Shown here: positions 1 to 64,000 of the stretch, in pieces | How positions within the stretch are numbered: position 1 is the first letter of the stretch | Layout of the letters: every line of letters begins with the position of its first letter | Assembly: GCA_035541895.1 (NCBI GenBank) | Contig: DATKMK010000066.1 | Location: forward strand, 31,004-95,003 | DNA length: 64,000 nucleotides | Direction of reading: 5' to 3' | Source: Candidatus Binatia bacterium | Lineage (GTDB): Bacteria; Desulfobacterota; Binatia; HRBIN30; JACQVA1 | Notes under the pieces: generated by a model | Databases searched by the model: none | Seen by the model: the letters and a program-made list of their open reading frames with translations, nothing else | What the model was told of the DNA's origin: nothing | Made by a program: the position numbers and the translations under genes

Positions 1-1746
1 CTCTCCGCGCTCTTTCTTCTTCTCATCTTCGGATTGTCGGCGCTCGCGGCGATCTATGGCAGCGAGTATGTGCGGCACTACGAGCACAAGAAGTGGTTGG
101 GACCGCCGTGGTTCTTCTTCAATCTGCTGGCTGCGAGCATGGCCATGGTTGTCATCGCCCGCAACGGCTTGCTGTTCCTGATGGCGTGGGAAGTCATGGC
201 GCTCGCGTCATTCTTCCTGGTGATGTTCGACGATGAGAGCGAGGCGGTGCGCGCGGCGGGGTGGACGTACCTGGTGGCGACCCATTTGGGAACCGTCTTC
301 CTGCTGGTGTTCTTCGTATTGGCGGGGCAGGCGAGAGGCTCGCTCGATTTCGATCGCCTCGGTGCCGGATCGGCGCCGGCGAGTGTGCTGTTTCTGCTCG
401 CCGTCGTCGGGTTCGGAACCAAGGCCGGGTTCATGCCGTTCCACGTCTGGTTGCCCGAGGCGCATCCCGCGGCGCCGAGCTACGTCTCGGCATTGCTGTC
501 TGGCGTGATGTTGAAGACCGGGGTGTACGGTTTGCTGCGCACGCTTACGTTGCTCGGACCGCCGCCGGCGTGGTGGGGCTGGCTCCTGTGCGGAATCGGA
601 TTGACCTCCGGGATCGGCGGCGTGCTGTTCGCGCTGGCGCAACACGATGTGAAGCGGCTGCTGGCGTACAGCAGCGTCGAGAACATCGGCATCGTCACAC
701 TCGGCATCGGCATCGGTGTGGTCGGACTCAACGCCGATGTTCCGGCCGTGGCAGTGTTGGGGTTCGTCGGCGGACTCATCCACATCGTGAACCACGCCGT
801 CTTCAAGGGCTTGCTGTTTCTGGCTGCGGGGGCCGTCGTGCAGGCGACGGGCACGCGCGAGATCGATCGGCTGGGCGGTGTGATGAAGTTAATGCCCTGG
901 ACCGGCTCCGTGTTCCTGGTCGGGGTCGTGGCGATCTGCGGTCTGCCGCCGCTGAACGGCTTCATTGGCGAGCTGTTGATCTACCTCGGCGCGTTGCGCG
1001 GTGTGGTCACGCCGGGGTCGGTGGTTGCCGTTCCCGCGCTCGTGGTGCTGGGTGGCCTCGCCCTCATTGGCGGGCTCGCGACCGCCGCGTTTGCCAAGGT
1101 GTTCGGCGTTGTCTTCCTCGGCGCCGCGCGCAGCGAGGTTGCGCACGCGCACGAACCTGGGCTCACGATGCGGGCACCGATGATTGCGCTGGCTGTCGGG
1201 TGTTTGCTGATCGGTTGCCTTGCGCCGACACTGGTGCGGGTGTTGGTTCCGGTAGTCGCGGGTGCGACGGGACTCCCGATCGGGCGAGTCGCAGCGAATC
1301 TGTCGCCGGCACTCTCGTCGCTCCGGGCGGTCGTCTCGTGTGCGCTGGGTTTGCTGGTGACGGTGGCGCTGCTCGTTGGATTGCGCCAGCGTCTGCTGGC
1401 CGGGCGACACGTCGAACGTGGCCCGACTTGGGATTGTGGTTACGCGCAACCATCCGCGCGCATGCAATACACGGCCTCGTCATTCGCTCAGCCGCTGACC
1501 GAGTTGTTTGCGGCGCTCCTGCAGACACGCCGACAGATCGTGACCCCGGCGGGACTATTCCCGCGCGCAGCGTCGCTGCAAACCAGCACGCCCGACATCT
1601 GCACGACGCGCGTCTACCAGCCCGTGTTCGGCGCCGTCGGCCGTGGCCTGTTTGCGCTGCGATGGCTGCAGCACGGGCGGGTGAATTTGTACGTGCTGTA
1701 CATCGCGCTCGCGTTGTTGGTGCTGTTGATGTGGAAGCTGGGGTAG
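1..1746 (+). CDS. Antiporter-like membrane subunit (HyfB/NuoL-like) of a group-4-hydrogenase-related complex; 5' end outside window
   Basis: The frame is open from base 1 (LSALFLLLIFG... runs into the 34..1746 ORF, whose listed start is a TTG). Polytopic protein with the NuoL/M/N-HyfB/D/F signature stretch GFGTKAGFMPFHVWLPEAHPAAPSYVSALLSGVMLKTGVYG. First gene of a tightly spaced co-directional hyf-like operon. Confidence 0.85.
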   Translation, partial: LSALFLLLIFGLSALAAIYGSEYVRHYEHKKWLGPPWFFFNLLAASMAMVVIARNGLLFLMAWEVMALASFFLVMFDDESEAVRAAGWTYLVATHLGTVFLLVFFVLAGQARGSLDFDRLGAGSAPASVLFLLAVVGFGTKAGFMPFHVWLPEAHPAAPSYVSALLSGVMLKTGVYGLLRTLTLLGPPPAWWGWLLCGIGLTSGIGGVLFALAQHDVKRLLAYSSVENIGIVTLGIGIGVVGLNADVPAVAVLGFVGGLIHIVNHAVFKGLLFLAAGAVVQATGTREIDRLGGVMKLMPWTGSVFLVGVVAICGLPPLNGFIGELLIYLGALRGVVTPGSVVAVPALVVLGGLALIGGLATAAFAKVFGVVFLGAARSEVAHAHEPGLTMRAPMIALAVGCLLIGCLAPTLVRVLVPVVAGATGLPIGRVAANLSPALSSLRAVVSCALGLLVTVALLVGLRQRLLAGRHVERGPTWDCGYAQPSARMQYTASSFAQPLTELFAALLQTRRQIVTPAGLFPRAASLQTSTPDICTTRVYQPVFGAVGRGLFALRWLQHGRVNLYVLYIALALLVLLMWKLG

Positions 1747-1750
1747 GTGC

Positions 1751-2662
1751 ATGACCCTCGCGCCGATTGTTCAGGTCGGCCTGCCGCTGCTGCTCGCCCC
1801 GATGCTGCTCAGCGTCATCAACCGCACCAAGGCCGTCGTGGCCGGTCGCAACGGTCAACCGTGGTTGCAGCCGTACCTCGACGTACTCAAACTCTTGCGT
1901 AAAGGCGCGGTGTACAGCGGGACGACGACCTGGGTGTTTCGCGCCGGCCCGACGGTCGGCGTGGCGGCGCTGCTGGTGTCGACCGCACTCGTCCCGTTCG
2001 GCGGTCGGCCCGCGTCCGTGGCGTTCTCCGGCGATGTGATCGTGCTCGCGTATCTCCTCGGCCTCGCGCGCTTCTTCACCGTGATTGCCGCGCTGGACAC
2101 CGGTTCCAGTTTCGCGGGCATGGGCGCGAGCCGCGAGGTCACATTTTCCACACTCGCCGAGCCCGCGTTGTTTCTCGCGTTGGCTGCGATCGCGCGGCAG
2201 ACCAGCAGCCTGTCGCTGTCGGCGATGTACGGCGGCGTCGGCGTGGGAACGTGGGCGGTTGCCGCACCCGCGCTTGCTCTTGTGACGGGCGCGTTGCTGG
2301 TGGTGTTCCTCGCCGAGAACGCACGCATCCCGGTGGACGATCCGACGACCCATCTCGAGCTGACCATGATCCACGAAGTGATGGTGCTCGACCACGGCGG
2401 CCCGGACTTGGCGTTCATCGTGTACGGCAGTGCACTCAAGTTATGGGTGTTGGGCGCACTGTTAGTCGGCTTGGCGATTCCCGCACGCACGGGCAACGCA
2501 TGGCTCGACGGCGCGGCGGCCTTGGCTGGTATGGCCGGGCTGGCGATGGCGACCGGACTGATCGAGTCATCCATGGCCCGCTGGCGCCTGGTGCGAGTGC
2601 CGCAGTTGCTGGTGTCGGCGTGCGTCCTGGCGGCACTGGCGCTGCTGTTGATGCTGCGGTGA
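1751..2662 (+). CDS. NuoH/HycD/HyfC-like membrane subunit
   Basis: 303-aa polytopic protein. The N-terminus LLLAPMLLSVINRTKAVVAGRNGQPWLQPYLDVLKLLRKG fits the HycD/HyfC/NuoH pattern. Starts 5 nt after the previous stop. Confidence 0.85.
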   Translation: MTLAPIVQVGLPLLLAPMLLSVINRTKAVVAGRNGQPWLQPYLDVLKLLRKGAVYSGTTTWVFRAGPTVGVAALLVSTALVPFGGRPASVAFSGDVIVLAYLLGLARFFTVIAALDTGSSFAGMGASREVTFSTLAEPALFLALAAIARQTSSLSLSAMYGGVGVGTWAVAAPALALVTGALLVVFLAENARIPVDDPTTHLELTMIHEVMVLDHGGPDLAFIVYGSALKLWVLGALLVGLAIPARTGNAWLDGAAALAGMAGLAMATGLIESSMARWRLVRVPQLLVSACVLAALALLLMLR

Positions 2663-2666
2663 TCGG

Positions 2667-3320
2667 ATGAGCACGTGGGTCGATACGCCGCTGGTGTTGG
2701 TTGCGCTCACGGGCCTGCTGCTGGTGGCGTCCAGCCGGCTGACGCGCTGCATTCGTATCGTCGCATTCCAAGGCGCGCTCTTGGGCGTGATCACTGTCGC
2801 GGTGCATCAGCACGAATTTCTCGCCCGCCCACTGATGCTGGCCGCGGCGATTGTGGCGTTGAAGGGGGCGGTGTTCCCGTGGTTGCTGTCGCGGGTGTTG
2901 CGGGAAGCGGATGTTCGACGCGAAGTCGAGCCGATCGTCGGCTACATCAGCTCGTTGCTGCTCGGCACGCTGATGCTGGCAATCTCGTTCCGGTTGAGTG
3001 CGCAGTTGCCGTTGCCGACGCCCGCGGTGTCGAGTTTGGTGGTGCCGGTTGCGCTGTTCACAACCTTCATCGGCCTGTTCCTGATCGTGAGCCGTCGAAC
3101 CGCGTTGATGCAAGTGCTGGCGTACGTGGTGCTCGAAAACGGCATCTACGTCTTCGGCGTCGGATTGGTGCAAGGCACGCCGATTCTCGTCGAGTTGGGG
3201 GTGCTGCTCGATGTTTTCGTCGCGGTGTTCGTGATGGGCATCGCGATTTTTCGCATCAATCGCGAGTTCGATCACATCGACACCGAGCAGCTCACGTTGC
3301 TCACCGATTGGATGTCGTAA
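2667..3320 (+). CDS. HyfE-like small membrane subunit (NuoK-related)
   Basis: 217 aa, about the size of E. coli HyfE, entirely hydrophobic helices. Sits between the HyfC-like and HyfF-like genes as in hyf operons. Confidence 0.7.
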   Translation: MSTWVDTPLVLVALTGLLLVASSRLTRCIRIVAFQGALLGVITVAVHQHEFLARPLMLAAAIVALKGAVFPWLLSRVLREADVRREVEPIVGYISSLLLGTLMLAISFRLSAQLPLPTPAVSSLVVPVALFTTFIGLFLIVSRRTALMQVLAYVVLENGIYVFGVGLVQGTPILVELGVLLDVFVAVFVMGIAIFRINREFDHIDTEQLTLLTDWMS

Positions 3321-4789
3321 TGCTCCTCGCGCTGCTGCTGATCCCAACGCTGGCGGCCATCGTTGCGTACGGTGTCACCAACGACGCGGTGCGGCGGCTG
3401 ATGTTGGTGACCGCCGTGGCGGCGCATGCGAGTGTGGTCGCCGCAACTTGGGCGACTCCACCGGCGTCGCTCTTCGGCGGCTGGTTGCGCTTGGATGCGC
3501 TCGGGCGATTGTTCTTGAGCATCACCGCCGCGCTCTCGCTACCGGCGGCGGTGTACAGTGTCGGCTACTTGCAACGCGAGAGTCGCGGCGTGCGACGCGA
3601 CTTCGAGGAAGGGCTGTGGTTCGCCAACGCGCCGGAAGCCACGTTCACCAGTTGCCTGCTGTTGTTTCTCGCCGCGATGACGTTGGTGACGATCAGTCAT
3701 CGTTTCGGCCTGCTGTGGGTGGCGATCGAAAGCACGACACTAGCGAGCGCGCCGTTGATATACTTTCACCGCCATCACCGCTCGCTCGAAGCCACCTGGA
3801 AGTATTTGCTGATTTGTTCGGTCGGCATTGCGTTGGCCTTGCTGGGCAATTTCTTTCTGGCCGTGGCGGCGTCGAATCACGGCGGTGCGCCGATTCCGCT
3901 GGTCGTGCGCGACCTGACTGAGCGCGCCGCCGAGCTGCACCTGCCCTGGTTGCGGGCGGCGTTCATCCTCTTGCTGGTCGGCTACGGTACCAAAATGGGA
4001 TTGGCGCCACTGCACACCTGGCTGCCCGACGCGCACAGCGAAGCACCGTCGCTGGTCTCGGCGCTGCTGTCGGGCGCGTTGTTGAACTGCGCCTTCCTCG
4101 GCGTCTTGCGCGCGCAACAGGTCTTGGTTGCGGCGGGGCAGGGCGCGTTCGGTCAAGACCTCCTGGTGAGCTTCGGCATCTTGTCGATGGCGGTCGCCGC
4201 GGTCTTCGTGGTTGGGCAGGCGGATTACAAGCGGATGTTGGCGTATTCGAGCGTTGAACATATGGGCGTGCTGGCAGTGGGCGTGGGAGTCGGTGGGGCG
4301 GCGACGTTCGGAGCGTTGCTGCACGCGGTCAACCACTCGCTGACGAAGGCGATGCTATTTCTCGTTGCGGGTAATATCCTGGCGACCTATCGCACGAAAT
4401 CGGCTCTGGAGGTTCGCGGCGTCTTGCGCGTGTTACCGGCGTCGGGAGCCCTGTGGGTGGCGGGCTTTCTTGCGATCACCGGCTCACCGCCGTTCGGTCC
4501 GTTTCTCAGCGAATTCACCATTCTCAAGGGCGCGCTGGCTCAGGGACGGGTCGTGGTTGCCGGTCTCTACCTCGCGTTGCTCGCGGTCGTCTTTGTGGGC
4601 ATGGCGACGGTGGTATTGCGGATGGCGCACGGGGCGCCGAGCGCTCCAACGGAAGACACGCCGGATCGTGAGCCGCTGTTGGCCATCGTGCCACCGGCGA
4701 TCATTGCGGTGATCGTCCTCGTGCTGGGCGTGTACATTCCCGGTCTGCTCCGGGATGCCGTGGCGGCCGCGGCCGGAGCGCTGGGATAG
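3320..4789 (+). CDS. Antiporter-like membrane subunit (HyfF/NuoN/M-like)
   Basis: The ATG at 3320 overlaps the TAA of the preceding gene (TAATG) and is in frame with the longer 2675..4789 ORF. Contains GYGTKMGLAPLHTWLPDAHSEAPSLVSALLSGALLN and KRMLAYSSVEHMG, typical of proton-pumping Nuo/Hyf subunits. Confidence 0.85.
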   Translation: MLLALLLIPTLAAIVAYGVTNDAVRRLMLVTAVAAHASVVAATWATPPASLFGGWLRLDALGRLFLSITAALSLPAAVYSVGYLQRESRGVRRDFEEGLWFANAPEATFTSCLLLFLAAMTLVTISHRFGLLWVAIESTTLASAPLIYFHRHHRSLEATWKYLLICSVGIALALLGNFFLAVAASNHGGAPIPLVVRDLTERAAELHLPWLRAAFILLLVGYGTKMGLAPLHTWLPDAHSEAPSLVSALLSGALLNCAFLGVLRAQQVLVAAGQGAFGQDLLVSFGILSMAVAAVFVVGQADYKRMLAYSSVEHMGVLAVGVGVGGAATFGALLHAVNHSLTKAMLFLVAGNILATYRTKSALEVRGVLRVLPASGALWVAGFLAITGSPPFGPFLSEFTILKGALAQGRVVVAGLYLALLAVVFVGMATVVLRMAHGAPSAPTEDTPDREPLLAIVPPAIIAVIVLVLGVYIPGLLRDAVAAAAGALG

Positions 4790-4794
4790 TCAAC

Positions 4795-6306
4795 ATGGCG
4801 TTGTACACACTGCGCAACGGCGAGAGCGCCGAGGTGCTGGACATTCCGCGGCTGACGATCGCACAGTTCCGCACGACGATCATTGACGAAATCGCTGCCG
4901 GCGGTCGACTGGCGGCGTTCTTCGGCCGGGCGATCGCTTCGTCGCTCCAGGTGGTCGCGGTCGTGGCGCGCGGCGACCAGGGGACGCTGGGGGTCTGCAC
5001 CACGGAGGTCGATGACGCCTATCCGGCGCTCACGCCGGAGTGTCCCCAGGCGCATTGGTTCGAACGCGAAATCGCCGAGCAGTTCGGCGTGCGACCCGAC
5101 GGCCATCCGTGGCTCAAACCGATTCGGTTTCACCGCGCCCGTCGACCTGGCCACGACGCGTGGCACCGCAGCGACGCGGATACGATCGCGCCGAGTGTCA
5201 CCGATTTTTTCCGCGTCCAAGGACAAGAGGTGCACGAAGTTGCCGTCGGGCCGGTACACGCCGGGGTCATCGAGCCCGGCCATTTCCGCTTTCAATGCCA
5301 CGGCGAGCAGGTGCTCCATCTCGAAATCTCCCTGGGCTATCAGCATCGCGGCGTCGAGCGCGCGCTGGTTGGCGGGCCGAGCAAGCGAACGATTCATTAC
5401 ATGGAGACGCTCGCCGGCGACACCTCGATCGGGCACGTTACGGCGTATTGCGAAATAGTTGAGGCGCTCACGCGTGCGCGGGTGTCGGCGCGCGCGCAAG
5501 TATTGCGTGCGATCGCGCTGGAACTGGAGCGGTTGGCCAACCACACCGGCGATCTCGGCGCGCTTGCCGGCGACGTCGGATTCCTGCCCACGGCGGCGTA
5601 TTGCGGGCGCATTCGCGGCGATTTCCTCAATCTGACCGCGTTGCTCTGCGGCAGTCGATTTGGGCGTGGCCTCGTCCGACCCGGCGGCGTCGCATTCGAC
5701 GTGGATGACGCGCGGGTGGCGCAATTGGGCGAACGCCTCGATGCCGCCTTTGTCGACGCTGCCAGCGCCGTCGATCTCTTATGGAACACGCCCTCGGTGC
5801 CGGCCCGCTTCGAACAAGCCGGCGTGGTTGACCGCGCCGACTGCGAGGCGCTGGGGCTCGTTGGTCCGACGGCACGCGCGTGCGGCGTCGAGCGCGACGT
5901 CCGACATGAATTCCCGTCCGGCATCTATCGATTTGCGCAAATTCCGCTGTCGACCTGGCAGACCGGCGACGTGTTTGCGCGCGCATACGTGCGCTGGCTC
6001 GAACTGCAACGTTCGGTGACGTTCATCCGCGAGCAGCTCGGTATCCTGCCCGAGGGCGTCGACCGGGTGAAGCCCGCGCCTCTGGTTGCAAACCGAATCG
6101 CTGTCTCGCTGGTCGAAGGGTGGCGAGGTGAAATCTGTCACGTCGCCATGACCGACGACGACGGGCGCTTCGTCGCATACAAGGTGGTCGACCCGTCGTT
6201 TCACAACTGGATGGGGCTGGCGATGGCGCTCCGGGATCAACCGATTTCGGATTTTCCGCTCTGCAATAAGAGCTTCAATTTGTCGTATTGCGGCCACGAT
6301 CTCTGA
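4795..6306 (+). CDS. NuoC+NuoD / HycE-like large subunit homologue lacking the [NiFe] cysteine ligands
   Basis: NuoC-like N-terminus (WFEREIAEQFGVRPDGHPWLKPIRFH) followed by a NuoD/HycE-like body (VGPVHAGVIEPGHFRFQCHGEQVLHLEISLGYQHRGVE). The L1 position reads LAGDTSIGH instead of RxCGxCxxxH. The C-terminus reads DFPLCNKSFNLSYCGHDL instead of DPCxxCxxR. Confidence 0.85.
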   Translation: MALYTLRNGESAEVLDIPRLTIAQFRTTIIDEIAAGGRLAAFFGRAIASSLQVVAVVARGDQGTLGVCTTEVDDAYPALTPECPQAHWFEREIAEQFGVRPDGHPWLKPIRFHRARRPGHDAWHRSDADTIAPSVTDFFRVQGQEVHEVAVGPVHAGVIEPGHFRFQCHGEQVLHLEISLGYQHRGVERALVGGPSKRTIHYMETLAGDTSIGHVTAYCEIVEALTRARVSARAQVLRAIALELERLANHTGDLGALAGDVGFLPTAAYCGRIRGDFLNLTALLCGSRFGRGLVRPGGVAFDVDDARVAQLGERLDAAFVDAASAVDLLWNTPSVPARFEQAGVVDRADCEALGLVGPTARACGVERDVRHEFPSGIYRFAQIPLSTWQTGDVFARAYVRWLELQRSVTFIREQLGILPEGVDRVKPAPLVANRIAVSLVEGWRGEICHVAMTDDDGRFVAYKVVDPSFHNWMGLAMALRDQPISDFPLCNKSFNLSYCGHDL

Positions 6307-6313
6307 GGACGCT

Positions 6314-7096
6314 ATGCTGAGAGTTCTGCTCGCCCGTCTTCACCAAGGGCACCGCACAATCGCCTTCCCAGTCGATGAGCCGGCAATGCCGGACCGCTTT
6401 CGCGGGGTGCCGGTATTGAACCCAAGCCAGTGTCCCGTTGGTTGTCGTGACTGCGTCGATGCCTGCCCCACCGGGGCGGCGATGAGCCGCGATGGCGGCC
6501 TGCAACTCGATCTCGGCCGCTGTCTGTTCTGCGCGGATTGTGCCGATGCATGCTCCGAGGGCGCGCTCGCGTTTAGCCGCGACTATCGTCTGAGCACCCG
6601 CGCGCGCCACGATCTCGTCCTGAGTGGACAGACGCTTCGGCTCGCCGAAGCGGTCGATGCCAAGACCCAGCGCCTGTTCGGCCGGTCTCTCAAACTGCGG
6701 CAGGTCAGTGCGGGGGGCTGCAATGCGTGCGAAGCCGACGTCAACGTCCTGAGCACCGTGGCCTTCGATCTCGGTCGCTTCGGCATTCAATTCGTCGCCT
6801 CGCCGCGCCATGCGGATGGCCTGCTGATCACCGGACCGGTGACCGAGAACATGCGGCTCGCGCTGCGGAAGACCTACGACGCCGTGCCGGCGCCGAAACT
6901 CGTGATCGCCGTCGGTGCATGCGCGATCTCGGGCGGCCCGTATCGCGATCATCCTGAAGTGCACAATGGTGCTGACGCCGTCGTCCCGGTCGACCTGTAC
7001 GTGCCCGGCTGTCCGCCGCACCCGATTAGCATTCTCGATGGATTGCTGCGGCTCCTGGGGAGAATCACGCCGGACGAGGCACGTGACCTGAAGTGA
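6314..7096 (+). CDS. Fused 2x[4Fe-4S] ferredoxin-like (HycF/NuoI-like) and NuoB/HycG-like small subunit
   Basis: The N-terminal part has CPVGCRDCVDACP and CLFCADCADAC. The C-terminal part has the NuoB/HycG pattern GGCNACE ... ASPRHADGLLITGPVT ... VGACAISGGP ... PVDLYVPGCPPHP, with all four cluster cysteines present. Confidence 0.8.
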   Translation: MLRVLLARLHQGHRTIAFPVDEPAMPDRFRGVPVLNPSQCPVGCRDCVDACPTGAAMSRDGGLQLDLGRCLFCADCADACSEGALAFSRDYRLSTRARHDLVLSGQTLRLAEAVDAKTQRLFGRSLKLRQVSAGGCNACEADVNVLSTVAFDLGRFGIQFVASPRHADGLLITGPVTENMRLALRKTYDAVPAPKLVIAVGACAISGGPYRDHPEVHNGADAVVPVDLYVPGCPPHPISILDGLLRLLGRITPDEARDLK

Positions 7097-7166
7097 CGAT
7101 GCTCGACGTGGGTGGGACGGTGGGCACGGAGTCCCGCCACCACTGTGGCGTTTGACGTGGGTGTCT

Positions 7167-8423
7167 CTACGCGCCGGCGCGGAAGTGGCGCAGCGGGATC
7201 AAACTCAGGAGCGTCAGTAACGCGGCAATGGCGAAAAGACTGCGGTACGCGATCAGCGGCGTGGCGCCTGCGGCCACGGCGCGATCGAGCGCCATCCCCG
7301 CGAGGAGCGGCGCGACGCCATAGGTGAGACTGGACGCGACGTCGGCAACCACCAGATGCCGCGTCGGTGCGTGCACGGGCGCGAGCCGAAACATGACGTG
7401 CGTGTCCGCAACGCCGAAACCGGCTGCCATCACGTTCAACCAGAAGAAGAAGCCAATCATCAGGTAGAGCGCATGCGGGGTTGCCTCGACGCCGAGGAGC
7501 GCAAGATACAGCGCCGCCAGGCCGACGCCGGTCAACCCGAAGATCGGTGCGGCGCCGAAGCGATCGACGGCGCGTCCCCAGAGGTAGAGCGAGACGAACC
7601 CACCGGCGAAGTACGCGAGCGTCGTCAGCAGCACGTCGCCTTCAGACAGTCCCAAGATCCGGCGCATCAACACGATCGTGAATGGAACCAGTGCGCGACG
7701 CGCGGCCCCGCAGAGTCCGACGCCGACGAGATAGCGCCGCAGGCGGCGGTCACGACGCAGCAGATCGAGGGCTTCGCGAATGCGCAGACGGTCGCCGTGT
7801 TCCGCCGGCGGCTCCGGTAGGCGGGCGATCAGTCCGATGCGGAGCAGTCCGCACGCCGTTGCGACGCCGAACAGCGCCGCAAAGGCGCCCGGTCGGCTCG
7901 CGAGCCATCGCTGCGCGCCGATGAAGTACGCGATGAGGGTAAAGTGCCAGACCGTGCGCAACACGCCGAAGAAGTGTCCGGTGCGTTCGGGCTCGACATA
8001 CGCCCGCAGCATCGGAAACCACGCGGTGTCGGAGACGGTGATACCCGCCGTGCTGATGGCCAAGCTCAGCAGCGTGATCGCGACACCCCACGGCGCCGGC
8101 AAGACCAGCAATGCCGCGAATGCGAGCAACGGCAATCCCGCCAGCACCGAGACCGTTTGCCCGACCACCAGGATCGTTCGCTTGTGATAGCGACCGACCA
8201 AACGCAGGGTCGGCAGTTGCAGCAATTGCCCCAATGGCTCGAACGCGCTCTGCAGCCCGACGATCGCTTCGCTGGCACCGAGCGCGACCAAGGTGAGGGT
8301 CGGGAGCTGGTCGGTGTAGACCAGCCGGTGTGTCATACCCGCCGGATGGCTGACGATTGCGAGGCGACGACCGCGCGCCCGCTCAGCGAGCGGAAGTTCG
8401 GCGCTACCGTGCGGTGGAGGCAT
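7167..8423 (-). CDS. MFS transporter
   Basis: 418 aa, about 12 hydrophobic segments, MFS motif-A-like loops (LVGRYHKRT, GRAVDRFGAAP). Convergent with the hyf-like operon. Confidence 0.7.
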   Translation of the reverse strand: MPPPHGSAELPLAERARGRRLAIVSHPAGMTHRLVYTDQLPTLTLVALGASEAIVGLQSAFEPLGQLLQLPTLRLVGRYHKRTILVVGQTVSVLAGLPLLAFAALLVLPAPWGVAITLLSLAISTAGITVSDTAWFPMLRAYVEPERTGHFFGVLRTVWHFTLIAYFIGAQRWLASRPGAFAALFGVATACGLLRIGLIARLPEPPAEHGDRLRIREALDLLRRDRRLRRYLVGVGLCGAARRALVPFTIVLMRRILGLSEGDVLLTTLAYFAGGFVSLYLWGRAVDRFGAAPIFGLTGVGLAALYLALLGVEATPHALYLMIGFFFWLNVMAAGFGVADTHVMFRLAPVHAPTRHLVVADVASSLTYGVAPLLAGMALDRAVAAGATPLIAYRSLFAIAALLTLLSLIPLRHFRAGA

Positions 8424-8527
8424 GCGGATGTGCAGCTTTCCTGACTAGGGTTTGGTGGGCGCCGGACTCTGTGGCGCCACTCGCCGGGCACGGACTCCCG
8501 CCCCCACCGCAGACGGCGCGCAGTGGT

Positions 8528-9724
8528 TCATTCTACGATCTCTCGGTACGTCTGGAGTTGACGCGCGGCGATCGCGTCCCAGTCGTAACGCTCCACCACG
8601 AACTGCCGCGCGTTGCCGGCCAGCCGCGCCGCCAACGATCGATCCTGCAGAGCGCGGATGACCTGTGCGGCGAAGGCGTCGGCACCATCCGCGTTGAGTA
8701 GATGCGCCCCATCTACTGCATCGAGTCCTTCGCTGCCGATGGTGGTGGACACCACCGGACGGCCGAGCGCCATCGCCTCGAGTATCTTCAGGCGCGTACC
8801 ACCGCCGGCGCGCAGCGGCACCACCGCCACCGCAGTGCGGCGGTAGTAGGGAAGCACGTCGCTCACCATGCCGGTGACGTGAACTCCGTCGCTCTGCAAT
8901 CGGGTGATCGAAGGCGGCGGCTCGGCTCCGACGAGCCACACCTCCGCATCGGGCACCGCGCGCCGTACCCGCGGCAGGATCTCCGCGACCAGAAATTGTG
9001 CGGCATCGACACACGGGAGGTACCCCAGGTTGCCGATGAAGAGGAGGGACGCTGAACCGCCGTCGAGCGGGAGCGGCTGGTAAGCTTCGGTATCGACGCC
9101 GTTGGGAACCACGTCGACGTGCAGGCATGAATTGGCGCTGAGTAGCCCGCGGCGATCGCTCTCGGAGACGGCAATGCAGCGGTCGAAGCGCGCGGCATAG
9201 CGCGGTTCCCACCAACGCATGTGCGCGGCGAAGGCTCGCAATCGCAACTTCATCTTCCAAGTGGGCGCGAGGTGCGACATGCGCGCGAGTTGCTGGAACC
9301 CAACGTTGTGAAAGCTGAGCAATCGTCGAGTCCCCGGCCGGGGAAACAGCTCGATGTACGGCGCAAGAATCGACTCCTCGATGTGCACGAGATCGAACCG
9401 GCTCTGCCGATTCAGGGCGAGAAGGTGCTCGGCCAGTTCCTGCGAGTAGAAGTATTCCAACTCAAAGGGTGTGCCGGACAGCAGGAAGCGGAGCATCGCT
9501 GGAATGTGCGGGCGGAACGGCACCGGCCGCAGCCATCCCGTCGTGACATGGTGACAAAACTCCTGGAGATGTCCGATGTCGTCCGCGTCTTCTGGCCGAT
9601 ACAGGTGCGACGCGAGATACACTTCGTGGTGCTCCGCCATGCGCCGCACCAGATGGTAGTTGCGCAGACGCACGCCCGAAACCAGTGGATACGGAACCTG
9701 GTTGGTGATGATCAGGACTCGCAT
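8528..9724 (-). CDS. Glycosyltransferase, GT4 (group 1) family
   Basis: N-terminus MRVLIITNQVPYP and a C-terminal GT-B donor-binding stretch PLRAGGGTRLKILEAMALGRPVVSTTIGSEG (E-x7-E type). Confidence 0.8.
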   Translation of the reverse strand: MRVLIITNQVPYPLVSGVRLRNYHLVRRMAEHHEVYLASHLYRPEDADDIGHLQEFCHHVTTGWLRPVPFRPHIPAMLRFLLSGTPFELEYFYSQELAEHLLALNRQSRFDLVHIEESILAPYIELFPRPGTRRLLSFHNVGFQQLARMSHLAPTWKMKLRLRAFAAHMRWWEPRYAARFDRCIAVSESDRRGLLSANSCLHVDVVPNGVDTEAYQPLPLDGGSASLLFIGNLGYLPCVDAAQFLVAEILPRVRRAVPDAEVWLVGAEPPPSITRLQSDGVHVTGMVSDVLPYYRRTAVAVVPLRAGGGTRLKILEAMALGRPVVSTTIGSEGLDAVDGAHLLNADGADAFAAQVIRALQDRSLAARLAGNARQFVVERYDWDAIAARQLQTYREIVE

Positions 9725-9734
9725 GGCGGCCCGC

Positions 9735-11000
9735 TCAGTGACCAGCGGAGGTGGCGAGTCCGCCAGACCGCCAGTCCTCGAGCAGCCGCCGCCCGATGTG
9801 CTCGGCTTTTGTCTGAATCGCTTCGTCCTTCATGTGCGCAAGGTCCACGAACAAATCGTCCCGCTTGCCGGTCATCAGGCGGTCGAGATCGACGAACAGG
9901 ATGCGATCACGATAGTTGCTCGCGATGTCGCGCAGAACGTCGTTGGCTTGGTCCATGTGGACGAAGGTCGAGTACAGCGGCTTGGTCGGATCGGTGGTGT
10001 GGGGCATGGTCGTGAGGATGACGCGCGCGTGGCGCAGCGACGCGAGATCGATGATGGTTTCGATGTTGCGCCGGAACGGCTGCAGATCCTCGGTGCCGGT
10101 GTTGTCCTGGCGCGGGTAGTGAATCCGCGTTGCATCTTCGAGGAAGGCCCAGTCCGGCGGGCCGAAGTGGAAGCGCAGCGCGCGGTAGATGACGCTGAAG
10201 CGCAGTGGATAACGATCGATCTCCGTCGGTGGTTCGAACACCTTGAGCGCGTGTGAGTAGTCGTGCCGGAAGGCGGGGCCGGCGCCGCGCGCGGTCGCGT
10301 CGTTCCAGTTCTCGTGGATGATCACGTAGTCTGGCCGGAAGTCGACCACGTTGAGCACGAAGTTGACCAACGAGTGCGCGGAGGTCCAGAAGCCGACGCC
10401 GAAATTCATCACCTCAAAGCGCCGCTGGCTGCCGCCGACATTGGCGTTGAGCCATTTCTCCATGCGCTGCGGATAGCCGTCGGCGGTCGTGGAACCGCCG
10501 AGGGCGGCGACACGGATGATTCCCGTCGGCTTCTCATACGAGAAATCGCGACCGGTGAACCCGAGGTTGTTGAACGGAGTGAGGTCGCCCAAAGCCTGGT
10601 TGCCGATGAGGGCCACCGATGGGGTTCCGGCAAACTGGAGAAACGGATGACCCCGATAGGCGAGCAGATCGTTGTAACTCATGTTGCCCCAGCGGCTCAG
10701 GAGCAACTGCTGGGAGGGGAAGACCAGGTTGACCATGCCGCGCGCGGCCAGCTCGACCGAGACGAGCAGCAGCAGAATTCTGAGCGTGGCCCCGACGAGG
10801 GCGGTGCGCCGGCCGCCGAGGCGGCAATAGCCGCCGGCAAGCAGCAACACGGCCGAGAACCACCACAGGCCCGGCCGTTCGCGATCGAGGAGATGCACCA
10901 TTGCGAACACCCGATCGAATACGGGAGGCGTGAACAGCAGCGCAATCACGAGGACGAGTGCGAATGCGCCGCGGCCGCTGCGGACTTCTGACGAACGCAC
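9735..11000 (-). CDS. Membrane-anchored SGNH/GDSL-like hydrolase or acyl-transfer protein
   Basis: N-terminal hydrophobic segments, then SGNH-like blocks: IRVAALGGSTTADG (block I, Ser retained), IIHENWNDA (block III-like), DLAHMKDEA (D-x-x-H-like block V). Confidence 0.5.
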   Translation of the reverse strand: MRSSEVRSGRGAFALVLVIALLFTPPVFDRVFAMVHLLDRERPGLWWFSAVLLLAGGYCRLGGRRTALVGATLRILLLLVSVELAARGMVNLVFPSQQLLLSRWGNMSYNDLLAYRGHPFLQFAGTPSVALIGNQALGDLTPFNNLGFTGRDFSYEKPTGIIRVAALGGSTTADGYPQRMEKWLNANVGGSQRRFEVMNFGVGFWTSAHSLVNFVLNVVDFRPDYVIIHENWNDATARGAGPAFRHDYSHALKVFEPPTEIDRYPLRFSVIYRALRFHFGPPDWAFLEDATRIHYPRQDNTGTEDLQPFRRNIETIIDLASLRHARVILTTMPHTTDPTKPLYSTFVHMDQANDVLRDIASNYRDRILFVDLDRLMTGKRDDLFVDLAHMKDEAIQTKAEHIGRRLLEDWRSGGLATSAGH

Positions 11001-11070
11001 CCTCGCTCACTTGCGGTTATAAAGGAGTCGCTGAAGCCGGCTCGGTCGCGCGTTGGGTGTGTGAAGCGGG

Positions 11071-12837
11071 TCAGCTTTCCCCTGTTTCGGCGCGTTCATA
11101 CCGACTCCTCGACAGATGCCACACCAACGACGGGACCTTCACGTTCGCACGCAGCACTTCCGATCTTATGAACATTCCGATCGCCGCGGATAGGTACCAC
11201 AAGAGCAAGCGGCCCTCGATACGAACCCGGCGCATCCCGAGCTTCGTTAGCACGCGGATTGACGCGGCGTTGTCATAATCGCAGACGGCCGTGATCAGCT
11301 GCGCCCGCGGCTGAGTGAACACCCACCGGACGAGGGCTTGGACCGCCTCGGACCCGCACCCCTGCCGCCGGTACGCGGGAACCAGCCCGAAGTGGATTTC
11401 GACTGATCCGTCACGGTCGGGAGGTCCTTTGATTCCGACATCGCCAATCACGGTTTTGTCGCGATTGTGCACGATGAAATACAGCCGCCACACGCGCGAA
11501 GCCGGATCACGCTCGACCTCGTGCCGAGTCCGTTCTAAGAACTCCACCTGCTCCTGGCCGTCCCACCATACCGGGAGAAACCGAGCGGCGAGCCGCCGCT
11601 CCAGTGCTTTCCGATCGCTCAGGACCAAGTGGAGAAGTTCCGCCGAGAGGGGAATCAACGTGAGCCGAGGGGTCACCAAAGAACCAGGTTCGGATGCCTG
11701 CACGGCCGACTCCTCTCCGGCACCAATGGCGGCGCCGCACGACAGGTTACTCTCGATCACAGGGTGGTGCCGTGCAAAGATGCTTCTCGCAATCCGCCGC
11801 ACGAGCGCGGCTGGTCCCTGCTCTTCCAAGACGTCCCGCAGATCCTGATGGCGCAGCCACGTGCGGTCGAACCGGTGGCGGTAGACGGGAACGACCCGAC
11901 CACCCATGCGTAGAAAAAAAGGATGTGCTCCGGTCATTGAATAGCGCGAGAAACCTTCGGCGCATCCCCATTCGACGGTTTTCCAAACCAAGAGATCGTT
12001 GGGGCAAAGATGCAGAGATTCATCCAACGAGGCACTCTCCACATTTTCCAGAAGACCCCCGCGCACGAAGTGAACCGCGATCCCGGCGATGATCTGCCCC
12101 CCGTGCCGTGCGAGAAACAGTCGTCGATTCTCCCGGCGCATGAATCCTTCAGCAAAGGCCGCAAATGGGGGCAAGCCGCTATAGATCTGCTTCCGATTAG
12201 TCTGGCGCCAGCGACGGTAGACAGCGTAGTAAGCAGCCACATCGTCCTCGTTGGACGCCTCGAAAACGTCTACGCCGCGCTTCATTGCGTGCCGAATGTT
12301 TCTGCGGCGGCTCGTGTGCAACTGTGTGAAGAGCGCCTGCGGACCTTGCCGTAGGTCGAGCACTACCGTGCCGGTCAGCGCCCGCACGCGAAAGCCCGCG
12401 TGTTGAAAGGCGTCCAAAGGCGTCCACGCATAGGCCGTTACCAGCCGGCAGGAGCCCGATTCCATGAGGAACCCGCGCACCAATGCGTCGGCGGCACGTG
12501 AATGATCGGTTGCCGGATCAAAATGCACATGAGGACGGCATGTCAGTCCAGACACCACCGAATATCCTTCATGCCATCCGGTCAGGATTGCCGCGATTCG
12601 GCTCCCGTCGATCGCGAGGACGGCGAAGGGACGCTGGCCGGTGCAGCACTCCAGAAAGAATTCCGGCGCCACCGCGAGGGTAGGGCAGTCCGCCCGAATC
12701 AGAAACGCACGCCACGCCGCTTCGTCTGACGGGGCGGGAGGCCCATGCAGGACTCGATATGTGAAGGGCCGTTGCTCCCCCGGCTGGATCGGCAGGTGCC
12801 CGCCATCGCTGAGGCCGGATGACCGTGGGCTTACCAT
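11071..12837 (-). CDS. Fusion protein: FemAB-like / BioF2-like acyltransferase domain plus C-terminal RimJ/RimL-type GNAT domain
   Basis: The middle region (HTSRRRNIRHAMKRGVDV ... LFLARHGGQIIAGIAVHFVRGGLLENVESASL ... PNDLLVWKTVEWGCAEGFSRYSMTG) looks like the FemAB/Acetyltransf_6 family. The last ~170 aa (RLTLIPLS ... IGDVGIKGP ... GLVPAYRRQGCGSEAVQALVRWVF ... NAASIRVLTKLGM) are GNAT-like. Start chosen at the ATG at 12837, which overlaps the upstream stop (ATGGTAA); the ORF is open to 12996. Confidence 0.6.
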   Translation of the reverse strand: MVSPRSSGLSDGGHLPIQPGEQRPFTYRVLHGPPAPSDEAAWRAFLIRADCPTLAVAPEFFLECCTGQRPFAVLAIDGSRIAAILTGWHEGYSVVSGLTCRPHVHFDPATDHSRAADALVRGFLMESGSCRLVTAYAWTPLDAFQHAGFRVRALTGTVVLDLRQGPQALFTQLHTSRRRNIRHAMKRGVDVFEASNEDDVAAYYAVYRRWRQTNRKQIYSGLPPFAAFAEGFMRRENRRLFLARHGGQIIAGIAVHFVRGGLLENVESASLDESLHLCPNDLLVWKTVEWGCAEGFSRYSMTGAHPFFLRMGGRVVPVYRHRFDRTWLRHQDLRDVLEEQGPAALVRRIARSIFARHHPVIESNLSCGAAIGAGEESAVQASEPGSLVTPRLTLIPLSAELLHLVLSDRKALERRLAARFLPVWWDGQEQVEFLERTRHEVERDPASRVWRLYFIVHNRDKTVIGDVGIKGPPDRDGSVEIHFGLVPAYRRQGCGSEAVQALVRWVFTQPRAQLITAVCDYDNAASIRVLTKLGMRRVRIEGRLLLWYLSAAIGMFIRSEVLRANVKVPSLVWHLSRSRYERAETGES

Positions 12838-13598
12838 CCCACCTCCGGTGGCTGTACGACGCCATCGATCGTCCACGGTCGTGCAGGGTTGTCGGCGTGG
12901 ATGATCGATGGATGATTCCCTGATCGAAACAAGAGAGGGCTGGCGGCGTAAGCCTTGATTCGCCGCGTGCTGACTAACTCTTCGGCCACGATGCAATCGA
13001 TTGGCCTATCGATGGGACGGGCGGCACGCAAGAGCTTCTCGGCTCCGCGGCGAGACACCGCGTAGGCCGCTGCGCCGTACGGATGATAGGGGATGACGGT
13101 TCGGGATGTGCGCCGCCTGATCTTGTCCTGCCGATCGTGGCAACGATAGAGGAACCATACCTCCCACGCGCGCGGCAGGTCCCCATAGGCCCGAAGAAAC
13201 CGCTCGTACCAATCCGCATCGCTTCCGCTGGGCACGACATCGTCTTCCAGGATCAGGGCGTGGCTCAGGCCGCGGCGCACGATGTCGGTCAACACACCAA
13301 AGTGGCTGAGCGCGCAGCCGATCTCTCCCTTGACGGCACCCGCGGTGAACCGCGAAAAGTCGGTTGCTAGCACGCCGACTGCCTGCAGGGTCTGCACGAA
13401 CTCGTCGTCCAGACGCCGGCCGTCAACGCCACTCCAGCGAACGACGTGTCGCAGCGCGGTTCGCTCAATCACTCTGGTCATGTGCTGCCAGCGCTCGCGA
13501 CTGTCCTCCAGGGTAATGACGTAAGTTGCGCCGAACGGAAACGCGGGCGTGGTCGTCCACCGAAACCGCGGAGGCGATAGACGGTCCCAGAAACCCAT
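12831..13598 (-). CDS. Glycosyltransferase family 25 (LPS/LOS glycosyltransferase-like)
   Basis: YVITLEDSRERWQHM ... WSGVDGRRL ... GEIGCALSHFGVL ... ALILEDDVV ... YGAAAYAVSRRGAEKLL matches the GT25 pattern (INL..s.eR, avDG, EiGCalSH, lIlEDD). Confidence 0.7.
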   Translation of the reverse strand: MGFWDRLSPPRFRWTTTPAFPFGATYVITLEDSRERWQHMTRVIERTALRHVVRWSGVDGRRLDDEFVQTLQAVGVLATDFSRFTAGAVKGEIGCALSHFGVLTDIVRRGLSHALILEDDVVPSGSDADWYERFLRAYGDLPRAWEVWFLYRCHDRQDKIRRRTSRTVIPYHPYGAAAYAVSRRGAEKLLRAARPIDRPIDCIVAEELVSTRRIKAYAASPLLFRSGNHPSIIHADNPARPWTIDGVVQPPEVGW

Positions 13599-13688
13599 GG
13601 CGTGCGTTAGGTGTCGAGCGGGTCGATCGCGCCGGCATCGCTCATCGCATTGCCTCGGCGCATCGTTTTGGGTTCATGTGCGAAGTGT

Positions 13689-14453
13689 TCATCTCGTGTG
13701 CGGTCCGGCGTGCGTCCGGTCGAGGGCCAACAGTTCGTCGATCGAGACAAAGGCGTAGCCCCGTCTCCGTAGCTGTTCGATGATCAGCCCGGTCGCGACC
13801 GCGGTGCCGTCGCGCGGTCCGCCGCCGTCGTGCAAGAGAATGATGGCGCCGGGTGTCACCCGCGCGACGACCCGCTGTGCGATGCAATCCGGGTCCTGAG
13901 TCATCCAATCGTCTCCCCCGACGTGGCCGAGAATACTTTTCCGTTTCTGTCGTGCCAAGACAAACGCGACGGCGAACAGGTGCCGTCCGTACGGGGAACG
14001 GAAATGGATCTCACCGTTCGCCCCCAGAGACCGCAGGAGTGCGTCCGTCGCCGCAATTTGCGCTCGCACGAAGGAAGGTGTCCGCAACACCAGCGGCGAA
14101 TGCCAATACGAGTGATTCCCGGCGGCGTGTCCACGCGCGACGACCTCACGCGCGGCGTCGGGATGCGACGCGATGTTCCGGCCGATCATGAAGAACGTGG
14201 CGCGGACGCCGTGACGGTTGAGGACGTCGAGCACGGCTTGCGTATGCGGCGGATTCGGCCCGTCGTCGTACGTGAGCGTAACCGCGGGTACGTGCGTCTT
14301 CACCCCGTCGAATACCTCACCGAAGGGCGAATGACGCATCAAGAAATGGAGGACCGTGATGGCGCGGGGATGCTCGATCAGCCGCCGGCGCCATTCTTCC
14401 CCGCGTGGCCGCGCTGTCATCAGCGTCGCTGCATTGAGTGTGCGGTCGCGCAT
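13689..14453 (-). CDS. Polysaccharide deacetylase (NodB homology domain), paralogue 1
   Basis: VTLTYDDGPNPPHT ... ATFFMIGRNI ... GHAAGNHSYWH ... IILLHDGGG. Start set at the ATG at 14453; the longer ORF to 14777 would overlap the ABC ATPase gene. Confidence 0.8.
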   Translation of the reverse strand: MRDRTLNAATLMTARPRGEEWRRRLIEHPRAITVLHFLMRHSPFGEVFDGVKTHVPAVTLTYDDGPNPPHTQAVLDVLNRHGVRATFFMIGRNIASHPDAAREVVARGHAAGNHSYWHSPLVLRTPSFVRAQIAATDALLRSLGANGEIHFRSPYGRHLFAVAFVLARQKRKSILGHVGGDDWMTQDPDCIAQRVVARVTPGAIILLHDGGGPRDGTAVATGLIIEQLRRRGYAFVSIDELLALDRTHAGPHTR

Positions 14454-14479
14454 GAGAGGTTCCGAGGCGGCATGTCTAA

Positions 14480-15238
14480 CTAGGACGAGACGACACGATT
14501 GTTCGCCATCCACGCGATGTAGGCGTCGGCCACCTCGCGCGCGTCGCCGATTGCGCGGACCTGACCCCCATCGAGCCACAGGGCGTGGTCGCACCGCTGG
14601 CGCACCAAACTGAGATCGTGCGACGCCACCACGATGGTCCCGCCGCTGCGCTGAAAGCGCTCCATCCACGCGATGCACTTGTCGACGAAGAGGCCGTCGC
14701 CCACGGCGAACACTTCGTCGATGAGCAGGATTTCCGGCGCCGAGTGAATCGCGGCCGCGAAGCCGAGTCGCATGCACATGCCGCTCGAGTACGTCCGCAC
14801 CGGCTCATCGATGAAACCGTCGATGCCGGCGAATTCGACGATACGGTCGAACTGGTCGCGCAGTTCGCGCCGCGTCAAGCCGTGCAGGAGGCCGATCACC
14901 ATGACGTTTTCGCGCCCGGTAAAGTCGGGATGGAGGCCGAGACCCAACTCGATGAGCGACACCCTCCGACCGGTGGTGCGAACCGTGCCGAGGTCGGGAC
15001 GATAGATGCCGGCCGCGACTTTCAACAGGGTTGTTTTCCCGGATCCATTACGACCGATGACGGCCAGCGTTTCGCCAGCAGCCGTCTGGAAGGACACGTC
15101 GCGAAGCGCTTCGATCGGCGGGGGGGCTTCGAGTCGCTGGGCTCCCGCCAAGAGAGCCTTCAGCGTTCCGTAGTTGGCGGTGACGCTGCGGCGGCGAAAG
15201 CGTTTGGTCACGGTGCGGAACTCGACGGCCAGCATCAC
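14480..15238 (-). CDS. ABC transporter ATP-binding protein, polysaccharide/teichoic-acid exporter type (Wzt/TagH-like, no C-terminal glycan-binding extension)
   Basis: Walker A GRNGSGKTTLLK, signature YSSGMCMRLGF, Walker B ILLIDEVFAVGD, with LGLGLHPDFTGRENV typical of the Wzt/TagH/KpsT group. Only 252 aa. Confidence 0.85.
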   Translation of the reverse strand: MMLAVEFRTVTKRFRRRSVTANYGTLKALLAGAQRLEAPPPIEALRDVSFQTAAGETLAVIGRNGSGKTTLLKVAAGIYRPDLGTVRTTGRRVSLIELGLGLHPDFTGRENVMVIGLLHGLTRRELRDQFDRIVEFAGIDGFIDEPVRTYSSGMCMRLGFAAAIHSAPEILLIDEVFAVGDGLFVDKCIAWMERFQRSGGTIVVASHDLSLVRQRCDHALWLDGGQVRAIGDAREVADAYIAWMANNRVVSS

Positions 15239-16035
15239 AGCTCCTCCGCCAAGCGCAGTCGGTAGCGGGCAAAGATGATCTCACACACCGCGTGAACGCC
15301 GAGCGCGGCCAGCGCGATGATTGCGAGGTCGCCGGCGCTGGGTGCTTCGCCCTCATACAAGGTCCGTTGGTACGCGCGCGCGAGATGCGACCACGGATTG
15401 AGCGTCACGACGAATCGCAACCCCTGCGGCACGATCGATGCGGGGTACAGAATTGGGGTCGCGAAGAAAAGGGCCTGAATAGCGGTGGGCAGCGCCTGCT
15501 GGATATCGCGGAGATACACGTTCCAGGCTGAGAGGACGATCACCGGACCGAGCGTGAGCAGGAACTGCAGGCTCAACAACAGCGGCAGCGCGAGCAGGCT
15601 TCGTCCCAACGGCCGTCCAACCCCCAACGCGAAGAGCGCGACGACCGGCAACGACAGCGCGCAGTGGACGATGCTGCTCAGGACGGTAGCCGCCGGCAAC
15701 AATTCCGGATCCAAGCGCGTCCGCGTGATCAGGTTGGTCCCGTTGAGAATGGCGGTGGCTCCTTCTTGAAGCGCAGAGGCAAAGAACATCCACGGCATGA
15801 ACGCGCTGAACAAGAAGGCGGCATACCCGGGTACATCGACGCGCATGTACACGCCGAACACCACGCTGTACACCGCCATCAGGAGCGTCGGGCCGAGCAA
15901 CGTCCAGAGATATCCGAGCAGGGTTCCGCGATAGCGTGCTTGCACCGACCGCGCGATCAATATCTGCAGCAATGCCGCGCGCCGCATCAGCGTTCCGATG
16001 ATCGTCGCGGGCAGCTTCGGCTCGTCTCGACTCAT
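15235..16035 (-). CDS. ABC-2 type exporter permease (Wzm/TagG-like)
   Basis: RYRGTLLGYLWTLLGPTLLMAVYSVVFG plus six hydrophobic segments. The ATG at 16035 overlaps the upstream stop (ATGA), and its stop overlaps the ATPase start. The ORF is open to 16242. Confidence 0.8.
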   Translation of the reverse strand: MSRDEPKLPATIIGTLMRRAALLQILIARSVQARYRGTLLGYLWTLLGPTLLMAVYSVVFGVYMRVDVPGYAAFLFSAFMPWMFFASALQEGATAILNGTNLITRTRLDPELLPAATVLSSIVHCALSLPVVALFALGVGRPLGRSLLALPLLLSLQFLLTLGPVIVLSAWNVYLRDIQQALPTAIQALFFATPILYPASIVPQGLRFVVTLNPWSHLARAYQRTLYEGEAPSAGDLAIIALAALGVHAVCEIIFARYRLRLAEEL

Positions 16036-16949
16036 GCCGGCAGCACCTGTCCGTGTGCGCGCAGTGCCGGCGCGACGCGCGGGCGATAGATACGGCGGAG
16101 GACGCGCGTGACGAGCGCGGGCAGCGGCGCGCGCGCCAGCGGCGCGATGCCGAACAGGCTGGTTTCTTTGAGCAGCGCCCAGCGGCTGCAGTGACCGATC
16201 TCTCGATAGTACGAGCGCAGCAGCCGGCAGCGCGCGCGACATTCTGCCGCCAAATTGTCGGAGCGTCCCCCCGTGCGATGGTGCCGCACCAGCGACTGTG
16301 GGATGTGAATGAACTCGTATCGCTGCGCCAGCCGGGTCAGCAACTCCAAATCTTCGAACGCCGGGAGCTGCTCATCGAACCCGCCAACCTGCAGTAGACA
16401 CTCCGTGCGCACGACGACCCCCACGATCCCGAGCATATAGACTTGGTAGAAGCCGGTCGCCGGATCGACGGCGCGGCCCGATGTGACCGAAGGAGAAGGG
16501 TGGTAGACGACGGTACCATCGTCGCGGACCAGCGACATGTCCGAATAGATGACTCCCACGGCCGCCGCCGCTCGGGCGAAGGCTGCCATCTGTCGTTCGA
16601 GTTTGTCGGGCGTCCACTCGTCGTCGGAGTCCTGGAACGCGACAAACTCTCCGCGGGCAGCGCGAATGCCGACATTGCGGGCGGCGCCGGGCCCGACGTT
16701 GGAGTCCAGGCGGTGACAGCGCAGCCGTTGGTCGGTGAAACGCTGTACTACAGCGTGTGTGTCGTCGGTCGACCCATCGTCGATCACGAGCAGCTCGAAA
16801 TCGTCGTAGGTTTGCGCGAGCACGGTCATGATCGATCGATCCAGCAGGGCGGCGCGATTGTATGTCGGGAGGACCACGCTGACCTTCGGATCGGACGCGT
16901 AGCTCATGGGGGGCACACGCTGACTGATGAGTTGGCGATCGTCAAGCAC
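16032..16949 (-). CDS. Glycosyltransferase family 2
   Basis: VSVVLPTYNRAALLDRSIMTVLAQTYDDFELLVIDDGSTDDT and FQDSDDEW (DxD). Start ambiguous: GTG at 16949 overlapping the upstream stop, or ATG at 16907. Confidence 0.85.
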   Translation of the reverse strand: MLDDRQLISQRVPPMSYASDPKVSVVLPTYNRAALLDRSIMTVLAQTYDDFELLVIDDGSTDDTHAVVQRFTDQRLRCHRLDSNVGPGAARNVGIRAARGEFVAFQDSDDEWTPDKLERQMAAFARAAAAVGVIYSDMSLVRDDGTVVYHPSPSVTSGRAVDPATGFYQVYMLGIVGVVVRTECLLQVGGFDEQLPAFEDLELLTRLAQRYEFIHIPQSLVRHHRTGGRSDNLAAECRARCRLLRSYYREIGHCSRWALLKETSLFGIAPLARAPLPALVTRVLRRIYRPRVAPALRAHGQVLPA

Positions 16950-17781
16950 GTCGCGGGAGTGCGAGCAACTCCCAAATCGAGACGAACTGATAGCCCATCG
17001 TGCGCAGTTGCTCGATGATCATCCTCGTTGCGACTACGGTGCCCTGGCGCGCCCCGCTGCCATCGTGCAGAAGAATGATCGAGCCTGGGCTCACGCCTTG
17101 CACTACGCGCGCGGTGATGCGTTCGGCATCCTGGTCGTCCCAATCCAAGCCGCCAACCCGGCCGAGAATATTCGTGCGGCGTTGCTGGGTGAGGACCAGC
17201 GGGACCGCGAAGAGATGCAGCGCATACGGTGAGCGGAAATGGATTTCGCCGCTCGCCCCAAGAGCCCGCAGGAGGTTGTCGGTCGCCGCGAGCTCCGAGC
17301 GCACGAAGGCCGGCGTCCGAAACACCAGCGGCGAGTGTGAATATGAATGGTTGCCGATCTCATGCCCGTGCGCCAGCACCGCTCGCGCCGTGTCGGGATG
17401 CGACTCAATGTTCCGACCGATCATGAAGAACGTCGCTTTGATGCGGTAGCGGGCAAGTACCTGGAGGATTTCCTCGGTGTACGGCGGATTCGGTCCGTCG
17501 TCGAACGTCAGTGCGACCGCGGGCACCGTGGTCTCGACGCGATCGTACACCTCGCCCATTGTTGTATGCCGCATCACAGACACGATGGTTCTTTTGACCA
17601 AGGGGTTCTGAACCAGGCGCAGACGCCAGCGCTCGCCCCGCGGCGGCTTTTGCGTCGGCGCGACACCGGTGAGGGTCCGTGCAGTGTGCGCGGCATCGCG
17701 AATGCCGCTGACTTGAGTCATAGACTCGGGAGCGGCTTGTACGCCGGCGGATCGCAGATCGTCAAGCCGCGCGCGGTACAT
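16942..17781 (-). CDS. Polysaccharide deacetylase (NodB homology domain), paralogue 2
   Basis: VALTFDDGPNPPYT ... ATFFMIGRNI ... GHEIGNHSYSH ... IILLHDGSG. Collinear with, and by eye roughly two thirds identical to, the 13689..14453 product. The start may be the ATG at 17721. Confidence 0.8.
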   Translation of the reverse strand: MYRARLDDLRSAGVQAAPESMTQVSGIRDAAHTARTLTGVAPTQKPPRGERWRLRLVQNPLVKRTIVSVMRHTTMGEVYDRVETTVPAVALTFDDGPNPPYTEEILQVLARYRIKATFFMIGRNIESHPDTARAVLAHGHEIGNHSYSHSPLVFRTPAFVRSELAATDNLLRALGASGEIHFRSPYALHLFAVPLVLTQQRRTNILGRVGGLDWDDQDAERITARVVQGVSPGSIILLHDGSGARQGTVVATRMIIEQLRTMGYQFVSIWELLALPRRA

Positions 17782-17986
17782 TTCACACGGGCGCCACGGA
17801 CACTGCTGGACTCGATGAACGACTTGCGCTGTGGCATGCTCCGATTGAGCGTCGGTATGCCGACGTGTCGCCGATCGTCAAGCCGGCCCAGGATTTCTCG
17901 GCCGGTGGGGGTCAGACCGTGTCCACATGAGCGGTCGAACAGATGAAGCGTTGATGCATGGAAGCTTTCCACAGGGGGAGTCCCGG

Positions 17987-19123
17987 ATGAAGCTGCTCGT
18001 GCTGGGGTCTTCCAACGAGATCGGACCCGGCTCGTACGTCGATCATCTCGGGCGGCTTCCGGACTTCGAGATCATCAACCGATCCATCGGTGCATCGTCG
18101 ACCAGTGCCGGACTCTACGCTCTGCTGAGCGACGACACCCCGGACGTTCGCTACGCGTTGATCAACTACGAGGTCAACGACGAGGGCGTGCTGCAGACGC
18201 GAATACGGACCGCCGAAGAAGTCTCCCTGTCGGTTCGCACCTTGTTGTACCTGCTTCGAGCGCGCGGGTGCACGCCGGTGCTGACCATCTTGCCGAGTAC
18301 ACCCGCCCGCGATCGACCAAGTTGGGCTGAAACGTTGCATCGCACCCTCTGCCGGGAGGAAGGCGTCCATGTAGTCGGCGGCGCCGATCTGTTTCGCGCG
18401 GCATGGCGCACCGGGGGGCGATGGGACGAGATGTTGCGCGACCCGTTCCATATGGGGCTCGCCGCCACACCGATCGTCGCGGCGGCCTTTGCGCGCGCCT
18501 TCCGGGCGCTCGATGCGACCTCGCCGACGCCTCGAGAATGGACCACCACGATGCTGCCGATACGGGTGGTTCCAGCCGCGGTCCTGGTGCCGCCGGAGCG
18601 ACGGGTGTTCCGCGCCTCCAGTCACCGCAGCGCGTGGCACGCGGTGTTGCGGCTCGGCGAGCGGCTCACCGTGCCGGTCGGGCCGGGCGAGCGGTTGTTG
18701 GCTATGGCGATCAACAGCGGCGCGCCCGGTGCCACCGTGGCGTTCACCAGCGACGGCCAGCGCGTGGTGAAGCGGCTCGCCGTCTCTTTCAGCGAGAAGA
18801 CGCGAGGCGAATTTATCTCGGTGGTGGTCGATTTCAAGCAGGCGGTGCCGGGCGGCACGTCGGGAATCCTCATCGAAGTATTGCCGGCTGACGCGGAGGA
18901 GACCGAGCCCACGCTCCACCAACAACCAGTCGCCAACGGTCGCCCAGGCGTGATCGAGATCGAGGGGTTTGTGGTCGCCGCCGGTTCCCCGGTCGCGGCG
19001 AGTTGCACCGGCGTGGCGCGGCCGCGAGTCCCTTGCGAGCTCAGCGATGTGATCGACAGTGAGAAAGTGGTTGCGCGACTGGCGACCCTCGGAGACGCTC
19101 GGCTCGCTCGCCGCCAGGTCTAA
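17987..19123 (+). CDS. Hypothetical protein with an SGNH-like N-terminal half and an unknown C-terminal half
   Basis: MKLLVLGSSNEIG (block I-like), INYEVNDEG (block III-like), LRDPFHM (D-x-x-H). I recognise nothing in the C-terminal ~200 aa. Its stop overlaps the stop of the convergent gene. Confidence 0.4.
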   Translation: MKLLVLGSSNEIGPGSYVDHLGRLPDFEIINRSIGASSTSAGLYALLSDDTPDVRYALINYEVNDEGVLQTRIRTAEEVSLSVRTLLYLLRARGCTPVLTILPSTPARDRPSWAETLHRTLCREEGVHVVGGADLFRAAWRTGGRWDEMLRDPFHMGLAATPIVAAAFARAFRALDATSPTPREWTTTMLPIRVVPAAVLVPPERRVFRASSHRSAWHAVLRLGERLTVPVGPGERLLAMAINSGAPGATVAFTSDGQRVVKRLAVSFSEKTRGEFISVVVDFKQAVPGGTSGILIEVLPADAEETEPTLHQQPVANGRPGVIEIEGFVVAAGSPVAASCTGVARPRVPCELSDVIDSEKVVARLATLGDARLARRQV

Positions 19124-21324
19124 TCAGGTCTCACCGACCACGGTCGCGGCACTCGCGGTGGAAATGCCGGGGTAAACCCAGGCGAGACCAGACTCAGGTT
19201 GGGGTTGTAGGCCGGATCTGCGTTGAGGGTCGCGCCCCAACGTTGCAACATCAGCCGCTGCTCGCGCCGCAGGCGTCGCACCTTCTCCATGGTGTGATCG
19301 AGTCCGCGGGTCGCCGACTCCCGGTGATAGAGCTGTGCATACGGTGTCCACACGATGCGATACCCGCGTTGGCGCAGCCGCAAGCACAAGTCGACGTCAT
19401 TGTACGCGATTGGGAGTGCTTCATCCAGACCGCCAACGATATGGTACACCTCAGCACGGATGACCAGACACGCTGCGGTCACCGCTGAAACGTTCTGCAC
19501 GGCATCGGTGCGTGAACCCGCCATTGGATCGGGCTCGATCAAGCCGCGATTCCCGTGTCCCGCCAACTTGCCCAACCCGAGCACGATGCCGGCGTGCTGA
19601 ATCCGGCCGTCCGGATAGTACAGCTTGGCGCCGACCGCGCCCACCTCCGGTCGCAACGCGTGGCCGACCATTTCCGAAAGCCAGCCCGGCTCGATCGCCT
19701 CCACATCGTTGTTCAACAGCATCAAGATGTCTCCGCCGGCGTGAGCGGCGGCAAAGTTGTTGACGGCCGAAAAATTGAACGGCCGATCGAAGCGCAGTAG
19801 ACGCACGTCGGAATGCGCTTCCAGTTCCGTCAAGTAGGCGAGTGTTTCCGCGTCGTCCGACTGATTGTCGACGACCAGCAGCTCGAAGGGCGTATCGGCG
19901 GTCCTGCGAAGGGCCGTGACACAGCGTTCGAGCAACCTCCTCCCGTTTCGCGTCGGCACGATGATCGACACCAACGGCGGTGATGCTCCCACGGAATAGC
20001 GGATGCGAACCGAACCCGGTCCGTCGTCGATCGCTGCTGCCGTGACACCAACACGGTCGAGGTGGTCGCCGAGCACCCGTCGTACGATTTCGATCGCCGG
20101 CCGGACGGGGGCTGCGGGTGACTCGGCACGCCGGTGCTGCAAAACATGCGGCACATGCCGGATCCGTGTTTCGGAGACCGCGGTGCTCGCCCGCAACGCC
20201 AGGTCCCAACCGGCAAGCCCGTCGAGGCCCGCGCGCCAACCCCTGAGACTTCGGAGCAGGCTGGTACGGTAGATGATGAGCGACCCGATTAGAGGCTGAC
20301 TGCGGAGCAGATCGGGGTTCCAATCGGGCTTGAACATCGGAGTGTGTCGCTGCCCGCTGCGGTTTACGTGATCCTCGTCGCCGTAGATGACGAGCGCATC
20401 GGGATGGGCGTTGCATTCAACGGCCACGCTGTACAGTGCATACGGTGCGAGCTGAGCCTCGGGCGTCACGACGACGCAGAACGTCCCAGCGGCCTGCGCG
20501 AGGGCCAAGTTCAGCGCGTCGGTCGGGCATCCCGAGTTCGGCGCAACGAGCACTCGTATGCGACCGTTTTCGTCGCTGGATTGAGGTGTCGCGGTCGCTG
20601 CATCGACCGATTCGGAGCTGGTGACGAGCAACAGCTCCCAATGGGGATACCACTGATCGTGCACGGAGCGGATCGCCGCGGCGGTCTCAGGCGCGGCGTG
20701 GCGAGTCACAGGAACGATGCAGGTGAACGTTGGCCGATTGCGAAGCTGCGCGAGGTGCCGGCGGACTTCACACGCTTCAGGTTCCCCGGGTGCGTCGTAG
20801 CGGCGCACCCATTCGGCGTAGGCATCCGGCAGGCGCGGCCCGGCGCTCAGTGTCAGCGCCGCACTCAGCTCGTGAACGCCGTGCTGCAACAACACGTCTA
20901 TGCAGCGACGAAAGAAGTGCCACGCCATCGCTGGTTCCCGCAGGACAACGGTCGCGTACGGGCGTAGTTGCCTACGGAGTGTTTGGAGCGCGCTGAGTTC
21001 CTTGATCTGCAGCGGCGCAGGGTCACCGAAACTCGCCGGTGGCAGCCGAATCCGCAGGTCGCGCACTCGCCCGGGCAGTCGGATCAGCACTGGCGTGCGC
21101 GTCGTGTCGCGTGCGGGTAGCAGGTAGTTCTGCGACTGCGCTTCTGCCGTCTCCGCAACCAACACCAGCCGGCCGCGCGGGTCACCGGCGTTCTGCCAGC
21201 GGTACGCAGCCGTCACCCATCCGCAGGGCAGTGCCTGACGGTCTGATCGGAGGCGGAACTCGGGATGCGGTCTCTGCAACCGATCGGCACCGCTGCTCGC
21301 GTCGTCGATCCGCTCCAACGACAT
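19120..21324 (-). CDS. Large glycosyltransferase with two GT2 domains and an N-terminal extension
   Basis: First GT2: FTCIVPVTRHAAPETAAAIRSVHDQWYPHWELLLV ... YGDEDH. Second GT2: VSIIVPTRNGRRLLERCVTALRRTADTPFELLVVDNQSDD ... MLLNNDVE. Start uncertain: ATG at 21324 chosen, ORF open to 21621. Confidence 0.75.
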   Translation of the reverse strand: MSLERIDDASSGADRLQRPHPEFRLRSDRQALPCGWVTAAYRWQNAGDPRGRLVLVAETAEAQSQNYLLPARDTTRTPVLIRLPGRVRDLRIRLPPASFGDPAPLQIKELSALQTLRRQLRPYATVVLREPAMAWHFFRRCIDVLLQHGVHELSAALTLSAGPRLPDAYAEWVRRYDAPGEPEACEVRRHLAQLRNRPTFTCIVPVTRHAAPETAAAIRSVHDQWYPHWELLLVTSSESVDAATATPQSSDENGRIRVLVAPNSGCPTDALNLALAQAAGTFCVVVTPEAQLAPYALYSVAVECNAHPDALVIYGDEDHVNRSGQRHTPMFKPDWNPDLLRSQPLIGSLIIYRTSLLRSLRGWRAGLDGLAGWDLALRASTAVSETRIRHVPHVLQHRRAESPAAPVRPAIEIVRRVLGDHLDRVGVTAAAIDDGPGSVRIRYSVGASPPLVSIIVPTRNGRRLLERCVTALRRTADTPFELLVVDNQSDDAETLAYLTELEAHSDVRLLRFDRPFNFSAVNNFAAAHAGGDILMLLNNDVEAIEPGWLSEMVGHALRPEVGAVGAKLYYPDGRIQHAGIVLGLGKLAGHGNRGLIEPDPMAGSRTDAVQNVSAVTAACLVIRAEVYHIVGGLDEALPIAYNDVDLCLRLRQRGYRIVWTPYAQLYHRESATRGLDHTMEKVRRLRREQRLMLQRWGATLNADPAYNPNLSLVSPGFTPAFPPRVPRPWSVRPD

Positions 21325-21626
21325 CCGGTGCAAGGCGGTATGGATGCGCCAACGCACCGGCCCCTTCGAGACGCGATCGCCCCGTCGGGGCGGTACCTTC
21401 GTCGGTGTGATCACGGCCTCCAGGTGGGCCGACTCCGGGCCGTATAGTCCTGCCGCATTTCCGCGGAAGCTACCACGAGATTCGCGGTCTGCACAGCGTG
21501 CTCCACCCCCATGGGTAGGCAGTCTGGTTGGACCGATGCCGGTTACTTGAGGTATCAACACGCCGCCGTGTCGACTACGACCAGAGGCTGCGCCGGCAAT
21601 TCGTGAAAGGTCAACGCCCACGCCCC

Positions 21627-22925
21627 GTGACGCCGACGATTCTCTTCACGACGCCATATCTGCGCCACCCGGCGGCGGGCGGTTATCTGCTCGGGATCGA
21701 GAATTCAATCAAAGCTCTCGCGCGGATCGCCCGCCTCCACATTCACAGCCGGGATTACCTGGTGGGATCGCAGCTCGCGTGCACACTGAGCTACTACCAG
21801 CGGTTCTGTACGCAAATTCACACCAGTTCCCTGACCGAGACCACGATTGCGCAGCCGGGGTTCGCACGGCGCGCGATGAACTATATTGCTCGCCGAACGA
21901 CTGGGCGGAATCTCCTAGACAGACGGCGGCCGGCCTCGCGTGTCGAACAGGATTGCGCCGAGATTGTGCGGATCGCCGGCCAAGTCGAACCCGACGTCAT
22001 TTGGCTCGGTCTTGGGGCGATCTCCTATTCACTGGTGCGCCTCGTCACGGCGCGCACTTCGTGCAAGGTCGTGGTACAAGCGGATGGTGTGTATTCACGC
22101 TCAGTGTTGAGCGGGCTTCCCTATGCGCGCAGCGAGCAGGCCCGCCGTCGGGTGGTTGAGGAGGGCAGGATCAGGCTCGAAGAGGAACGCTGGGGCACGC
22201 CACTCGCGGACGTGACGACCGCGGTGTCCGAGATCGAGATGGAATACTATCGGCAGTTGGCTCCAGCGGCGGAGACGGTGCACTTCTTCCCCAATGTGGT
22301 CGACCTGGACCTGTACCGCGACACTCCGGCATCTCCACCGGGTTTGCAGAGGCCCTGTCTCTACCTGGCCGGCACGTTCTGGCGCGACGACTCTCCCCTC
22401 GGCGGCTCTCCGATGGAAGATGCCGCCCGATGGATGGTGAACGAGGTGCTTCCCCTCGTGCGACAACGGATTCCGAACGCCCACCTGTACATTGTGGGGA
22501 CCGATTCCGACGAAGTTGTAGGTGACCTGGCCGGTCCAGGCACAACTGTCAGCGGTGCACTCCCCTCGGTTCTGCCGTATCTGGGTCACGCGGATGTCGC
22601 CCTGGTTCCGCTGCGGTTCGGATCGGGCACGCGCCTCAAAATCCTCGAAGCGGGGGCCTGCGGCACTCCCATCGTGTCGACCACCCTCGGTGCCGAGGGT
22701 CTCCCGGTTCAGCATGAGCAGCACCTGCTCATCGCCGACTCTCCTGAGGATTTCGCGATGTCGATCGTGCGACTCGTGACCGAGAGGAATCTCGCTCTGC
22801 ATCTGGCAATGAACCTCAAGGCACTGGTCGCTGCGCGCTTCAGTGTTTCGGCTCTCGCCGAAGCTGGACGGAACATCTTGAGGTACTTGAGGGTCACCGG
22901 CGATGACAGCGCCAAGCTCGCGTGA
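21627..22925 (+). CDS. Glycosyltransferase, GT4 (group 1) family
   Basis: ILFTTPYLRHPAAGGY at the N-terminus and PLRFGSGTRLKILEAGACGTPIVSTTLGAEG in the C-terminal half. The start is uncertain; the GTG at 21627 is chosen so it does not overlap the divergent gene, and the ORF is open from 21528. Confidence 0.7.
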   Translation: MTPTILFTTPYLRHPAAGGYLLGIENSIKALARIARLHIHSRDYLVGSQLACTLSYYQRFCTQIHTSSLTETTIAQPGFARRAMNYIARRTTGRNLLDRRRPASRVEQDCAEIVRIAGQVEPDVIWLGLGAISYSLVRLVTARTSCKVVVQADGVYSRSVLSGLPYARSEQARRRVVEEGRIRLEEERWGTPLADVTTAVSEIEMEYYRQLAPAAETVHFFPNVVDLDLYRDTPASPPGLQRPCLYLAGTFWRDDSPLGGSPMEDAARWMVNEVLPLVRQRIPNAHLYIVGTDSDEVVGDLAGPGTTVSGALPSVLPYLGHADVALVPLRFGSGTRLKILEAGACGTPIVSTTLGAEGLPVQHEQHLLIADSPEDFAMSIVRLVTERNLALHLAMNLKALVAARFSVSALAEAGRNILRYLRVTGDDSAKLA

Positions 22926-22989
22926 TCAGCGGACGAATCATCCAGGGTCCGGTGTTGGTTCGACGGCAGTTGAAACCGACCGTCGCAAC

Positions 22990-24213
22990 ATGAAGCGCGT
23001 CGCCAGCGCACGTCCGCTCGTCAGCGCCGTCATTCCGACGCGCAACCGCGCCCACTGCTTGCCCCGCGCCATCGATTCGATGCGGGCGCAGGAAGGTCTG
23101 GGCGAGCAGTTCAACCTCGAGGTCATCGTCGTCGACGACGCCTCGTCGGACGCAACACCCGACGTGGTTCACTCATACGCCGACCTGTATTACATCCGAC
23201 TCCCGGAGCGACGCGGCGTGGGCGCCGCGCTCAATGTCGGGCTGCGGGCGAGTACCGGCTGCTACGTTTCGATCCTGGGCGACGATGACGAGTGGCTGCC
23301 GCATAAGTTGCGGACGCAAGTTCCCGAACTTGATGCGCACCCCGACGTCGGCGTGGTGTACGGACAGAGCCGCATTCGCAAAGGCAACGAGGAACGCTTG
23401 TACCCGCGGGCGGAAGATGCCCATTCCGGTTGGGTGTTTGAGGCGATGTTGATGGACAACTTCGCCGGCCACCATGCCAGCGCGCTGATCCGCCGCGCCG
23501 TCTTCGACACGGTCGGCTACTTCGATGAAACGCTGAGCACGTACGAAGACTACGACCTGTCGTTGCGCATCGCCCGCCACTTCCCATTCCGGTTCGTGCC
23601 CGGTGCGGTCGACATCTACAATCTGTCGCCGCGGGGATTGTGGCTGAGTCATTCCGTGACCGAATCCGGGGTCAGCAACCTCGCCCGGGTGATCGAGACC
23701 GCGCTACGACTGCTACCCGATTCCGCCACATCGGCGAAAGTGAAACGGGAGGCGCGGGCGCGTGCGGCGCTCGGCGCCGTTAATCCGTTCATCGAAGCTG
23801 GCGACCTCGCACGCGCTTGGTCCGTCCTGATCGCGGCGCTCGGCACATGTCCGTGGCTGGCCGAGTATGAGTGGGCGCGCGATACCGTCCGCTGGCTAAG
23901 CCACGCGCAGGCGCGAACGGCGAACTCGCCGGTGATTGCCACCCGCGACTTTTGCAATCAGATCAAGGCCGCGACTACGAGCGCCGGCATGAGTGATCGA
24001 CGGCGGATACGCACGATGATCGCCAAGATGTGGGCGACAATGGCCGCGTCGCTTCTCGCCGACGAGAGTGCGAGCAATCACGATGCCGCCTACGCGGCCG
24101 GCTGTGCTGTGGCGCACGCGCCGCTGTACATCGTGCGCAACGGGTTGCTGCGCGGTATCGCGCGGGGCGCCCTGAGGCGCGCGGTTCTCGGAGGAGGCGA
24201 GAGTCAGCGGTGA
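22990..24213 (+). CDS. Glycosyltransferase family 2 with a C-terminal extension
   Basis: VSAVIPTRNRAHCLPRAIDSMRAQ ... LEVIVVDDASSDAT and ILGDDDEW. Start at the ATG at 22990 (MKRVASARPL); the ORF is open from 22903. Confidence 0.8.
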   Translation: MKRVASARPLVSAVIPTRNRAHCLPRAIDSMRAQEGLGEQFNLEVIVVDDASSDATPDVVHSYADLYYIRLPERRGVGAALNVGLRASTGCYVSILGDDDEWLPHKLRTQVPELDAHPDVGVVYGQSRIRKGNEERLYPRAEDAHSGWVFEAMLMDNFAGHHASALIRRAVFDTVGYFDETLSTYEDYDLSLRIARHFPFRFVPGAVDIYNLSPRGLWLSHSVTESGVSNLARVIETALRLLPDSATSAKVKREARARAALGAVNPFIEAGDLARAWSVLIAALGTCPWLAEYEWARDTVRWLSHAQARTANSPVIATRDFCNQIKAATTSAGMSDRRRIRTMIAKMWATMAASLLADESASNHDAAYAAGCAVAHAPLYIVRNGLLRGIARGALRRAVLGGGESQR

Positions 24214-24291
24214 GATAGTGAGTAGTGAGCCGTGAGTAGTGAGTAGGAGGCCTCTTCCTACCACGCACCGCTCACGACTCATCATTTACCA
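24214..24291. repeat. GTGAG-rich palindromic intergenic element, copy A (fills the whole spacer between two convergent stops)
   Basis: Runs of (T)AGTGAG (gatAGTGAGTAGTGAGccGTGAGTAGTGAGTAGGAGG). GTGAGTAGTGAG (24232-24243) can pair with CTCACGACTCAT (24271-24282) around an inner GTAGGA/TCCTAC hairpin. The 3' 26 nt, CACCGCTCACGACTCATCATTTACCA, recur at 50311-50336 with 24 of 26 identical. Confidence 0.6.
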
Positions 24292-25842
24292 TCAAATCGC
24301 CCGCTCGCGGCCTTGCCAATACGGATCGCGCAGCTTGCGTTTGTAGAGCTTGCCGTTGGGATCGCGCGGCATCGCGGCGATGAAGTCGATGGTGCGCGGA
24401 CACTTGTACTTCGCGGTTTTCTGCAGGCAGTAGTCGAGGATCTCCTGCGCCAGCGTCGGTGACGGCGCGATCCCCGGCGCGGGCTCGATCACCGCTTTCA
24501 CCTCTTCGCCCCAATCTTCGTTCGGTATGCCGAACACCGCTGCGTCGGCAACCTTCGGATGCGTGAGCAGGACGGACTCGACCTCGGTTGGATAGATGTT
24601 GACGCCGCCCGCGATGATCATGTCGATCTTGCGATCGCACAGAAACAGATAGCCCTCATCGTTGAGGTAGCCGACGTCGCCGACGGTGAAGAAGCCGTCG
24701 CGGCGGTTCTTCTCGGTCTTCTCCTTGTCCTTGTGGTACTCGAACTCGGCCGGGCCGAGCGCCATGTACACGGTGCCGGGCGTGCCGGTCGGAACTGGGT
24801 TGCCGTCGTCGTCGAGAATGCGAATCTCCGAGGTCGGCCAGGCGCGACCGACGGTGCCGGGATGCTTGAGCCACTCTTCCGGTGTGACCAACGTGCCGCC
24901 GCCTTCGCTCGCCGCGTAGTACTCGTAAATGACCGGTCCCCACCACGCCAGCATGCGTTGCTTGACATCGACCGGGCAGGGCGCGGCCGCGTGGATCATG
25001 TGTCGAAGCGACTTCAATTCGTATTTGGCCTTCACGTCGTCCGGCAGTGCTAGGAGTCGGTGAAACTGAGTCGGGACCATGTGGCTGGTGGTGACGCGGT
25101 ACTGATCGATGCAATCGAGACACGCCTGCGGTGTCCACTTGTCCATCAATACCACGGCGTGGCCGATGTGCAGCGACGACCCGGCGAACATCAATACCGC
25201 GGTGTGGTAGAGCGGGGATCCGACCAGGTGGACGTTGTCGTTGTGCGGCTGGATGCCGAACATGCCGAGGAACATCGCGAACATCGAGGCCACCATGTCG
25301 GGATCGTATGGCGCGAGCGCGCGGCGCACGCCCTTCGGCCGGCCAGTGGTGCCCGACGTGTAGTTCATGACCTGTCCGGCACAGCGGTCCTCGGGCAACG
25401 TCGTCGGCTGCGCGGCTTTGAGATCGCTGTACGGGCGGAAGCCGGCGACGCGCCCGAGCGCGAAGCGCGCATTGGGTGGGAACTTGATCTCTTCAACCGC
25501 ATCGGCGCACGCCGGTGCAAAGCGTTCGGCACCGACGAACGTCTTGGCGCCGGAGTTGTCGAGAATGTATGCGACCTCGGAGGCGGTCAGATGGTGATTG
25601 ATCGGCACCAAGTACCAGCCGGCCTGACCGGCGGCGAGGTACAGCTCGATCATCGGCGCGCCGTTCGGGAGCACGGTAGCGAGGACGTCGCCGCGTTGCA
25701 GTCCGAGTTGACGCAATCCATGGACGAGTTGATTCGCCGACGCGAGGAGCTCCCCCGCGCTGACCGTATGTCCATCGGGCTCAACCAGTGCGAGATGCGC
25801 TGGGTTCTGTTGCGCAAGATTCCAAAAGCCGAAGTCCGACAT
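24292..25842 (-). CDS. Acyl-CoA synthetase / AMP-dependent ligase
   Basis: AMP-binding motif NYTSGTTGRPKGV, later YYAASEGGG and GDVGYLNDEGYLFLCDRKIDMIIAGGVNIYPTEVE; 516 aa. Confidence 0.85.
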   Translation of the reverse strand: MSDFGFWNLAQQNPAHLALVEPDGHTVSAGELLASANQLVHGLRQLGLQRGDVLATVLPNGAPMIELYLAAGQAGWYLVPINHHLTASEVAYILDNSGAKTFVGAERFAPACADAVEEIKFPPNARFALGRVAGFRPYSDLKAAQPTTLPEDRCAGQVMNYTSGTTGRPKGVRRALAPYDPDMVASMFAMFLGMFGIQPHNDNVHLVGSPLYHTAVLMFAGSSLHIGHAVVLMDKWTPQACLDCIDQYRVTTSHMVPTQFHRLLALPDDVKAKYELKSLRHMIHAAAPCPVDVKQRMLAWWGPVIYEYYAASEGGGTLVTPEEWLKHPGTVGRAWPTSEIRILDDDGNPVPTGTPGTVYMALGPAEFEYHKDKEKTEKNRRDGFFTVGDVGYLNDEGYLFLCDRKIDMIIAGGVNIYPTEVESVLLTHPKVADAAVFGIPNEDWGEEVKAVIEPAPGIAPSPTLAQEILDYCLQKTAKYKCPRTIDFIAAMPRDPNGKLYKRKLRDPYWQGRERAI

Positions 25843-25948
25843 CGGGAGAGCCTCCGCGTGCGGTGAAGTCCCGCACGGTTAACAAATGTTCGCTTTCGGG
25901 TCTACTGCCACCGCCGGCGGGCAGTATCTGCTCAGAAGTCCCGTTGGG

Positions 25949-25990
25949 GGCGGCCCTCCATGGCCGCCGGACAGGCGCGGAGGCCTGTCC
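25949..25990 (-). terminator. Two adjacent GC-rich hairpins just downstream of the rhamnosidase stop (candidate intrinsic terminator, no U-tract)
   Basis: GGCGGCC-ctccat-GGCCGCC (25949-25968) and GGACAGGC-gcggag-GCCTGTCC (25969-25990), starting 17 nt after the stop at 26007 on the minus strand. Confidence 0.3.
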
Positions 25991-26006
25991 CCACTGGACC
26001 AACCCG

Positions 26007-28589
26007 CTACGCCCTCCGCTTCGCGGCTGCGTATTCGACCCGATGGGTGCCGGGCGGCAGCGTGCGCACGCGGTCGACCAAGCGAAAGCCCGTGGGCGCG
26101 ACGAGCTCTGCGCGCATGCGATCGGGCACCGACACCTCGAGTTCGACGCCGTCGTCGCTGCGCTCCCACGTGACGCGCACGTCACCGCGCACGGTGGGAA
26201 AGGTGCCGCGAGCGGAACGTAGGTCTGCGAAGTGCGGCATCAGACGGAAACAGGCGAAGCCGGGCTCGATTGGGAACACGCCGAGCACTTCGGTCGACAA
26301 CTGGTAGACCGGCGTGGCGGAGAAGCCGTGACAGAGACTCGCCGTCGGGTCGAAACTTTCCCACAACGTCGTCGCGCCGCGCGCGAGCATGCGGCCGTAA
26401 CGCTCGCGCATCAGTGCCAGCGCGCGATCGAAGCGGCCGGCGCGACACAGGCCGCGATAGACGAAGTGGCTGTAGAAGGTGTTGGCGAGCACCACATCGG
26501 TGTCGGGATCGAAGGGCTCGCCAGTGGGTGCGATCGGCGGCGCCGCCGTGAACTTGAGGCGCGCGGAGTCGGAGATGTAGTCGACGATCGCTGGCCAGCG
26601 CTCAGCCGGCGCGACGCCCCAGAGCAACGCTGCGCCGTTGGCGTGTTGCGAAACGCGCGCATCCTGGGCGCCGGTGGTCGGGTTGACCATGTCGACGTAG
26701 ACGCCGCGCACCGCGTCCCAATGGCGCGCGTTGAGCGCGAGCGTGATGCGGTCGGCCAACTGATCGTACTTGCGCGCGGCGCGTTCCGATTCGAGTGCGC
26801 GGGCCAAGCGTGCGGCGGCGCGCAAGGCGCCGACCAGCTCGACATTGAGTGCCGCGGCCTCGCCGTGCCGCCCGACCGCCGCCCAATCCATGAAATGCCA
26901 GTACGGACACTCGGCGACCAGGTCATTGGGACCAATCTGACGCTCGAACCACGTCAGCGCCCGCTGAATCGCCGGAAAGATCGCTTCGATCGTCTCGCCG
27001 TCGCCGGTGTAGAGCCAATGCCGCTCGGCATTGACGATCCACTGTAGCGTCCAGTCCGGAATCAGCACCGCGTTGCCGTGATGATCGCCGGGCGCAAACA
27101 TTTGCGTCAGGCCATCCGGGCGCTGGCTTTCCGCGGCGTGCAGCAGGAACTGCCGGTTCAGTGGATTGATTGAAGCGCCGAAGGCGGCTTGGCCGACGAG
27201 AAACTCAACCGTCGCATCGCCGAGCCACTGGCGTTGTTCGCGGCCGGGGCAATCTTCCCAGCCGTCGTGCATGCACTGCTGCAGCGTGTAGCGGCCGACG
27301 TCCCAGAGCTTGGTGAGCATCGGATCCGAGCACTCGAAGGCGCCGCGCGGCTCCGCCGGATAGCGTGTGTACCTGGAGCCGATGTGCCGAATGCGCAAAC
27401 CGTTGAGCGCGTTTCGCACCGTCACTTGCATGTAGCGTACCGCCGTCCACTCGAAGCGCTCGAACCGCTGGCGGCCGGGGCGCGCGATGTAGCGAAAGAG
27501 ATGCGTGCCGTGCCCGCGTTCGATGTCGATCCGCGGCTGCGCGCGCTTCGGATCTTCCCATTCGCCTGCCATCCCTTCGGCGACCGCGAGGTCGATGATC
27601 TCCCCGCCGTTGGCGTCGATGTCGATGAACGCGTGACCCGTGTGAATGCGACCGAAGTCGAGCACGAACGACACGTCATGCTCCGGTGTCGTCCGCACGG
27701 TGGTGATCCGTTCATCACGCGTGAGCAGCGCGCGCGGCTCATCCACGGCATCGGCCGGCATGTCGATCAACTGCTCTTCGTAGAGCTGACGCTCGACCGC
27801 AGCGGTTGGGTTGGGGAGCGCCGCGTACCAACGAAGGATGCGTTCCGCGACGACTGGTGATTCGTTCAAGAATGGGATGGCACGCGGGATCAACGTCGGG
27901 AACGGTTCGATGCGCATCCCGCCCATCATCGAGTCCGGTGGTCCGCCGCCGGCCGTGAGAATCTGAACTCTCTCCCATTGCGAGTCATCGAAGTCGGGCA
28001 GCGTCCAGCCCGCGGGCATCTGGTTGGCATCGTGCACTTCGATGAATCCGAGTCCCCAGACCGCGCGCGGCGTGTCGCGTTGCCACGCGTCGCACTCGTG
28101 GCAGCGCCACTGTTCGTCGGAAAGCACGTCGACGACGGTCTCGCCGCAGCGGATGGTTGTGTCGCAATAGAGCGCGCCGTCGCCAAACACCGGCTGCCAA
28201 TGGCCGATGACGCGTTGGTACCACGAGGTGTCGACGCCGTAGACCCGCACCAGCATCGCGATCACGTTGCGGCCCGGCTGCAGGTGCGCGGCGATTTCGT
28301 AGGTGTCGGTACGTTGGTGGAACGGATCACAGCGAGCCGGCCCGCGTCCGACGCGCGTGCCGTTGATGAAAAGCTGATAGCGGCCATCCACCGTCGTCGT
28401 CAGTCGCGCCTCGTCCGCGGGTGCCGCCAGCTCGAACACGCGACGAAAGAGAAACCAACGATTCGTCCCTTCGTTCTCGCGCCGCAGCGGGCCGCCGAAG
28501 AACACGCGCCACAGTCCGAAGGCGTCGATCGGCTGTTTGCTGGTCCAGATGAACGGGGCGCGGCGATACACGAGTTGAGCTCCAGACAA
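26007..28589 (-). CDS. Alpha-L-rhamnosidase-like glycoside hydrolase (GH78)
   Basis: 860 aa. DGWEDCPGREQRQWLGDA resembles the GH78 catalytic-domain motif, and the six-hairpin region (LIPDWTLQWIVN ... YWHFMDW ... TLWESF) fits. No N-terminal signal peptide (MSGAQLVYRRAPFIWTSKQ). Confidence 0.7.
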   Translation of the reverse strand: MSGAQLVYRRAPFIWTSKQPIDAFGLWRVFFGGPLRRENEGTNRWFLFRRVFELAAPADEARLTTTVDGRYQLFINGTRVGRGPARCDPFHQRTDTYEIAAHLQPGRNVIAMLVRVYGVDTSWYQRVIGHWQPVFGDGALYCDTTIRCGETVVDVLSDEQWRCHECDAWQRDTPRAVWGLGFIEVHDANQMPAGWTLPDFDDSQWERVQILTAGGGPPDSMMGGMRIEPFPTLIPRAIPFLNESPVVAERILRWYAALPNPTAAVERQLYEEQLIDMPADAVDEPRALLTRDERITTVRTTPEHDVSFVLDFGRIHTGHAFIDIDANGGEIIDLAVAEGMAGEWEDPKRAQPRIDIERGHGTHLFRYIARPGRQRFERFEWTAVRYMQVTVRNALNGLRIRHIGSRYTRYPAEPRGAFECSDPMLTKLWDVGRYTLQQCMHDGWEDCPGREQRQWLGDATVEFLVGQAAFGASINPLNRQFLLHAAESQRPDGLTQMFAPGDHHGNAVLIPDWTLQWIVNAERHWLYTGDGETIEAIFPAIQRALTWFERQIGPNDLVAECPYWHFMDWAAVGRHGEAAALNVELVGALRAAARLARALESERAARKYDQLADRITLALNARHWDAVRGVYVDMVNPTTGAQDARVSQHANGAALLWGVAPAERWPAIVDYISDSARLKFTAAPPIAPTGEPFDPDTDVVLANTFYSHFVYRGLCRAGRFDRALALMRERYGRMLARGATTLWESFDPTASLCHGFSATPVYQLSTEVLGVFPIEPGFACFRLMPHFADLRSARGTFPTVRGDVRVTWERSDDGVELEVSVPDRMRAELVAPTGFRLVDRVRTLPPGTHRVEYAAAKRRA

Positions 28590-28679
28590 ATCCGTCGGTG
28601 CACACTAGCCGGAGGAAGCGATCGTGTGAAGCCACCCGCTTGCGCTTTACGTTTGAGACGATCCGATCTACGACGCCGC

Positions 28680-30269
28680 ATGGCCGTCGCTCGTGATCGT
28701 CAGGCGGATGAGACCCGATCGGCTACCGGCACCGTCGATGGCCGCTATGGCGGCTACGTGCTCGCCGTGCTCGTGGTCGTGTACGTCTTCAACTTCGTCG
28801 ATCGCCAAATCCTGTCGATTCTGGCCGAACGCATCAAGCGGGACCTGGATCTTACCGACGCCCAGATAGGGTTTCTCTACGGCACGGCGTTCGCCGTCTT
28901 CTACGCGGTGTTCGGCATTCCGCTCGGGCGACTCGCCGACGTGTGGGAGCGCCGTCGCATCATTGCGCTCGGCCTGTGCTTTTGGAGCGTGATGACGACG
29001 CTGTCGGGATTCGCCCGCACCTTCGCGCAACTCGGCCTGGCGCGGATCGGTGTTGGTGTCGGCGAGGCGAGCATGTCGCCGGCCGCGTTCTCGCTGTTGT
29101 CGGACTACTTCTCGGCGAAGCGTCGCGCGACGGTCATGGCGATTCATCAAAGCGCGATCTTCATCGGCTCCGGCCTCGGCCTCGGCATCGGTGGATTGAT
29201 CGTCGATCGCTGGGATGCGGCCTGGAGTGGCAGCGCGCCGATGGGATTGCGCGGCTGGCAGATCGCGTTCATCGCGGTGGGTTTGCCGGGGATACTCTTG
29301 TCGCTGTGGGTGCGTACGTTGCGCGAGCCGGTGCGCGGGCAAGCCGATGGGATTTATGCGCCGGCGGAATCGCAGCCGATGCGGCAGTTTGCGCGTGAGC
29401 TGCGATCGGTGTGTCCACCATTCACGGTCTGGCACTTGTGGCGTGTCGGCGCGAGTGGACGCGAGATCGCCATCAATCTGCTGGCGGCCGGCGCGCTCGC
29501 GGTGGCCGCGGCCGCGCTGACGAATTGGCTCGGCACGCCGGTGCAATGGATTGCGCTCGGCATCGGCATCTACGCCGGTGTGTCGTGGGCGCAGGCGATT
29601 GGGTACCGCGACCGCGTCTGCTTCGAGCTGATGTTCCACACGCCGTCGCTGCGCTACGCCATCGGCTGCTTCGCGTTTCTGGCAGCGGCCGGATACGGAA
29701 TCAACTTTTGGACGGCGCCGTTCTTCATCCGTGTCCATCACCTGCCGGAAGCACAGGCCGGCCTGATTATCGGCGGCTTGCATGCGACCGCCGGATGGAT
29801 CGGTGTCCAACTCGGCGGTGTGCTCGCCGATCGCTGGCGGCAGCGGACATTGAACGGGCGGCTCTACGTGGCCATGTTGACCGCGGTGCTGCCGGTGCCG
29901 TTCGCCCTGATTGTGTTGAGCACCGACAACACGTCGCTAGCCGCCACGCTCTATTTTCCACAATCGCTGCTGGGCGCGTTGTGGTCGGGCGCGGCCGTGT
30001 CGACGATTCAGGATCTAGTCTTACCGCGGATGCGGGCGACGGTGTCGGCAGCGTATCTGCTCATGGTGACCTTCGTCGGACTCGCGCTCGGTCCCTACAC
30101 GGTCGGACGGCTCAGCGCCGGCCTGGGCGGCCTGCGTCCCGCGATGCTCTGCGCTCTCGGAGTGAACGTGCTGGCCTTGCTGTTCGGCTGGCTGGCGACG
30201 CGTCACTTGCCGGCGGACGAATTGAGCAAAATCGATCGTGCACGTGCGGCCGGTGAGCTGGGCCTGTGA
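28680..30269 (+). CDS. MFS transporter
   Basis: The ATG at 28680 is in frame with the 27978..30269 ORF. YVFNFVDRQILSILAERIKRDL and motif-A-like GIPLGRLADVWERRRII; about 12 hydrophobic segments. Divergent from the rhamnosidase gene. Confidence 0.75.
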   Translation: MAVARDRQADETRSATGTVDGRYGGYVLAVLVVVYVFNFVDRQILSILAERIKRDLDLTDAQIGFLYGTAFAVFYAVFGIPLGRLADVWERRRIIALGLCFWSVMTTLSGFARTFAQLGLARIGVGVGEASMSPAAFSLLSDYFSAKRRATVMAIHQSAIFIGSGLGLGIGGLIVDRWDAAWSGSAPMGLRGWQIAFIAVGLPGILLSLWVRTLREPVRGQADGIYAPAESQPMRQFARELRSVCPPFTVWHLWRVGASGREIAINLLAAGALAVAAAALTNWLGTPVQWIALGIGIYAGVSWAQAIGYRDRVCFELMFHTPSLRYAIGCFAFLAAAGYGINFWTAPFFIRVHHLPEAQAGLIIGGLHATAGWIGVQLGGVLADRWRQRTLNGRLYVAMLTAVLPVPFALIVLSTDNTSLAATLYFPQSLLGALWSGAAVSTIQDLVLPRMRATVSAAYLLMVTFVGLALGPYTVGRLSAGLGGLRPAMLCALGVNVLALLFGWLATRHLPADELSKIDRARAAGELGL

Positions 30270-30414
30270 GCCTGGCAGGGCTTCAAACTGTTGGTCGGGA
30301 GAGTCATCTCCCGGCAAGCCGCGCGTCGGTTTGGAGGGCGCACGCACACGGCGCACACGGCATACGCCCCGCGGACGGAGCCGGGGAATGAATTCCCCCG
30401 CTGAAGGATCCTGA

Positions 30415-30432
30415 AGTCGGCTCAAGCCGACT
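30415..30432 (-). terminator. Hairpin just downstream of the cstA stop (a second hairpin lies at 30383-30398)
   Basis: AGTCGGCT-ca-AGCCGACT (8-nt arms), beginning 16 nt past the cstA stop, in the spacer between convergent genes. The neighbouring GGGGAAT-ga-ATTCCCC could serve the MFS gene. No U-tract. Confidence 0.3.
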
Positions 30433-30447
30433 GGGTCGGAAGGTCGA

Positions 30448-32475
30448 TTAGCCTTCGCTGATCGCGCCGAGCAGAGGCTCCGGCGCCGACCCGCGCAGCA
30501 CCTGGTACCAGGCGCGCGACGCCTCGATGATAATGAGGCCGACCAGGCTCATGAACAGCGCGGTGACCGCGGCATCGAGACGCAGATTGAAAATCTGAGT
30601 GCGGGTCTCAGTGAGCTTGGCGGCCGCGATGGTACCGGCATCGATGGCCGCACTGAGCTTGTTCGCTTGGGCGAGGAAGCCGATCGCCGGATCGGCGGAG
30701 AAGATCTTCTGGTAGCCGGCGGTCATGGTCACCGCCAGCAGCCACGCGAGCGGCAACAGGGTGGTCCACGCGTAACGCCCGCGCCCGCCGCGGATCAAAA
30801 AGGTCGTCGCGATCGCCAGCGCGATCGCGGCGAGGAGCTGGTTCGAGATACCGAACAACGGCCACAGGATGTTGATGCCGCCGAGCGGATCGATGACACC
30901 CTGGTAGAGGAAGTAGCCCCACGCGCCGACCACGATGGTGCTGCTCAGCAGCACGCTCGGGTACCAACTGGTGCGCCCGAGCGGCTCCCACAGATTGCCG
31001 AGCAGATCTTGCAGCATGAAACGGCCGACGCGGGTGCCGGCGTCGAGCGTGGTCAAGATGAACAGCGCCTCGAACATGATCGCGAAGTGGTACCACAGCG
31101 CGCGCGCGCTGCCGCCGAGGGTGCGGGCGAATATGTGCGCCATGCCGACCGCGAGGCTCGGGGCTCCGCCGGTGCGGGCGAACAGCGAGCGTTCGCCGAT
31201 TTCCTCGGCGAGGGTCGCCATCTGCGGCGCGGTGACCGGAAAGCCCCAATTCGAAATCGTCGCGGTGGCGGCGACCGGATCGGCGCCGACGACACCCGCG
31301 GGACTGTTGATCGCGAAGTACACGCCGGGTTGCAATGCGGCGGCGGCGATCATCGCCATGATCGCGACGAACGATTCGAGCAGCATGCAGCCGTAGCCGA
31401 TCATCGGCGCGTCGGTTTCTTCGCGCAGCAGCTTGGGCGTGGTGCCGGACGAGATCAGCGAGTGGAAGCCGGAGATCGCGCCGCAGGCGATGGTGATGAA
31501 GCAAAACGGAAAGACCTTGCCGGCGAAGATCGGCCCGGTGCCGTCGACGAAGCGCGTGAGGGCCGGCAACTCGATGGCCGGCCGCATGATGAGGATCCCG
31601 ATGGCGAGTGCGCCGATAGTTCCAAGCTTCACGAAGGTCGACAAGTAATCGCGCGGCGCCAGCAGCAGCCACACCGGCACCACCGACGCCGCAAAGCCGT
31701 AGAGAATGATCGACCAGGCGAGTTGAGTTGCGTTGAGCGTGAAGACTTCGGCGAGCGTCGGATGCTGATCGACCCAGCGTCCGCCGAGCAGCGCGCACGC
31801 CAGCAAGATCAGGCCGAGGACGGTCGCGCCACGCACATCGGCGGGGCGGATGTACTTCATGTACCAGCCCATGATCATGGCGATCGGGATCGTCGCGCCG
31901 ACCGTGAAGGTGCCCCACGGGCTGTGGCGCAGCGCGTTCACGATGACCAGCGCGAGCACCGCAATGAGGATGATCATGATCGAGAACACGCCGAGCAGCG
32001 CGGCGAAGCCGCCGATCGGACCGATTTCGTCCTTCGCCATCTGACCGAGCGAGCGCCCGTCGCGCCGCAGGCTGCCGCACAAGATGCAGAAGTCTTGCAC
32101 CGCACCGCCGAGCACGACGCCGGCGAGAATCCACAGCGTGCCGGGCAAGTATCCGAATTGCGCAGCGAGCGTCGGGCCGATCAGCGGACCCGGCCCGGCG
32201 ATGGCGGCGAAGTGATGGCCGAACACGACCCAGCGATTGGTGGGAACGAAGTCGCGCCCGTCATTGATCCGTTCGGCGGGCGTTTGATTCGCGCCGTCGA
32301 GCGCGAACAACTTGGCGGCGAGATAGGCGCCGTAGAAGCGGTAGGCGATCGAGTAGACGGCAACCGCCGCGATGACGAACCACACCGCGTTGACGGTTTC
32401 GCCGCGCCAGATCGCGAGCGTGCCGATCGCATACGCCCCGGCCGCCGCCACCGCCGCCCACATCAGTGCCCGCAT
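30448..32475 (-). CDS. cstA: Carbon starvation protein A (peptide/pyruvate transporter family)
   Basis: N-terminal region [89 protein letters not shown] is the highly conserved CstA signature; 675 aa. Confidence 0.9.
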
Positions 32476-32723
32476 CTCACCGCGCCTCCGTCACGTTCGC
32501 TGACATACACGATCGAGACGGGCTGGGGAAAGATTGCGCCCCTTCTTGCCGCTGAGAGGTGCTTAAGGACCACCCAACATCGGGCGCATGAATGCTCGGC
32601 GCGGCCAGTTTCACCGTTCGTTCAGCGATCAAATTTGGGAGAGCGTGCGACGACCCCAAATCCATCTCTACGCGCTCGGTATGTGCAGCGATGCCGATGA
32701 CGGCGACGTCGCCTCACGCAGTT

Positions 32724-33899
32724 TCACTTTCCGAAGCTCGTCAGGCCGAACCCGATCAGCGCCCCGCCCAAGACCAGCCACACCGAATTGACGCGAAGGC
32801 GAAGCAACAGAGCCGCACTGGCGACGGCCAGCAGGAGCGTTGCAAGGTCAACGACCGCGGCCTGCCCCAGCCTGAACGTGACAACAGCCATCAATGCGAG
32901 CGAGCCCACGTTCACCCCGTCGAGGAAGGCGCCCGCCGTCGGCGAGCGCCGCAGCCGCGGAACCAGCGGGCCGCTGAGCGCCACGAAGAAAAACGAGGGC
33001 AGGAAGATCCCCACGGTGGCAACGGCGGCGCCCCGCACGCCACCGAGGTGGTAGCCGATGAAGGTGGCGGTGCTGAAGACCGGGCCGGGCGTAACTTGCC
33101 CGACCGCGACCGCATCGAGCAGCTGACGATCCGTGAGCCAGTGCCAGTGATCGACGAGATCGGCGCGCAGAAAGGCGAGCAGCACGTAGCCGCTCCCGAA
33201 CAGGATCGCGCCAACCTTCAGAAAGAAAAGAAACAGCCCGATCAAGCTGAAGGGTGTGACGGCGGCCACCGCAGTGGCCGCAACAGGACCGATGCCCGTG
33301 CCCCACGTCGATAGCGCTGCGAAACGGCCGCGCGCATCGATGGCGCGCATGATCACCGCAGCAACGCCCGCGCCAAGCAGAACCGCGAACTCGTTGAGCC
33401 CAGCGATGTTTGCTGCCACCGTAAGCGCGGCGAGACCGGCGAGCGGCCCCGTCTTGACCGCCGTGCGGCTCAAGCCCCAGAGCGCCTGCACGACAATGGC
33501 GATGATCACCGGTTTGACCCCGTACAGCAACGCCTCAGCTTGCGGTCGCGTACCGAAGTGGACGTACGCCCACGCGAGCGCAAGCGTTACGAGACTGGCC
33601 GGCACGATGAAGCAAGTGCCGGCGACCGCGAGTCCCGCCCAGCCGGCCCGGTGATGACCAATGTGAATGGCCATCTCGGTGGAGTTGGGACCGGGGATGA
33701 GGTTGGTTGCACCAAGGAGATCGAGGAAGCGCTCGCGCGTCATCCACCGGCGGCGGCGGACCACCTCGTCCTCCATCATCGCGATGTGTGCCGCCGGCCC
33801 GCCAAACGCGGTCGTCCCCAGACGCAGAAAGAGCCCTGCAATCTCTCGCAACGATTGCTGCGTTCGCGAAGCGGCCGGGTGCACAGGTGTAGCAGCCAT
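32724..33899 (-). CDS. chrA: Chromate transporter (two CHR domains)
   Basis: LRLGTTAFGGPAAHIAMMEDEVVRRRRWMTRERFLDLLGATNLIPGPNSTEMA, with a second repeat FLKVGAILFGSGYVLLAFLRADLVDHWHWLTDRQLLDAVAVGQVTPGPV. ATG at 33899 chosen; the ORF is open to 33986. Confidence 0.85.
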   Translation of the reverse strand: MAATPVHPAASRTQQSLREIAGLFLRLGTTAFGGPAAHIAMMEDEVVRRRRWMTRERFLDLLGATNLIPGPNSTEMAIHIGHHRAGWAGLAVAGTCFIVPASLVTLALAWAYVHFGTRPQAEALLYGVKPVIIAIVVQALWGLSRTAVKTGPLAGLAALTVAANIAGLNEFAVLLGAGVAAVIMRAIDARGRFAALSTWGTGIGPVAATAVAAVTPFSLIGLFLFFLKVGAILFGSGYVLLAFLRADLVDHWHWLTDRQLLDAVAVGQVTPGPVFSTATFIGYHLGGVRGAAVATVGIFLPSFFFVALSGPLVPRLRRSPTAGAFLDGVNVGSLALMAVVTFRLGQAAVVDLATLLLAVASAALLLRLRVNSVWLVLGGALIGFGLTSFGK

Positions 33900-33925
33900 C
33901 GCAGACTTTCGGTGACGAACCGGCC

Positions 33926-34414
33926 TCAGTGTGCCGGCGGCAGCACGAGGATTTGGCCGCTCATTGCCGGCTGGTGCATCGTGCAATAGAAGTTGAAGAT
34001 CCCTTCTCGGTGAAAGGTGAACACGAAATCGGTCTTCTCCAAGGCCGGCAGCTTGACTTTCATCAGCACGTCGAGATCGGGATCGACGAGCATGAAGTCA
34101 TGGTCGTCGTCGGGTTGGAGATTCCAAAACGTGACGGCAGTCGGTTCGTCGCGGTGCACGGTCATGAATGACGGCGAGAAACTGTAGACCTCACCAAACC
34201 GGGACACCGTTTCCTTGGGGCCGGTCTCCTTGATGGCCACGGCCTGCGTCAGCACCGTGAAACCTGCGGCTGCGGAACCTTTGAGTGCGACGGTCACGAC
34301 CTTAGATGCGGCCTCGCTTGGCAGATAGTAGTGCTCATCGTGATGCATCCCGCTGGTGCGTGTAGCCAACGGCGCAGCGCTAACGGCCGCAAGGATGAGG
34401 ACAGCTATGCTCAT
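33926..34414 (-). CDS. Secreted cupredoxin (type-1 copper protein)
   Basis: Signal peptide MSIAVLILAAVSAAPLA. Ligand pattern H (DDDHDF) ... C-x2-H-x3-M in FNFYCTMHQPAMSGQILV. The ATG at 34414 overlaps the doxX stop (ATGA). Confidence 0.7.
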   Translation of the reverse strand: MSIAVLILAAVSAAPLATRTSGMHHDEHYYLPSEAASKVVTVALKGSAAAGFTVLTQAVAIKETGPKETVSRFGEVYSFSPSFMTVHRDEPTAVTFWNLQPDDDHDFMLVDPDLDVLMKVKLPALEKTDFVFTFHREGIFNFYCTMHQPAMSGQILVLPPAH

Positions 34415-34863
34415 TGGTTGCTCCAGTGTCGGCGCCCCGCAGCTCGCAGTGCATCGGCGGACCAGGGGCCTGCACCCACGCAGAGGAGGAACATTAATCC
34501 CAGAAGCATGCAGTAGTCGGTGCGGGTTTCGTGCGCCGCCGCCCAGAACCCGCTCTTCAGCAGGATGGGAAACTTGGTCGTCGCCATGGCGACGAGGATG
34601 CTGATGAGCAGCGGGACGGCTGCCGGCCGCGTGAGCCATCCGAGTATGAGGAGCAAGCCGCACACGACTTCGACAACCCCAACGAACGGTGCCGTGACTT
34701 CCGGAGCTGGAATCCCAATCGTCGTGAACCGACCGACGCCCAGGCTGGCGGGGAAAAGGAACTTCTGGATTCCCTCGGAGAGAAAAACGAAACCGACCAT
34801 CAGCCGGATCAAGACCACAGCGGCAGGCGCCGACCGCGGTGTAGGTTCATCGACACGAGCCAA
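34411..34863 (-). CDS. DoxX family membrane protein
   Basis: 150 aa with four hydrophobic helices; LIRLMVGFVFLSEGIQKF ... PFVGVVEVVCGLLLILG is typical of DoxX/DoxD-like proteins. Confidence 0.65.
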   Translation of the reverse strand: MARVDEPTPRSAPAAVVLIRLMVGFVFLSEGIQKFLFPASLGVGRFTTIGIPAPEVTAPFVGVVEVVCGLLLILGWLTRPAAVPLLISILVAMATTKFPILLKSGFWAAAHETRTDYCMLLGLMFLLCVGAGPWSADALRAAGRRHWSNQ

Positions 34864-34879
34864 CTCGATTTCCCTGCTT

Positions 34880-35188
34880 CTAGTCCTCGAGCAATTCGCC
34901 GAAAAGTTCCTTGACTCGCTGCTTGCTCTGCCGCAACGCGCGCCGCCCCTGCGGGGTGGCGCGATACACCCGGCGGATTCGCCCGGCCTCCTGCGTTCGC
35001 GATGACCGAAGATATCCCTGCCGCTCCAGCCCTTCGAGCAACGGATACACCGTGCCCGGACTCAGCTTGTACCCATGGCGCGCAAGTTCCCCGATGATCC
35101 CGAGCCCGAAGATCGCTTCGTGCGCGGCGTGGTGCAGGATGTGGAGGCGGATCAATCCGCCATAGAGCGCTTTGTCTGCGGTCCCCAT
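34880..35188 (-). CDS. PadR family transcriptional regulator
   Basis: LIRLHILHHAAHEAIFGLGIIGELARHGYKLSPGTVYPLLEGLERQGYL is the PadR winged-helix signature; 102 aa. Confidence 0.85.
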   Translation of the reverse strand: MGTADKALYGGLIRLHILHHAAHEAIFGLGIIGELARHGYKLSPGTVYPLLEGLERQGYLRSSRTQEAGRIRRVYRATPQGRRALRQSKQRVKELFGELLED

Positions 35189-35200
35189 TACGTTATCGAA

Positions 35201-35214
35201 ATCCGATATCGGAT
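35201..35214. promoter_or_regulatory. Perfect 14-bp palindrome upstream of padR (candidate PadR operator)
   Basis: ATCCGATATCGGAT, 13-26 nt upstream of the padR ATG (35188), in a locally AT-richer patch with a further GATATCG copy at 35218-35224. Confidence 0.4.
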
Positions 35215-35409
35215 GCAGATATCGCGTGGGCGTGAGTGCGTCAACGGGCGGCTACTGTCTGCCAAATTCAGACGACACCAACGGGCTCCGGCGTGAGATC
35301 GGAGCGGGTGTGCCGCAGGGGCAGGTAAGACGAATCAGATTGCAACATCGGTGTGTGACGGTCGCCCCCAACCCAGTCACGCCGTCGCGGACATTCAGCG
35401 CTACGGTTT

Positions 35410-36753
35410 CTACTCGATCCCGTACCGCTTGCGCTTGCGCCACAGCGTCGTGGGGTTGATGCCCAGTCGGGCCGCGGCTTCTTCGAGCGTGGCGGCGTCG
35501 GTGAGGACTTGCTGGATGTGGCGGCGCTCGATGTCTTCGAGCGAGAGTGATGGATCGGCCACGGGTGCCGCCGCGACGCGCGGCGGCGCGGCGAGGCGAT
35601 CGGGCAGATCCTCGACTTGAATCAAATCGCCGCGCGACAGCACGACGGCACGCTCCAGCGCGTTGACCAGTTCGCGAATGTTGCCCGGCCACGGATAGGC
35701 CAACAGCGCTGCGCGGGCGTCGTTGCTGAGTTGGAGCGCCGCGCGGCGGTGGCGCGCGCACAACGTCGCGAGCACATGATCGATCAGCGCGGGTAGGTCC
35801 TCGCGACGCTCGCGCAACGGCGGCAGGCGAATCGCGACGACGTTGAGACGGAAATAGAGATCTTCGCGGAAGCGGCCGACCCGCACGTCGGCGTCGAGAT
35901 CGCGATTGGTTGCCGCAATGATGCGCGCGTCGACCTCGATGGTTTCGCTCGACCCCACACGCTCGAAGCGATGCTCTTCGAGGAACCGCAGCAACTTGGC
36001 TTGCAGCTCCGCCGGCAGCTCGCCGACCTCATCGAGGAACACGGTACCGCCGCCCGCGGCTTCCAGCCGTCCGGGCTTGTCCTTCCACGCGCTGGTGAAC
36101 GCGCCCTTCATGTGCCCGAACAGCTCGCTTTCGAGCAGATGCTCGGCCAGCGTCGTGCAACTGATCGTGATGAACGGCGCCGCCGCGCGCGCGCTCCAAC
36201 TGTGAATCGCCGCGGCCAGGACGTTCTTCCCCGTACCGCTTTCCCCCGTCAGCAGCACCGTGACCGACGACTCGGCCACTTGCCGCGCGGTGGCGAGCAC
36301 CCGCTGCATCGACGGACTGCTGGAGTCGAGCAGCGCCGGCTGGTCGATGGCGGATCGCAGCACGCGATTCTCGCGGCGCAGCGCCAGCACTTCCAAGACG
36401 CGCTGGAGCAGCAGCCCAATTTGATCGAGCGAGAACGGCTTCACCAAATAATCGTAAGCGCCCGCGCGCATCGCTTCGACGGCTTGCGGCACCGTGGCGT
36501 ACGCGGTCATCAGCACCACCACCACGTCAGGCTGGCGGCGTCGCATCTCGCGCAGCAGCGCCAGCCCATCCATGCCGGCCATGCGCACGTCCGACAGCAC
36601 GATGTCGACCGCGCCGCGGTCCAGCGCCGCCAGCGCCGCCGCGGCGTCTTCGGCGGTTTCGGCGCCGTGACCAACGCCACGGACGTAGGTTGCAAGATGC
36701 GTCCGAATATTTTTCTCGTCGTCGACGATGAGGACGTTGGCCATGGGTGTCAC
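35410..36753 (-). CDS. Sigma-54-dependent response regulator (NtrC family) encoded after kdpD
   Basis: Receiver (VLIVDDEKNIR ... DVRMAGMDG), AAA+ core (LLTGESGTGKNV, ESELFGHMKGAFTSA, FLDEVGELP, RIIAATNRDL) and a C-terminal HTH (AAARLGINPTTLWRKRKRYGI). The GTG at 36753 overlaps the kdpD stop (GTGA); an alternative ATG lies at 36744. Confidence 0.85.
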   Translation of the reverse strand: MTPMANVLIVDDEKNIRTHLATYVRGVGHGAETAEDAAAALAALDRGAVDIVLSDVRMAGMDGLALLREMRRRQPDVVVVLMTAYATVPQAVEAMRAGAYDYLVKPFSLDQIGLLLQRVLEVLALRRENRVLRSAIDQPALLDSSSPSMQRVLATARQVAESSVTVLLTGESGTGKNVLAAAIHSWSARAAAPFITISCTTLAEHLLESELFGHMKGAFTSAWKDKPGRLEAAGGGTVFLDEVGELPAELQAKLLRFLEEHRFERVGSSETIEVDARIIAATNRDLDADVRVGRFREDLYFRLNVVAIRLPPLRERREDLPALIDHVLATLCARHRRAALQLSNDARAALLAYPWPGNIRELVNALERAVVLSRGDLIQVEDLPDRLAAPPRVAAAPVADPSLSLEDIERRHIQQVLTDAATLEEAAARLGINPTTLWRKRKRYGIE

Positions 36754-39700
36754 CCGCGGGGCAGCTCGATGGTGAAGCGACTGCCGCGACCGACTTCGCT
36801 GTCGAGATGAATGCGCCCGCCGTGGGCTTGCACGATGTCGCGCACGATGGCCAATCCCAACCCCGCCGACCCGATATCACCACCGTCGGCGGACTGCACG
36901 AAGCGCTCGAAGATGCGCTCGCGTTGATCGGCTGGAATCCCGGGACCGGAATCGCTGACGGCGAGCAGCACGGCGCCGTCTTGGGGTAAGGCGTCGATCT
37001 GGACCCGGCCGCCGTCGGGCGTATACCGCAGCGCATTGGAGAGTAGATTGGACAACGCCCAGGTCAGCTTGATCTCGTCTCCCGCGATCGTCAGGCCGTG
37101 GTCCGCTACCACCGTGTCGAGCGCGATATGTTTGTCGCGTGCTTGCGGCGAGAAGATTCTGACCACTCGCGGGATGATGTGACGGAGGTCGACGTTGCGA
37201 CGATCGAGGGCGATCGTCATCGCACGTGCGCGGGACAAGTCGAGCAGGCGTTGCGCCACTTCCTGCAGGCGCGCGACGTCCTCGTGCGCGGTGTCGAGCA
37301 ACGTTCTTTGGTCGGCGGTCAGGACGGGGCCGTCGCGCTGCAACAACTCGAGCGCCATCCGCAACGAGGTGATAGGCGTTCCCAGCTCGTGCGAGAGAGT
37401 GGCGATCAAGGCTTCGCGGCGAGATTCTTGATCGCGCAGGTAGGTCACGTCCTGCAAGCCGAGGATCAGTCCCGCCGGCGAGCCATCGGCGGCGCGGAAG
37501 GGCGTCAACCGCAGCACGAAATAGTGGTCGCGCCCGCGCATGAACAAAGTAATCTCAACCCGTTCCGCCTCGCGTTCGGGGTGCGTCAGAAACTCGTGCA
37601 CGGCGGATCGCAGCCGGAGGTAGTGCGGATGATGTGTACCGAGGGACTCGAATTGGCGGCCGAGCAACTCGGCGCGGTCGACTTCGAGGATGGCACAGGC
37701 AACCTCGTTGACGTGGGCGACGACGCCGGCCGGATCGAGGACGATCAATCCGTCCTCGATGGCTTCGATCACCGCTTCGGTCTTGGCCTTCTCGGCGAGC
37801 ACGACATCGACGCGGGTGCGCTCGATGGCGATCGCGGCCTGGCGCGCGAGCGCTTCGAGGAGTTGGCGCTGATCGAGTGCCAGGCCGCTGCCGGTCGTGG
37901 GCGTTTGGAGTGCGAGCACGCCGACCGCGCCGCGCGCCGTACTGAGCGGCACGTGGAACCAATCGCCGCCGGGCAACGTGTCGGTACCGCGCCCCGCGGG
38001 TTGATTGTGCTCCCACACCCACGTGGCGGCGGCGCGCTCCGCCGCCGTCAGCTCGGTTTCGGATGGGTCGACCGCGCGAGTAAGCAAGCGGCCGCCTTCG
38101 GGCAGCAGCACGGCAACGGCGCCGTGAAACAATTGTCCGACGTGGCGCACGATGATGGGGAGGAGATCCTCGATCCCCGCCGCCCCGGCGAGCAGCTTGC
38201 TGAATTCGTACAGCGCGGCGGTGCGCTCTTCGCGGCGTCGCGCCATGACCGCTTGATCACGAATGCGCGCGGTCAGGTTGCTGGTGATCACGGCGACCAC
38301 CAAGAACACCAACAGCGACAGGATGTCCTGCGGCTTCGTGATGGTGACGGTGTACAGCGGCTCCACGAAGAAGACGTCGTAGATCAGCAAGCTGACGACC
38401 GCGGCGAGGATTGACGGACCGAGACCACCGATGACGGCGCTGAACAAGACGGCGGTGAGAAACACCAAAGCGTAGTCGGTGAGCGAGATCGCGAGCTGCA
38501 GGCCTTTGGCGACGACGCCGGCGATGGCAACGAAGCCGAGCGCTGAAAGATAACGATTCATTGGAATCGCGGGCGCCGCCGTCGGAGCGGCTCGAGGTTC
38601 GGGCTCGGCGGCTTCACTCGAGATGACCCGCACCTCGATGTGGCCGCTGCGACGGATCACTTCGTCCACCGGCGAGCGCCGGCGCAGTTCGAGCCAACGC
38701 GGGCGTAGCGGTTTGCCGAGAATGATCTCGGTGACGTTGTGCCGTTCGGCGAAGCGGATCAACTCCGTGGCGACGCGTTCGCCGGCGATCGTCGCGACTT
38801 CACCGCCGAGCTGCTCGGCAAGTTTCAACATCTTCGCTACGCGATCGCGCTCGTGCTCCGGCCGGCGATGGAACGCCGAGGTCTCGACGAACACCGCCAA
38901 CCAGTCGGCGTGACGCGCGTCGGCGACTCGCCGCGCGGTGCGGATCACGCGCTCCGACATCCGGCCGCCGCTGATGCAGGCCAGAATCCGCTCGGTGACC
39001 GGCCACACGCCCGGGATGGCGTGCGCCTGCATGTACTCGCGCATCTGGTCGTCGACGCGTTCGGCGGTCTGGCGCAGTGCCAACTCACGCAAGGCAGTGA
39101 GGTTGCCGGGACGGAAATAGTTGCGAATCGCGCGCTCGGCCGCCGCGGGCATGTAGACTTTGCCCTCCTGCAGGCGCTGCAGCAGGTCTTCGGGCGTCAC
39201 ATCGACCAGCTTCACCTCGTCGGCGCGCTCGAAAAAGCTGTCGGGGACGGTTTCGCGGATGCGGATGCCGGTAATCTGCGCGACGACGTCGTTGAGGCTT
39301 TCGAGATGCTGAATGTTGACGGTGGTGTAGACGTCGATGCCGGCATCGAGCAGCTCTTCGACGTCGGAGAAGCGCTTCGGATGGCGACTGCCGGGTGCGT
39401 TGGTGTGAGCGAGTTCGTCGACCAGCACGAGCTGCGGCCGGCGGGCGAGGATCGCGTCCAGGTCCATCTCTTCGAGAAGGGTTCCACGATACTCGATATG
39501 CTGGCGCGGCATCACGTCGAGCCCTTCAAGTAGGGCCTGGGTTTCGGCGCGTCCGTGAGTTTCGACCACGCCGATTACCACATCGACGCCTTCGCCGCGC
39601 CGCTCGTGCGCGGCGGCGAGCATCGCGTAGGTTTTTCCCACGCCCGGTGCGGCGCCGACAAAGATCTTCAGGCGACTGCGGGACTCCTTCTTCGCCGCCT

Positions 39701-39755
39701 GCAGGAGCGCCTCGGGCGACGGCCGGCGCTCGTCTCCGTTGAGTTGCGTCACCAA
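36750..39755 (-). CDS. kdpD: Sensor histidine kinase KdpD (KdpD N-domain, Usp, TM, GAF/PAS, HisKA, HATPase)
   Basis: LKIFVGAAPGVGKTYAML, Usp part ERILACISGGRMSERVIRTARRVADARHADWLAVFVETS, four TM helices, H-box LSHELGTPITSL, G-boxes DSGPGIP and GLGLAIVRDIV. The start is the TTG at 39755 or the GTG at 39752. Confidence 0.9.
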   Translation of the reverse strand: MVTQLNGDERRPSPEALLQAAKKESRSRLKIFVGAAPGVGKTYAMLAAAHERRGEGVDVVIGVVETHGRAETQALLEGLDVMPRQHIEYRGTLLEEMDLDAILARRPQLVLVDELAHTNAPGSRHPKRFSDVEELLDAGIDVYTTVNIQHLESLNDVVAQITGIRIRETVPDSFFERADEVKLVDVTPEDLLQRLQEGKVYMPAAAERAIRNYFRPGNLTALRELALRQTAERVDDQMREYMQAHAIPGVWPVTERILACISGGRMSERVIRTARRVADARHADWLAVFVETSAFHRRPEHERDRVAKMLKLAEQLGGEVATIAGERVATELIRFAERHNVTEIILGKPLRPRWLELRRRSPVDEVIRRSGHIEVRVISSEAAEPEPRAAPTAAPAIPMNRYLSALGFVAIAGVVAKGLQLAISLTDYALVFLTAVLFSAVIGGLGPSILAAVVSLLIYDVFFVEPLYTVTITKPQDILSLLVFLVVAVITSNLTARIRDQAVMARRREERTAALYEFSKLLAGAAGIEDLLPIIVRHVGQLFHGAVAVLLPEGGRLLTRAVDPSETELTAAERAAATWVWEHNQPAGRGTDTLPGGDWFHVPLSTARGAVGVLALQTPTTGSGLALDQRQLLEALARQAAIAIERTRVDVVLAEKAKTEAVIEAIEDGLIVLDPAGVVAHVNEVACAILEVDRAELLGRQFESLGTHHPHYLRLRSAVHEFLTHPEREAERVEITLFMRGRDHYFVLRLTPFRAADGSPAGLILGLQDVTYLRDQESRREALIATLSHELGTPITSLRMALELLQRDGPVLTADQRTLLDTAHEDVARLQEVAQRLLDLSRARAMTIALDRRNVDLRHIIPRVVRIFSPQARDKHIALDTVVADHGLTIAGDEIKLTWALSNLLSNALRYTPDGGRVQIDALPQDGAVLLAVSDSGPGIPADQRERIFERFVQSADGGDIGSAGLGLAIVRDIVQAHGGRIHLDSEVGRGSRFTIELPRG

Positions 39756-39764
39756 TCTAGTGTC

Positions 39765-40340
39765 TCACCGTGCCGCCGCGGCGTCCAGCGCCAGGTTGAG
39801 CTGCAGCACGTTCACGCGCGGCTCGCCGAGGAAGGCGAGCTGGCGGCCTTCGATGTGTTGCGTCACCAGTGCCTTCACGCGCGCCTCGTCGAGACCCCGG
39901 AGGCGGGCCACGCGTGGCACTTGGTAGTACGCCGCCGCCGGACTGATATGCGGATCGAGTCCGCTCCCGGATGCCGTCACGAGGTCCACCGGGATCGGGC
40001 CGGTCTGATTCGGGTCCGCGTCACGTAACGCGCTCACGCGGCCCTGAACCGCGTCATGCAAACCGTCGCTCAGCGGTCCCAAATTCGAACCGGACGACGC
40101 GCCGGCGCTGTAGGGCGAAGGCGAGGTCGCCGACAAGCGACCCCAGAAATATTTGGGGTCGTCGAACGGTTGTCCGATCAACGACGAGCCGATGACCTTG
40201 CCGTCCTTGGTGATCAGACTGCCCGCGGCTTGGCTGGGAAAGAGGACTTGGGCGATGCCGGTCACCCCCAGCGGGTAGACGACGCCGGTCAACACGGTCA
40301 GCGCGGCCAGCATGACAATCGCGGTTCGTAGTTCTTTCAT
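39765..40340 (-). CDS. kdpC: K+-transporting ATPase subunit C
   Basis: [24 protein letters not shown] ... GSLI ... [25 protein letters not shown] ... [16 protein letters not shown]: the KdpC pattern; 191 aa. Confidence 0.9.
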
Positions 40341-40350
40341 CGATATCTCC

Positions 40351-42438
40351 TCAGGCCAATCCCAGAGCGACCAGGATTATGTCGATCAGCTTGATGCCGA
40401 CGAACGGCGCGACGATTCCGCCGAGACCATAGATGAGCAGATTGTCGCGCAGCAGCGCGGCCGCCGGCACAGCACGATACCGCACTCCGCGGAGCGCCAA
40501 CGGGATGAGCGCGACGATGATCAGTGCGTTGAAGATGACGGCCGACAGAATCGCACTCTGAGGCGTTGCCAGCCCCATGACGTTGAGCATGCCGAGTACC
40601 GGATACGTCCCGGCGAAGGCGGCGGGGATGATGGCGAAGTACTTGGCGACGTCGTTGGCGATGCTGAAGGTCGTGAGCGCGCCGCGCGTCATGAGCAGTT
40701 GCTTGCCGATTTCCACGATCTCGATCAGCTTGGTCGGGTTGGAATCGAGGTCGACCATGTTGCCGGCTTCTTTCGCCGCCTGGGTTCCGGTGTTCATGGC
40801 CACGGCGACATCGGCTTGCGCCAGCGCCGGCGCGTCGTTGGTGCCGTCGCCCGTCATGGCGACCAGCCGTCCGCCCTTTTGATAGTCGCGAATGAGGTCG
40901 AGCTTTCGCTCGGGCGTGGCCTGCGCGAGGAAGTCGTCGACGCCGGCCTCGGCGGCGATGGCCGCAGCGGTGAGGGGGTTGTCGCCGGTGATCATCACGG
41001 TTTTGATGCCCATCCGCCGCAACTCGGCAAAGCGGTCTTTGATCCGCGTTTTGACGATGTCCTTCAACTGGATCACGCCCAGCACGTGTGCGCCTTCGGC
41101 CACAACCAACGGCGTGCCGCCCTCGCGCGCGATGATCTCGACGGACGTGCGCACGGCGACCGGGAAGCGGCCGCGCAAACTGGTGACGTACTCCTCGATG
41201 GCGTCGGCGGCACCCTTGCGCACTTGGCGGCCGTTGAGGTTGACGCCGCTCATGCGGGTTTGGGCGCTGAATGGGACGAACTCCGCGCCCAAGGCGTGCA
41301 CCTCGCGTTCGCGTATGCCGTACTTCTCTTTGGCGAGCACGACGATGCTCCGGCCCTCAGGCGTCTCGTCGGCGAGCGAGGCGAGCTGGGCAGCGTCCGC
41401 GAGTTGTTCGGCGTTCACGCCGTCGGCGGGAATGAAGGCCGTGGCTTGGCGATTGCCCAGGGTGATGGTGCCGGTCTTGTCGAGCAGCAGCACGTCGACG
41501 TCGCCGGCGGCCTCCACGGCGCGCCCGGAAATGGCGATGACATTGGCTTGAATCATGCGGTCCATGCCCGCGATCCCGATGGCGGAGAGCAGTCCTCCGA
41601 TCGTCGTCGGAATCAGACAGACGAGCAGCGCGGCGAGCACGGTGACGGTGATCGGGACACCGTGTCCGGCCTCGTTGACCGCGTAGATCGAAAACGGCAA
41701 CAGCGTGACGGTTGCCAACAAGAAGATGATGGTGAGCGCGGCGAGCAAGATGTTGAGGGCGATCTCGTTCGGGGTTTTCTGGCGGCGCGCGCCTTCGACC
41801 ATCGCGATCATGCGATCGAGGAACGTTTCGCCCGGATCGCTGGTGATGCGGACGACGATCCAGTCGGACAGCACACGGGTGCCGCCGGTCACGGCGCTGC
41901 GATCGCCGCCGGCTTCGCGGATGACCGGGGCGCTTTCCCCGGTGATGGCGCTCTCGTCGACTGAGGCGATGCCGATGGAGATCTCGCCATCGCTGGGGAT
42001 GAAGTCACCGGCGGGCACGAACACGAGGTCACCTTTGTGCAGCGACCCACTCGCGGTGGTGGTGAAACGTGCGGCGTCGGGCTTGAAACGATTGGGGTCG
42101 GGCGCGTGGTCGAGTTTCTTGGCGGTGATCTCGCGCCGCGCTTTGCGGAGCGCATCCGCCTGCGCTTTGCCGCGACCTTCGGCCATGGCTTCGGCAAAGT
42201 TGGCGAAGAGCACGGTGAACCACAGCCAGAGCGAGACGGCGAGGATGAATCCCGCGGGCGCTTCGCCGTGCCCACCGAGCGCTTGGAAGTACAGGCATGT
42301 CGTAATGATGCTGCCGACCAGCACCACGAACATGACCGGGTTCTTGAACTGATGGCGCGGATCGAGCTTCAACAACGACGCGACGAGCGCGCCCCGGACA
42401 ATCTCGGCATCAAACAACGGACGAGCTTTGGTCGACAT
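40351..42438 (-). CDS. kdpB: K+-transporting P-type ATPase subunit B
   Basis: [11 protein letters not shown] phosphorylation motif, [27 protein letters not shown], and the N-terminus [21 protein letters not shown], typical of KdpB. Confidence 0.95.
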
Positions 42439-42454
42439 GAACGAATCCTTTGGG

Positions 42455-44257
42455 TTACGCCAGCATCATCAAGTGTTCGACGATCGGTCCCAGCGCGAGC
42501 GCTGGAATGAACGTGAGCGCGCCGACGATGATCACCACCCCGATCAGCATGACGATGAACAGCGGCGTGTGCGTCGGTAGGGTTCCGGGACTCACCGGCA
42601 CCACTTTTTTCTGTGCCAGCGAGCCGGCGATCGCGAGCGTCGGAATCGCCAGCCAGTAGCGCGCGAACAGCATCGCGATGCCGCCGGTCAGATTGTAGAA
42701 GGGCACGTTGGCGTTCAACCCGGCAAAGGCGCTGCCGTTGTTGTTGCCCATCGAACTATAGGCGTAGAGAATCTCGCTGAAGCCGTGGACGCCGGAATTC
42801 AGCCGGCTGGCGACGCCCGCGGGCACGACAACCGCGAGAGCCGTGAAACCGAGGACGATCACCGGTGGGATCAGGATGACAAGCGACGCCATCTTCATCT
42901 CATAGGCTTCGATCTTCTTGCCGAGATACTCCGGCGTACGCCCGACCATCAGGCCAGCGACGAACACGGCGACGATCGCGAACATCAGCATGCCGTACAG
43001 CCCGGAGCCCACGCCGCCGTAGATCACCTCGCCGAGCTGCATCATGAACATCGGGACCAGTCCGCCCAGTGGAGTGAACGAAGCGTGCATCGAGTTGACG
43101 GAGCCGTTGGACGCGGCGGTAGTCGCCGTCGCCCACAAGGCGGAGTTGACGACACCGAAGCGAACTTCCTTGCCTTCCATGTTGCCGCCGGCTTGGAGCG
43201 TGCTGGCGGTCTGATCGGCGCCGAGGGCCGCGAGCTGCGGAGTGCCCCGCTGCTCGGACCAGACGCACAGGCCGAGGAGAACGACGAAAATCACCGTCAT
43301 GGCGGCGAGGACTGCCCATCCCTGACGGGTGTCGCCAACCATCTTTCCAAACGTGTAACAAAGCGCCGCCGAGATCACCAAGATTCCCAACGCCTCGATG
43401 AAGTTGGAGAGCGGCGTTGGGTTCTCGTAGGGATGCGCCGAGTTGACGTTGAAGAAGCCGCCGCCGTTGGTGCCGAGTTGCTTGATCGCGACCTGCGAAG
43501 CGGCCGGGCCCATCGGCAGCGTCTGTTCGGTCAACGGCACCGTTTCGGTTTTCGGCTGACCATGCTCGTCGAGGACCGCGTTGCCGTCGGCATCCTTGAC
43601 GGGGCTGCTGTAGGAAGTCGGCTGAACCAGCGTGACCGTCGCATACGGACTGAAATTCTGCACCACGCCCTGCGAAACCTGGACGAGCGCCCAGAGAATC
43701 GACAACGGCAGTAGGATGTAGAGTGTGGTGCGCGTCAGATCGACCCAGAAGTTGCCGATAAACTTGCTAGTCGTTTGACGCAAACCGCGAATGAGCGGAA
43801 GCAGAACCGCAATGCCTGCAGCCGCTGAGACGAAGTTCTGCACGTTGAGGCCGAGCATCTGCGTGAGATAGCTCATCGTCGATTCGCCGCCGTAGCCCTG
43901 CCAGTTGGTGTTGGTGGCGAAGCTGACCGCGGTGTTGAACGACGAGTCGGATGTGACCGCGCCGAGACCCTGCGGATTGAGCGGCAGAATGCCTTGGAGG
44001 CGCTGCAACGCATAGACGACGAGCAGGCCGAGCAAATTGAAGATCATCATCGCAACGGCATACGTTCGCCACGTCATTCCCTGCTCGGGATCAACGGCGC
44101 AGAAGCGATAGATCAGACGTTCAATCGGGCCGAGCACGCGATCGAGGATCATCGGCGGCCCGTCGAAAACACGCGCCATGTAAGTGCCAAGCGGCCGCGC
44201 GAGGCCGATCAGCACGACCATGTAGAAAACGAGTTGCAGGTAACCGTTGATTGTCAT
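42455..44257 (-). CDS. kdpA: K+-transporting ATPase subunit A
   Basis: The ATG at 44257 gives [31 protein letters not shown], then [10 protein letters not shown] and [10 protein letters not shown] selectivity-filter-like motifs. The ORF-track extension to 44689 runs through kdpF and the promoter. Confidence 0.9.
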
Positions 44258-44346
44258 CAAAACCACTCCGGCTTGAGCAAGGCGATGAACAGATAGACAA
44301 GTAACGCGAGCGAGATCACCCCGCCCACTGCATACAGCAGCGTCAT
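44257..44346 (-). CDS. kdpF: K+-transporting ATPase subunit F (29 aa)
   Basis: Translated by hand: MTLLYAVGGVISLALLVYLFIALLKPEWF. It ends in the KdpF-like L.YL..AL..PE.F pattern. The TGA overlaps the kdpA ATG (TGATG), and AGGAGG lies 8 nt upstream of its ATG. Below the ORF-track size cutoff. Confidence 0.8.
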   Translation of the reverse strand: MTLLYAVGGVISLALLVYLFIALLKPEWF

Positions 44347-44358
44347 GTGAACAGCCTC

Positions 44359-44439
44359 CTACAGTTTCTCGCAGAGGAGGATGAGTCCCCACGAGAGCGC
44401 GAAAAACGCGGCCGTGACCCCGAGATATAGAGCGTCCAT
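44359..44439 (-). CDS. Second tiny hydrophobic ORF (26 aa) at the head of the kdp operon
   Basis: Translated by hand: MDALYLGVTAAFFALSWGLILLCEKL. GAGGAGA lies 6 nt upstream of the ATG. Its TAG overlaps the kdpF Shine-Dalgarno (TAGGAGG). It lies immediately downstream of the sigma-54 promoter. Confidence 0.45.
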   Translation of the reverse strand: MDALYLGVTAAFFALSWGLILLCEKL

Positions 44440-44463
44440 GTGGTCTCCTCTCGCAGGTCGGTG

Positions 44464-44479
44464 AGCAGTGAACATGCCA
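44464..44479 (-). promoter_or_regulatory. Sigma-54 (-24/-12) promoter of the kdp operon
   Basis: The minus strand reads cTGGCATGttcaCTGCTcac against the consensus TGGCACG-N4-TTGCW. The invariant GG and GC are at the exact consensus spacing. It lies about 25 nt upstream of the first small-ORF ATG. The operon ends with a sigma-54-dependent activator gene. Confidence 0.6.
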
Positions 44480-44937
44480 GTCGTGCAGATTGATGAAGAT
44501 CGCAACTGTCCCGCGCCTGAGTAATGCAAAGTCTGCAGACTGCAAGAGCGAGTCGTGCGCGATGCATTCCAGGCGGTGCGAACCGCGCGACGTGGGAATT
44601 TGCGCTACTGAGATTTGTGGGCGCGGGCAGCTCGCCACGCTACGGGAGCCGACGCTGCGATGAGCAAGAACACGAGGATCATGGCTCACCGGTTACCCAC
44701 GTCGCCATCTCCTGCTGCGTCGTGGTCGCGAAAAGTTGCTGCCTCGCGCCGTCCGGCAACTGTGCGTCTTGCAGTTGCGCGCTCCCTCAAACCGCACGGT
44801 CGCATCCGATCCTCCTGAAAAGGCGCTTCCGATCGATGGGCGAGCGCGCTTGGTACGCTTCCTGCCATTGCGGATGCTCCAAGTGATCGCACAACCACTC
44901 GTGAGGTCGACCTCACAACAAGAAAAGGGAGAAAGCC

Positions 44938-45294
44938 ATGAAACGAGTCGATGCAATCGTTCTACCGGACCAGCTCGAGATCGTGCTCCAATCGCTCAAG
45001 GATCGGAAGATTGACGACTACATCGTGTCCGAAGTCGTCGGTTTCGATCATGCGCACGGTCACACTGAATGTTACCGCGGTGCCGAGTATCGCGTCGACG
45101 TGCGGCCGGAGGCCAAGCTCGAGGTCGTCGTCCCGGACGAGATCGCCCTCGCCACGGCGTACGCAATGATCAACGCCACGGCTGCGGCGCGCATTGGCGC
45201 ACCGAGGATCTTCATCACACCGGTGGACGAAGTCGTCCGCGTCCCGCTCGCGGAGGCCGCCATCGCGAGCGGCGAGTGTGCCGCTGCGAGCTAA
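44938..45294 (+). CDS. P-II (GlnB/GlnK) family signal-transduction protein, divergent
   Basis: MKRVDAIVLPDQLEIVLQSLKD ... VSEVVGFDHAHGHTECYRGAEYRVDV ... KLEVVVPDE ... RIFITPVDEVVRV aligns without gaps to GlnB, with the T-loop GHTE.YRGAEY conserved. RBS AAGGGAGA upstream. Confidence 0.75.
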   Translation: MKRVDAIVLPDQLEIVLQSLKDRKIDDYIVSEVVGFDHAHGHTECYRGAEYRVDVRPEAKLEVVVPDEIALATAYAMINATAAARIGAPRIFITPVDEVVRVPLAEAAIASGECAAAS

Positions 45295-45319
45295 CGGATC
45301 GAACGCGAGAGACACGGCA

Positions 45320-45898
45320 ATGAATCTTGTGGTGTGGCTGCCGGCAACCTTCGGCCTTGGGATCGCTGCCTTGGCGCTCGGCTACGCCCTCATCTGGGTA
45401 GCCCTTCGCGAGGTTGGCGAAAGCCTCGATCGCACCAGCCCGGCGCAAGGCGCCGTTGGAGGGGAATCCCGACCGAGCGGTCCGGCCACCGGGCGACTGA
45501 TGGTCTGCATCTCTTCGTTTTGACCGCGGGCGGCCACCTTGCTGCGACGCGGATCGCGCATGGCGGGACGTCTCAACACCGATTGGTACGTTGTCTACGT
45601 CGAAACCCCGACCGAGGCGCCCGACCGCATCAGCGCCGAAGCTCAGCGCCACCTGCTCGACAACATGCAGAAGGCGCGCGAGTAGAGCGCGATCGTGGTC
45701 CGTCTCCAGAGTCCCGATCGAGTGGCGGCCCTGTTGCACTACGCGCGGCAACACGCGGTCGGTCACATCATGATTGGCCGGTCCAGTCGGCCTTGGTGGC
45801 GGCGAGTGCTGCGTCGATCGTTCGTAACGCGGATGGTGAAGGAAGCCGCCGGGTTCGACCTCCACATCGTAGCCCTTGAAGACGAGGAACGCATCTGA
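45320..45898 (+). pseudogene. Membrane-anchored KdpD-type universal stress (Usp) domain gene interrupted by two in-frame stops
   Basis: A single reading frame gives MNLVVWLPATFGLGIAALALGYALIWV ... TGRLMVCISSF*PRAATLLRRGSRMAGRLNTDWYVVYVETPTEAPDRISAEAQRHLLDNMQKARE*SAIVVRLQSPDRVAALLHYARQHAVGHIMIGRSSRPWWRRVLRRSFVTRMVKEAAGFDLHIVAL. It is collinear with the Usp part of the resident KdpD. Stops are the TGA at 45521-45523 and the TAG at 45683-45685. Confidence 0.6.
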
Positions 45899-46001
45899 GG
45901 ATGCGCATCAAGCGCTGCGTGAGCGCCGCGTCGTGTCTGCCGCGACGAGGATGCAAGCGCCGGGCAAATCGCGTAGACTCTGCACCTTGCGAGTGACCAA
46001 A

Positions 46002-46850
46002 ATGAAACTCACGCGGATACTGTCGTGTTTCGCCCTGACTCTGGCGGCCGGGTGCCACTCGGAACCGGCGATGGTGCGCCAGATGCACAAGGACGAACTG
46101 ATCAACGCCATCCGAGAAAAGCTGCTCGAGTCCGCCGAGGCCGAGAAGAGCGCGGTGTTGGCGACCACGGACGATGAGTCGCAGGCGGCGGCGCTCGAGG
46201 CAAAGAAGTACGAGGCAGAGGTCAATGCCGATCGCGGCGAGTTGGGGCGGTTGGTTGCTGCGGACGGGCGCCGCGAGGAGATCGAGAAATTCGATGCCTT
46301 CGACGCCGCGTGGGCGGAACTCGAACGCATCGACGAACGCCTCCTCGCTCTGGCGGTGGCGAACACGAACCTCAAGGCGGCGCGGCTGGTGTCGCGTGAC
46401 GGCGCGGCCGCTCTCGACCGCTTCGTCAATGCGCTGACCGAGATGCAGCACGCGGTTGCCGAGCCCGACACGATTCGCACGCTGTCGCAGGCCTCCGTCG
46501 CCGCACTTCGTAGTCAGTCCCTGCTCTTCGTTCACATCCCCTCAGCCGACGACGCAGAGATGACGCGGCTGGAGCAGCAGATGGCGAATTTGAACGCCGA
46601 GGTGGAGCACTGCCTCCGCACTGTCCGGGAGAGTGGCCGGCCAGGGCTCGAACGGCTTGAGTCGGCGTCTCAAGCTTGGGGTGACTATCAACGCCTTTCG
46701 GCCGAAATCATCCGGCTGTCGCGGCAAAACAGCAACGTGATCTCGTTCGACGTGTCGGTCCACGAGAAGCGTAAGGCGACCAAGGACTGCCTCTCGGCGC
46801 TCGCGGCGTTGTCGGCGGCCGTCGGCGGAGGCCCGCACCCGTCGCGGTGA
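46002..46850 (+). CDS. Lipoprotein, all-helical (four-helix-bundle, MCP-sensor-like)
   Basis: MKLTRILSCFALTLAAGC has a lipobox (LAAGC). The remainder is helix-forming and charged (ANTNLKAARLVSRDGAAALDRFVNALTEM ... WGDYQRLSAEIIRLSRQNSN), reminiscent of 4HB_MCP-type domains. Confidence 0.5.
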   Translation: MKLTRILSCFALTLAAGCHSEPAMVRQMHKDELINAIREKLLESAEAEKSAVLATTDDESQAAALEAKKYEAEVNADRGELGRLVAADGRREEIEKFDAFDAAWAELERIDERLLALAVANTNLKAARLVSRDGAAALDRFVNALTEMQHAVAEPDTIRTLSQASVAALRSQSLLFVHIPSADDAEMTRLEQQMANLNAEVEHCLRTVRESGRPGLERLESASQAWGDYQRLSAEIIRLSRQNSNVISFDVSVHEKRKATKDCLSALAALSAAVGGGPHPSR

Positions 46851-47000
46851 GGCGAGGGCGCGCCCGCGGTGACCGTCGCCGTTGCAATTTGCATTACGGA
46901 CCTGCCGGGTAGTTTGCAATTCTGAGGAACGAGCAGCGCCACCGCCGGCCGTCCCAAACGTGACGGGATGGTGGCACGGTGATCGCTCGCGCTAACGGCC

Positions 47001-47336
47001 ATGTCTGACGATGGCATCGTGTTTCGCGTTGCAGCCGACCGCGATCCGGGCGGCCTTGTTCTCGGCGACATTGTCGACGCCCACTTGGCGTACGAGCGTG
47101 CCCGTGCAGCCCGCTCCTTTTGGGTCAATCTCTTCGCCCTCCTCGGTATCGCTGCTGGTATTTCGACGTTGATTCCGGAGATTTTCGGTGTTCACGTGCA
47201 GCAGTCAGTCGGTGCCATGTGGGCTGCGTCTGGCGTCGTAGCGATCGGCAGAGTCATCGCCGAGCGGAAGTGGGCACGCCGACGATCCCAGCTGCTCGCG
47301 CAAAATGCCATCATCGAGGATAGCCGCGAGAGTTGA
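47001..47336 (+). CDS. Hypothetical small membrane protein
   Basis: ATG start and two hydrophobic segments (FWVNLFALLGIAAGISTLIPEIF, VGAMWAASGVVAIGRVIA). No recognisable family. Confidence 0.3.
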   Translation: MSDDGIVFRVAADRDPGGLVLGDIVDAHLAYERARAARSFWVNLFALLGIAAGISTLIPEIFGVHVQQSVGAMWAASGVVAIGRVIAERKWARRRSQLLAQNAIIEDSRES

Positions 47337-47372
47337 TAGCCGCGGCGCGACCTCCGAACCCCGGTCCCGTCG

Positions 47373-47456
47373 TTGCATTCCGCACGATCGCTCATTGCAT
47401 TTCGCAAGATAGCGCGTGGTTAGCGGGCTCGCGATCCTTGATTTTGCAATGTGCAA
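47373..47456. promoter_or_regulatory. Cluster of TTGC-N5-GCAA inverted repeats upstream of kup
   Basis: TTGCATTCCGCAC (47373-47385), TTGCATTTCGCAA (47395-47407) and TTGCAATGTGCAA (47444-47456). A related TTGCAATTTGCAT sits at 46882-46894. These are AT-rich motifs in a GC-rich background. Confidence 0.4.
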
Positions 47457-47491
47457 TGTTCGGGCACGACATACGCTGCTGCGACGCCCGC

Positions 47492-49477
47492 ATGGGTATT
47501 TCATTGCAGCAGAGGCGCCTTGAGGAAGCATCAATTGGGTACTTGGAGTCTGCGGCGAGGTTGTCGGAGGCATCGGGAGAAGACGCGTCCGAAGCGCACC
47601 ATGCGACGGCGCACGCTGGGAAGTCGCCGCTTGCGCTTCTGTGCTTGACGGCGATCGGAGTGGTGTATGGCGACATCGGCACCAGCCCGCTGTATGCGAT
47701 TCGCGAGTGTTTCTTCGGACCGCACGGAGTTCCGGTGAGTCAGGTCAACGTGCTTGGCGTGCTGTCGTTGATCGTCTGGGCTCTCATCATCGTGGTGACC
47801 CTGAAGTATCACGTCTATGTGTTGCGAGCGGACAACCACGGGGAGGGCGGCATCCTCGCCCTGATGTCGTTGGTACGGAAGGATCACGATCGTAGCGCGC
47901 GCGGAGCGGTCATGGTGGCGTTCGGACTGTTCGGTGCCGCGTTGCTCTATGGCGACGGTGTACTAACGCCCGCGATTTCGGTGTTGAGTGCGATCGAGGG
48001 CCTCGAGGTGGCGACCCCGTTCTTTTCGCCGTTCGTCGTGCCCATTACCGTTGTCATTCTGATCGGTCTCTTCCTGTTTCAACGCCGCGGCACGGCCGGC
48101 GTCGGGGTGATCTTCGGGCCCGTCATCTTGATCTGGTTTGCCACGCTCGCGGTCCTCGGCGTCATCAACATCGCGCACGCGCCGGGGGTTTTGGCAGCGG
48201 TCAACCCGGCCTACGCGATCACCTTTCTGCACCAGAATGGTGCCATGGGGTACCTCGTCTTGGGCGCGGTGTTTCTGGTGGCGACCGGTGGCGAAGCGCT
48301 CTACGCTGATCTCGGCCACTTCGGCGAGCTGCCGATTCAAATCGATTGGTTCGCGATCGTCGGCCCGTCGCTGCTGCTCAACTATTTCGGTCAGGGTGCG
48401 TTATTGCTGCACGACCCGGAGATGGCGCACAATCCATTCTATCGGATGGCGCCAAGTTGGGCCCTCTATCCGTTGGTTGTCCTTGCGGCGATGGCGACCA
48501 TCATTGCGTCGCAGGCGGTCATCTCCGGCGTGTTTTCGCTCACGCGCCAAGCGGTCCAGCTCGGCTTCGCGCCGCGGGTCGAGATTATTCACACGTCCTC
48601 GCGCGAGATCGGCCAGATCTACATTCCGGGCGCCAACTGGGGTCTCATGGTCGGCACGATCGGGCTGGTCATCGCGTTTCAAAATTCCAGCAACCTGGCC
48701 GCCGCGTACGGCGTCGCGGTGACGACCACGATGATCATCACCACGTTGCTGGCCTATGTGGTGTCGCGCCGTCTGTGGAAGTGGAGCCTGCCGGTTGCGG
48801 TGCTGGTGACCGTCGGATTTCTCATCGGCGACCTCGCCTTCTTCGGCGCCAACATCGTCAAGGTCGCGCAAGGGGGATGGTTCCCGCTGCTGATCGGCAT
48901 CGTGGGTTTTGTGCTGTTCACAACCTGGCAGAAGGGGCGGGCGCTGTTGGCGGCCGAACTCGACAAGACGGCGTTGCCGCTGAGCACCTTTGTGGAAGAT
49001 CTACAGCGCCACAATGTCACGCGGGTGCCGGGCACGGCGGTGTTTCTCAATAGCTCGGCAGAGAATACTCCGATCGCTTTGCTCCACAATCTCAAGTTGA
49101 ATCGAATGCTTCACGAGCGAAACTTCGTTCTCACGCTGGTTACCGAAGAGGTCCCCTACGTTCCCGCAGCGCATCGGCTAAGCATCGAGCCACTGGCGGT
49201 CGGCTTTTGCCGCTTGGTTGCCCGCTACGGGTTCAAGGAGGATCCAGATGTCCCCGCCCTGCTCGCACTCGCGCGCGAACAGGGACAACCCATCGATCCG
49301 GCCAACGTGACGTACATTCTCAGCAACAATAGCCTTATCCCAGGACGCGGTCCCGCGCTGGCACGCTGGCGTCGCCGCCTGTTCGTGTTCTTGTCGCGCA
49401 ACGCGTTGCGACCGTCACTGTTCTTCCGCTTGCCGCTCAACCGCGTGATCGAGCTTGGGATGCAGATCACGGTGTGA
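47492..49477 (+). CDS. kup: KUP/HAK/KT family potassium uptake protein
   Basis: LTAIGVVYGDIGTSPLYAIRECF, GEGGILALMSL, ATGGEALYADLGHFG and a C-terminal cytoplasmic domain. Start uncertain: ATG at 47492 or 47456; the ORF is open from 47333. Confidence 0.9.
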   Translation: MGISLQQRRLEEASIGYLESAARLSEASGEDASEAHHATAHAGKSPLALLCLTAIGVVYGDIGTSPLYAIRECFFGPHGVPVSQVNVLGVLSLIVWALIIVVTLKYHVYVLRADNHGEGGILALMSLVRKDHDRSARGAVMVAFGLFGAALLYGDGVLTPAISVLSAIEGLEVATPFFSPFVVPITVVILIGLFLFQRRGTAGVGVIFGPVILIWFATLAVLGVINIAHAPGVLAAVNPAYAITFLHQNGAMGYLVLGAVFLVATGGEALYADLGHFGELPIQIDWFAIVGPSLLLNYFGQGALLLHDPEMAHNPFYRMAPSWALYPLVVLAAMATIIASQAVISGVFSLTRQAVQLGFAPRVEIIHTSSREIGQIYIPGANWGLMVGTIGLVIAFQNSSNLAAAYGVAVTTTMIITTLLAYVVSRRLWKWSLPVAVLVTVGFLIGDLAFFGANIVKVAQGGWFPLLIGIVGFVLFTTWQKGRALLAAELDKTALPLSTFVEDLQRHNVTRVPGTAVFLNSSAENTPIALLHNLKLNRMLHERNFVLTLVTEEVPYVPAAHRLSIEPLAVGFCRLVARYGFKEDPDVPALLALAREQGQPIDPANVTYILSNNSLIPGRGPALARWRRRLFVFLSRNALRPSLFFRLPLNRVIELGMQITV

Positions 49478-49522
49478 TGGATGGGCGTGTCCGGCCCGAA
49501 GCCGACGGGCTGCACAAGGGAG

Positions 49523-50197
49523 TTAGCGGAGCTGCTGCGTCGTGCGGAAGTGCAGTTTGGCGACTTTGGCCAGTGCGGCCGCGCCGTGCTTGGCGACGTA
49601 ACGACGGCCGGATTCCAACACCGGCGGGCCCGCGCCCTTTGCGAGTTCAACGCCGACGCTCTCGCCGAGGCGCGCGAGACGACTGACGAACTCGCTGCGC
49701 GCGACGATGGATGCTGCGGCCACGGCGACGTCCTCCTCGGCGCGATGACGCTGTTCGAGGTGAACCGCCTTGCCCTTCGTTTGTAAGGCGCGCTGCAGCA
49801 CACGCTCGTCGGCGAACTGATCCGAGATGACGCGCGAGCACGCCACGTCGCCGAGGAGGTCCTCGATCGCGCGCGCGTGCGCCCAGGCCAGCAATCGGTT
49901 GAGATTCTTCACCTCGGCGTACAGCGAATTGTAGCGCTCGGGTCCGATGGCGACGACTCGTACCGGACAGGTGCGTCGGATCTCGCCGGCGAGCTCGCCG
50001 ATGCGTTTGTCCGACAACGTCTTGCTATCGCGCACCCCGGCCTGCCGCAGCAACGTCGCGCTCTGCTCGTGGACATAGACCGCCGCAACCACGAGCGGCC
50101 CGAAGTAGTCGCCTTTTCCCGCTTCATCGGTACCGATCCAACCGCCCGGAGCGGTCGGCGGCAACAGCGCAAAGTCCTTCTGAGTCGTTGTCGACAT
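49523..50197 (-). CDS. RNase HIII-type ribonuclease H, catalytic domain only
   Basis: IGTDEAGKGDYFGPLVVAAVYV ... GVRDSKTLSD ... ISDQFAD ... VAVAAASIVARSEF ... LAKGAGPPV ... KLHFRTTQQL is collinear with the catalytic domain of Bacillus-type RNase HIII. Only about 20 aa precede it. Confidence 0.7.
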   Translation of the reverse strand: MSTTTQKDFALLPPTAPGGWIGTDEAGKGDYFGPLVVAAVYVHEQSATLLRQAGVRDSKTLSDKRIGELAGEIRRTCPVRVVAIGPERYNSLYAEVKNLNRLLAWAHARAIEDLLGDVACSRVISDQFADERVLQRALQTKGKAVHLEQRHRAEEDVAVAAASIVARSEFVSRLARLGESVGVELAKGAGPPVLESGRRYVAKHGAAALAKVAKLHFRTTQQLR

Positions 50198-50235
50198 GCG
50201 CGCTTCGAATAGCGCGTCTGCTGGAATCAGTCACG

Positions 50236-50340
50236 AGGGGTGAGTGGTCAGAAGTGAGTCGTGAGCCGACTGAGCGGAGTGTCGTTCCGCCCACTCACTG
50301 TTCCCGACTCACCACTCACGACTCATCATTCACCACTCCC
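50236..50340. repeat. GTGAG-rich palindromic intergenic element, copy B
   Basis: GTGAGTCGTGAG (50254-50265) pairs with CTCACGACTCAT (50315-50326). Inner GCGGA/TCCGC hairpin (50274-50290). GGTGAGTGG near 50239 matches CCACTCACC-like arms downstream. The 3' end CACCACTCACGACTCATCATTCACCA matches copy A. Confidence 0.6.
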
Positions 50341-50386
50341 TTGACCCTGCATTCCCCCTCGCATAGTTCTCGCGCCCACTGGGAGG

Positions 50387-51580
50387 ATGTCGGTGGGTCG
50401 AGGTGACACGATCAAATGGATGCGACTGGTGGTCCTTGCGACCCTGCTGGCAGCGGGAGCACGTGCGGCGTGGGCCGAGCCGTATCTCGCGGTACGCGAG
50501 GGCTACAACTGCAGCGGTTGCCACACCAACGTGACCGGCGGGGGCAAGCGGACGGAAATCGTGACCACTCACCCGCGCGAGATCTTGCGCTACCCAGACT
50601 TCCTCGGAACGTTCTCCAGCCCCGCCGACAAGTTCACGGGTGAAGTCAACAAGTATATCGGTGTCGGCGGCGATTTGCGGGTCAGCAACCTCGCGACGTT
50701 CCAGGATCAAGGTGTGAACGGCCGGGTCGACAACAACAAGGTCTTCCGCGGTCGACTGGAGACCGACAGCCTCGACGCGACCGAAGCCGCGGTGTTTCTC
50801 GAACTCCGTCTGATTCCGGACGCCTTGAGTTTCTACGTCGATCAGCAGTTCGCCACGAGCACACAAACTCGCGAAGTGTGGGGCATGTTGCGCGGGTTGC
50901 CGTGGAACGGCTTCATCAAAGCCGGGCGTATGTTTCAGCCGTACGGACTGCAACTGCAAGATGACACCGCGTTCATTCGGGGTGGAGCGAACGTGTCGGC
51001 GACGACGAACTTCAGCTTCAACACCCGCCAACCCGCCGCCGAGATCGGCATCGAGCCCGGACCGTACAGCGCCATCGTCGCGGTATCCGACGGCACGTCG
51101 AATGACCGGGATCTGTGGGTCACGGGAACGGTCTCGGCGATGTGGACCGATTTGCCGGTGGTGCGCAACGTCTTCGTCGGCGGCTCGGCCGCACACATGG
51201 GCGGCCAGAGCGAGAATTTCGAGTTCGGTTTCTTCGGCGGCACCAACTTGGGGCCGCTGACCGGATTGGCTGAAGTCGATTTTCTCGACACCCGAACCCC
51301 GACCTCGGGTGGACATCAGGGCACGTTCATCAGCTACGGCGAATTGGACTACCTGGCGCTGGGCTGGCTCAACGTCAAAGGCGCCATCAGCTACGCCGAC
51401 GATGACGGCGATCTCTCCAGTCGCGCCGACGACAGTGAGAACGTCGTGCGCGTCGGCGTCGAGCCGTTCCTCAACCGATTTCTTCAGCTTCGCGTGTTCT
51501 ACCAAGTCAGCAACGGTGTCGAGAACAAACCCAATCACAACCAGAACCAGTTGCTCACCGAGTTGCATCTGTTTTTCTGA
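50387..51580 (+). CDS. Outer-membrane beta-barrel protein with an N-terminal CxxCH haem motif (Cyc2-like fused cytochrome-porin candidate)
   Basis: Signal peptide (..MRLVVLATLLAAGARAAWA), then a single CSGCH 12-16 residues into the mature protein. About 350 aa of alternating amphipathic strands follow (AVFLELRLIP, YSAIVAVSDG, LWVTGTVSAMW, FISYGELDYLALGWLNVKGAISYA, LQLRVFYQVS), ending ...LLTELHLFF with a C-terminal aromatic. The start is 50387 or the ATG at 50420. Confidence 0.5.
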   Translation: MSVGRGDTIKWMRLVVLATLLAAGARAAWAEPYLAVREGYNCSGCHTNVTGGGKRTEIVTTHPREILRYPDFLGTFSSPADKFTGEVNKYIGVGGDLRVSNLATFQDQGVNGRVDNNKVFRGRLETDSLDATEAAVFLELRLIPDALSFYVDQQFATSTQTREVWGMLRGLPWNGFIKAGRMFQPYGLQLQDDTAFIRGGANVSATTNFSFNTRQPAAEIGIEPGPYSAIVAVSDGTSNDRDLWVTGTVSAMWTDLPVVRNVFVGGSAAHMGGQSENFEFGFFGGTNLGPLTGLAEVDFLDTRTPTSGGHQGTFISYGELDYLALGWLNVKGAISYADDDGDLSSRADDSENVVRVGVEPFLNRFLQLRVFYQVSNGVENKPNHNQNQLLTELHLFF

Positions 51581-51629
51581 CGCGCCGCGGAGCGCGCGGG
51601 CGCCCGGCTTCTGCAAATCCGCCAAGGTG

Positions 51630-52616
51630 CTACGGCTGTGCGCCTTGGGTGATCCAATCGCGGATCAGCTGAACCTGCGCGGCGCTAAGGGGCGCCTTGC
51701 CGGACGGCATCGGGGCGCCTTGAGCGAGCGTCGGGTTGGTGAGCTTGATTACCAGGAAGCTGTTGTCGGGATCGCCTGGTTTGACCCGCAGCAATCCGGC
51801 TTGCTGCGCCGAGAAGTTCGCCGCGGTCACGTCGACCAATTGATCGTAGGACCTGCCGTCGGTGAGGATGAGGTTGCCGGCTTGGCTCTGGCTGGAGTGA
51901 CACAGCACGTCGGCGCAGGTCGCGTCGAAGATCTGGGTCTGAATGTTCGCCAGTGTCGCGTCGGGGTTGAAGGTCGGCGTCGACGTGATCGTTGCCGTTG
52001 CCGTCGGCGTCGGTGACGCGGTCGGTGTTGGCGTCGCGGTCGGTGTTGCCGTGGGATGCAATGTGCCGGTCGGTGTGATGGTTGGCGTGGGCGTCTGAGT
52101 TGGCGTCCCGGTGTCGGTCGGAGTGGCCGTCGATGTGGCGGAACCGGTGGCGGTGCTCGATGCGGTCGGGGTGGGTGTGACCCCTTCGAATTCCGGTGCG
52201 CCGGCAGCGATCCAGTTGCGAATCAGATCGATCTGCGCGGCCGACAGCGGCGAGCCCGACTGCGGCATCAGCGCACCTTGGGGGGCGCTCGGATTGGTCA
52301 CTTTGATCAGCAGAAAGCTTGCGTCGGGTTGGAACGGCGCGACCCGTACCAGACCAGCGTTGCGCGCGGCAAGATTGTTGGAGAGTACGTTGACGAGTTG
52401 CGAGTACGACACCCCCTCGACGAGCGCCAGGTTGCCGGCGGGGGCGACTAGGTTGTGGCAACTGCCCGCGACGCAGCTTTGGTTGAAGATTTCCCGTTGG
52501 ATGGCGGCGAAGCCGGTGCCGCCGCTGGTCGTCGCCGGCCCATTGCCGGCGCAGCCGAGTGCGCACGCGGCGAGCGCGAACAGCACGGCCGACGGCCTCG
52601 CGAGCGAGCACCTCAT
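51630..52616 (-). CDS. Lipoprotein with two PSCyt1-like (planctomycete-type cytochrome c) domains carrying CX4CH motifs, joined by a Pro/Thr linker
   Basis: Lipobox in MRCSLARPSAVLFALAACALGCAG. Domain 1: IQREIFNQSCVAGSCHN ... GNLAL ... PDASFLLIKV ... MPQSGSPLSAAQIDLIRNWIAAGAP. Domain 2: IQTQIFDATCADVLCHS ... GNLIL ... PDNSFLVIKL ... MPSGKAPLSAAQVQLIRDWITQGAQP. A roughly 65-aa TPT-rich linker separates them. Confidence 0.55.
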   Translation of the reverse strand: MRCSLARPSAVLFALAACALGCAGNGPATTSGGTGFAAIQREIFNQSCVAGSCHNLVAPAGNLALVEGVSYSQLVNVLSNNLAARNAGLVRVAPFQPDASFLLIKVTNPSAPQGALMPQSGSPLSAAQIDLIRNWIAAGAPEFEGVTPTPTASSTATGSATSTATPTDTGTPTQTPTPTITPTGTLHPTATPTATPTPTASPTPTATATITSTPTFNPDATLANIQTQIFDATCADVLCHSSQSQAGNLILTDGRSYDQLVDVTAANFSAQQAGLLRVKPGDPDNSFLVIKLTNPTLAQGAPMPSGKAPLSAAQVQLIRDWITQGAQP

Positions 52617-52665
52617 GGCAGCGACCAAATGGTGGCGACCAAACGCAACCGGAGCCGGGAGCGAC

Positions 52666-53013
52666 CTAGAGGCCCTTCGCCCCGCTGACTTGAATGCTGG
52701 CGACACCTTGCTTGACGAACTTCTTGCCGCTGATTTCGGCGCGCACGCCGGCGAGCTTCTTCGCGGCCTCGTACGGCGAGGTGTTGTCGTGATCTTCGAT
52801 CAACAAGTACACCTCACCCGCATCGGTAAGCACGCCGATCGGCACGCCTTGCTTGGCGCACAACTGGGCGCAGGCCTTGTGAGACGGGCCTTGGCTGCCT
52901 TTGGCCATATAGCAGGCCATATCGAGAATCTCGCCCTGCACCGTCACGGCCTCCTGCGCCGAAAGCGGCGCGGCGAGGACCAAAAAGGCTAGGGCGATCC
53001 GGCGGAGATTCAT
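52666..53013 (-). CDS. Small secreted protein with three cysteines, unknown function
   Basis: ATG at 53013 preceded by GGGAGA. MNLRRIALAFLVLAAPLSAQEA signal peptide, then DMACYMAKGSQGPSHKACAQLCAKQGVPIGV. The longer ORF to 53511 overlaps the lytS-type gene start region and looks non-coding. Confidence 0.5.
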   Translation of the reverse strand: MNLRRIALAFLVLAAPLSAQEAVTVQGEILDMACYMAKGSQGPSHKACAQLCAKQGVPIGVLTDAGEVYLLIEDHDNTSPYEAAKKLAGVRAEISGKKFVKQGVASIQVSGAKGL

Positions 53014-53223
53014 CGAGGTCTCCCTTTTCAAACGTCGTCGGAGTGAACTAGTATGTGCGGGGTAGAGCATTGTCAATTTTCCTCGCGCGCAACAGAGTGG
53101 CGACCGCTCAGACCGATTTATTGCGATGCTCTTCGGTCGAATTGGCAGGATATGCGGTCGCAAACGAGGCTGGAGTTCCGAGGTGGGTCGCTCGCGCGGA
53201 ACAATTGACCGGTTGGCCACAAC

Positions 53224-54402
53224 GTGAGTGACAGAGCCATGAAGCGCGCGCAACATATTGTCGAGGGCGCGGCGCGTCTCGAACGCTGGCGCGGCGACGT
53301 ACACATGCGCGCAGAAAACGCCTTTCGGCAGCAACTCGGATTCGTGTATGGAACCGGGCTGGCGTACGGTCTCCACCTCGGGTTGATCCATCTGTATCTC
53401 TTCCGTTCGCCGCGCGCGCTGTTGGCGTTCACGGTCGCGACACTGATTTTTTCCTCGCTCACCCTCGTGCTGTGGAAGTGGGTGCTGCCGCTGTTCTCCG
53501 ATTGGCCGCACGGGCGGCGGCTGGCGGCACAGATCGCGGTGGGCGTGGTGGCCTTCGCGACGCTATCGGTGCTGACGACCGAAGGCAACGCAGCGCTGTT
53601 CGGAGGGCTATCGATTTTTCACCCGTATCAAGGCGAGGACATCGCCGTCACGATTCACCGCGAGGCGCTGCAGCGCGCACCGCTGATCTACACGCTGATC
53701 CCAATCGTGCCGACCGTGCTGCTGTGCGTGGTCGGATTCAATCAGCACTGGTGGCGGATCGTGACCCTGGAAGGGCGCGAGCGCGAGCTGCGGGAGCTGG
53801 CGGTGTCGGCGCAGCTCGCGGCCCTGCGGGCGCAACTCAACCCGCACTTTTTCTTCAATAGCCTCAACTCGATCGCGCAGTTGATTTCCACCGATCCGGC
53901 GAAGGCGGAGGCCTGCGTCGAACGGCTGGCGGAGATTTTCCGCTACATGCTGCGCCGCGGTCACACGGAGTTCGTGCCGCTCCAGGAAGAGTTGGAGATC
54001 GCCGAGGCGTACTTGGAAATCGAGCGGGCGCGCTTCGGCGATGATCTGGCCGTCGACGAGCAGATCGACGAGCGCGCCCGCGCGGTGCGACTGCCGGAGC
54101 TGATCCTGCAACCGCTGGTGGAGAACGCCGTCAAGCACGGCGTGTCACGCAAAATCGGCGGCGGTCAGGTCCGCATCGAAGCCGCGTTCGACAACGGTGA
54201 TCTGCGCCTCACGGTTGCCGACACCGGGGCCGGGATTCAAGATGCCAGTCGAATTTTTGAATCGGGCGTCGGGCTGAAGAACGTGCGCGCCCGCTTGCTT
54301 CGGTTGTACGGGCCGGCGTATGCGCCGGTGGTCAAGAGTATCGCGGGGCACGGAACGACGGTGACGCTGCGGATTCCCACGACGACAGTGAGCACTGCAT
54401 GA
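53224..54402 (+). CDS. LytS/YehU-type sensor histidine kinase
   Basis: N-terminal hydrophobic helices, then LRAQLNPHFFFNSLNSIAQLI (His_kinase, LytS-type H-box), LQPLVENAVKHG and DTGAGI ... GVGLKNVRARL (HATPase). Start at the GTG at 53224 or the ATG at 53239. Confidence 0.85.
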   Translation: MSDRAMKRAQHIVEGAARLERWRGDVHMRAENAFRQQLGFVYGTGLAYGLHLGLIHLYLFRSPRALLAFTVATLIFSSLTLVLWKWVLPLFSDWPHGRRLAAQIAVGVVAFATLSVLTTEGNAALFGGLSIFHPYQGEDIAVTIHREALQRAPLIYTLIPIVPTVLLCVVGFNQHWWRIVTLEGRERELRELAVSAQLAALRAQLNPHFFFNSLNSIAQLISTDPAKAEACVERLAEIFRYMLRRGHTEFVPLQEELEIAEAYLEIERARFGDDLAVDEQIDERARAVRLPELILQPLVENAVKHGVSRKIGGGQVRIEAAFDNGDLRLTVADTGAGIQDASRIFESGVGLKNVRARLLRLYGPAYAPVVKSIAGHGTTVTLRIPTTTVSTA

Positions 54403-55151
54403 TTAGCACCCTCATCGCCGACGACGAGAAGCTCGCGCGCGATCGGATCGCGTCGTTTCTTCGCGGTATCGGCGACGTCGAGGTGGTGGGGCAGGCGCGC
54501 AACGGCGTCGAGGCGGTGAAGCTCATCGAAGAGACGGACCCGCAGCTCGTGCTGCTCGACGTGCAAATGCCCGGACTCGACGGCTTCGATGTGCTGCGCA
54601 GCATCACGAAGACACCTCACGTGGTGTTCGCGACGGCGTTCGACGAGTACGCGATCCGTGCCTTCGAGGTGCACGCGGCGGACTACCTGCTCAAGCCCAT
54701 CAGCCGGGGACGATTGGAGCAAGCCATCCAGCGGGTGCGCACGCGGTTGTCGCAACACGCACCCGCCCCGGAACTGCGCGAGCTGATCGAGCGGCTGGCC
54801 ACCCCGGTGCCGCGGTTTGCGACCCAGTTGCCGGTGCACAAAGGGCGGCAGATTCTCATTCTCAACGTCGGAGACATCTTGTGGTTCGAAGTTCGCTTCC
54901 GGCTGGTCTACGCCCACGCCGACGGCATGCAGTACATGACCAACTTCACGCTCAAGGAGTTGGAGGATCGGCTCGATCCGGAGGTGTTCTTCCGCGCCCA
55001 CAAATCACGGCTGGTCAACCTGCACCGGGTCAAGGCGATCGTGCCCTGGTTCGGGGGCCGGTTCAAGTTGGTGATGCGGGACCAGGCAAGTTCCGAGGTC
55101 GAACTGAGCCGCGCGCAAGCGCGCGTGTTGCGCGGCCGCATGAAGTGGTAG
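54399..55151 (+). CDS. LytTR family response regulator
   Basis: Receiver (LIADDEKLARDRI, LLDVQMPGLDGF, VVFATAFDEYA, DYLLKP) plus a C-terminal LytTR DNA-binding domain (ILILNVGDILWFE ... FFRAHKSRLVNLHRVKAI). Overlaps the kinase stop by 4 nt. Confidence 0.9.
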   Translation: MISTLIADDEKLARDRIASFLRGIGDVEVVGQARNGVEAVKLIEETDPQLVLLDVQMPGLDGFDVLRSITKTPHVVFATAFDEYAIRAFEVHAADYLLKPISRGRLEQAIQRVRTRLSQHAPAPELRELIERLATPVPRFATQLPVHKGRQILILNVGDILWFEVRFRLVYAHADGMQYMTNFTLKELEDRLDPEVFFRAHKSRLVNLHRVKAIVPWFGGRFKLVMRDQASSEVELSRAQARVLRGRMKW

Positions 55152-55256
55152 GCGGGGCCGACCTCGCGTTGACGCTGTCCGAGAAACTGTTTACAGTCCG
55201 ACGTCGTTTCGCTGCCATAGAACGGAAGGTTTTGCCGCCTCAACGAAGGAGACCGG

Positions 55257-56768
55257 ATGCAGACGCGAACGCTAGTAGGGCAAATTGGTGCGGTGATCCT
55301 GTTCACCCTCGGCAGCGGATCGTTGGCGGTGGCACAGTGCCCTAGCGACTGTCCGATTCCGGGTGGCGGGACGCCCAGTGTCGACTGTTTGGCCGAGTAC
55401 TTTGCCGGGGTCGACTCCGCGACCGCTCACGAACGCGTGATTCGCTGCGAAGATGGCGCGGCGTGTGACCAAGATGGTGCCGTGAACGGCAGTTGCACGT
55501 TCAACGTCCGGGTCTGCCTCAATCAAGCCGACCCTGCGCTTCCGACGTGCACCGCGAGCGGCGTGGACGAATTCGAGGTGCGCGGATCGAGCAGCGACCC
55601 GCAACTCGCCCAGTTGGAAGCCAACGTCGCGGTCTTCTTGCCGGCGACGACCGGCGATGTCTGCACCGTCGATACTCCGATGACCGTGCCGTTGGGCGGT
55701 ACGACTGATCATCCACTCAACGGCCGCAAGCGAATCCGCTCCGTTGCGCGCAGCTTCAGCAGCGGGAAGGATGTTGACTCGGTGGAGCTGCTGTGCACGC
55801 CGCCGCCGCGGCCGCTGGGAACCCGCCACTTCGTCGTCAAGTCGTCGAACAGTCCGTTCTTTGCCGTCATCGGAACCCTCTCGCTGCCGGCCGGCAACTT
55901 TCAAGGCTTTCTCGACCTGGAAGCGGGTACTCCCGACGCCAACGGCTTCGCGCCGATCAACGTGCCGAGTGCCTCCGAATATATTTCCGCGAATATCCAG
56001 CTTGCCGGCATGATTCTTTGCCTCAAACCGCATGTGCCGGCGACCAACGTAGGCCTGGTTGCCTGCAAAGGATTGGACATCAGCTATGCCGCGAGTGTCG
56101 ACCATGTTGCCGGCACCGTCGGTCAGAATGGCTTTACCGTGGATGATTGCACGGCGATCCGTGGCAGCCTTGGTAACGGCACGGTCGAGTACGGGCGTTG
56201 CGCCGACAACGATGACAATGAGACCGCTCAGCAGTGTCTCGCCAACACCGATTGCACCGCCCCTCTGACGTGTCAGACGCATCTCAGCACACCACACACC
56301 GGCGTGTGCAATGGCCCCATCAACGTTGGGCCCGGGGGCAAGGGCGACAGCGGCCGCGGCGCGGTGGCGATCACGCCGGATCCGGATACCGGTCAGGGTG
56401 GTTTGGTGTTCGATCTGTCCTTTGTGCATCCCGGCAAGTGCCGCAACGACGAGAGCGTCGATTGCAGCAGCAATACGGATTGCGGCGGCGACGTCTGCGA
56501 ACAGGCGTGCGGCGACACCGAACCGACCACCGTTTCTGCCCTGCCGTTCTTCTCCGGGCCGGTGTCAGTGCAGATCTTCCACGCCGACGCGGGCACGACG
56601 AATCGGAAATACGAGACCAAGGGCGAGAATTTCTCGTGTGCCGATTGGACGAACCCCAACGGACCGGGAAAGCTGGTCTTCGCGATTCCGCAGTTGCACG
56701 CGTTTGCGCTCTCCGCCGGACAGTCGCCGAGCGACCTGATCACCGCGTGGGTGCTGTCGGGTCGGTGA
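55257..56768 (+). CDS. Secreted cysteine-rich protein, unknown function
   Basis: RBS AAGGAGA. Signal peptide MQTRTLVGQIGAVILFTLGSGSLAVAQ, then many spaced Cys (CPSDCPIPGG ... VDCLAEY ... IRCEDGAACDQDGAVNGSCTFNVRVCLN ... CTAS). No family recognised. Confidence 0.55.
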   Translation: MQTRTLVGQIGAVILFTLGSGSLAVAQCPSDCPIPGGGTPSVDCLAEYFAGVDSATAHERVIRCEDGAACDQDGAVNGSCTFNVRVCLNQADPALPTCTASGVDEFEVRGSSSDPQLAQLEANVAVFLPATTGDVCTVDTPMTVPLGGTTDHPLNGRKRIRSVARSFSSGKDVDSVELLCTPPPRPLGTRHFVVKSSNSPFFAVIGTLSLPAGNFQGFLDLEAGTPDANGFAPINVPSASEYISANIQLAGMILCLKPHVPATNVGLVACKGLDISYAASVDHVAGTVGQNGFTVDDCTAIRGSLGNGTVEYGRCADNDDNETAQQCLANTDCTAPLTCQTHLSTPHTGVCNGPINVGPGGKGDSGRGAVAITPDPDTGQGGLVFDLSFVHPGKCRNDESVDCSSNTDCGGDVCEQACGDTEPTTVSALPFFSGPVSVQIFHADAGTTNRKYETKGENFSCADWTNPNGPGKLVFAIPQLHAFALSAGQSPSDLITAWVLSGR

Positions 56769-56805
56769 CCAGCGCGCCCGACGACCTCATCGCAGCGTCG
56801 GAGAC

Positions 56806-58677
56806 ATGCGGAGCAGCGTCGTTCGTGGAACGGTCGTAAGCTGCGGGCTGTTCCTGCTGACGGGCGTCGTTGCCGCCGCGGACACCGCGCCCGGCGACGC
56901 GAATTGCGACGGTGCGATCACGACCACCGATGTCGCGGTGCTCGAAGAAGTCATCTTCGATGGCAGCGGATGCGCGGGTGCGGACGTGAACCAGGACGGC
57001 CGTTTGGGTGCCGCGGATCTGACGGCACTGGTCCTCATCGTGGTAAACTCGACGCCGACTCCGACTTCAACGGCATCGCTGACACCAACCGGTACGCTGC
57101 CGACCGTGACGCTGACTCCGCTCCCGAGCACGACGCCGAGCCGAACCCGCACCGGGACGCCGACCGCGACCTCATCCGTCACGCCGACCGATACCCGATC
57201 GCCGTCGCCAACGATCACTGCGAGCGGCGCGCCGACTGAAACCCGGACGCCATCGCCGAGCCTCACCGCATCATTGACGCCCAGCCCGTCGGTGACCGCG
57301 AGCGCCTCAGTGTCGGCAACAGCGAACACGACGCCGAGTAGTCCGACAACTTCGCCCACGCGTACCCGGACGTTTACGATCACCGCGACCCTGACGATCA
57401 CTCCGACGGACACGCGAACCCGCACGCCGACGCCTACGATGACACCGACGATCACGCCGACATCGACGCGTACGCGGTCGCCATCGCCAACACTGACGCC
57501 GACACGCACGCCGACGTCTACTCCGACGTTGACCCACACTCGGACGCCGACGGTGACGCCGACCGTGACGCCGACCCCAACGTTGCGGGCCACCCCGAGC
57601 TTCACCATTACCGCGACTTCGAGCCGCACGCCGTCGGAGACGCCTTCGCCGACCATGACGCGAACGCCGACGGTTTCCGGCACGCCGACCAACACTCTCA
57701 CCCCCTCGATTACGCCGACGGTGACGCTGACCCGCACCCCGACGGCAACGGGAACTCCAACCATCACGTCGACCGTGACGCGCACGCCTTCAGCCTCCGC
57801 GACCGCAACGATTACCCGGACCGGCACGGTGACGCGCACCCCGAGCGTGACGCCAACCATCACTCAGACCAGGACGGCCACACGCACGCCGACCCTGACC
57901 TCCACCAGAACGCCCTCCGCGACCCCGACCATCACGCCGACAGTGACGAATACGCGGACCCCGACTGCAACTCCGACGCAAACCCGGACACGAACACCAA
58001 CGCCCACAGTCACACCCACGCCGACCCTCACACCGTCGCGAACGCGGACGCCGACGGTACCCCGACCGTTCGGAGCCCAAGTGACGTACTTCGGGATCGC
58101 GAACGCGGACGGGCGTGTGCCGACGCCGATCGGGAACGATCCCGGGGGAACGCCGATCTTTACGCGGGGCACCGGTTTTGGATTTCTCTTCGTCGTCGAA
58201 GGGCGGCGCGGAACGAGTGGCAGCCCGGTCGGACAAAAGGTCTTCAACTACGATCCCAACGATTCCACCGTGCGCCCGGACCTCCAGATCCTGACCGATA
58301 CGGCGCTCGGCGATGGCAGCACGGCAGTCTGTGACACCGGCGGACTGCCCCAGGCGACCCCCAATTTGACCCCGATTCCGGCTGGTGGCGTCCCGGCGTC
58401 GGCGCTCACCTTCGGCCCGGGGCAGGCTATTTCCGACGCGATGAATGATTTGGCGTGCCGATTCGATGTCCACGAAACCGCCGATCGTGCGTGCACCCTC
58501 GACAGCGGCGGCAACTTTGCCTTCGCGGGCAAGGACGCCGGCAGCGAGATTCAGTTCTGCGGCGTCGCGACGCATACGCTGACGTTGCGGAGCGGCGACA
58601 CCAAGCTGAGCGCGCAACTCGTCGACGCCGCCGGCCATCTTGGCGACCGGCGCAGCATCATCATACGGGTCCCGTGA
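56806..58677 (+). CDS. Secreted protein: N-terminal dockerin-like repeats, ~335-aa Pro/Thr-rich spacer, ~200-aa C-terminal domain of unknown function
   Basis: Signal-like N-terminus. Ca-binding dockerin loops [21 protein letters not shown] and [20 protein letters not shown]. The T/P/S/R low-complexity region corresponds to 57049-58060. The C-terminal domain is [13 protein letters not shown] ... [10 protein letters not shown] ... LQILTD. Confidence 0.6.
57049..58060 (+). repeat. Pro/Thr-linker coding low-complexity DNA (imperfect ACGCCGAC / ACCCCGAC periodicity)
   Basis: About 1 kb encoding TPTxTxTPT... strings. It generates a long VGV-rich antisense ORF (56787..57863) that is an artefact. 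Confidence 0.8.
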
Positions 58678-58716
58678 GCCCGTGGCGCGCGGAAGACAAC
58701 GATCAGGAGCGGCACC

Positions 58717-59202
58717 ATGATTCCGAAGAAGGAGAAATCAATGCGGCGTACCATCGTGGTAGGAGCCGTGCTCGTGGGTAGCGTGGTCGCGTTGGCGGCA
58801 CCCAATGATCCACCGGTGGTGATGTTGGATTTGGGACCGTTGGTGGCGACCCCCGCGCCGACACCGGAGGCGGCGACGCGCAAACGGTTGATCACGTCGC
58901 TGACGATTCAAAACGCGCCGACTGGCGAAAGCGTGATGAACTTTGAATGTTCCGACGTCGCCGAGCAAGCGAATAAGAATAAGAAGTATAAAACCTTGGC
59001 GGCGTCACGCTATGCGCTGAGCGACGATTCGCCCAAGCTGCAGGAGCAACGTCGCAAGATCATCGCTAAGATCCGCGACCTCGAGCACGACTTGCTCGAC
59101 TACGTGAAAGTCGCCGGGCCTCCGAAGGCACGCCGTCCACTGATTGCTCCCGACAGTGCGCCGAAAGATAAGGATGAGGACTCGGACAAGAGCAAGGACT
59201 GA
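58717..59202 (+). CDS. Hypothetical secreted protein with a Lys/Asp-rich tail
   Basis: MRRTIVVGAVLVGSVVALAAP signal-like segment (the ATG at 58741 may be the true start). The C-terminal half is locally AT-richer and charged (KNKKYK ... KDKDEDSDKSKD). Confidence 0.4.
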   Translation: MIPKKEKSMRRTIVVGAVLVGSVVALAAPNDPPVVMLDLGPLVATPAPTPEAATRKRLITSLTIQNAPTGESVMNFECSDVAEQANKNKKYKTLAASRYALSDDSPKLQEQRRKIIAKIRDLEHDLLDYVKVAGPPKARRPLIAPDSAPKDKDEDSDKSKD

Positions 59203-59219
59203 GCGACTCAGCCGGATCG

Positions 59220-62200
59220 CTACGGCCGAACCGCCAACCACGCTGGAATATCCGCCGCGGTCACGGCGCCGTCGCCGTTCACATCGGCACGCAAATACAG
59301 CTGATCTAGAAACAGCGCAGTGATCAACGCGTCGAGGTCGTGATCGTCGACGACTCCGTCGTTGTTGACATCACCGGGAAGTGGGGTCGCCGTAGCGGTT
59401 GGGGTGCGCGTTGCGGTCGGCAGCAACGAGCCGGTTCGTGTCGGGGTGCCGCTTTGTGTCGGGGTTGGCGTGATCGTGGCGGCACGCGTCGTTGTGATGG
59501 TGAACGTCGGCGTGATCGTTGGCGTCGCGGTGTTGGTGACTGTGGCTGCCGGGGTCTGGGCTTGGCCTGAGAAGAAGCGCGCATAGAGCAGCAAATTCTG
59601 CACCGCCGGTCCGTCGGAGTTGTCGCGACCGGTCCAACAGTACGCGAGCGTGGTGACGATCACGCGGCCGGCGCCGTGGGTGTACTCGATGAAGGACGGC
59701 CCGTTGCCGTTCTGCAGGACCACCTTCGCATCCGCGGGCAGGTTGTTCAGCGCGCCGTTGTCGGTTGAGCCCCAATTGGTGAAATCGCTGCGCCCGAGCG
59801 CGACGCCGCCGTAACCGACGCCGGTGAGATACGCGTGGTTGGGGAGCAGCGTCGATTCGATATTGTTGCCATCCGTCGGCAGGAAACCGACGCCATCGGG
59901 TGCGATGATGTTCTGCGGCGCATTGCCGGTGGAGGGGTCGTTCGCGGCGTTGACCACCACGACGCCGCCCGCGCCGGCAAAGCGTTCGAGGTATCCGCCG
60001 CTGGCCGACAACGAACGCAACAAGTCGTAGTCGTCAACCGATAGACCCGGTGCGACATAGACAGCTTGAAAGACTTGCTGATCGGCCACCGGATCGCGGT
60101 GCTGCAACGACGTCAGTTGCGGGCTCCCGGACGAGAGAGTGAGTGTCAGGGCGACTGAGTTGATGCACGCCACCTGGTCGTCTGCATTGAGGGTGCCGCT
60201 CGGAAACAGAAAATCGATTCGCGGCTGCAACGTCGGCGTTGCCGTCGGCGGCGTCCCGGTCCGAGTCGGTGTGCGAGTACTGGTGGCCGTCGCACTGGCC
60301 GTTTCGGTGGTGCTGGGAGTCGGCGACGGCGTTGCGGTCGCCGCGGGCGGAATGGCCGTCAGACTTGGTGAGGGGGTCGAGGTGGATGAGACCGTTGTCG
60401 CAAGCACCGACGTGCCGGTTGCCGTCGCGGTTGCGGACGGAGGAGCGGTCGCGACCGCGGTGCCCGTCGGCGTCGCAGACGGAGTCGACGAATTGCTCGG
60501 CGTTGCGGTCGCCGGCTGCGTCCCGGTCGTGGTGATCGTTGCGGTCGCGGTGAGCGTGACAGTCGGTGAACGCGTTGGCGTGCCGGTATGCGTGTTCGTT
60601 GGGGAATTCGTCGGTGTCGCGCTCGGAAGCGGAGACGCGGTGGCGGAGGCGCTGGCGGTCGCCGACGGCGTCGGCGATGCGGACGCAGTGGCGGTTGGTG
60701 TTGCTGACGACGTTGCGGTTGATGTGGGCGTATCCGTCGCCGTCGGGGGCGCTGTGATCGTGAAGGTAAACGTGGCGGACGGAAGCGGAGTCGGCGTCGC
60801 GGTTGGCGTGTCGGTCGGCGAGGGGGTTGCGGTTGCTGTATCGGTGAACGTCGGCGTGGCCGAGGCGGTATCCGTTGGCGTCGGGCTCGCAACAAACGAT
60901 GGATCGAACGCGACCTCGACGATTGCCTGCGTCACGATCACACGCTCGGTCCCGGTCGAGTGGCGAACCCCGAACTCCGCCCGATTGAGATCAGTGATAC
61001 CCCACGGAACCTGCGTGACCGGATTGAACGGCTCGATGCGCGCGAAGCCGGTGAGAGTTGCGCCGAACACGACGGCGCTCTCGAACTGCACCGGGGTGAC
61101 GCTCGACCCGCCGCACGCCGCCGAGTCGATGCCGACAAACAGGCCGGACGCCGGCGCCTGCGCCGGATCCTCGGAGCCAGTGATCGAAAATTTGGCGGCG
61201 ACGACCTGCCCGGTCACGCCCAGCGGAGCGAGGCTCTGATGACAAAAGGAACTCTTCGCGTTCGGCTGCGTCGAGGTCAGACCCGGTCCGGCTGGTGGGA
61301 CCGGGGCGACGCACAAGTAGTCGGCGCCGCCGCACCCGGGTGGAGCGGGGCCCCAATCGATGAACGTGGCGTCTTGGTTTACGCGCGCGCCCACGATGCG
61401 GATGGTGCCTGGCCAGATGTCGCTGCGCGAAATCGTGTGATCGTCCCAGATCAAGGTCAGGGTGCTGGTTGCCGTCTGATCGGCCCCGATGATCGTGTTG
61501 TCGATCGCGACGTTGGTGGCGTGCGCGCCGAGCACTTCAGTAATCCCGGCGACGCGCAGTTCGACGGAGCCATTCCCGCTGCCCGCCTGATATTGGACCT
61601 CGTAATGTGTGAACGACGGGCACGCGGTCAGCGCGCTGGTCGACGTGCCGATGACCGTGCCGCCGACCCGGATCGATGCAGTCCAGTTGGAGTTGAGGAA
61701 CAACTCCACCACGTCGGTGCTGCCGGCTCGCCAGCTCCGCACGCGTCGAGGTTGCGGCAGCGTGTTCGAGAGCCGGCAGACGTAGACGCCATCGGTAAAG
61801 ACTCCGCTGGCGCTGCTGATCCCGACCGTACCGAACGACGGCGACATGCTTCCGGTGGTGCGCAGGACGTATTGCCCGCTGTGCGGCGACGGCGTCGCGA
61901 GAACCTCGGCGGTGCCGCCGTAGTCGTTGAGGGATCCGCCTTCAAACCCGTTCAAGCGGTCGACCGACCGCAGCGTGGGCGGCGTCGGCGTGAGCGTGGC
62001 CGTACGCGTGGGGGTGCGGGTCGCGGTGGCCGTCGGGGTTGCGGTAGCGGTTCCACTCGGCGTCGCGGTTGCCGTGTCGCTCGGTGTGGCTGTGGGCGTT
62101 GGTGTTGCCGTCGGGGTGAACGTTGATGTCCACGTAAAAGTCGCGGTCGCAGTCGGGGTGAACGTAAATGTCGGCGTGGCGGTCGGCGTGGCGGTGTTGG

Positions 62201-63668
62201 TTGCGGTTGCGGTCGGCGTCGCTGTGGCGGTCGGGGTCGCGGTCGGCGTACTCGTCGGGGTTCGCGTCGGCGTGGCGGTAGCGGTTGATGTAGCGGTCGG
62301 GGTTGCGGTTGGAGTGATGGTGGGCGTGATTGTCGGCGTGGCGGTCGGCGTGTTGGTTGGTGTCCGTGTTGGTGTGCGCGTCGGCGTGTCGGTCACGGTT
62401 GGGGTGTTGGTTGCCGTGAAGGTCGGCGTCGTAGTCGGCGTCGGCGACGGGAACCCCGTGGTATCGTACGCGACCTCGTGCAGCACTTGCGTGATTTGGG
62501 CGGCATTTCCGCCGCCGGGTAGCTGGTAGGTGAACGCGATCTCAGTGGTGTCGAGATCGCTGAGCGTCCAGCTCGCGCCGCTTGGTTCGACCGCGTAGGT
62601 GAGCGCATTGGGGGTGAAGACGTTGCCCGGCGGCTCGGGCGAGAAGGTCTGCGAGTCCACTAGCGTAGTGCCCGTCCCGCCGCATCCGGCCGAGTCGGGC
62701 GCGACCGAGACTTCAATTTGTACGGGATCCGAGGCCGATGCGTTGGCGGCAAACACCGACTTGACCGCGAGAACGTTGCCATAGATGCCGGCGGGCCCAC
62801 TGCCGCCGTGGCAAAACGACTGCTGCGCGGTGGGGCTGGCAGACCAGATGAACGAGGTCAAATCGAAGGGGCGGTCGACTACGCACTGCGCGGGGTTCGA
62901 GCAGCCGGTGTGTTGCCACGCGGTGCCCCCGCCTTCGTGATCCGGCAACAAAGCCGCAATCTGCAGCGCTCCGGGAAAGGTCGCGGTCCGCGCGATCGTG
63001 TGATCGTCCCACGCAAGGGCAACCGCTCCCGATTCGTTGTGATCCGGACCGACGGTGGTGCCGACAATGGTCGAGGTCGACGTGTGCGTGCCGGATTGGG
63101 CAACGCCATTGACTCGCAGCGTGGCATCCCCGCCGGACCCCGCCGCTCGATACTGCACCTCGACGTGGGTGAAACTCGGACAGCTCGCAACCGTCTGCGA
63201 TGATACCGCCTTGGTGCTGTTTTGAACGCGCAACTCGAGCGTGGCGGTTGGACTCGGATTCAACACGAGTTCGACGACGGCGACACCGCTGAAGTCGCGC
63301 CACGAGCGGACGCGGCGGGCAAAGCCGCTATTGGGACTCTGCAGACAGAGCCAGATCCCGTCGCTGAAGACGGGCGATTCCTGCGACAGACCGATTTGGG
63401 CGTATTCGTTCGTGTTACCGAAAGCCACGGTGCTCAAGCCAAATTGACCGCTGCGAGCAGAGCCAAAGACCGTCGGGTTGCCGTCGCCGACCGCGTAGTC
63501 CGCGAGTCCGCCGCTCTCGAAGCCACTGAAGCGATCGAAGTCGCGCGACTGCGCCCGCAGTGGCGACGGTCGGACGATCACCACCGTCGCGGCGCAGAGC
63601 GCAACGAGCGAACGCGCCCCGAGAGAGAGAATCGGATGCCGTGTCCGTATGCGTTGAATTGGTTCCAC
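59220..63668 (-). CDS. Giant secreted multidomain protein: two copies of a ~360-aa unknown module, a third domain, three Pro/Thr(Ala/Ser) linkers, C-terminal dockerin
   Basis: Signal-like [29 protein letters not shown]. There is no ATG nearby, so the in-frame GTG at 63668 is proposed; the ORF is open to 63851 but that would overlap hisS. Modules A (62455-63545) and B (60890-61975) share [49 protein letters not shown] and DSA.CGG. The C-terminus [22 protein letters not shown] ... [17 protein letters not shown] is a dockerin. Confidence 0.65.
60225..60890 (-). repeat. Pro/Thr/Ala/Ser-linker coding low-complexity DNA (linker 2 of the giant gene)
   Basis: Encodes ~220 aa of TPT/ATAS strings. Similar tracts lie at 61975-62455 (linker 1), 59375-59570 (linker 3) and 51975-52180 (in the di-domain lipoprotein gene). 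Antisense VGV ORFs 60139..61239 and 61927..62529 are artefacts. Confidence 0.8.
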
Positions 63669-63739
63669 GTGCGTATGGGCGCGTTGACTCGACAGAATGC
63701 CTTTGATACCTAGGCCGCGCTTCCGGCACAAGCTCGCCG

Positions 63740-64000
63740 CATGAAAATCCCCGCTGTGAAAGGATTTCGTGACGTCCTTCCGGACGAGAGTGCGCGCTGG
63801 ACCTGGATCGAGCAGCGTGCGCGCGACGTGTTTCGGCGCTACCACGTGCACGAAGTCCGCGTTCCGATCGTCGAACGCACCAATTTGTTCACCCGCTCAA
63901 TCGGCGACACGACCGACATCGTGGAGAAGGAGATGTACACGTTCCTCGATCGCGACGAAACGTCGATCTCATTACGACCGGAAGGTACGGCTTCGGTTGT
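63740..64000 (+). CDS. hisS: Histidine--tRNA ligase, N-terminal part (continues beyond window)
   Basis: Hand translation from the ATG at 63740: [86 protein letters not shown], which is class II HisRS motif 1 and the KEMYTF/LRPEGT signature. It has no stop before the window end, so it is absent from the ORF track. Confidence 0.9.

Follow-up and report, generated by a model that had tools for sequence, protein, structure and literature searches.

An operon on a Candidatus Binatia contig very probably encodes an Ehr-type complex that lacks the [NiFe] ligands

The operon analyzed here can be assigned with high confidence to the Ehr-type complexes and not to the hydrogenases. The best explanation of its six genes is a six-subunit, nickel-free descendant of the Hyf/FHL-type group 4 [NiFe] hydrogenases; to this explanation as a whole, with the mechanism and regulation proposed below, we give a probability of about 0.55. 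Ehr complexes were named in Geobacteraceae (PMC7894505), have been described from Geobacter, from Nitrospira, and in many MAG studies, and are very widespread; the Binatia operon is a further member. These complexes lack the NiFe ligands and have no assigned function (PMC12342949; PMC10284858; PMC6349859), and HydDB leaves them out as non-hydrogenases (PMC5037454). In the literature found, no activity, donor, or acceptor has been demonstrated for any of them. The features by which they are defined (PMC6349859, PMC10284858, PMC12342949, PMC5037454) all occur in the Binatia operon, as the original prediction of an Ehr-type complex had proposed: a large subunit (L) homologous to the group 4 large subunit and NuoD from which both CxxC pairs are missing, an intact NuoB/HycG-type Fe-S subunit (S), and NuoH-like and Mrp-antiporter-like subunits in the same cluster. 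The loss of the ligands, the conservation of Fe-S and pump residues, the absence of hyp, hycI, and fdh genes, and the lack of a shared partner gene together support this assignment.

Organization of the operon

The window, that is, the whole stretch of DNA that was analyzed, comprises 64 kb of a Candidatus Binatia MAG contig, with the operon at its 5' edge (1..7096). This segment is filled by six ORFs that run in the same direction, with -1 to 7 nt between neighbors, in the order HyfB, HyfC, HyfE, HyfF, L (NuoC+HycE-like), and S (a HycF+HycG fusion). The gene identities originally predicted were recovered for all six in Pfam and NCBIfam: Proton_antipo_M/hydrogenase-4 subunit B (HyfB) and Proton_antipo_M/hydrogenase-4 subunit F (HyfF) for the antiporter-type genes, NADHdh (HyfC) and hydrogenase-4 membrane subunit HyfE for the other membrane genes, and Complex1_30kDa+Complex1_49kDa (L) and Fer4 dicluster+Oxidored_q6 (S) for the peripheral genes. 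The features are as follows.

1..1746, + strand: HyfB/HycC-like antiporter-type subunit, residues 76-656 of 656 (NCBIfam, PDB)
1751..2662, + strand: HyfC/HycD/NuoH-like subunit, anchors the peripheral arm (Pfam NADHdh, 2.9e-28)
2667..3320, + strand: HyfE-like small membrane subunit with a NuoK-like C-terminal part (NCBIfam, Pfam)
3320..4789, + strand: HyfF-like second antiporter-type subunit (NCBIfam hydrogenase 4 subunit F, 5e-109)
4795..6306, + strand: L, NuoC-like N-terminal domain and HycE/NuoD-like domain without [NiFe] ligands (Pfam, PDB, Foldseek)
5413..5424, + strand: former N-terminal ligand motif A207-G208-D209-T210, versus C-G-x-C (alignments)
6283..6294, + strand: former C-terminal ligand motif S497-Y498-C499-G500, versus C-x-x-C (alignments)
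6314..6658, + strand: HycF/NuoI-like half of S with two [4Fe-4S] motifs (HycF 7.2e-15, MbhN 2.3e-14)
6659..7096, + strand: HycG/MbhJ/NuoB-like half of S with the proximal [4Fe-4S] motif (MbhJ 2.2e-33, HycG 3.8e-32)

The window edge truncates hyfB, base 1 being codon 76 of 656; the complete gene was read from L001 4982-6952. The ATG of hyfF shares 1 nt with the hyfE stop (TAATG), and this start was confirmed. Upstream of base 1 lies the remainder of hyfB, preceded by a gene for an HTH-EIIA fusion protein. Neither the 64-kb window nor the 10 kb upstream contains hyp, hycI, or formate dehydrogenase genes, which bears out the earlier remark that none follow the operon, and the window has no gene for a HycB/HyfA-like connector or a NuoEF-like protein. 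A P-type cation ATPase and MgtC are encoded close to the operon on this contig, with kdp and kup more distant.

HyfB matched NCBIfam hydrogenase 4 subunit B at 2.4e-173, and its best PDB match was HycC (7z0s_C, 6.1e-80). Its C-terminal extension carries an invariant WDCGY segment, and Glu139, Lys216, Lys344, Glu399, and Cys554 are invariant in the 56 orthologues. HyfF, for which the best PDB match was MbhH (4.4e-31), has invariant Lys225 and Lys343, with Glu137 found in 41/43 and Glu398 in 39/43 sequences. These alignments show strong constraint on the Glu/Lys ion-transfer residues of the two subunits. HyfC matched HycD (2e-25) and MbhM (1.9e-18) in the PDB, but E. coli NuoH only at 5.5e-4. 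The matches of HyfE were to NCBIfam hydrogenase 4 membrane subunit (6.2e-24, below the cut-off) and Pfam Oxidored_q2 (4.3e-5); its position is conserved at 70 related loci.

Loss of the [NiFe] ligands in the large subunit

In Pfam, L matches the two Complex1 families and does not match NiFeSe_Hases. Its best PDB match with phmmer was E. coli HycE (7z0s_E, 2.8e-46), followed by MbhL (2.9e-30) and Nqo4 (1.3e-28). The top Foldseek match of the AF2 model was likewise 7z0s_E (E=3.6e-24, TM 0.69); the model has low confidence precisely where the pocket is formed (segments 132-162 and 482-503). The group 4 [NiFe] hydrogenase signature (L1 RxCGxC, L2 DPCxxC; four Cys) is missing from L. In the HMMER alignment to HycE, 'etlAgdTsighvtay' of L stands opposite 'drvCgiCgfahstay' at the N-terminal site, and 'nksfnlSy' opposite 'igsldpCy' at the C-terminal site; the ligand positions therefore correspond to A207, T210, S497, and G500. 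P0251 and P0260, the nearest four-cysteine relatives, establish the register independently: their 'VCGACSFSH' and 'DFPLVNKSFNLCYSCTDR' align without gaps to 'LAGDTSIGH' and 'DFPLCNKSFNLSYCGHDL' of L. The two alignments agree with the by-eye placement of A/T and S/G at the two CxxC pairs. The C-terminus of L is the end point of mature hydrogenase large subunits, without a cleavable extension. L thus has none of the four canonical cysteines through which it could bind the NiFe(CN)2CO cofactor.

P0251 and P0260 are 36-38% identical to L and share with it the GPVHAGIIEPGHFRF loop, the DFPLxNKSFNL..Y...D C-terminus, and the HyfE-HyfF-L gene order. Unlike L, they possess CGxC and CxxC and have a Pfam NiFeSe_Hases match on record, and in the nearest four-cysteine relative HycF and HycG are separate genes, not fused as in S. 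Both possibly belong to HydDB group 4f.

Three or four ligands are missing in 82 of the 84 full-length cluster representatives of L, and the four cysteines are likewise absent from 39 close homologues, among which the sequence around both former ligand sites is invariant. In the 82 ligand-less representatives, position 207 is mostly Ala (38) or Ser (29), with Cys in nine, while position 210 is mostly Ser (38) or Thr (32) and never Cys. G208 is present in 77 and D209 in 74 of them; S497 and G500 are each present in 80, with Cys at neither position. Asp209 is a conserved residue specific to the family.

L might still belong to a hydrogenase whose metal centre is held by unconventional ligands (e.g., Cys490, Cys499, Asp209, His501, or Cys207 in some relatives), but we consider this very improbable. 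C499 is flanked by the two C-terminal positions that lost their ligands, C490 precedes it by nine residues, and both are invariant among close homologues; Cys207 persists in 9/82 representatives, and L retains the hydrogenase-type GPxHxGxxEPGHFRF loop with Glu160. In the wider family, however, C490 is found in just 57/82 and C499 in just 43/82 sequences, and positions 210, 497, and 500 are never Cys. Pfam NiFeSe_Hases matches the four-cysteine relatives but not L, and hyp and hycI are neither present in the window nor recurrent at 80 related loci. All [NiFe] hydrogenases known to us use four Cys/Sec thiolates. Furthermore, Ehr of Nitrospira moscoviensis is not induced by H2 (PMC12342949).

With all four catalytic ligands lost, the operon could also be taken for a decaying, non-functional hydrogenase remnant. 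This has next to no probability: the six ORFs are intact and have coupled starts, and the same substitutions, together with long invariant motifs, are found across many phyla and in thousands of sequences. The conservation data refute this candidate.

The fused iron-sulfur subunit

PDB matches to HycF and MbhN span residues 5-118 of S, which contain two sets of cysteines (C40, C44, C47, C51 and C70, C73, C76, C80); all eight are kept in 47-52 of 54 S orthologues. In the second half, C136, C139, C203, and C233 align with the proximal-cluster ligands of MbhJ/HycG and are kept in 47-50 of the 54, so the NuoB-like partner does have the four Fe-S cysteines ascribed to it. The proximal motif is the hydrogenase-type CxxC...C...C, not the tandem CC of NuoB. 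The HycF+HycG fusion is retained at 77 loci. By this conservation, the three [4Fe-4S] motifs of S are under strong constraint. The HycF-like half is the probable electron entry point.

Distribution and neighborhood

L has more than 8000 homologues, the best 120 of which are 68-79% identical to it; those below 1e-30 form 907 clusters at 50% identity. The B-C-E-F-L-S order is kept in about 60-80 loci from Verrucomicrobiota, Planctomycetota, Geobacteraceae, Acidobacteriota, Gemmatimonadota, Spirochaetota, Omnitrophota, and others, and the hosts of related operons are mainly soil and freshwater mesophiles, aerobes among them. Within 10 kb on either side of 80 related loci, no other gene family recurs at more than six, and hyp, hycI, FDH, or HycB genes are not recurrent. 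The six-gene module is self-contained, without a conserved dehydrogenase, hyp, or fdh neighbor.

These neighborhoods also bear on the possibility that the operon encodes the membrane module of an FDH-Ehr or other dehydrogenase-linked complex with its partner elsewhere in the genome. For Margulisbacteria and Saganbacteria, such an FDH-Ehr complex has been put forward (PMC6349859), and all Ehr subunits of G. sulfurreducens are more abundant with formate (PMC7894505). However, the former is only a proposal by its own authors (PMC6349859), and FDH, HycB/HyfA-like, and NuoEF-like genes are absent from the 64-kb window and do not recur at the 80 operons; we regard a dehydrogenase-linked complex as improbable.

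The Ehr cluster of G. sulfurreducens (GSU0739-45), compared here by its description, has the same set of subunits, including NuoL-like EhrA, HyfE-like EhrC, EhrL, and EhrS (PMC7894505). Five Geobacteraceae loci (L027, L034, L036, L037, L053) share the C-E-F-L-S order and the ligand-less motifs, and Geobacteraceae L proteins are 57-59% identical to the Binatia L (58% for Geomonas limicola, L053). As syntenic orthologues, these loci give indirect support for a place of the Binatia complex in the Ehr clade. Several Geobacteraceae loci have their best HyfB match and the HTH-EIIA gene some 3 kb farther upstream or on the opposite strand, an arrangement that points to additional or rearranged genes. 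The Ehr of Nitrospira, formerly a 'putative formate hydrogenlyase', is by description similar as well, being near group 4f without CxxC motifs, and is present in about half of Nitrospirales genomes (PMC12342949, PMC10284858). The 80 loci retrieved included none from Nitrospira.

Comparison with characterized complexes

Among solved structures, E. coli FHL/hydrogenase-4 (7Z0S) is the one that L (HycE), HyfB (HycC), and HyfC (HycD) match best, and it also matches both halves of S (HycF, and HycG second to MbhJ). The NuoC-like N-terminal domain on the large subunit and the HyfB-C-E-F order of hyf are common to both. In contrast to FHL/Hyf, the Binatia operon lacks the NiFe ligands, the cleavable C-terminal extension, HyfA/HycB, HyfD, FDH-H, hycI, and hyp, and its HycF and HycG are fused. 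Binatia HyfB keeps the TM7-type Lys216, where E. coli HycC has Leu.

With complex I and Pyrococcus MBH/MBS the operon shares the peripheral Fe-S arm, the NuoH-like anchor, and the antiporter-like pump subunits. L has Ile159 and Gly208 opposite the Nqo4 quinone ligands His38 and Tyr87, whereas Asp139 is retained as Asp260. Unlike complex I, the operon has no N-module (NuoEFG genes were not found in the window and do not recur at the 80 loci), S has CxxC and not tandem CC, and HyfC is very weakly NuoH-like. The small Mrp subunits specific to MBH/MBS are missing from the operon. The original description of an intermediate towards complex I is unsupported, because every subunit is nearer to FHL/Mbh, the NuoD quinone ligands are absent, and S has the hydrogenase-type CxxC.

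To our knowledge, MBS alone among the characterized relatives without NiFe works with neither quinone nor H+, and by analogy the complex could reduce sulfur or polysulfide in an MBS/Mbx-like manner, directly at the proximal cluster. Matches of L to MbsL and of S to MbsJ exist (6u8y_L at only 5e-16; 6u8y_J at 1.1e-21), but they are much weaker than those to FHL and Mbh. The Mrp-type small subunits that are extra in MBS are missing, none of the six genes being MnhE/F/G-like, and the hosts are mostly mesophiles of soil and freshwater, aerobes included. A sulfur-reducing role is, on these comparisons, distinctly improbable.

Proposed mechanism

A redox-driven, or redox-reversible, ion pump is a reasonable inference because the Fe-S cysteines and pump residues are conserved, and it is the function that we moderately favor. 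As in Ech, Mbh, and NDH-1, the HycF-like half of S would be the docking site of a soluble low-potential carrier; by this analogy, reduced ferredoxin is the foremost candidate, with odds as donor just short of even. Electrons would enter the two HycF-type clusters, pass on to the proximal cluster of S, and reduce an acceptor in the pocket that formerly housed NiFe, where L, S, and HyfC meet and the conserved Asp209 and Glu160 could supply protons. The resulting charge or conformational change would then drive H+ or Na+ translocation via HyfC/HyfE/HyfB/HyfF. The reverse direction, an ion gradient driving ferredoxin reduction, would be equally possible. A membrane quinone may serve as a first guess for the acceptor, but it is a doubtful one: Ile159 and Gly208 replace His38 and Tyr87 of Nqo4, HyfC is far nearer to HycD and MbhM than to NuoH, and quinone synthesis is reportedly absent from other lineages with Ehr (PMC6349859).

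A conserved HTH-EIIA gene and its putative operator

The gene that adjoins hyfB upstream of base 1, a seventh gene, encodes a fusion of an excisionase-type HTH and a PtsN-like EIIA domain, with Pfam PF00359 (PTS_EIIA_2) on record and TIGR01419 (PtsN) at 4e-16, below the cut-off. His136 in GIAIPH, which corresponds to the PTS EIIA motif G-x-A-I-P-H, is invariant in 27/27 HTH-EIIA homologues. Of the 51 loci that include upstream DNA, 38 have the gene, 25 of them directly upstream, and it adjoins hyfB in three further contexts; it is missing from 13/51 and is therefore not obligatory. A TGTCCA-N4-TGTCCA repeat precedes the HTH-EIIA gene by about 49 nt. Such repeats occur in 17/35 upstream regions, compared to 0.47% of background windows, and mostly begin 48-51 nt ahead of the start codon.

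PtsN proteins control K+ transport. The coupling of a PtsN-like EIIA gene to the operon is thus compatible with a complex that turns over no substrate, in which the Fe-S chain would act as a redox sensor gating an Mrp-like cation/proton transporter under PTS-Ntr control, in ion or pH homeostasis. L has no recognizable set of acceptor-site ligands, there is no partner gene, and cation ATPase, MgtC, kdp, and kup genes lie near or further from the operon. These ion-transport neighbors are, however, not conserved at other loci, and twelve cysteines, the GD[ST] motif, and Glu160 are kept across phyla, which looks catalytic and not like a sensor. We know of no precedent for such gating in the superfamily and consider it unlikely.

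For the ion pump, the HTH-EIIA(Ntr-like) protein probably controls Ehr expression; it would do so by binding the TGTCCA-N4-TGTCCA repeats of its own promoter and would respond to phosphorylation of His136. More tentatively, Ehr and HTH-EIIA may form a dedicated, phylum-spanning regulatory unit of the PTS-Ntr type, in which the regulator would be at least as conserved as the enzyme. Bound to a fixed-position operator, the regulator would, by way of His136 phosphorylation, couple Ehr expression, or activity by direct binding, to the carbon, nitrogen, or potassium status of the cell. No link between EIIA and Ehr was found in the literature. Such a regulatory unit, if true, would give the first experimental handle on when Ehr is used and, hence, on its substrate.

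Gene content of the operon

Six ORFs lie on the plus strand within window 1..7096 at intergenic distances of -1 to 7 nt, and Pfam and NCBIfam back every one of the following assignments:

1..1746, +, HyfB-like; cut by the window edge, base 1 being codon 76 of 656
1751..2662, +, HyfC/HycD/NuoH-like
2667..3320, +, HyfE-like
3320..4789, +, HyfF-like
4795..6306, +, large subunit L (503 aa), NuoC plus HycE/NuoD-like
6314..7096, +, small subunit S (260 aa), a HycF/NuoI-like two-cluster ferredoxin domain fused to a HycG/NuoB-like domain

No NCBIfam equivalog model reached its curated cut-off with L, so L is neither a standard NuoD nor a standard HycE. Downstream of the S gene, neither a sigma-70 promoter nor an intrinsic terminator could be detected.

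The contig is deposited in ENA (ERZ27256510). Of two public contig stretches, L001 covers the operon together with upstream DNA, and L087 also holds upstream DNA. L and S are identical between the public contig and the window, and single-residue differences (contig versus window) were found in HyfC (Met18 versus Leu) and HyfE (Ala45 versus Val), which are encoded in window 1751-3320 (L001 6957-8526). The 3' part of the window sits on another contig of the same sample (k141_3228278). The window therefore stems from an assembly that is closely related but longer.

Loss of the NiFe ligands

When L was compared with all PDB sequences using phmmer, the top match was E. coli HycE (7z0s_E, 2.8e-46), followed by MbhL (2.9e-30) and Thermus Nqo4 (1.3e-28). 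The alignment with HycE places Ala207 and Thr210 of L opposite the cysteines of the CGIC motif, and Ser497 and Gly500 opposite the first and second cysteines of the C-terminal pair. When 1.84 billion cluster representatives were searched exhaustively with L, 6152 relatives were found, 907 of them below 1e-30; 84 full-length representatives out of the best 150 were aligned. Cysteine is missing from positions 210, 497, and 500 in 82 of these 84, nine keep Cys207, and only two have all four cysteines. Both four-cysteine relatives (36-38% identical to L) align to it without gaps at the first motif (VCGACSFSH versus LAGDTSIGH) and at the C-terminal motif (DFPLVNKSFNLCYSCTDR versus DFPLCNKSFNLSYCGHDL). 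Because of this gap-free match, which agrees with the HycE alignment, the register that had been assigned by eye is not an artefact, and these comparisons confirm the original prediction that all four ligands have been lost. The canonical NiFe site is absent from L.

The last 18 residues of the C-terminus are all invariant among 39 close homologues (68-79% identity), as are G208, D209, and H214. Since the shared motifs and the substitutions are kept across homologues, the loss, as judged from these alignments, is ancient, fixed, and under purifying selection; decay into a pseudogene is ruled out by this conservation. A hydrogenase using alternative ligands was also considered and rejected, as the extra cysteines are not family-wide.

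Ligand-less complexes resembling group 4 hydrogenases are an already described class, and the proposed Ehr-type identity of the operon is supported. The complex was named 'Ech-hydrogenase-related' in Geobacter, with subunits EhrA, EhrC, EhrL, and EhrS (PMC7894505), and later 'energy-converting hydrogenase-related' in Margulisbacteria, Saganbacteria, and Melainabacteria (PMC6349859). Other reports place Ehr in CPR (PMC7304191) and, among Nitrospirales, in roughly half of the genomes (PMC12342949, PMC10284858), and HydDB removes Ehr sequences as non-hydrogenases (PMC5037454). The function is called unknown in all of these papers (PMC7894505, PMC6349859, PMC7304191, PMC12342949, PMC10284858, PMC5037454). 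Published ideas are that Ehr forms an FDH-Ehr complex (PMC6349859) and, from Geobacter proteomes, that it is linked to formate (PMC7894505); in N. moscoviensis, H2 did not raise Ehr expression (PMC12342949). Our literature search, which covered papers outside subscription, found neither a functional or structural study of Ehr nor a mention of the EIIA gene described below.

Retained Fe-S and ion-pump features

The eight cysteines in the HycF-like half of S and the four in its HycG-like half are kept in 47-52 of 54 orthologues, in line with the original prediction, which had the NuoB-like partner keeping its four Fe-S cysteines. The first cysteine pair of the HycG-like half has the CxxC form seen in MbhJ and HycG. 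In the HyfB-like and HyfF-like subunits, the residues that we take, by motif and from established knowledge of NuoL/M/N, to be the TM5 Glu, TM7 Lys, TM8 Lys, and TM12 Glu of complex I are invariant or nearly so. Both the Fe-S chain and the pump residues are intact.

Unlike complex I, the operon has subunits that are all hydrogenase-like. The HyfB-like protein aligns with HycC from end to end, the C-terminal WDCGY segment included (6.1e-80); the HyfC-like protein matches HycD (2e-25) and MbhM (1.9e-18) far ahead of NuoH (5.5e-4); and the best match of the HyfF-like protein is MbhH.

Structure of L and the former metal pocket

Mean pLDDT in the AF2 model of L is 73.8, with values below 50 in both segments that form the pocket. 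In a Foldseek search, the model's best match was HycE (E=3.6e-24, TM 0.69), followed by E. coli NuoCD, which confirms the HycE/NuoCD fold only. In the alignment with Nqo4, the quinone ligands of complex I are absent from L: His38 and Tyr87 of Nqo4 lie opposite Ile159 and Gly208, and Asp139 is kept as Asp260. Asp209 and the hydrogenase-type Glu160, each present in 74 of the 82 ligand-less representatives, are each one residue away from a complex I ligand position.

Two cysteines of L, Cys490 and Cys499 (window 6271-6273 and 6289-6291), lie on either side of the C-terminal ligand positions that were lost. Within the Binatia-like subfamily both are invariant; in the wider family they occur in only 57/82 and 43/82 sequences, respectively.

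Distribution and synteny

More than 8000 close homologues were found, as were 907 clusters at 50% identity. Related loci were taken as the best 80 of at least 600 matches, with one genome per GTDB species (52-68% identity). They come from Verrucomicrobiota, Planctomycetota, Geobacteraceae (including Geomonas limicola), Geothrix paludis and other Acidobacteriota, Gemmatimonadota, Spirochaetota, Omnitrophota, Chlamydiota, and others. The gene order B-C-E-F-L-S and the fused S are retained almost everywhere among these best 80 loci. The nearest four-cysteine relative (P0251; L089 394-4950) shares the HyfE-HyfF-L order, whereas its HycF (114 aa) and HycG (158 aa) are separate genes; the fusion therefore seems tied to the ligand-less family. 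The contexts of both four-cysteine relatives were short and did not extend far enough to reveal hyp or fdh genes.

Clustering of ORFs within +/-10 kb of the best 80 loci revealed no conserved partner enzyme, and no other ORF family occurred in more than 6/80 loci. The Ehr module is self-contained. The absence of hyp, hycI, and formate dehydrogenase genes noted in the original prediction held for the 64-kb window, in which Pfam scans of selected ORFs, among other means, detected no hyp, hycI, fdh, hycB/hyfA, or nuoEFG.

Other genes in the window include polysaccharide genes, an acyl-AMP ligase, a rhamnosidase, CstA, a chromate transporter, a LytTR two-component system, HisRS, and AspRS. A potassium-homeostasis block (35410-45294 and 47333-49477) comprises kdpA, kdpB, kdpC, a kdpD-type kinase (GAF/PAS), a sigma-54-dependent response regulator, and a P-II-like gene, followed by a Kup-type K+ transporter. 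Two ORFs have no Pfam family on record: one of 503 aa (55257-56768, +) directly after the His_kinase/LytTR pair, and a very large one (59220-63851, -) of 1543 aa as listed and 1454 aa on the public contig.

A conserved upstream putative regulator and its candidate operator

The original prediction had suggested looking upstream of base 1 for further genes, and a conserved seventh gene of 231 aa was found directly before hyfB (L001 4286-4981, about 0.2-0.9 kb before window base 1, which corresponds to L001 5207), its TAG stop abutting the hyfB ATG. The protein combines an excisionase-family HTH (HTH_17) with a PTS_EIIA_2 domain closest to PtsN/FruA, in which His136 (GIAIPH motif) and His183 are invariant. 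Homologues occur in 38 of the 51 loci having enough upstream DNA, on the same strand and directly upstream in 25, and in 3/3 further contexts picked from HTH-EIIA homologues the gene again abuts hyfB. On apparently matched contigs of equal length, HTH-EIIA is more conserved than L (83-89% versus 70-75%); in distant phyla the two are similarly conserved.

The arrangement varies between lineages. In Geobacteraceae (L027, L036, L037, L053, L070), the EIIA gene and the gene that best matches HyfB are either inverted or displaced upstream by about 3 kb, and in loci of the Verrucomicrobiota/Opitutia type (L045, L051, L058, L065, L077) a divergent EIIA-like gene (24-29% identity) lies between the HyfB-like gene and hyfC.

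Some 49 nt ahead of the HTH-EIIA start codon, TGTCCA-N4-TGTCCA (at most 2 mismatches) is present in 17/35 loci from several phyla, compared to 0.47% of background 200-nt windows. The Binatia contig has four TGTCCA-like hexamers in 10-bp phase in the HTH-EIIA promoter region (L001 4217-4252, corresponding to L087 9932-9967). The repeat is a likely operator, at which the HTH domain would act in autoregulation. Elsewhere in the window the repeat is not enriched (5 matches versus 3.4 expected), and the window yielded no additional members of a regulon.

A P-type cation ATPase and MgtC are encoded upstream of the operon (L087 3680-6394 and 8593-9069). The K+ and cation-transport neighbours next to a PtsN-like regulator are suggestive; such neighbours are not conserved in the other loci.

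Proposed mechanism and implications

Given that the module is self-contained, its donor would have to be a soluble carrier, most likely low-potential ferredoxin, feeding the HycF-like domain. Electrons would then pass through the proximal cluster to an acceptor bound in the pocket that once held the metal, and reduction of the acceptor would be coupled to ion translocation, possibly reversibly. By analogy and on energetics, a quinone would be favoured as the acceptor; this reading is weakened because the His/Tyr ligands are missing and the membrane anchor is HycD-like.

The operon adds one more member to a family that is already known, common, and functionally orphan, and is in itself nothing new in kind; comparison with its relatives sharpens the question of what Ehr does. 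Within the complex I/hydrogenase superfamily, few members that lack a known reaction are as widespread as Ehr, and its hosts belong to abundant soil, sediment, and freshwater phyla, nitrifiers and metal reducers included. It is missing the quinone ligands of complex I and has gained a conserved Asp beside the former metal site. The main interest is the role of Ehr together with the regulator and operator lead: Ehr usually travels with a PtsN-like putative DNA-binding regulator and a conserved operator-like repeat, both of them testable in the cultivable hosts Geobacter, Geomonas, and Geothrix.

Follow-up and report, generated by a model that had tools for sequence, protein, structure and literature searches.

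Porins with an N-terminal haem c motif, usually encoded beside a small haem lipoprotein: a possible new path for electrons through the outer membrane

Surveys of microbial iron oxidation in metagenomes rely mainly on Cyc2 as a marker gene. Two motifs define the family, AxPxFAR[Q/K][T/Y], which serves as an inclusion criterion for the Cyc2 tree, and PxL (Keffer et al. 2021, PMC8406198). Further criteria are a single CXXCH behind the signal peptide, close to the mature N terminus, an OprO/OprP-like 16-strand barrel, and no fewer than 365 aa (Keffer et al. 2021, PMC8406198; FeGenie). In the window, by which we mean the whole 64-kb stretch of DNA analyzed here, one gene was originally predicted to encode a Cyc2-like protein. 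The Cyc2-type architecture is indeed present, with a signal peptide, a conserved N-terminal CxxCH, a predicted 16-strand porin barrel, and an aromatic C terminus. Judged from its sequence, however, the family to which this protein belongs is a lineage separate from Cyc2, of the same architecture and apparently a remote relative.

The gene for the fused monohaem cytochrome-porin lies at 50387..51580 on the forward strand and encodes 397 aa, as delineated from the open reading frame list, homologues, and start-codon context; the last also offers a second possible start, an ATG at 50420 with a GAGG 14 nt 5' of it. On reading of the sequence, residues 1 to 30 (50387..50476, +) constitute a Sec signal peptide with an AxA site, the N terminus being MSVGRGDTIKWMRLVVLATLLAAGARAAWA followed by EPY, with predicted cleavage after AWA. 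In the family alignment, an invariant A30-E31-P32-Y33 block begins exactly at this site. The N-terminal haem module, identified by the family signature and its conservation, follows at residues 31 to 90 (50477..50656, +) and includes AEPYLAVREGYN-CSGCH-TNVTGGGKR. Within it is the only CSGCH of the open reading frame, the predicted haem c attachment motif C42-H46 (50510..50524, +), which is located 12 residues past the predicted cleavage site and is conserved in relatives. Residues 91 to 397 (50657..51577, +), ending in ELHLFF, form the 16-strand beta-barrel according to AlphaFold2 secondary structure, Foldseek, and hhalign. Scans of the open reading frame against Pfam and NCBIfam assigned no family, and searches of PDB sequences returned nothing significant, either by phmmer with the porin protein or by hmmsearch with the family profile. 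A promoter and terminator scan of 50100-53400 was uninformative.

The AlphaFold2 model of the porin (pLDDT 72.7, pTM 0.71) has 16 beta-strands spanning residues 91 to 396, with the haem module at residues 31 to 90 being its low-confidence part. The top Foldseek matches are 16-strand porins, PorB (4aui, 1.3e-12) and OprO (4rjw, 1.2e-10), and further matches include OmpT, OmpF, and a second OprO entry, 4rjx, which like 4rjw is found at about 1e-10. These results bear out the main structural elements of the original prediction, namely the Sec signal peptide, a single CSGCH about 12 residues into the mature protein, the beta-barrel, and the aromatic C terminus; the non-barrel fold that had been named in advance as counterevidence did not appear.

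The porin gene is real, far beyond chance, since it has 592 homologues at E<=1e-3 and the family comprises 939 clusters in a 50%-identity representative library. This large, unannotated family, with members of about 360 to 410 aa, is found on more than 557 metagenome contigs. Its hosts are Binatia and metagenome-assembled genomes (MAGs) labelled Deltaproteobacteria, Gammaproteobacteria, and Ignavibacteria, and it occurs in lineages without a known tie to iron cycling. Loss of the CxxCH among relatives had also been named as grounds for rejection. Instead, when the 120 closest homologues were examined, 119 retained the motif and the other was truncated at its N terminus; all full-length distant representatives retain it too. 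Across 223 family sequences, down to about 25% identity, the C, C, and H are 100% conserved. The invariant residues of the wider family are P32, C42, C45, H46, G51, G53, and R55, and among the 120 closest homologues 104 end in F and the other 16 in L. Besides H46, the sole conserved His or Met is H394 in the last strand (51566..51568, +), which is kept in 95% of the 223 sequences and is without equivalent in Cyc2. From its conservation, H394 is a candidate second axial haem ligand.

As haem attachment is predicted from sequence and the N-terminal module is modelled at low confidence, one could suppose that there is no cytochrome here at all, and that the CxxCH binds a metal or forms a disulphide in an ordinary porin, or that the open reading frame is an artefact. 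We regard this as extremely improbable, given the complete conservation of C, C, and H, the hundreds of conserved full-length homologues, and the place of the motif right behind a Sec signal peptide, which the maturation of c-type cytochromes calls for. We infer both haem attachment and an outer-membrane location.

To place the family relative to Cyc2, a reference set of 78 canonical Cyc2 proteins from 120 loci, including Acidithiobacillus, Sideroxydans, and Gallionella, was collected via a degenerate DNA pattern on genome contigs. Whereas PxFAR[QK][TY] is found in 78/78 reference proteins, it occurs in 0/223 relatives, and the window protein reads AEPYLAVRE. Likewise, PxL about 4 residues past the CxxCH is present in 71/78 reference proteins and 0/223 relatives, with the window protein reading CH-TNVTGGG. 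The porin family has a signature of its own, AEPY.AVR.G.KCS.CH.N.TGGG[KM]R, and the pattern CxxCHxNx.GxG is found in 215/223 relatives versus 0/78 Cyc2 proteins. An A-x-P-x-hydrophobic-A before the CxxCH, in the same register, is common to 188/223 family members and 64/78 Cyc2 proteins, and at 397 aa the window porin is above the Cyc2 length minimum of 365 aa. Hidden Markov models built here from the 78 proteins, one pooled and four cluster-specific, served as stand-ins for the FeGenie cluster 1-3 models. They do not detect the window protein, which scores -2.3 bits with the pooled model and -2.4 to 2.9 bits with the cluster-specific ones; in contrast, Cyc2 proteins of other clusters score 15 to 51 bits with the latter.

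A relationship to Cyc2 does emerge when profiles are compared with profiles, and at that level only. With hhalign, the porin family and Cyc2 align collinearly over 316 columns (Prob 98%, E 1.7e-13), in a comparison confined to Cyc2 plus reversed and cross-domain controls (Prob <=4.6%). The barrel against the Cyc2 barrel alone gives E 6.3e-8, with a reversed control at Prob 0.1. For the haem module the likeness vanishes once the CxxCH columns are removed, falling to a marginal Prob 4% and E 0.01, and a claim of haem-module homology to Cyc2 was dropped. The relationship thus appears remote and seems to consist mostly of the barrel and the CxxCH itself. Because the haem-module likeness beyond the CxxCH is marginal, the profile relation could reflect common porin ancestry with independent gain of the haem motif.

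Membership in Cyc2 is accordingly not upheld, with both defining motifs absent from all 223 relatives and from the window protein. The protein could still be a true Cyc2 orthologue, which would place it in the known family of Fe(II) oxidases that conserve energy at the outer membrane and make its host an iron-oxidising lithotroph. In its favor, architecture and size are as in Cyc2, the profile-profile similarity is significant, and accepted Cyc2/Cyt572 members go down to 11% identity (PMC10654088). Nonetheless, we consider orthology very unlikely in view of the motif counts (criteria of PMC8406198), the model scores given above, conserved partner genes that are not in the 120 Cyc2 loci, and a window with no cyc1, oxidase, or carbon-fixation genes nearby. 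A FeGenie-based study has no cyc2 listed for its Binatia MAG (PMC12482716), which is weak evidence in the same direction.

Convergent with the porin gene, at 51630..52616 on the reverse strand, is a gene for a lipoprotein with two c-type cytochrome-like domains and a Pro/Thr-rich linker, as judged from its translation, homologues, and an AlphaFold2 model. The database calls the same protein, as P0297, from a start 10 residues later. A lipobox, ALG-C22, is read from the sequence (LFALAACALG-C22-AGNG); C22-A-G is nearly invariant in the partner alignment, and a GC/AC-AG[DSG]G pattern recurs in most partner open reading frames. The original prediction described this neighbour as a putative dihaem lipoprotein. 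The description holds, and the two haem-type motifs that the lipoprotein carries take the form CxxxxCH, not CxxCH. The first, CVAGSCH (C48-H54; 52455..52475, -), has M117 of an invariant MP as its presumed distal ligand, and the second, CADVLCH (C234-H240; 51897..51917, -), has M303, both by alignment. The AlphaFold2 model shows two confident helical domains, residues 35 to 137 and 222 to 323, with the disordered linker between them (51957..52181, -) at pLDDT below 50.

The motif CX4CH is present twice in 62/62 two-domain homologues of the partner. Across 22 diverse partner domains, C-x(2-5)-CH and MP are invariant, as are S, K, L, and W residues. Foldseek with the two-domain model gave no match. 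At the profile level, the best match among PDB sequences is the Fe(II) oxidase FoxE (5mab, E 7.8e-6), with the hydrazine synthase alpha haem domain in second place (1.9e-4); matches of the two-domain profile to the Pro/Thr linker alone were discarded as a low-complexity artefact. Both PSCyt1 (16.4 bits, cut-off 22) and TIGR03806, the SO2930 dihaem family (33.5 bits, cut-off 313), fall below cut-off on the partner, and PSCyt1 or Cytochrome_CBB3 gives weak matches in 10-11/22 partner members.

The arrangement of the two genes is conserved well beyond the window. Among 59 non-redundant distant porin loci, 47 have a partner domain directly upstream in the same orientation; at one locus (L125), for instance, the two genes overlap by 4 bp. 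In one NCBI MAG, partner and porin homologues carry the consecutive locus tags HY699_24335 and HY699_24340. In the subfamily that includes the window porin, adjacency holds for a minority of loci only: of the 22 close loci, 4, the window among them, have the partner as a convergent adjoining gene, 2 more have it 1.3 to 3.2 kb off, and 6 have none in a flank of at least 1 kb. At one locus (L003), a convergent gene follows the porin homologue immediately but bears no relationship to the lipoprotein gene of the window, the true partner being 3.2 kb away; at another (L001) no partner is found within 8 kb. No partner domain occurs in any of the 120 canonical Cyc2 loci. All-against-all clustering of flanking open reading frames was noisy, as these were stop-to-stop frames in high-GC DNA, and extra dihaem cytochromes were spotted in a few loci. 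The conserved gene neighbourhood strongly supports the convergent lipoprotein as redox partner of the porin, as had been proposed.

A third gene, encoding a small secreted Cys/His protein of 116 aa (52666..53016, -), is co-oriented with the partner gene and separated from it by 50 bp on its upstream side. It is found beside the module in 28/84 porin-family loci versus 0/120 Cyc2 loci, and it stays adjacent despite rearrangement. Its invariant motif is GE..D..CY...G..H..CA..C...G.P.G.LT...L...H, all 410 of its homologues are named hypothetical, and it has no Pfam or PDB match; possibly it is metal-binding. Otherwise, the genes around the porin locus encode K+ transport, RNase HIII, and a LytS/LytTR pair, and the 64-kb window has no terminal oxidase, ccm, cyc1, carbon-fixation, or other electron-transport gene beside the locus. 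A cupredoxin had been pointed out as well, and a gene with a YCTMH....M site is indeed present about 16 kb from the porin gene (33926..34663, -). It sits beside a chromate transporter, however, and as nothing ties it to the porin locus it was rejected as a module member.

With transporters and a two-component system among the window neighbours and a barrel most like diffusion porins by Foldseek, the haem might have no conduit role and act instead as a structural plug, as a pore-gating redox or gas sensor, or in haem/iron acquisition. The conserved charged residues R55, E163, K178, D192/D193, R198, and E219 could then line a selective channel. Such a role seems distinctly unlikely, as a dedicated, conserved, and often translationally coupled c-type cytochrome lipoprotein is hard to explain without electron transfer, and wherever proteins built in this way have been characterised they are redox enzymes (PMC8406198).

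We lean, by a modest degree of belief, toward a new family of fused cytochrome-porins acting as a trans-outer-membrane electron conduit. The protein would sit in the outer membrane, with a short N-terminal peptide bearing one covalent haem c fused to a 16-strand porin barrel, so that the haem would be placed inside the barrel or at its mouth. There it may exchange electrons with a small soluble redox species entering the pore, Fe(II) being the likeliest by analogy with Cyc2; Fe(II) oxidation by the porin-cytochrome is plausible on that analogy. Electrons would go from the porin haem to a periplasmic cytochrome anchored as a lipoprotein, whose one or two His/Met c-type domains resemble those of FoxE and PSCyt1; that cytochrome would pass them into the respiratory chain. 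Substrate and direction of flow, too, are what we infer. His/Met cytochromes usually have a high potential, and the invariant Met of the partner therefore fits electron uptake.

The same hardware could also work in reverse or to another end, exporting electrons to Fe(III), Mn(IV), humics, or chromate, or detoxifying reactive oxygen species or metals at the surface. Against this, His/Met cytochromes such as the partner typically have high potentials, which would suit them poorly to the reduction of Fe(III) minerals at neutral pH; moreover, a monohaem within a narrow porin cannot reach solids, and no quinol dehydrogenase or multihaem genes are near the locus. On the other side, electron-flow direction is not fixed by any of the data, the host lineage is not known as an iron oxidiser, the Cyc2 pathway of A. 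ferrooxidans has been described as reversible (bioRxiv 10.1101/2021.03.22.436458), and Cyc2 has been proposed to act on Mn(II) in Ca. Manganitrophaceae, which implies that the substrate range is not fixed (PMC9040806). On balance, we find reverse or other use fairly unlikely.

Returning to the conduit, a broader proposal is that the locus represents an unrecognised, widespread outer-membrane redox module of two to three genes, comprising a non-Cyc2 monohaem cytochrome-porin, a dedicated lipoprotein cytochrome with a haem motif ranging from CX2CH to CX5CH, and the Cys/His protein. It might oxidise dissolved Fe(II) or other soluble metal or redox species in abundant uncultured soil and sediment bacteria, Binatia included, and be missed by FeGenie-type tools. 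We advance this tentatively, as something possible and short of probable. If it is true, the number of lineages that oxidise iron at the cell surface has been underestimated. A second family of the same architecture would mean that surveys by Cyc2 motif or model miss a class of candidate outer-membrane oxidoreductases; this family lacks the Cyc2 motifs, and the Cyc2 models constructed for this analysis do not pick up the window protein. The conserved module would also offer a compact, directly testable system for the hand-off of electrons from a single haem in a porin to the periplasm, and the variation of the partner motif from CX2CH to CX5CH in a single orthologous domain is relevant to how specific cytochrome c maturation is.

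Among the closest described systems is Cyc2 itself (A. ferrooxidans Cyc2, Mariprofundus Cyc2PV-1, whose midpoint potential is 208 mV, and Leptospirillum Cyt572), with which the window family shares the signal peptide, a CxxCH some 12 residues from the mature N terminus, a 16-strand barrel, a length of about 400 aa, the aromatic C terminus, and the A-x-P-x-hydrophobic-A register. It differs in having CH.N.TGGG[KM]R, a 3-residue insertion after the CH, a conserved His in the last strand, a mostly shorter protein (about 360 to 410 aa versus about 420 to 500 aa in Cyc2), and conserved neighbour genes that are missing from the 120 Cyc2 loci. In the rus operon of A. ferrooxidans, Cyc1 (a c4 dihaem cytochrome) and rusticyanin are periplasmic Cyc2 acceptors encoded beside it, which is the role proposed for the dihaem lipoprotein and perhaps for the Cys/His protein. 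No sequence relationship to either was detected, however, the window partners being a PSCyt1/FoxE-type lipoprotein and an unclassified 116-aa protein.

FoxE, the periplasmic dihaem Fe(II) oxidoreductase of Rhodobacter ferrooxidans SW2 (PDB 5mab), resembles the partner in that both consist of two like domains in tandem, each containing a haem motif, a PGDP..S stretch, an invariant RMP, and a C-terminal WI..GA helix. Unlike FoxE, the partner is a lipoprotein with a long Pro/Thr linker and CxxxxCH instead of CxxCH, and it is without foxYZ nearby; the likeness is weak (13 bits per domain) and is common also to PSCyt1 and the hydrazine synthase haem domain. Finally, the porin-cytochrome complexes (MtrCAB, MtoAB, PioAB, and Geobacter Pcc/Ext) have in common with the window locus a co-encoded conduit of an outer-membrane barrel, one or more c-type cytochromes, and a periplasmic or lipoprotein partner. 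Whereas MtrCAB-type barrels have 20 or more strands around a separate decahaem or multihaem protein, the window system has a single predicted haem fused to a 16-strand barrel and mono- or dihaem partners (compare PMC9040806).

The ORF at 50387..51580 (+) encodes a protein of 397 aa, and the features from which a Cyc2-like cytochrome-porin had originally been predicted were confirmed in every detail. The N terminus reads as a Sec-type signal peptide, with predicted cleavage between …LLAAGARAAWA and EPY, CSGCH occurs once (residues 42-46, twelve residues past the predicted cleavage site), and the C-terminal end is ELHLFF. A second possible start at 50420, with GAGG 14 nt 5' of it, would give a signal peptide of 19 residues. 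The protein has no match in Pfam or NCBIfam, nor in the PDB by sequence. A word-indexed search returned 592 homologues, and 939 clusters (E ≤ 1e-3) came from searching 1.84 billion representatives with a profile, numbers that clearly mark the gene as genuine. Of the 120 closest homologues, 119 carry CxxCH and the remaining one is truncated at its N terminus; the motif is also kept by all full-length distant representatives, within the highly conserved block AEPY.AVR.G.KCS.CH.N.TGGG[KM]R. The 120 closest homologues end in F (104) or L (16). An AlphaFold2 model built on a 31-sequence alignment (pLDDT 72.7, pTM 0.71) agrees with the barrel foreseen in the original prediction: 16 beta-strands span residues 91-396, and the N-terminal module (residues 23-58) is of low confidence. 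Foldseek matched this model to 16-strand porins in the PDB, namely PorB (1.3e-12), OmpT, VhChiP, OprO (1.2e-10), and OmpF. As modelled, an outer-membrane-type 16-strand barrel is fused to the conserved CxxCH peptide.

Across 66 family sequences, with identity down to ~25%, P32, C42, C45, H46, G51, G53, and R55 are invariant, as are E163, G180, G187, G221, and G265. Besides H46, no Met and only one His is conserved, H394; it lies in the last strand (E.H.FF) in 95% of 223 sequences, and we propose it as a candidate second axial ligand. Those family members that have names are all annotated as hypothetical and derive from metagenome-assembled genomes (MAGs) with the labels Binatia, Deltaproteobacteria, Ignavibacteria, and Gammaproteobacteria; the few named among the 592 homologues are each a "hypothetical protein" of Candidatus Binatia or "Deltaproteobacteria" MAGs. 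Our literature search found no paper describing the family, and a FeGenie-based study lists a Binatia MAG without cyc2 (PMC12482716). It seems that the family has not been described before and escapes curated libraries.

The most informative result is the gene neighbourhood. Convergent with the porin-cytochrome gene lies a lipoprotein gene (51630..52616, -; lipobox …ALG-C22-AGNG), whose product had been put forward as a possible electron acceptor. An HMM of its domain was scanned over 80 metagenome loci of the family, three further loci, and the window, and the non-redundant loci were split into distant (<48% identity, n = 59) and close (≥48% identity, n = 22) subfamilies. The role of redox partner gains support from the distant subfamily, where this c-type cytochrome lipoprotein is encoded immediately upstream of the porin gene on the same strand in 47/59 loci and immediately downstream on the same strand in one; no partner was found in five despite flanks of at least 1 kb on both sides, or in six with flanks too short to tell. 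In the close subfamily, four of the 22 loci (the window, L127, L129, and L139) have a two-domain partner, convergent and adjacent; the partner is 1.3-3.2 kb away in two and immediately upstream on the same strand in one, while none was found in six with flanks of at least 1 kb on both sides or in nine with flanks too short to tell. The domain occurs in 0/120 canonical Cyc2 loci. One MAG carries partner and porin homologues under consecutive NCBI locus tags (HY699_24335 and HY699_24340, respectively), and in a Gammaproteobacteria MAG the gene directly upstream of the porin homologue, encoding a one-copy lipoprotein with CTNCH, overlaps it by 4 bp. Dihaem cytochrome c genes of Cytochrom_C or Cytochrome_CBB3 type also lie directly beside the porin-cytochrome in L172-L175, L199, and the P0213 contig.

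The window partner comprises two copies of a ~110-aa domain joined by a Pro/Thr linker, each with CxxxxCH (CVAGSCH and CADVLCH) and an invariant MP. Almost all partners have a lipobox, and C, CH, S, K, MP, L, and W are invariant in the domain. The lipoprotein is conserved, its gene is often translationally coupled to that of the porin, and its putative c-type cytochrome domains have a His/Met signature. Variable cysteine spacing within one orthologous domain is unusual for c-type cytochromes; here CX4CH occurs in 41, CX2CH in 10, CX5CH in 6, and CX3CH in 2, with CH and the distal MP invariant throughout. Such motifs lie at 51897-51917 and 52455-52475 (-) in the window and in partner genes of loci L125-L206, and the variation bears on maturation-system specificity. 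Against PDB sequences, the best match of the partner profile is FoxE (5mab, E 7.8e-6, both FoxE domains), the dihaem Fe(II) oxidoreductase of Rhodobacter ferrooxidans SW2, followed by the hydrazine synthase alpha C-terminal haem domain and, weakly, cytochromes c6. Pfam PSCyt1 and Cytochrome_CBB3 match about half of the members weakly. AF2 confidently modelled two helical domains in the window partner, but Foldseek matched nothing to this model. The domain is also found fused to other extracytoplasmic modules, e.g., CHRD and Big_7 in L125 (5521-7002, -), and several homologues (among P0359-P0362 and P0371) join it to domains recorded only as PF17963/PF17892.

A small secreted protein of 116 aa is encoded 50 bp upstream of the partner gene (52666..53016, -). 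Its invariant motif, GE..D..CY…G..H..CA..C…G.P.G.LT…L…H, contains three Cys and two His. The gene adjoins the module in 28/84 family loci versus 0/120 Cyc2 loci, and its position and orientation vary between subfamilies; as the neighbourhood persists through rearrangement, there is good evidence for functional linkage. With no match in Pfam or the PDB and 410 homologues, all hypothetical, this conserved Cys/His protein may act as a carrier that binds a metal or a cluster.

None of the remaining window genes looks functionally connected to the porin-cytochrome. Around the locus are KdpABC, KdpDE, Kup, RNase HIII, and a LytS/LytTR pair. Just upstream is a potassium-uptake island (35410-44689, -; 47333-49477, +) with a complete KdpABC K+-ATPase, KdpD, a sigma-54-type response regulator, and Kup a few kb on. 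The divergent gene immediately upstream (49523-50197, -) encodes an RNase HIII-type ribonuclease (TIGR00716, 204.6 bits, model positions 82-284 of 284, the N-terminal part of the model being unmatched). A cupredoxin (33926..34663, -; likely start MSIAVLIL…) has a type-1 copper-like YCTMH....M site (C-terminal YCTMHQPAM) and scores 23.9 bits to Cupredoxin_1, under the cut-off of 27. Once suggested as part of the system, the cupredoxin is not linked to the module; its gene directly precedes that of a chromate transporter (32724-33986, -), the ORF calls overlapping slightly. A complex-I/Mrp-like five-gene cluster (34-7096, +), whose first gene may extend beyond the window start, encodes two Proton_antipo_M proteins, NADHdh, a 30 kDa/49 kDa fusion, and a 20 kDa subunit containing a 4Fe-4S dicluster domain, and resembles a group 4 membrane-bound hydrogenase-like or Mbx-type module. 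The 64-kb window contains no ccm genes or terminal oxidase; elsewhere in it are polysaccharide biosynthesis genes and two large proteins of 1543 and 623 aa (59220-63851, -; 56806-58677, +) in which a dockerin type I domain, not expected in this lineage, is all that could be recognised.

We propose that Ccm/Ccs machinery would attach haem c to C42/C45 and that BAM would insert the barrel, a route that the C-terminal FF fits. The haem peptide would sit in the pore or at its periplasmic mouth, as modelled for Cyc2 (PMC8406198; PMC9040806; bioRxiv 10.1101/2021.03.22.436458). A small dissolved reductant could then enter the pore and reduce the haem, and the electron would pass, perhaps through the small protein, to the tethered lipoprotein cytochrome, much as to rusticyanin and Cyc1 of the rus operon (bioRxiv 10.1101/2021.03.22.436458), and on to the respiratory chain. 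On these data, electrons might flow either way. The parallel with Cyc2, and to a lesser degree that with the FoxE-like partner, would make Fe(II) the most likely substrate, with Mn(II) or organic shuttles equally open. The architecture and module are very probably real and redox-active and the conduit as stated is mildly favoured, while Fe(II) oxidation specifically is a tentative suggestion drawn from analogy. Should the module turn out to oxidise Fe(II) or another metal, a widespread system is being overlooked by surveys that track iron cycling through marker genes.

Cyc2 is defined by a signal peptide, one CXXCH, a 16-strand OprO/P-like barrel, AXPXFAR[Q/K][T/Y] just upstream of CXXCH, and PXL just downstream (Keffer et al. 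2021, PMC8406198), to which FeGenie adds HMMs and a length of ≥365 aa. Scanning genome contigs with the degenerate DNA pattern FAR[QK][TY]…CxxCH…PxL gave 120 loci, including Acidithiobacillus (L013 and the near-identical L114), Sideroxydans (L037), Gallionella (L059), and Leptospirillum (L077), from which 78 full-length canonical Cyc2 proteins were taken. The window protein shares the signal peptide, single CXXCH, and barrel with Cyc2 but lacks both motifs: PxFAR[QK][TY] and CxxCH-x3-4-PxL each occur in 0/223 relatives. The family's own CxxCHxNx.GxG is found in 215/223 relatives versus 0/78 Cyc2, and Cyc2 has no equivalent of H394. The only upstream element in common is A-x-P-x-hydrophobic-A, in the same register before CxxCH (188/223 and 64/78). 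On mature sequences, a pooled HMM built here from the 78 proteins gave the window protein -2.3 bits (family median 5.1, maximum 21.6; shuffled controls ≤4.6, reversed ≤5.7), and four cluster-specific HMMs gave it -2.4 to 2.9 bits, compared to 15-51 bits for other-cluster Cyc2 proteins. Missed by these HMMs and lacking both motifs, the protein does not fit Cyc2 as defined, and the membership tentatively raised in the original prediction is not supported. Profile-profile comparison of family and Cyc2 nonetheless gave Prob 98% (local alignment, E 1.7e-13, 316 collinear columns) at full length, 94.7% (E 6.3e-8) for the barrel only, and 96.2% (E 2.5e-9) for the haem module only, versus ≤4.6% for cross-domain and reversed controls; without its five CxxCH columns, the haem module fell to 4% (E 0.01). 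What speaks for common ancestry is chiefly the barrel, together with the shared architecture. The profile comparison covered the Cyc2 barrel, and the haem peptide may instead have been acquired convergently. The window protein is a remote relative of Cyc2, or at least a structural twin. The fused monohaem cytochrome-porin is already known as a kind of protein; what appears new is a family that does not fit Cyc2 as defined, with a signature of its own, a further conserved His, and distinct partner genes.
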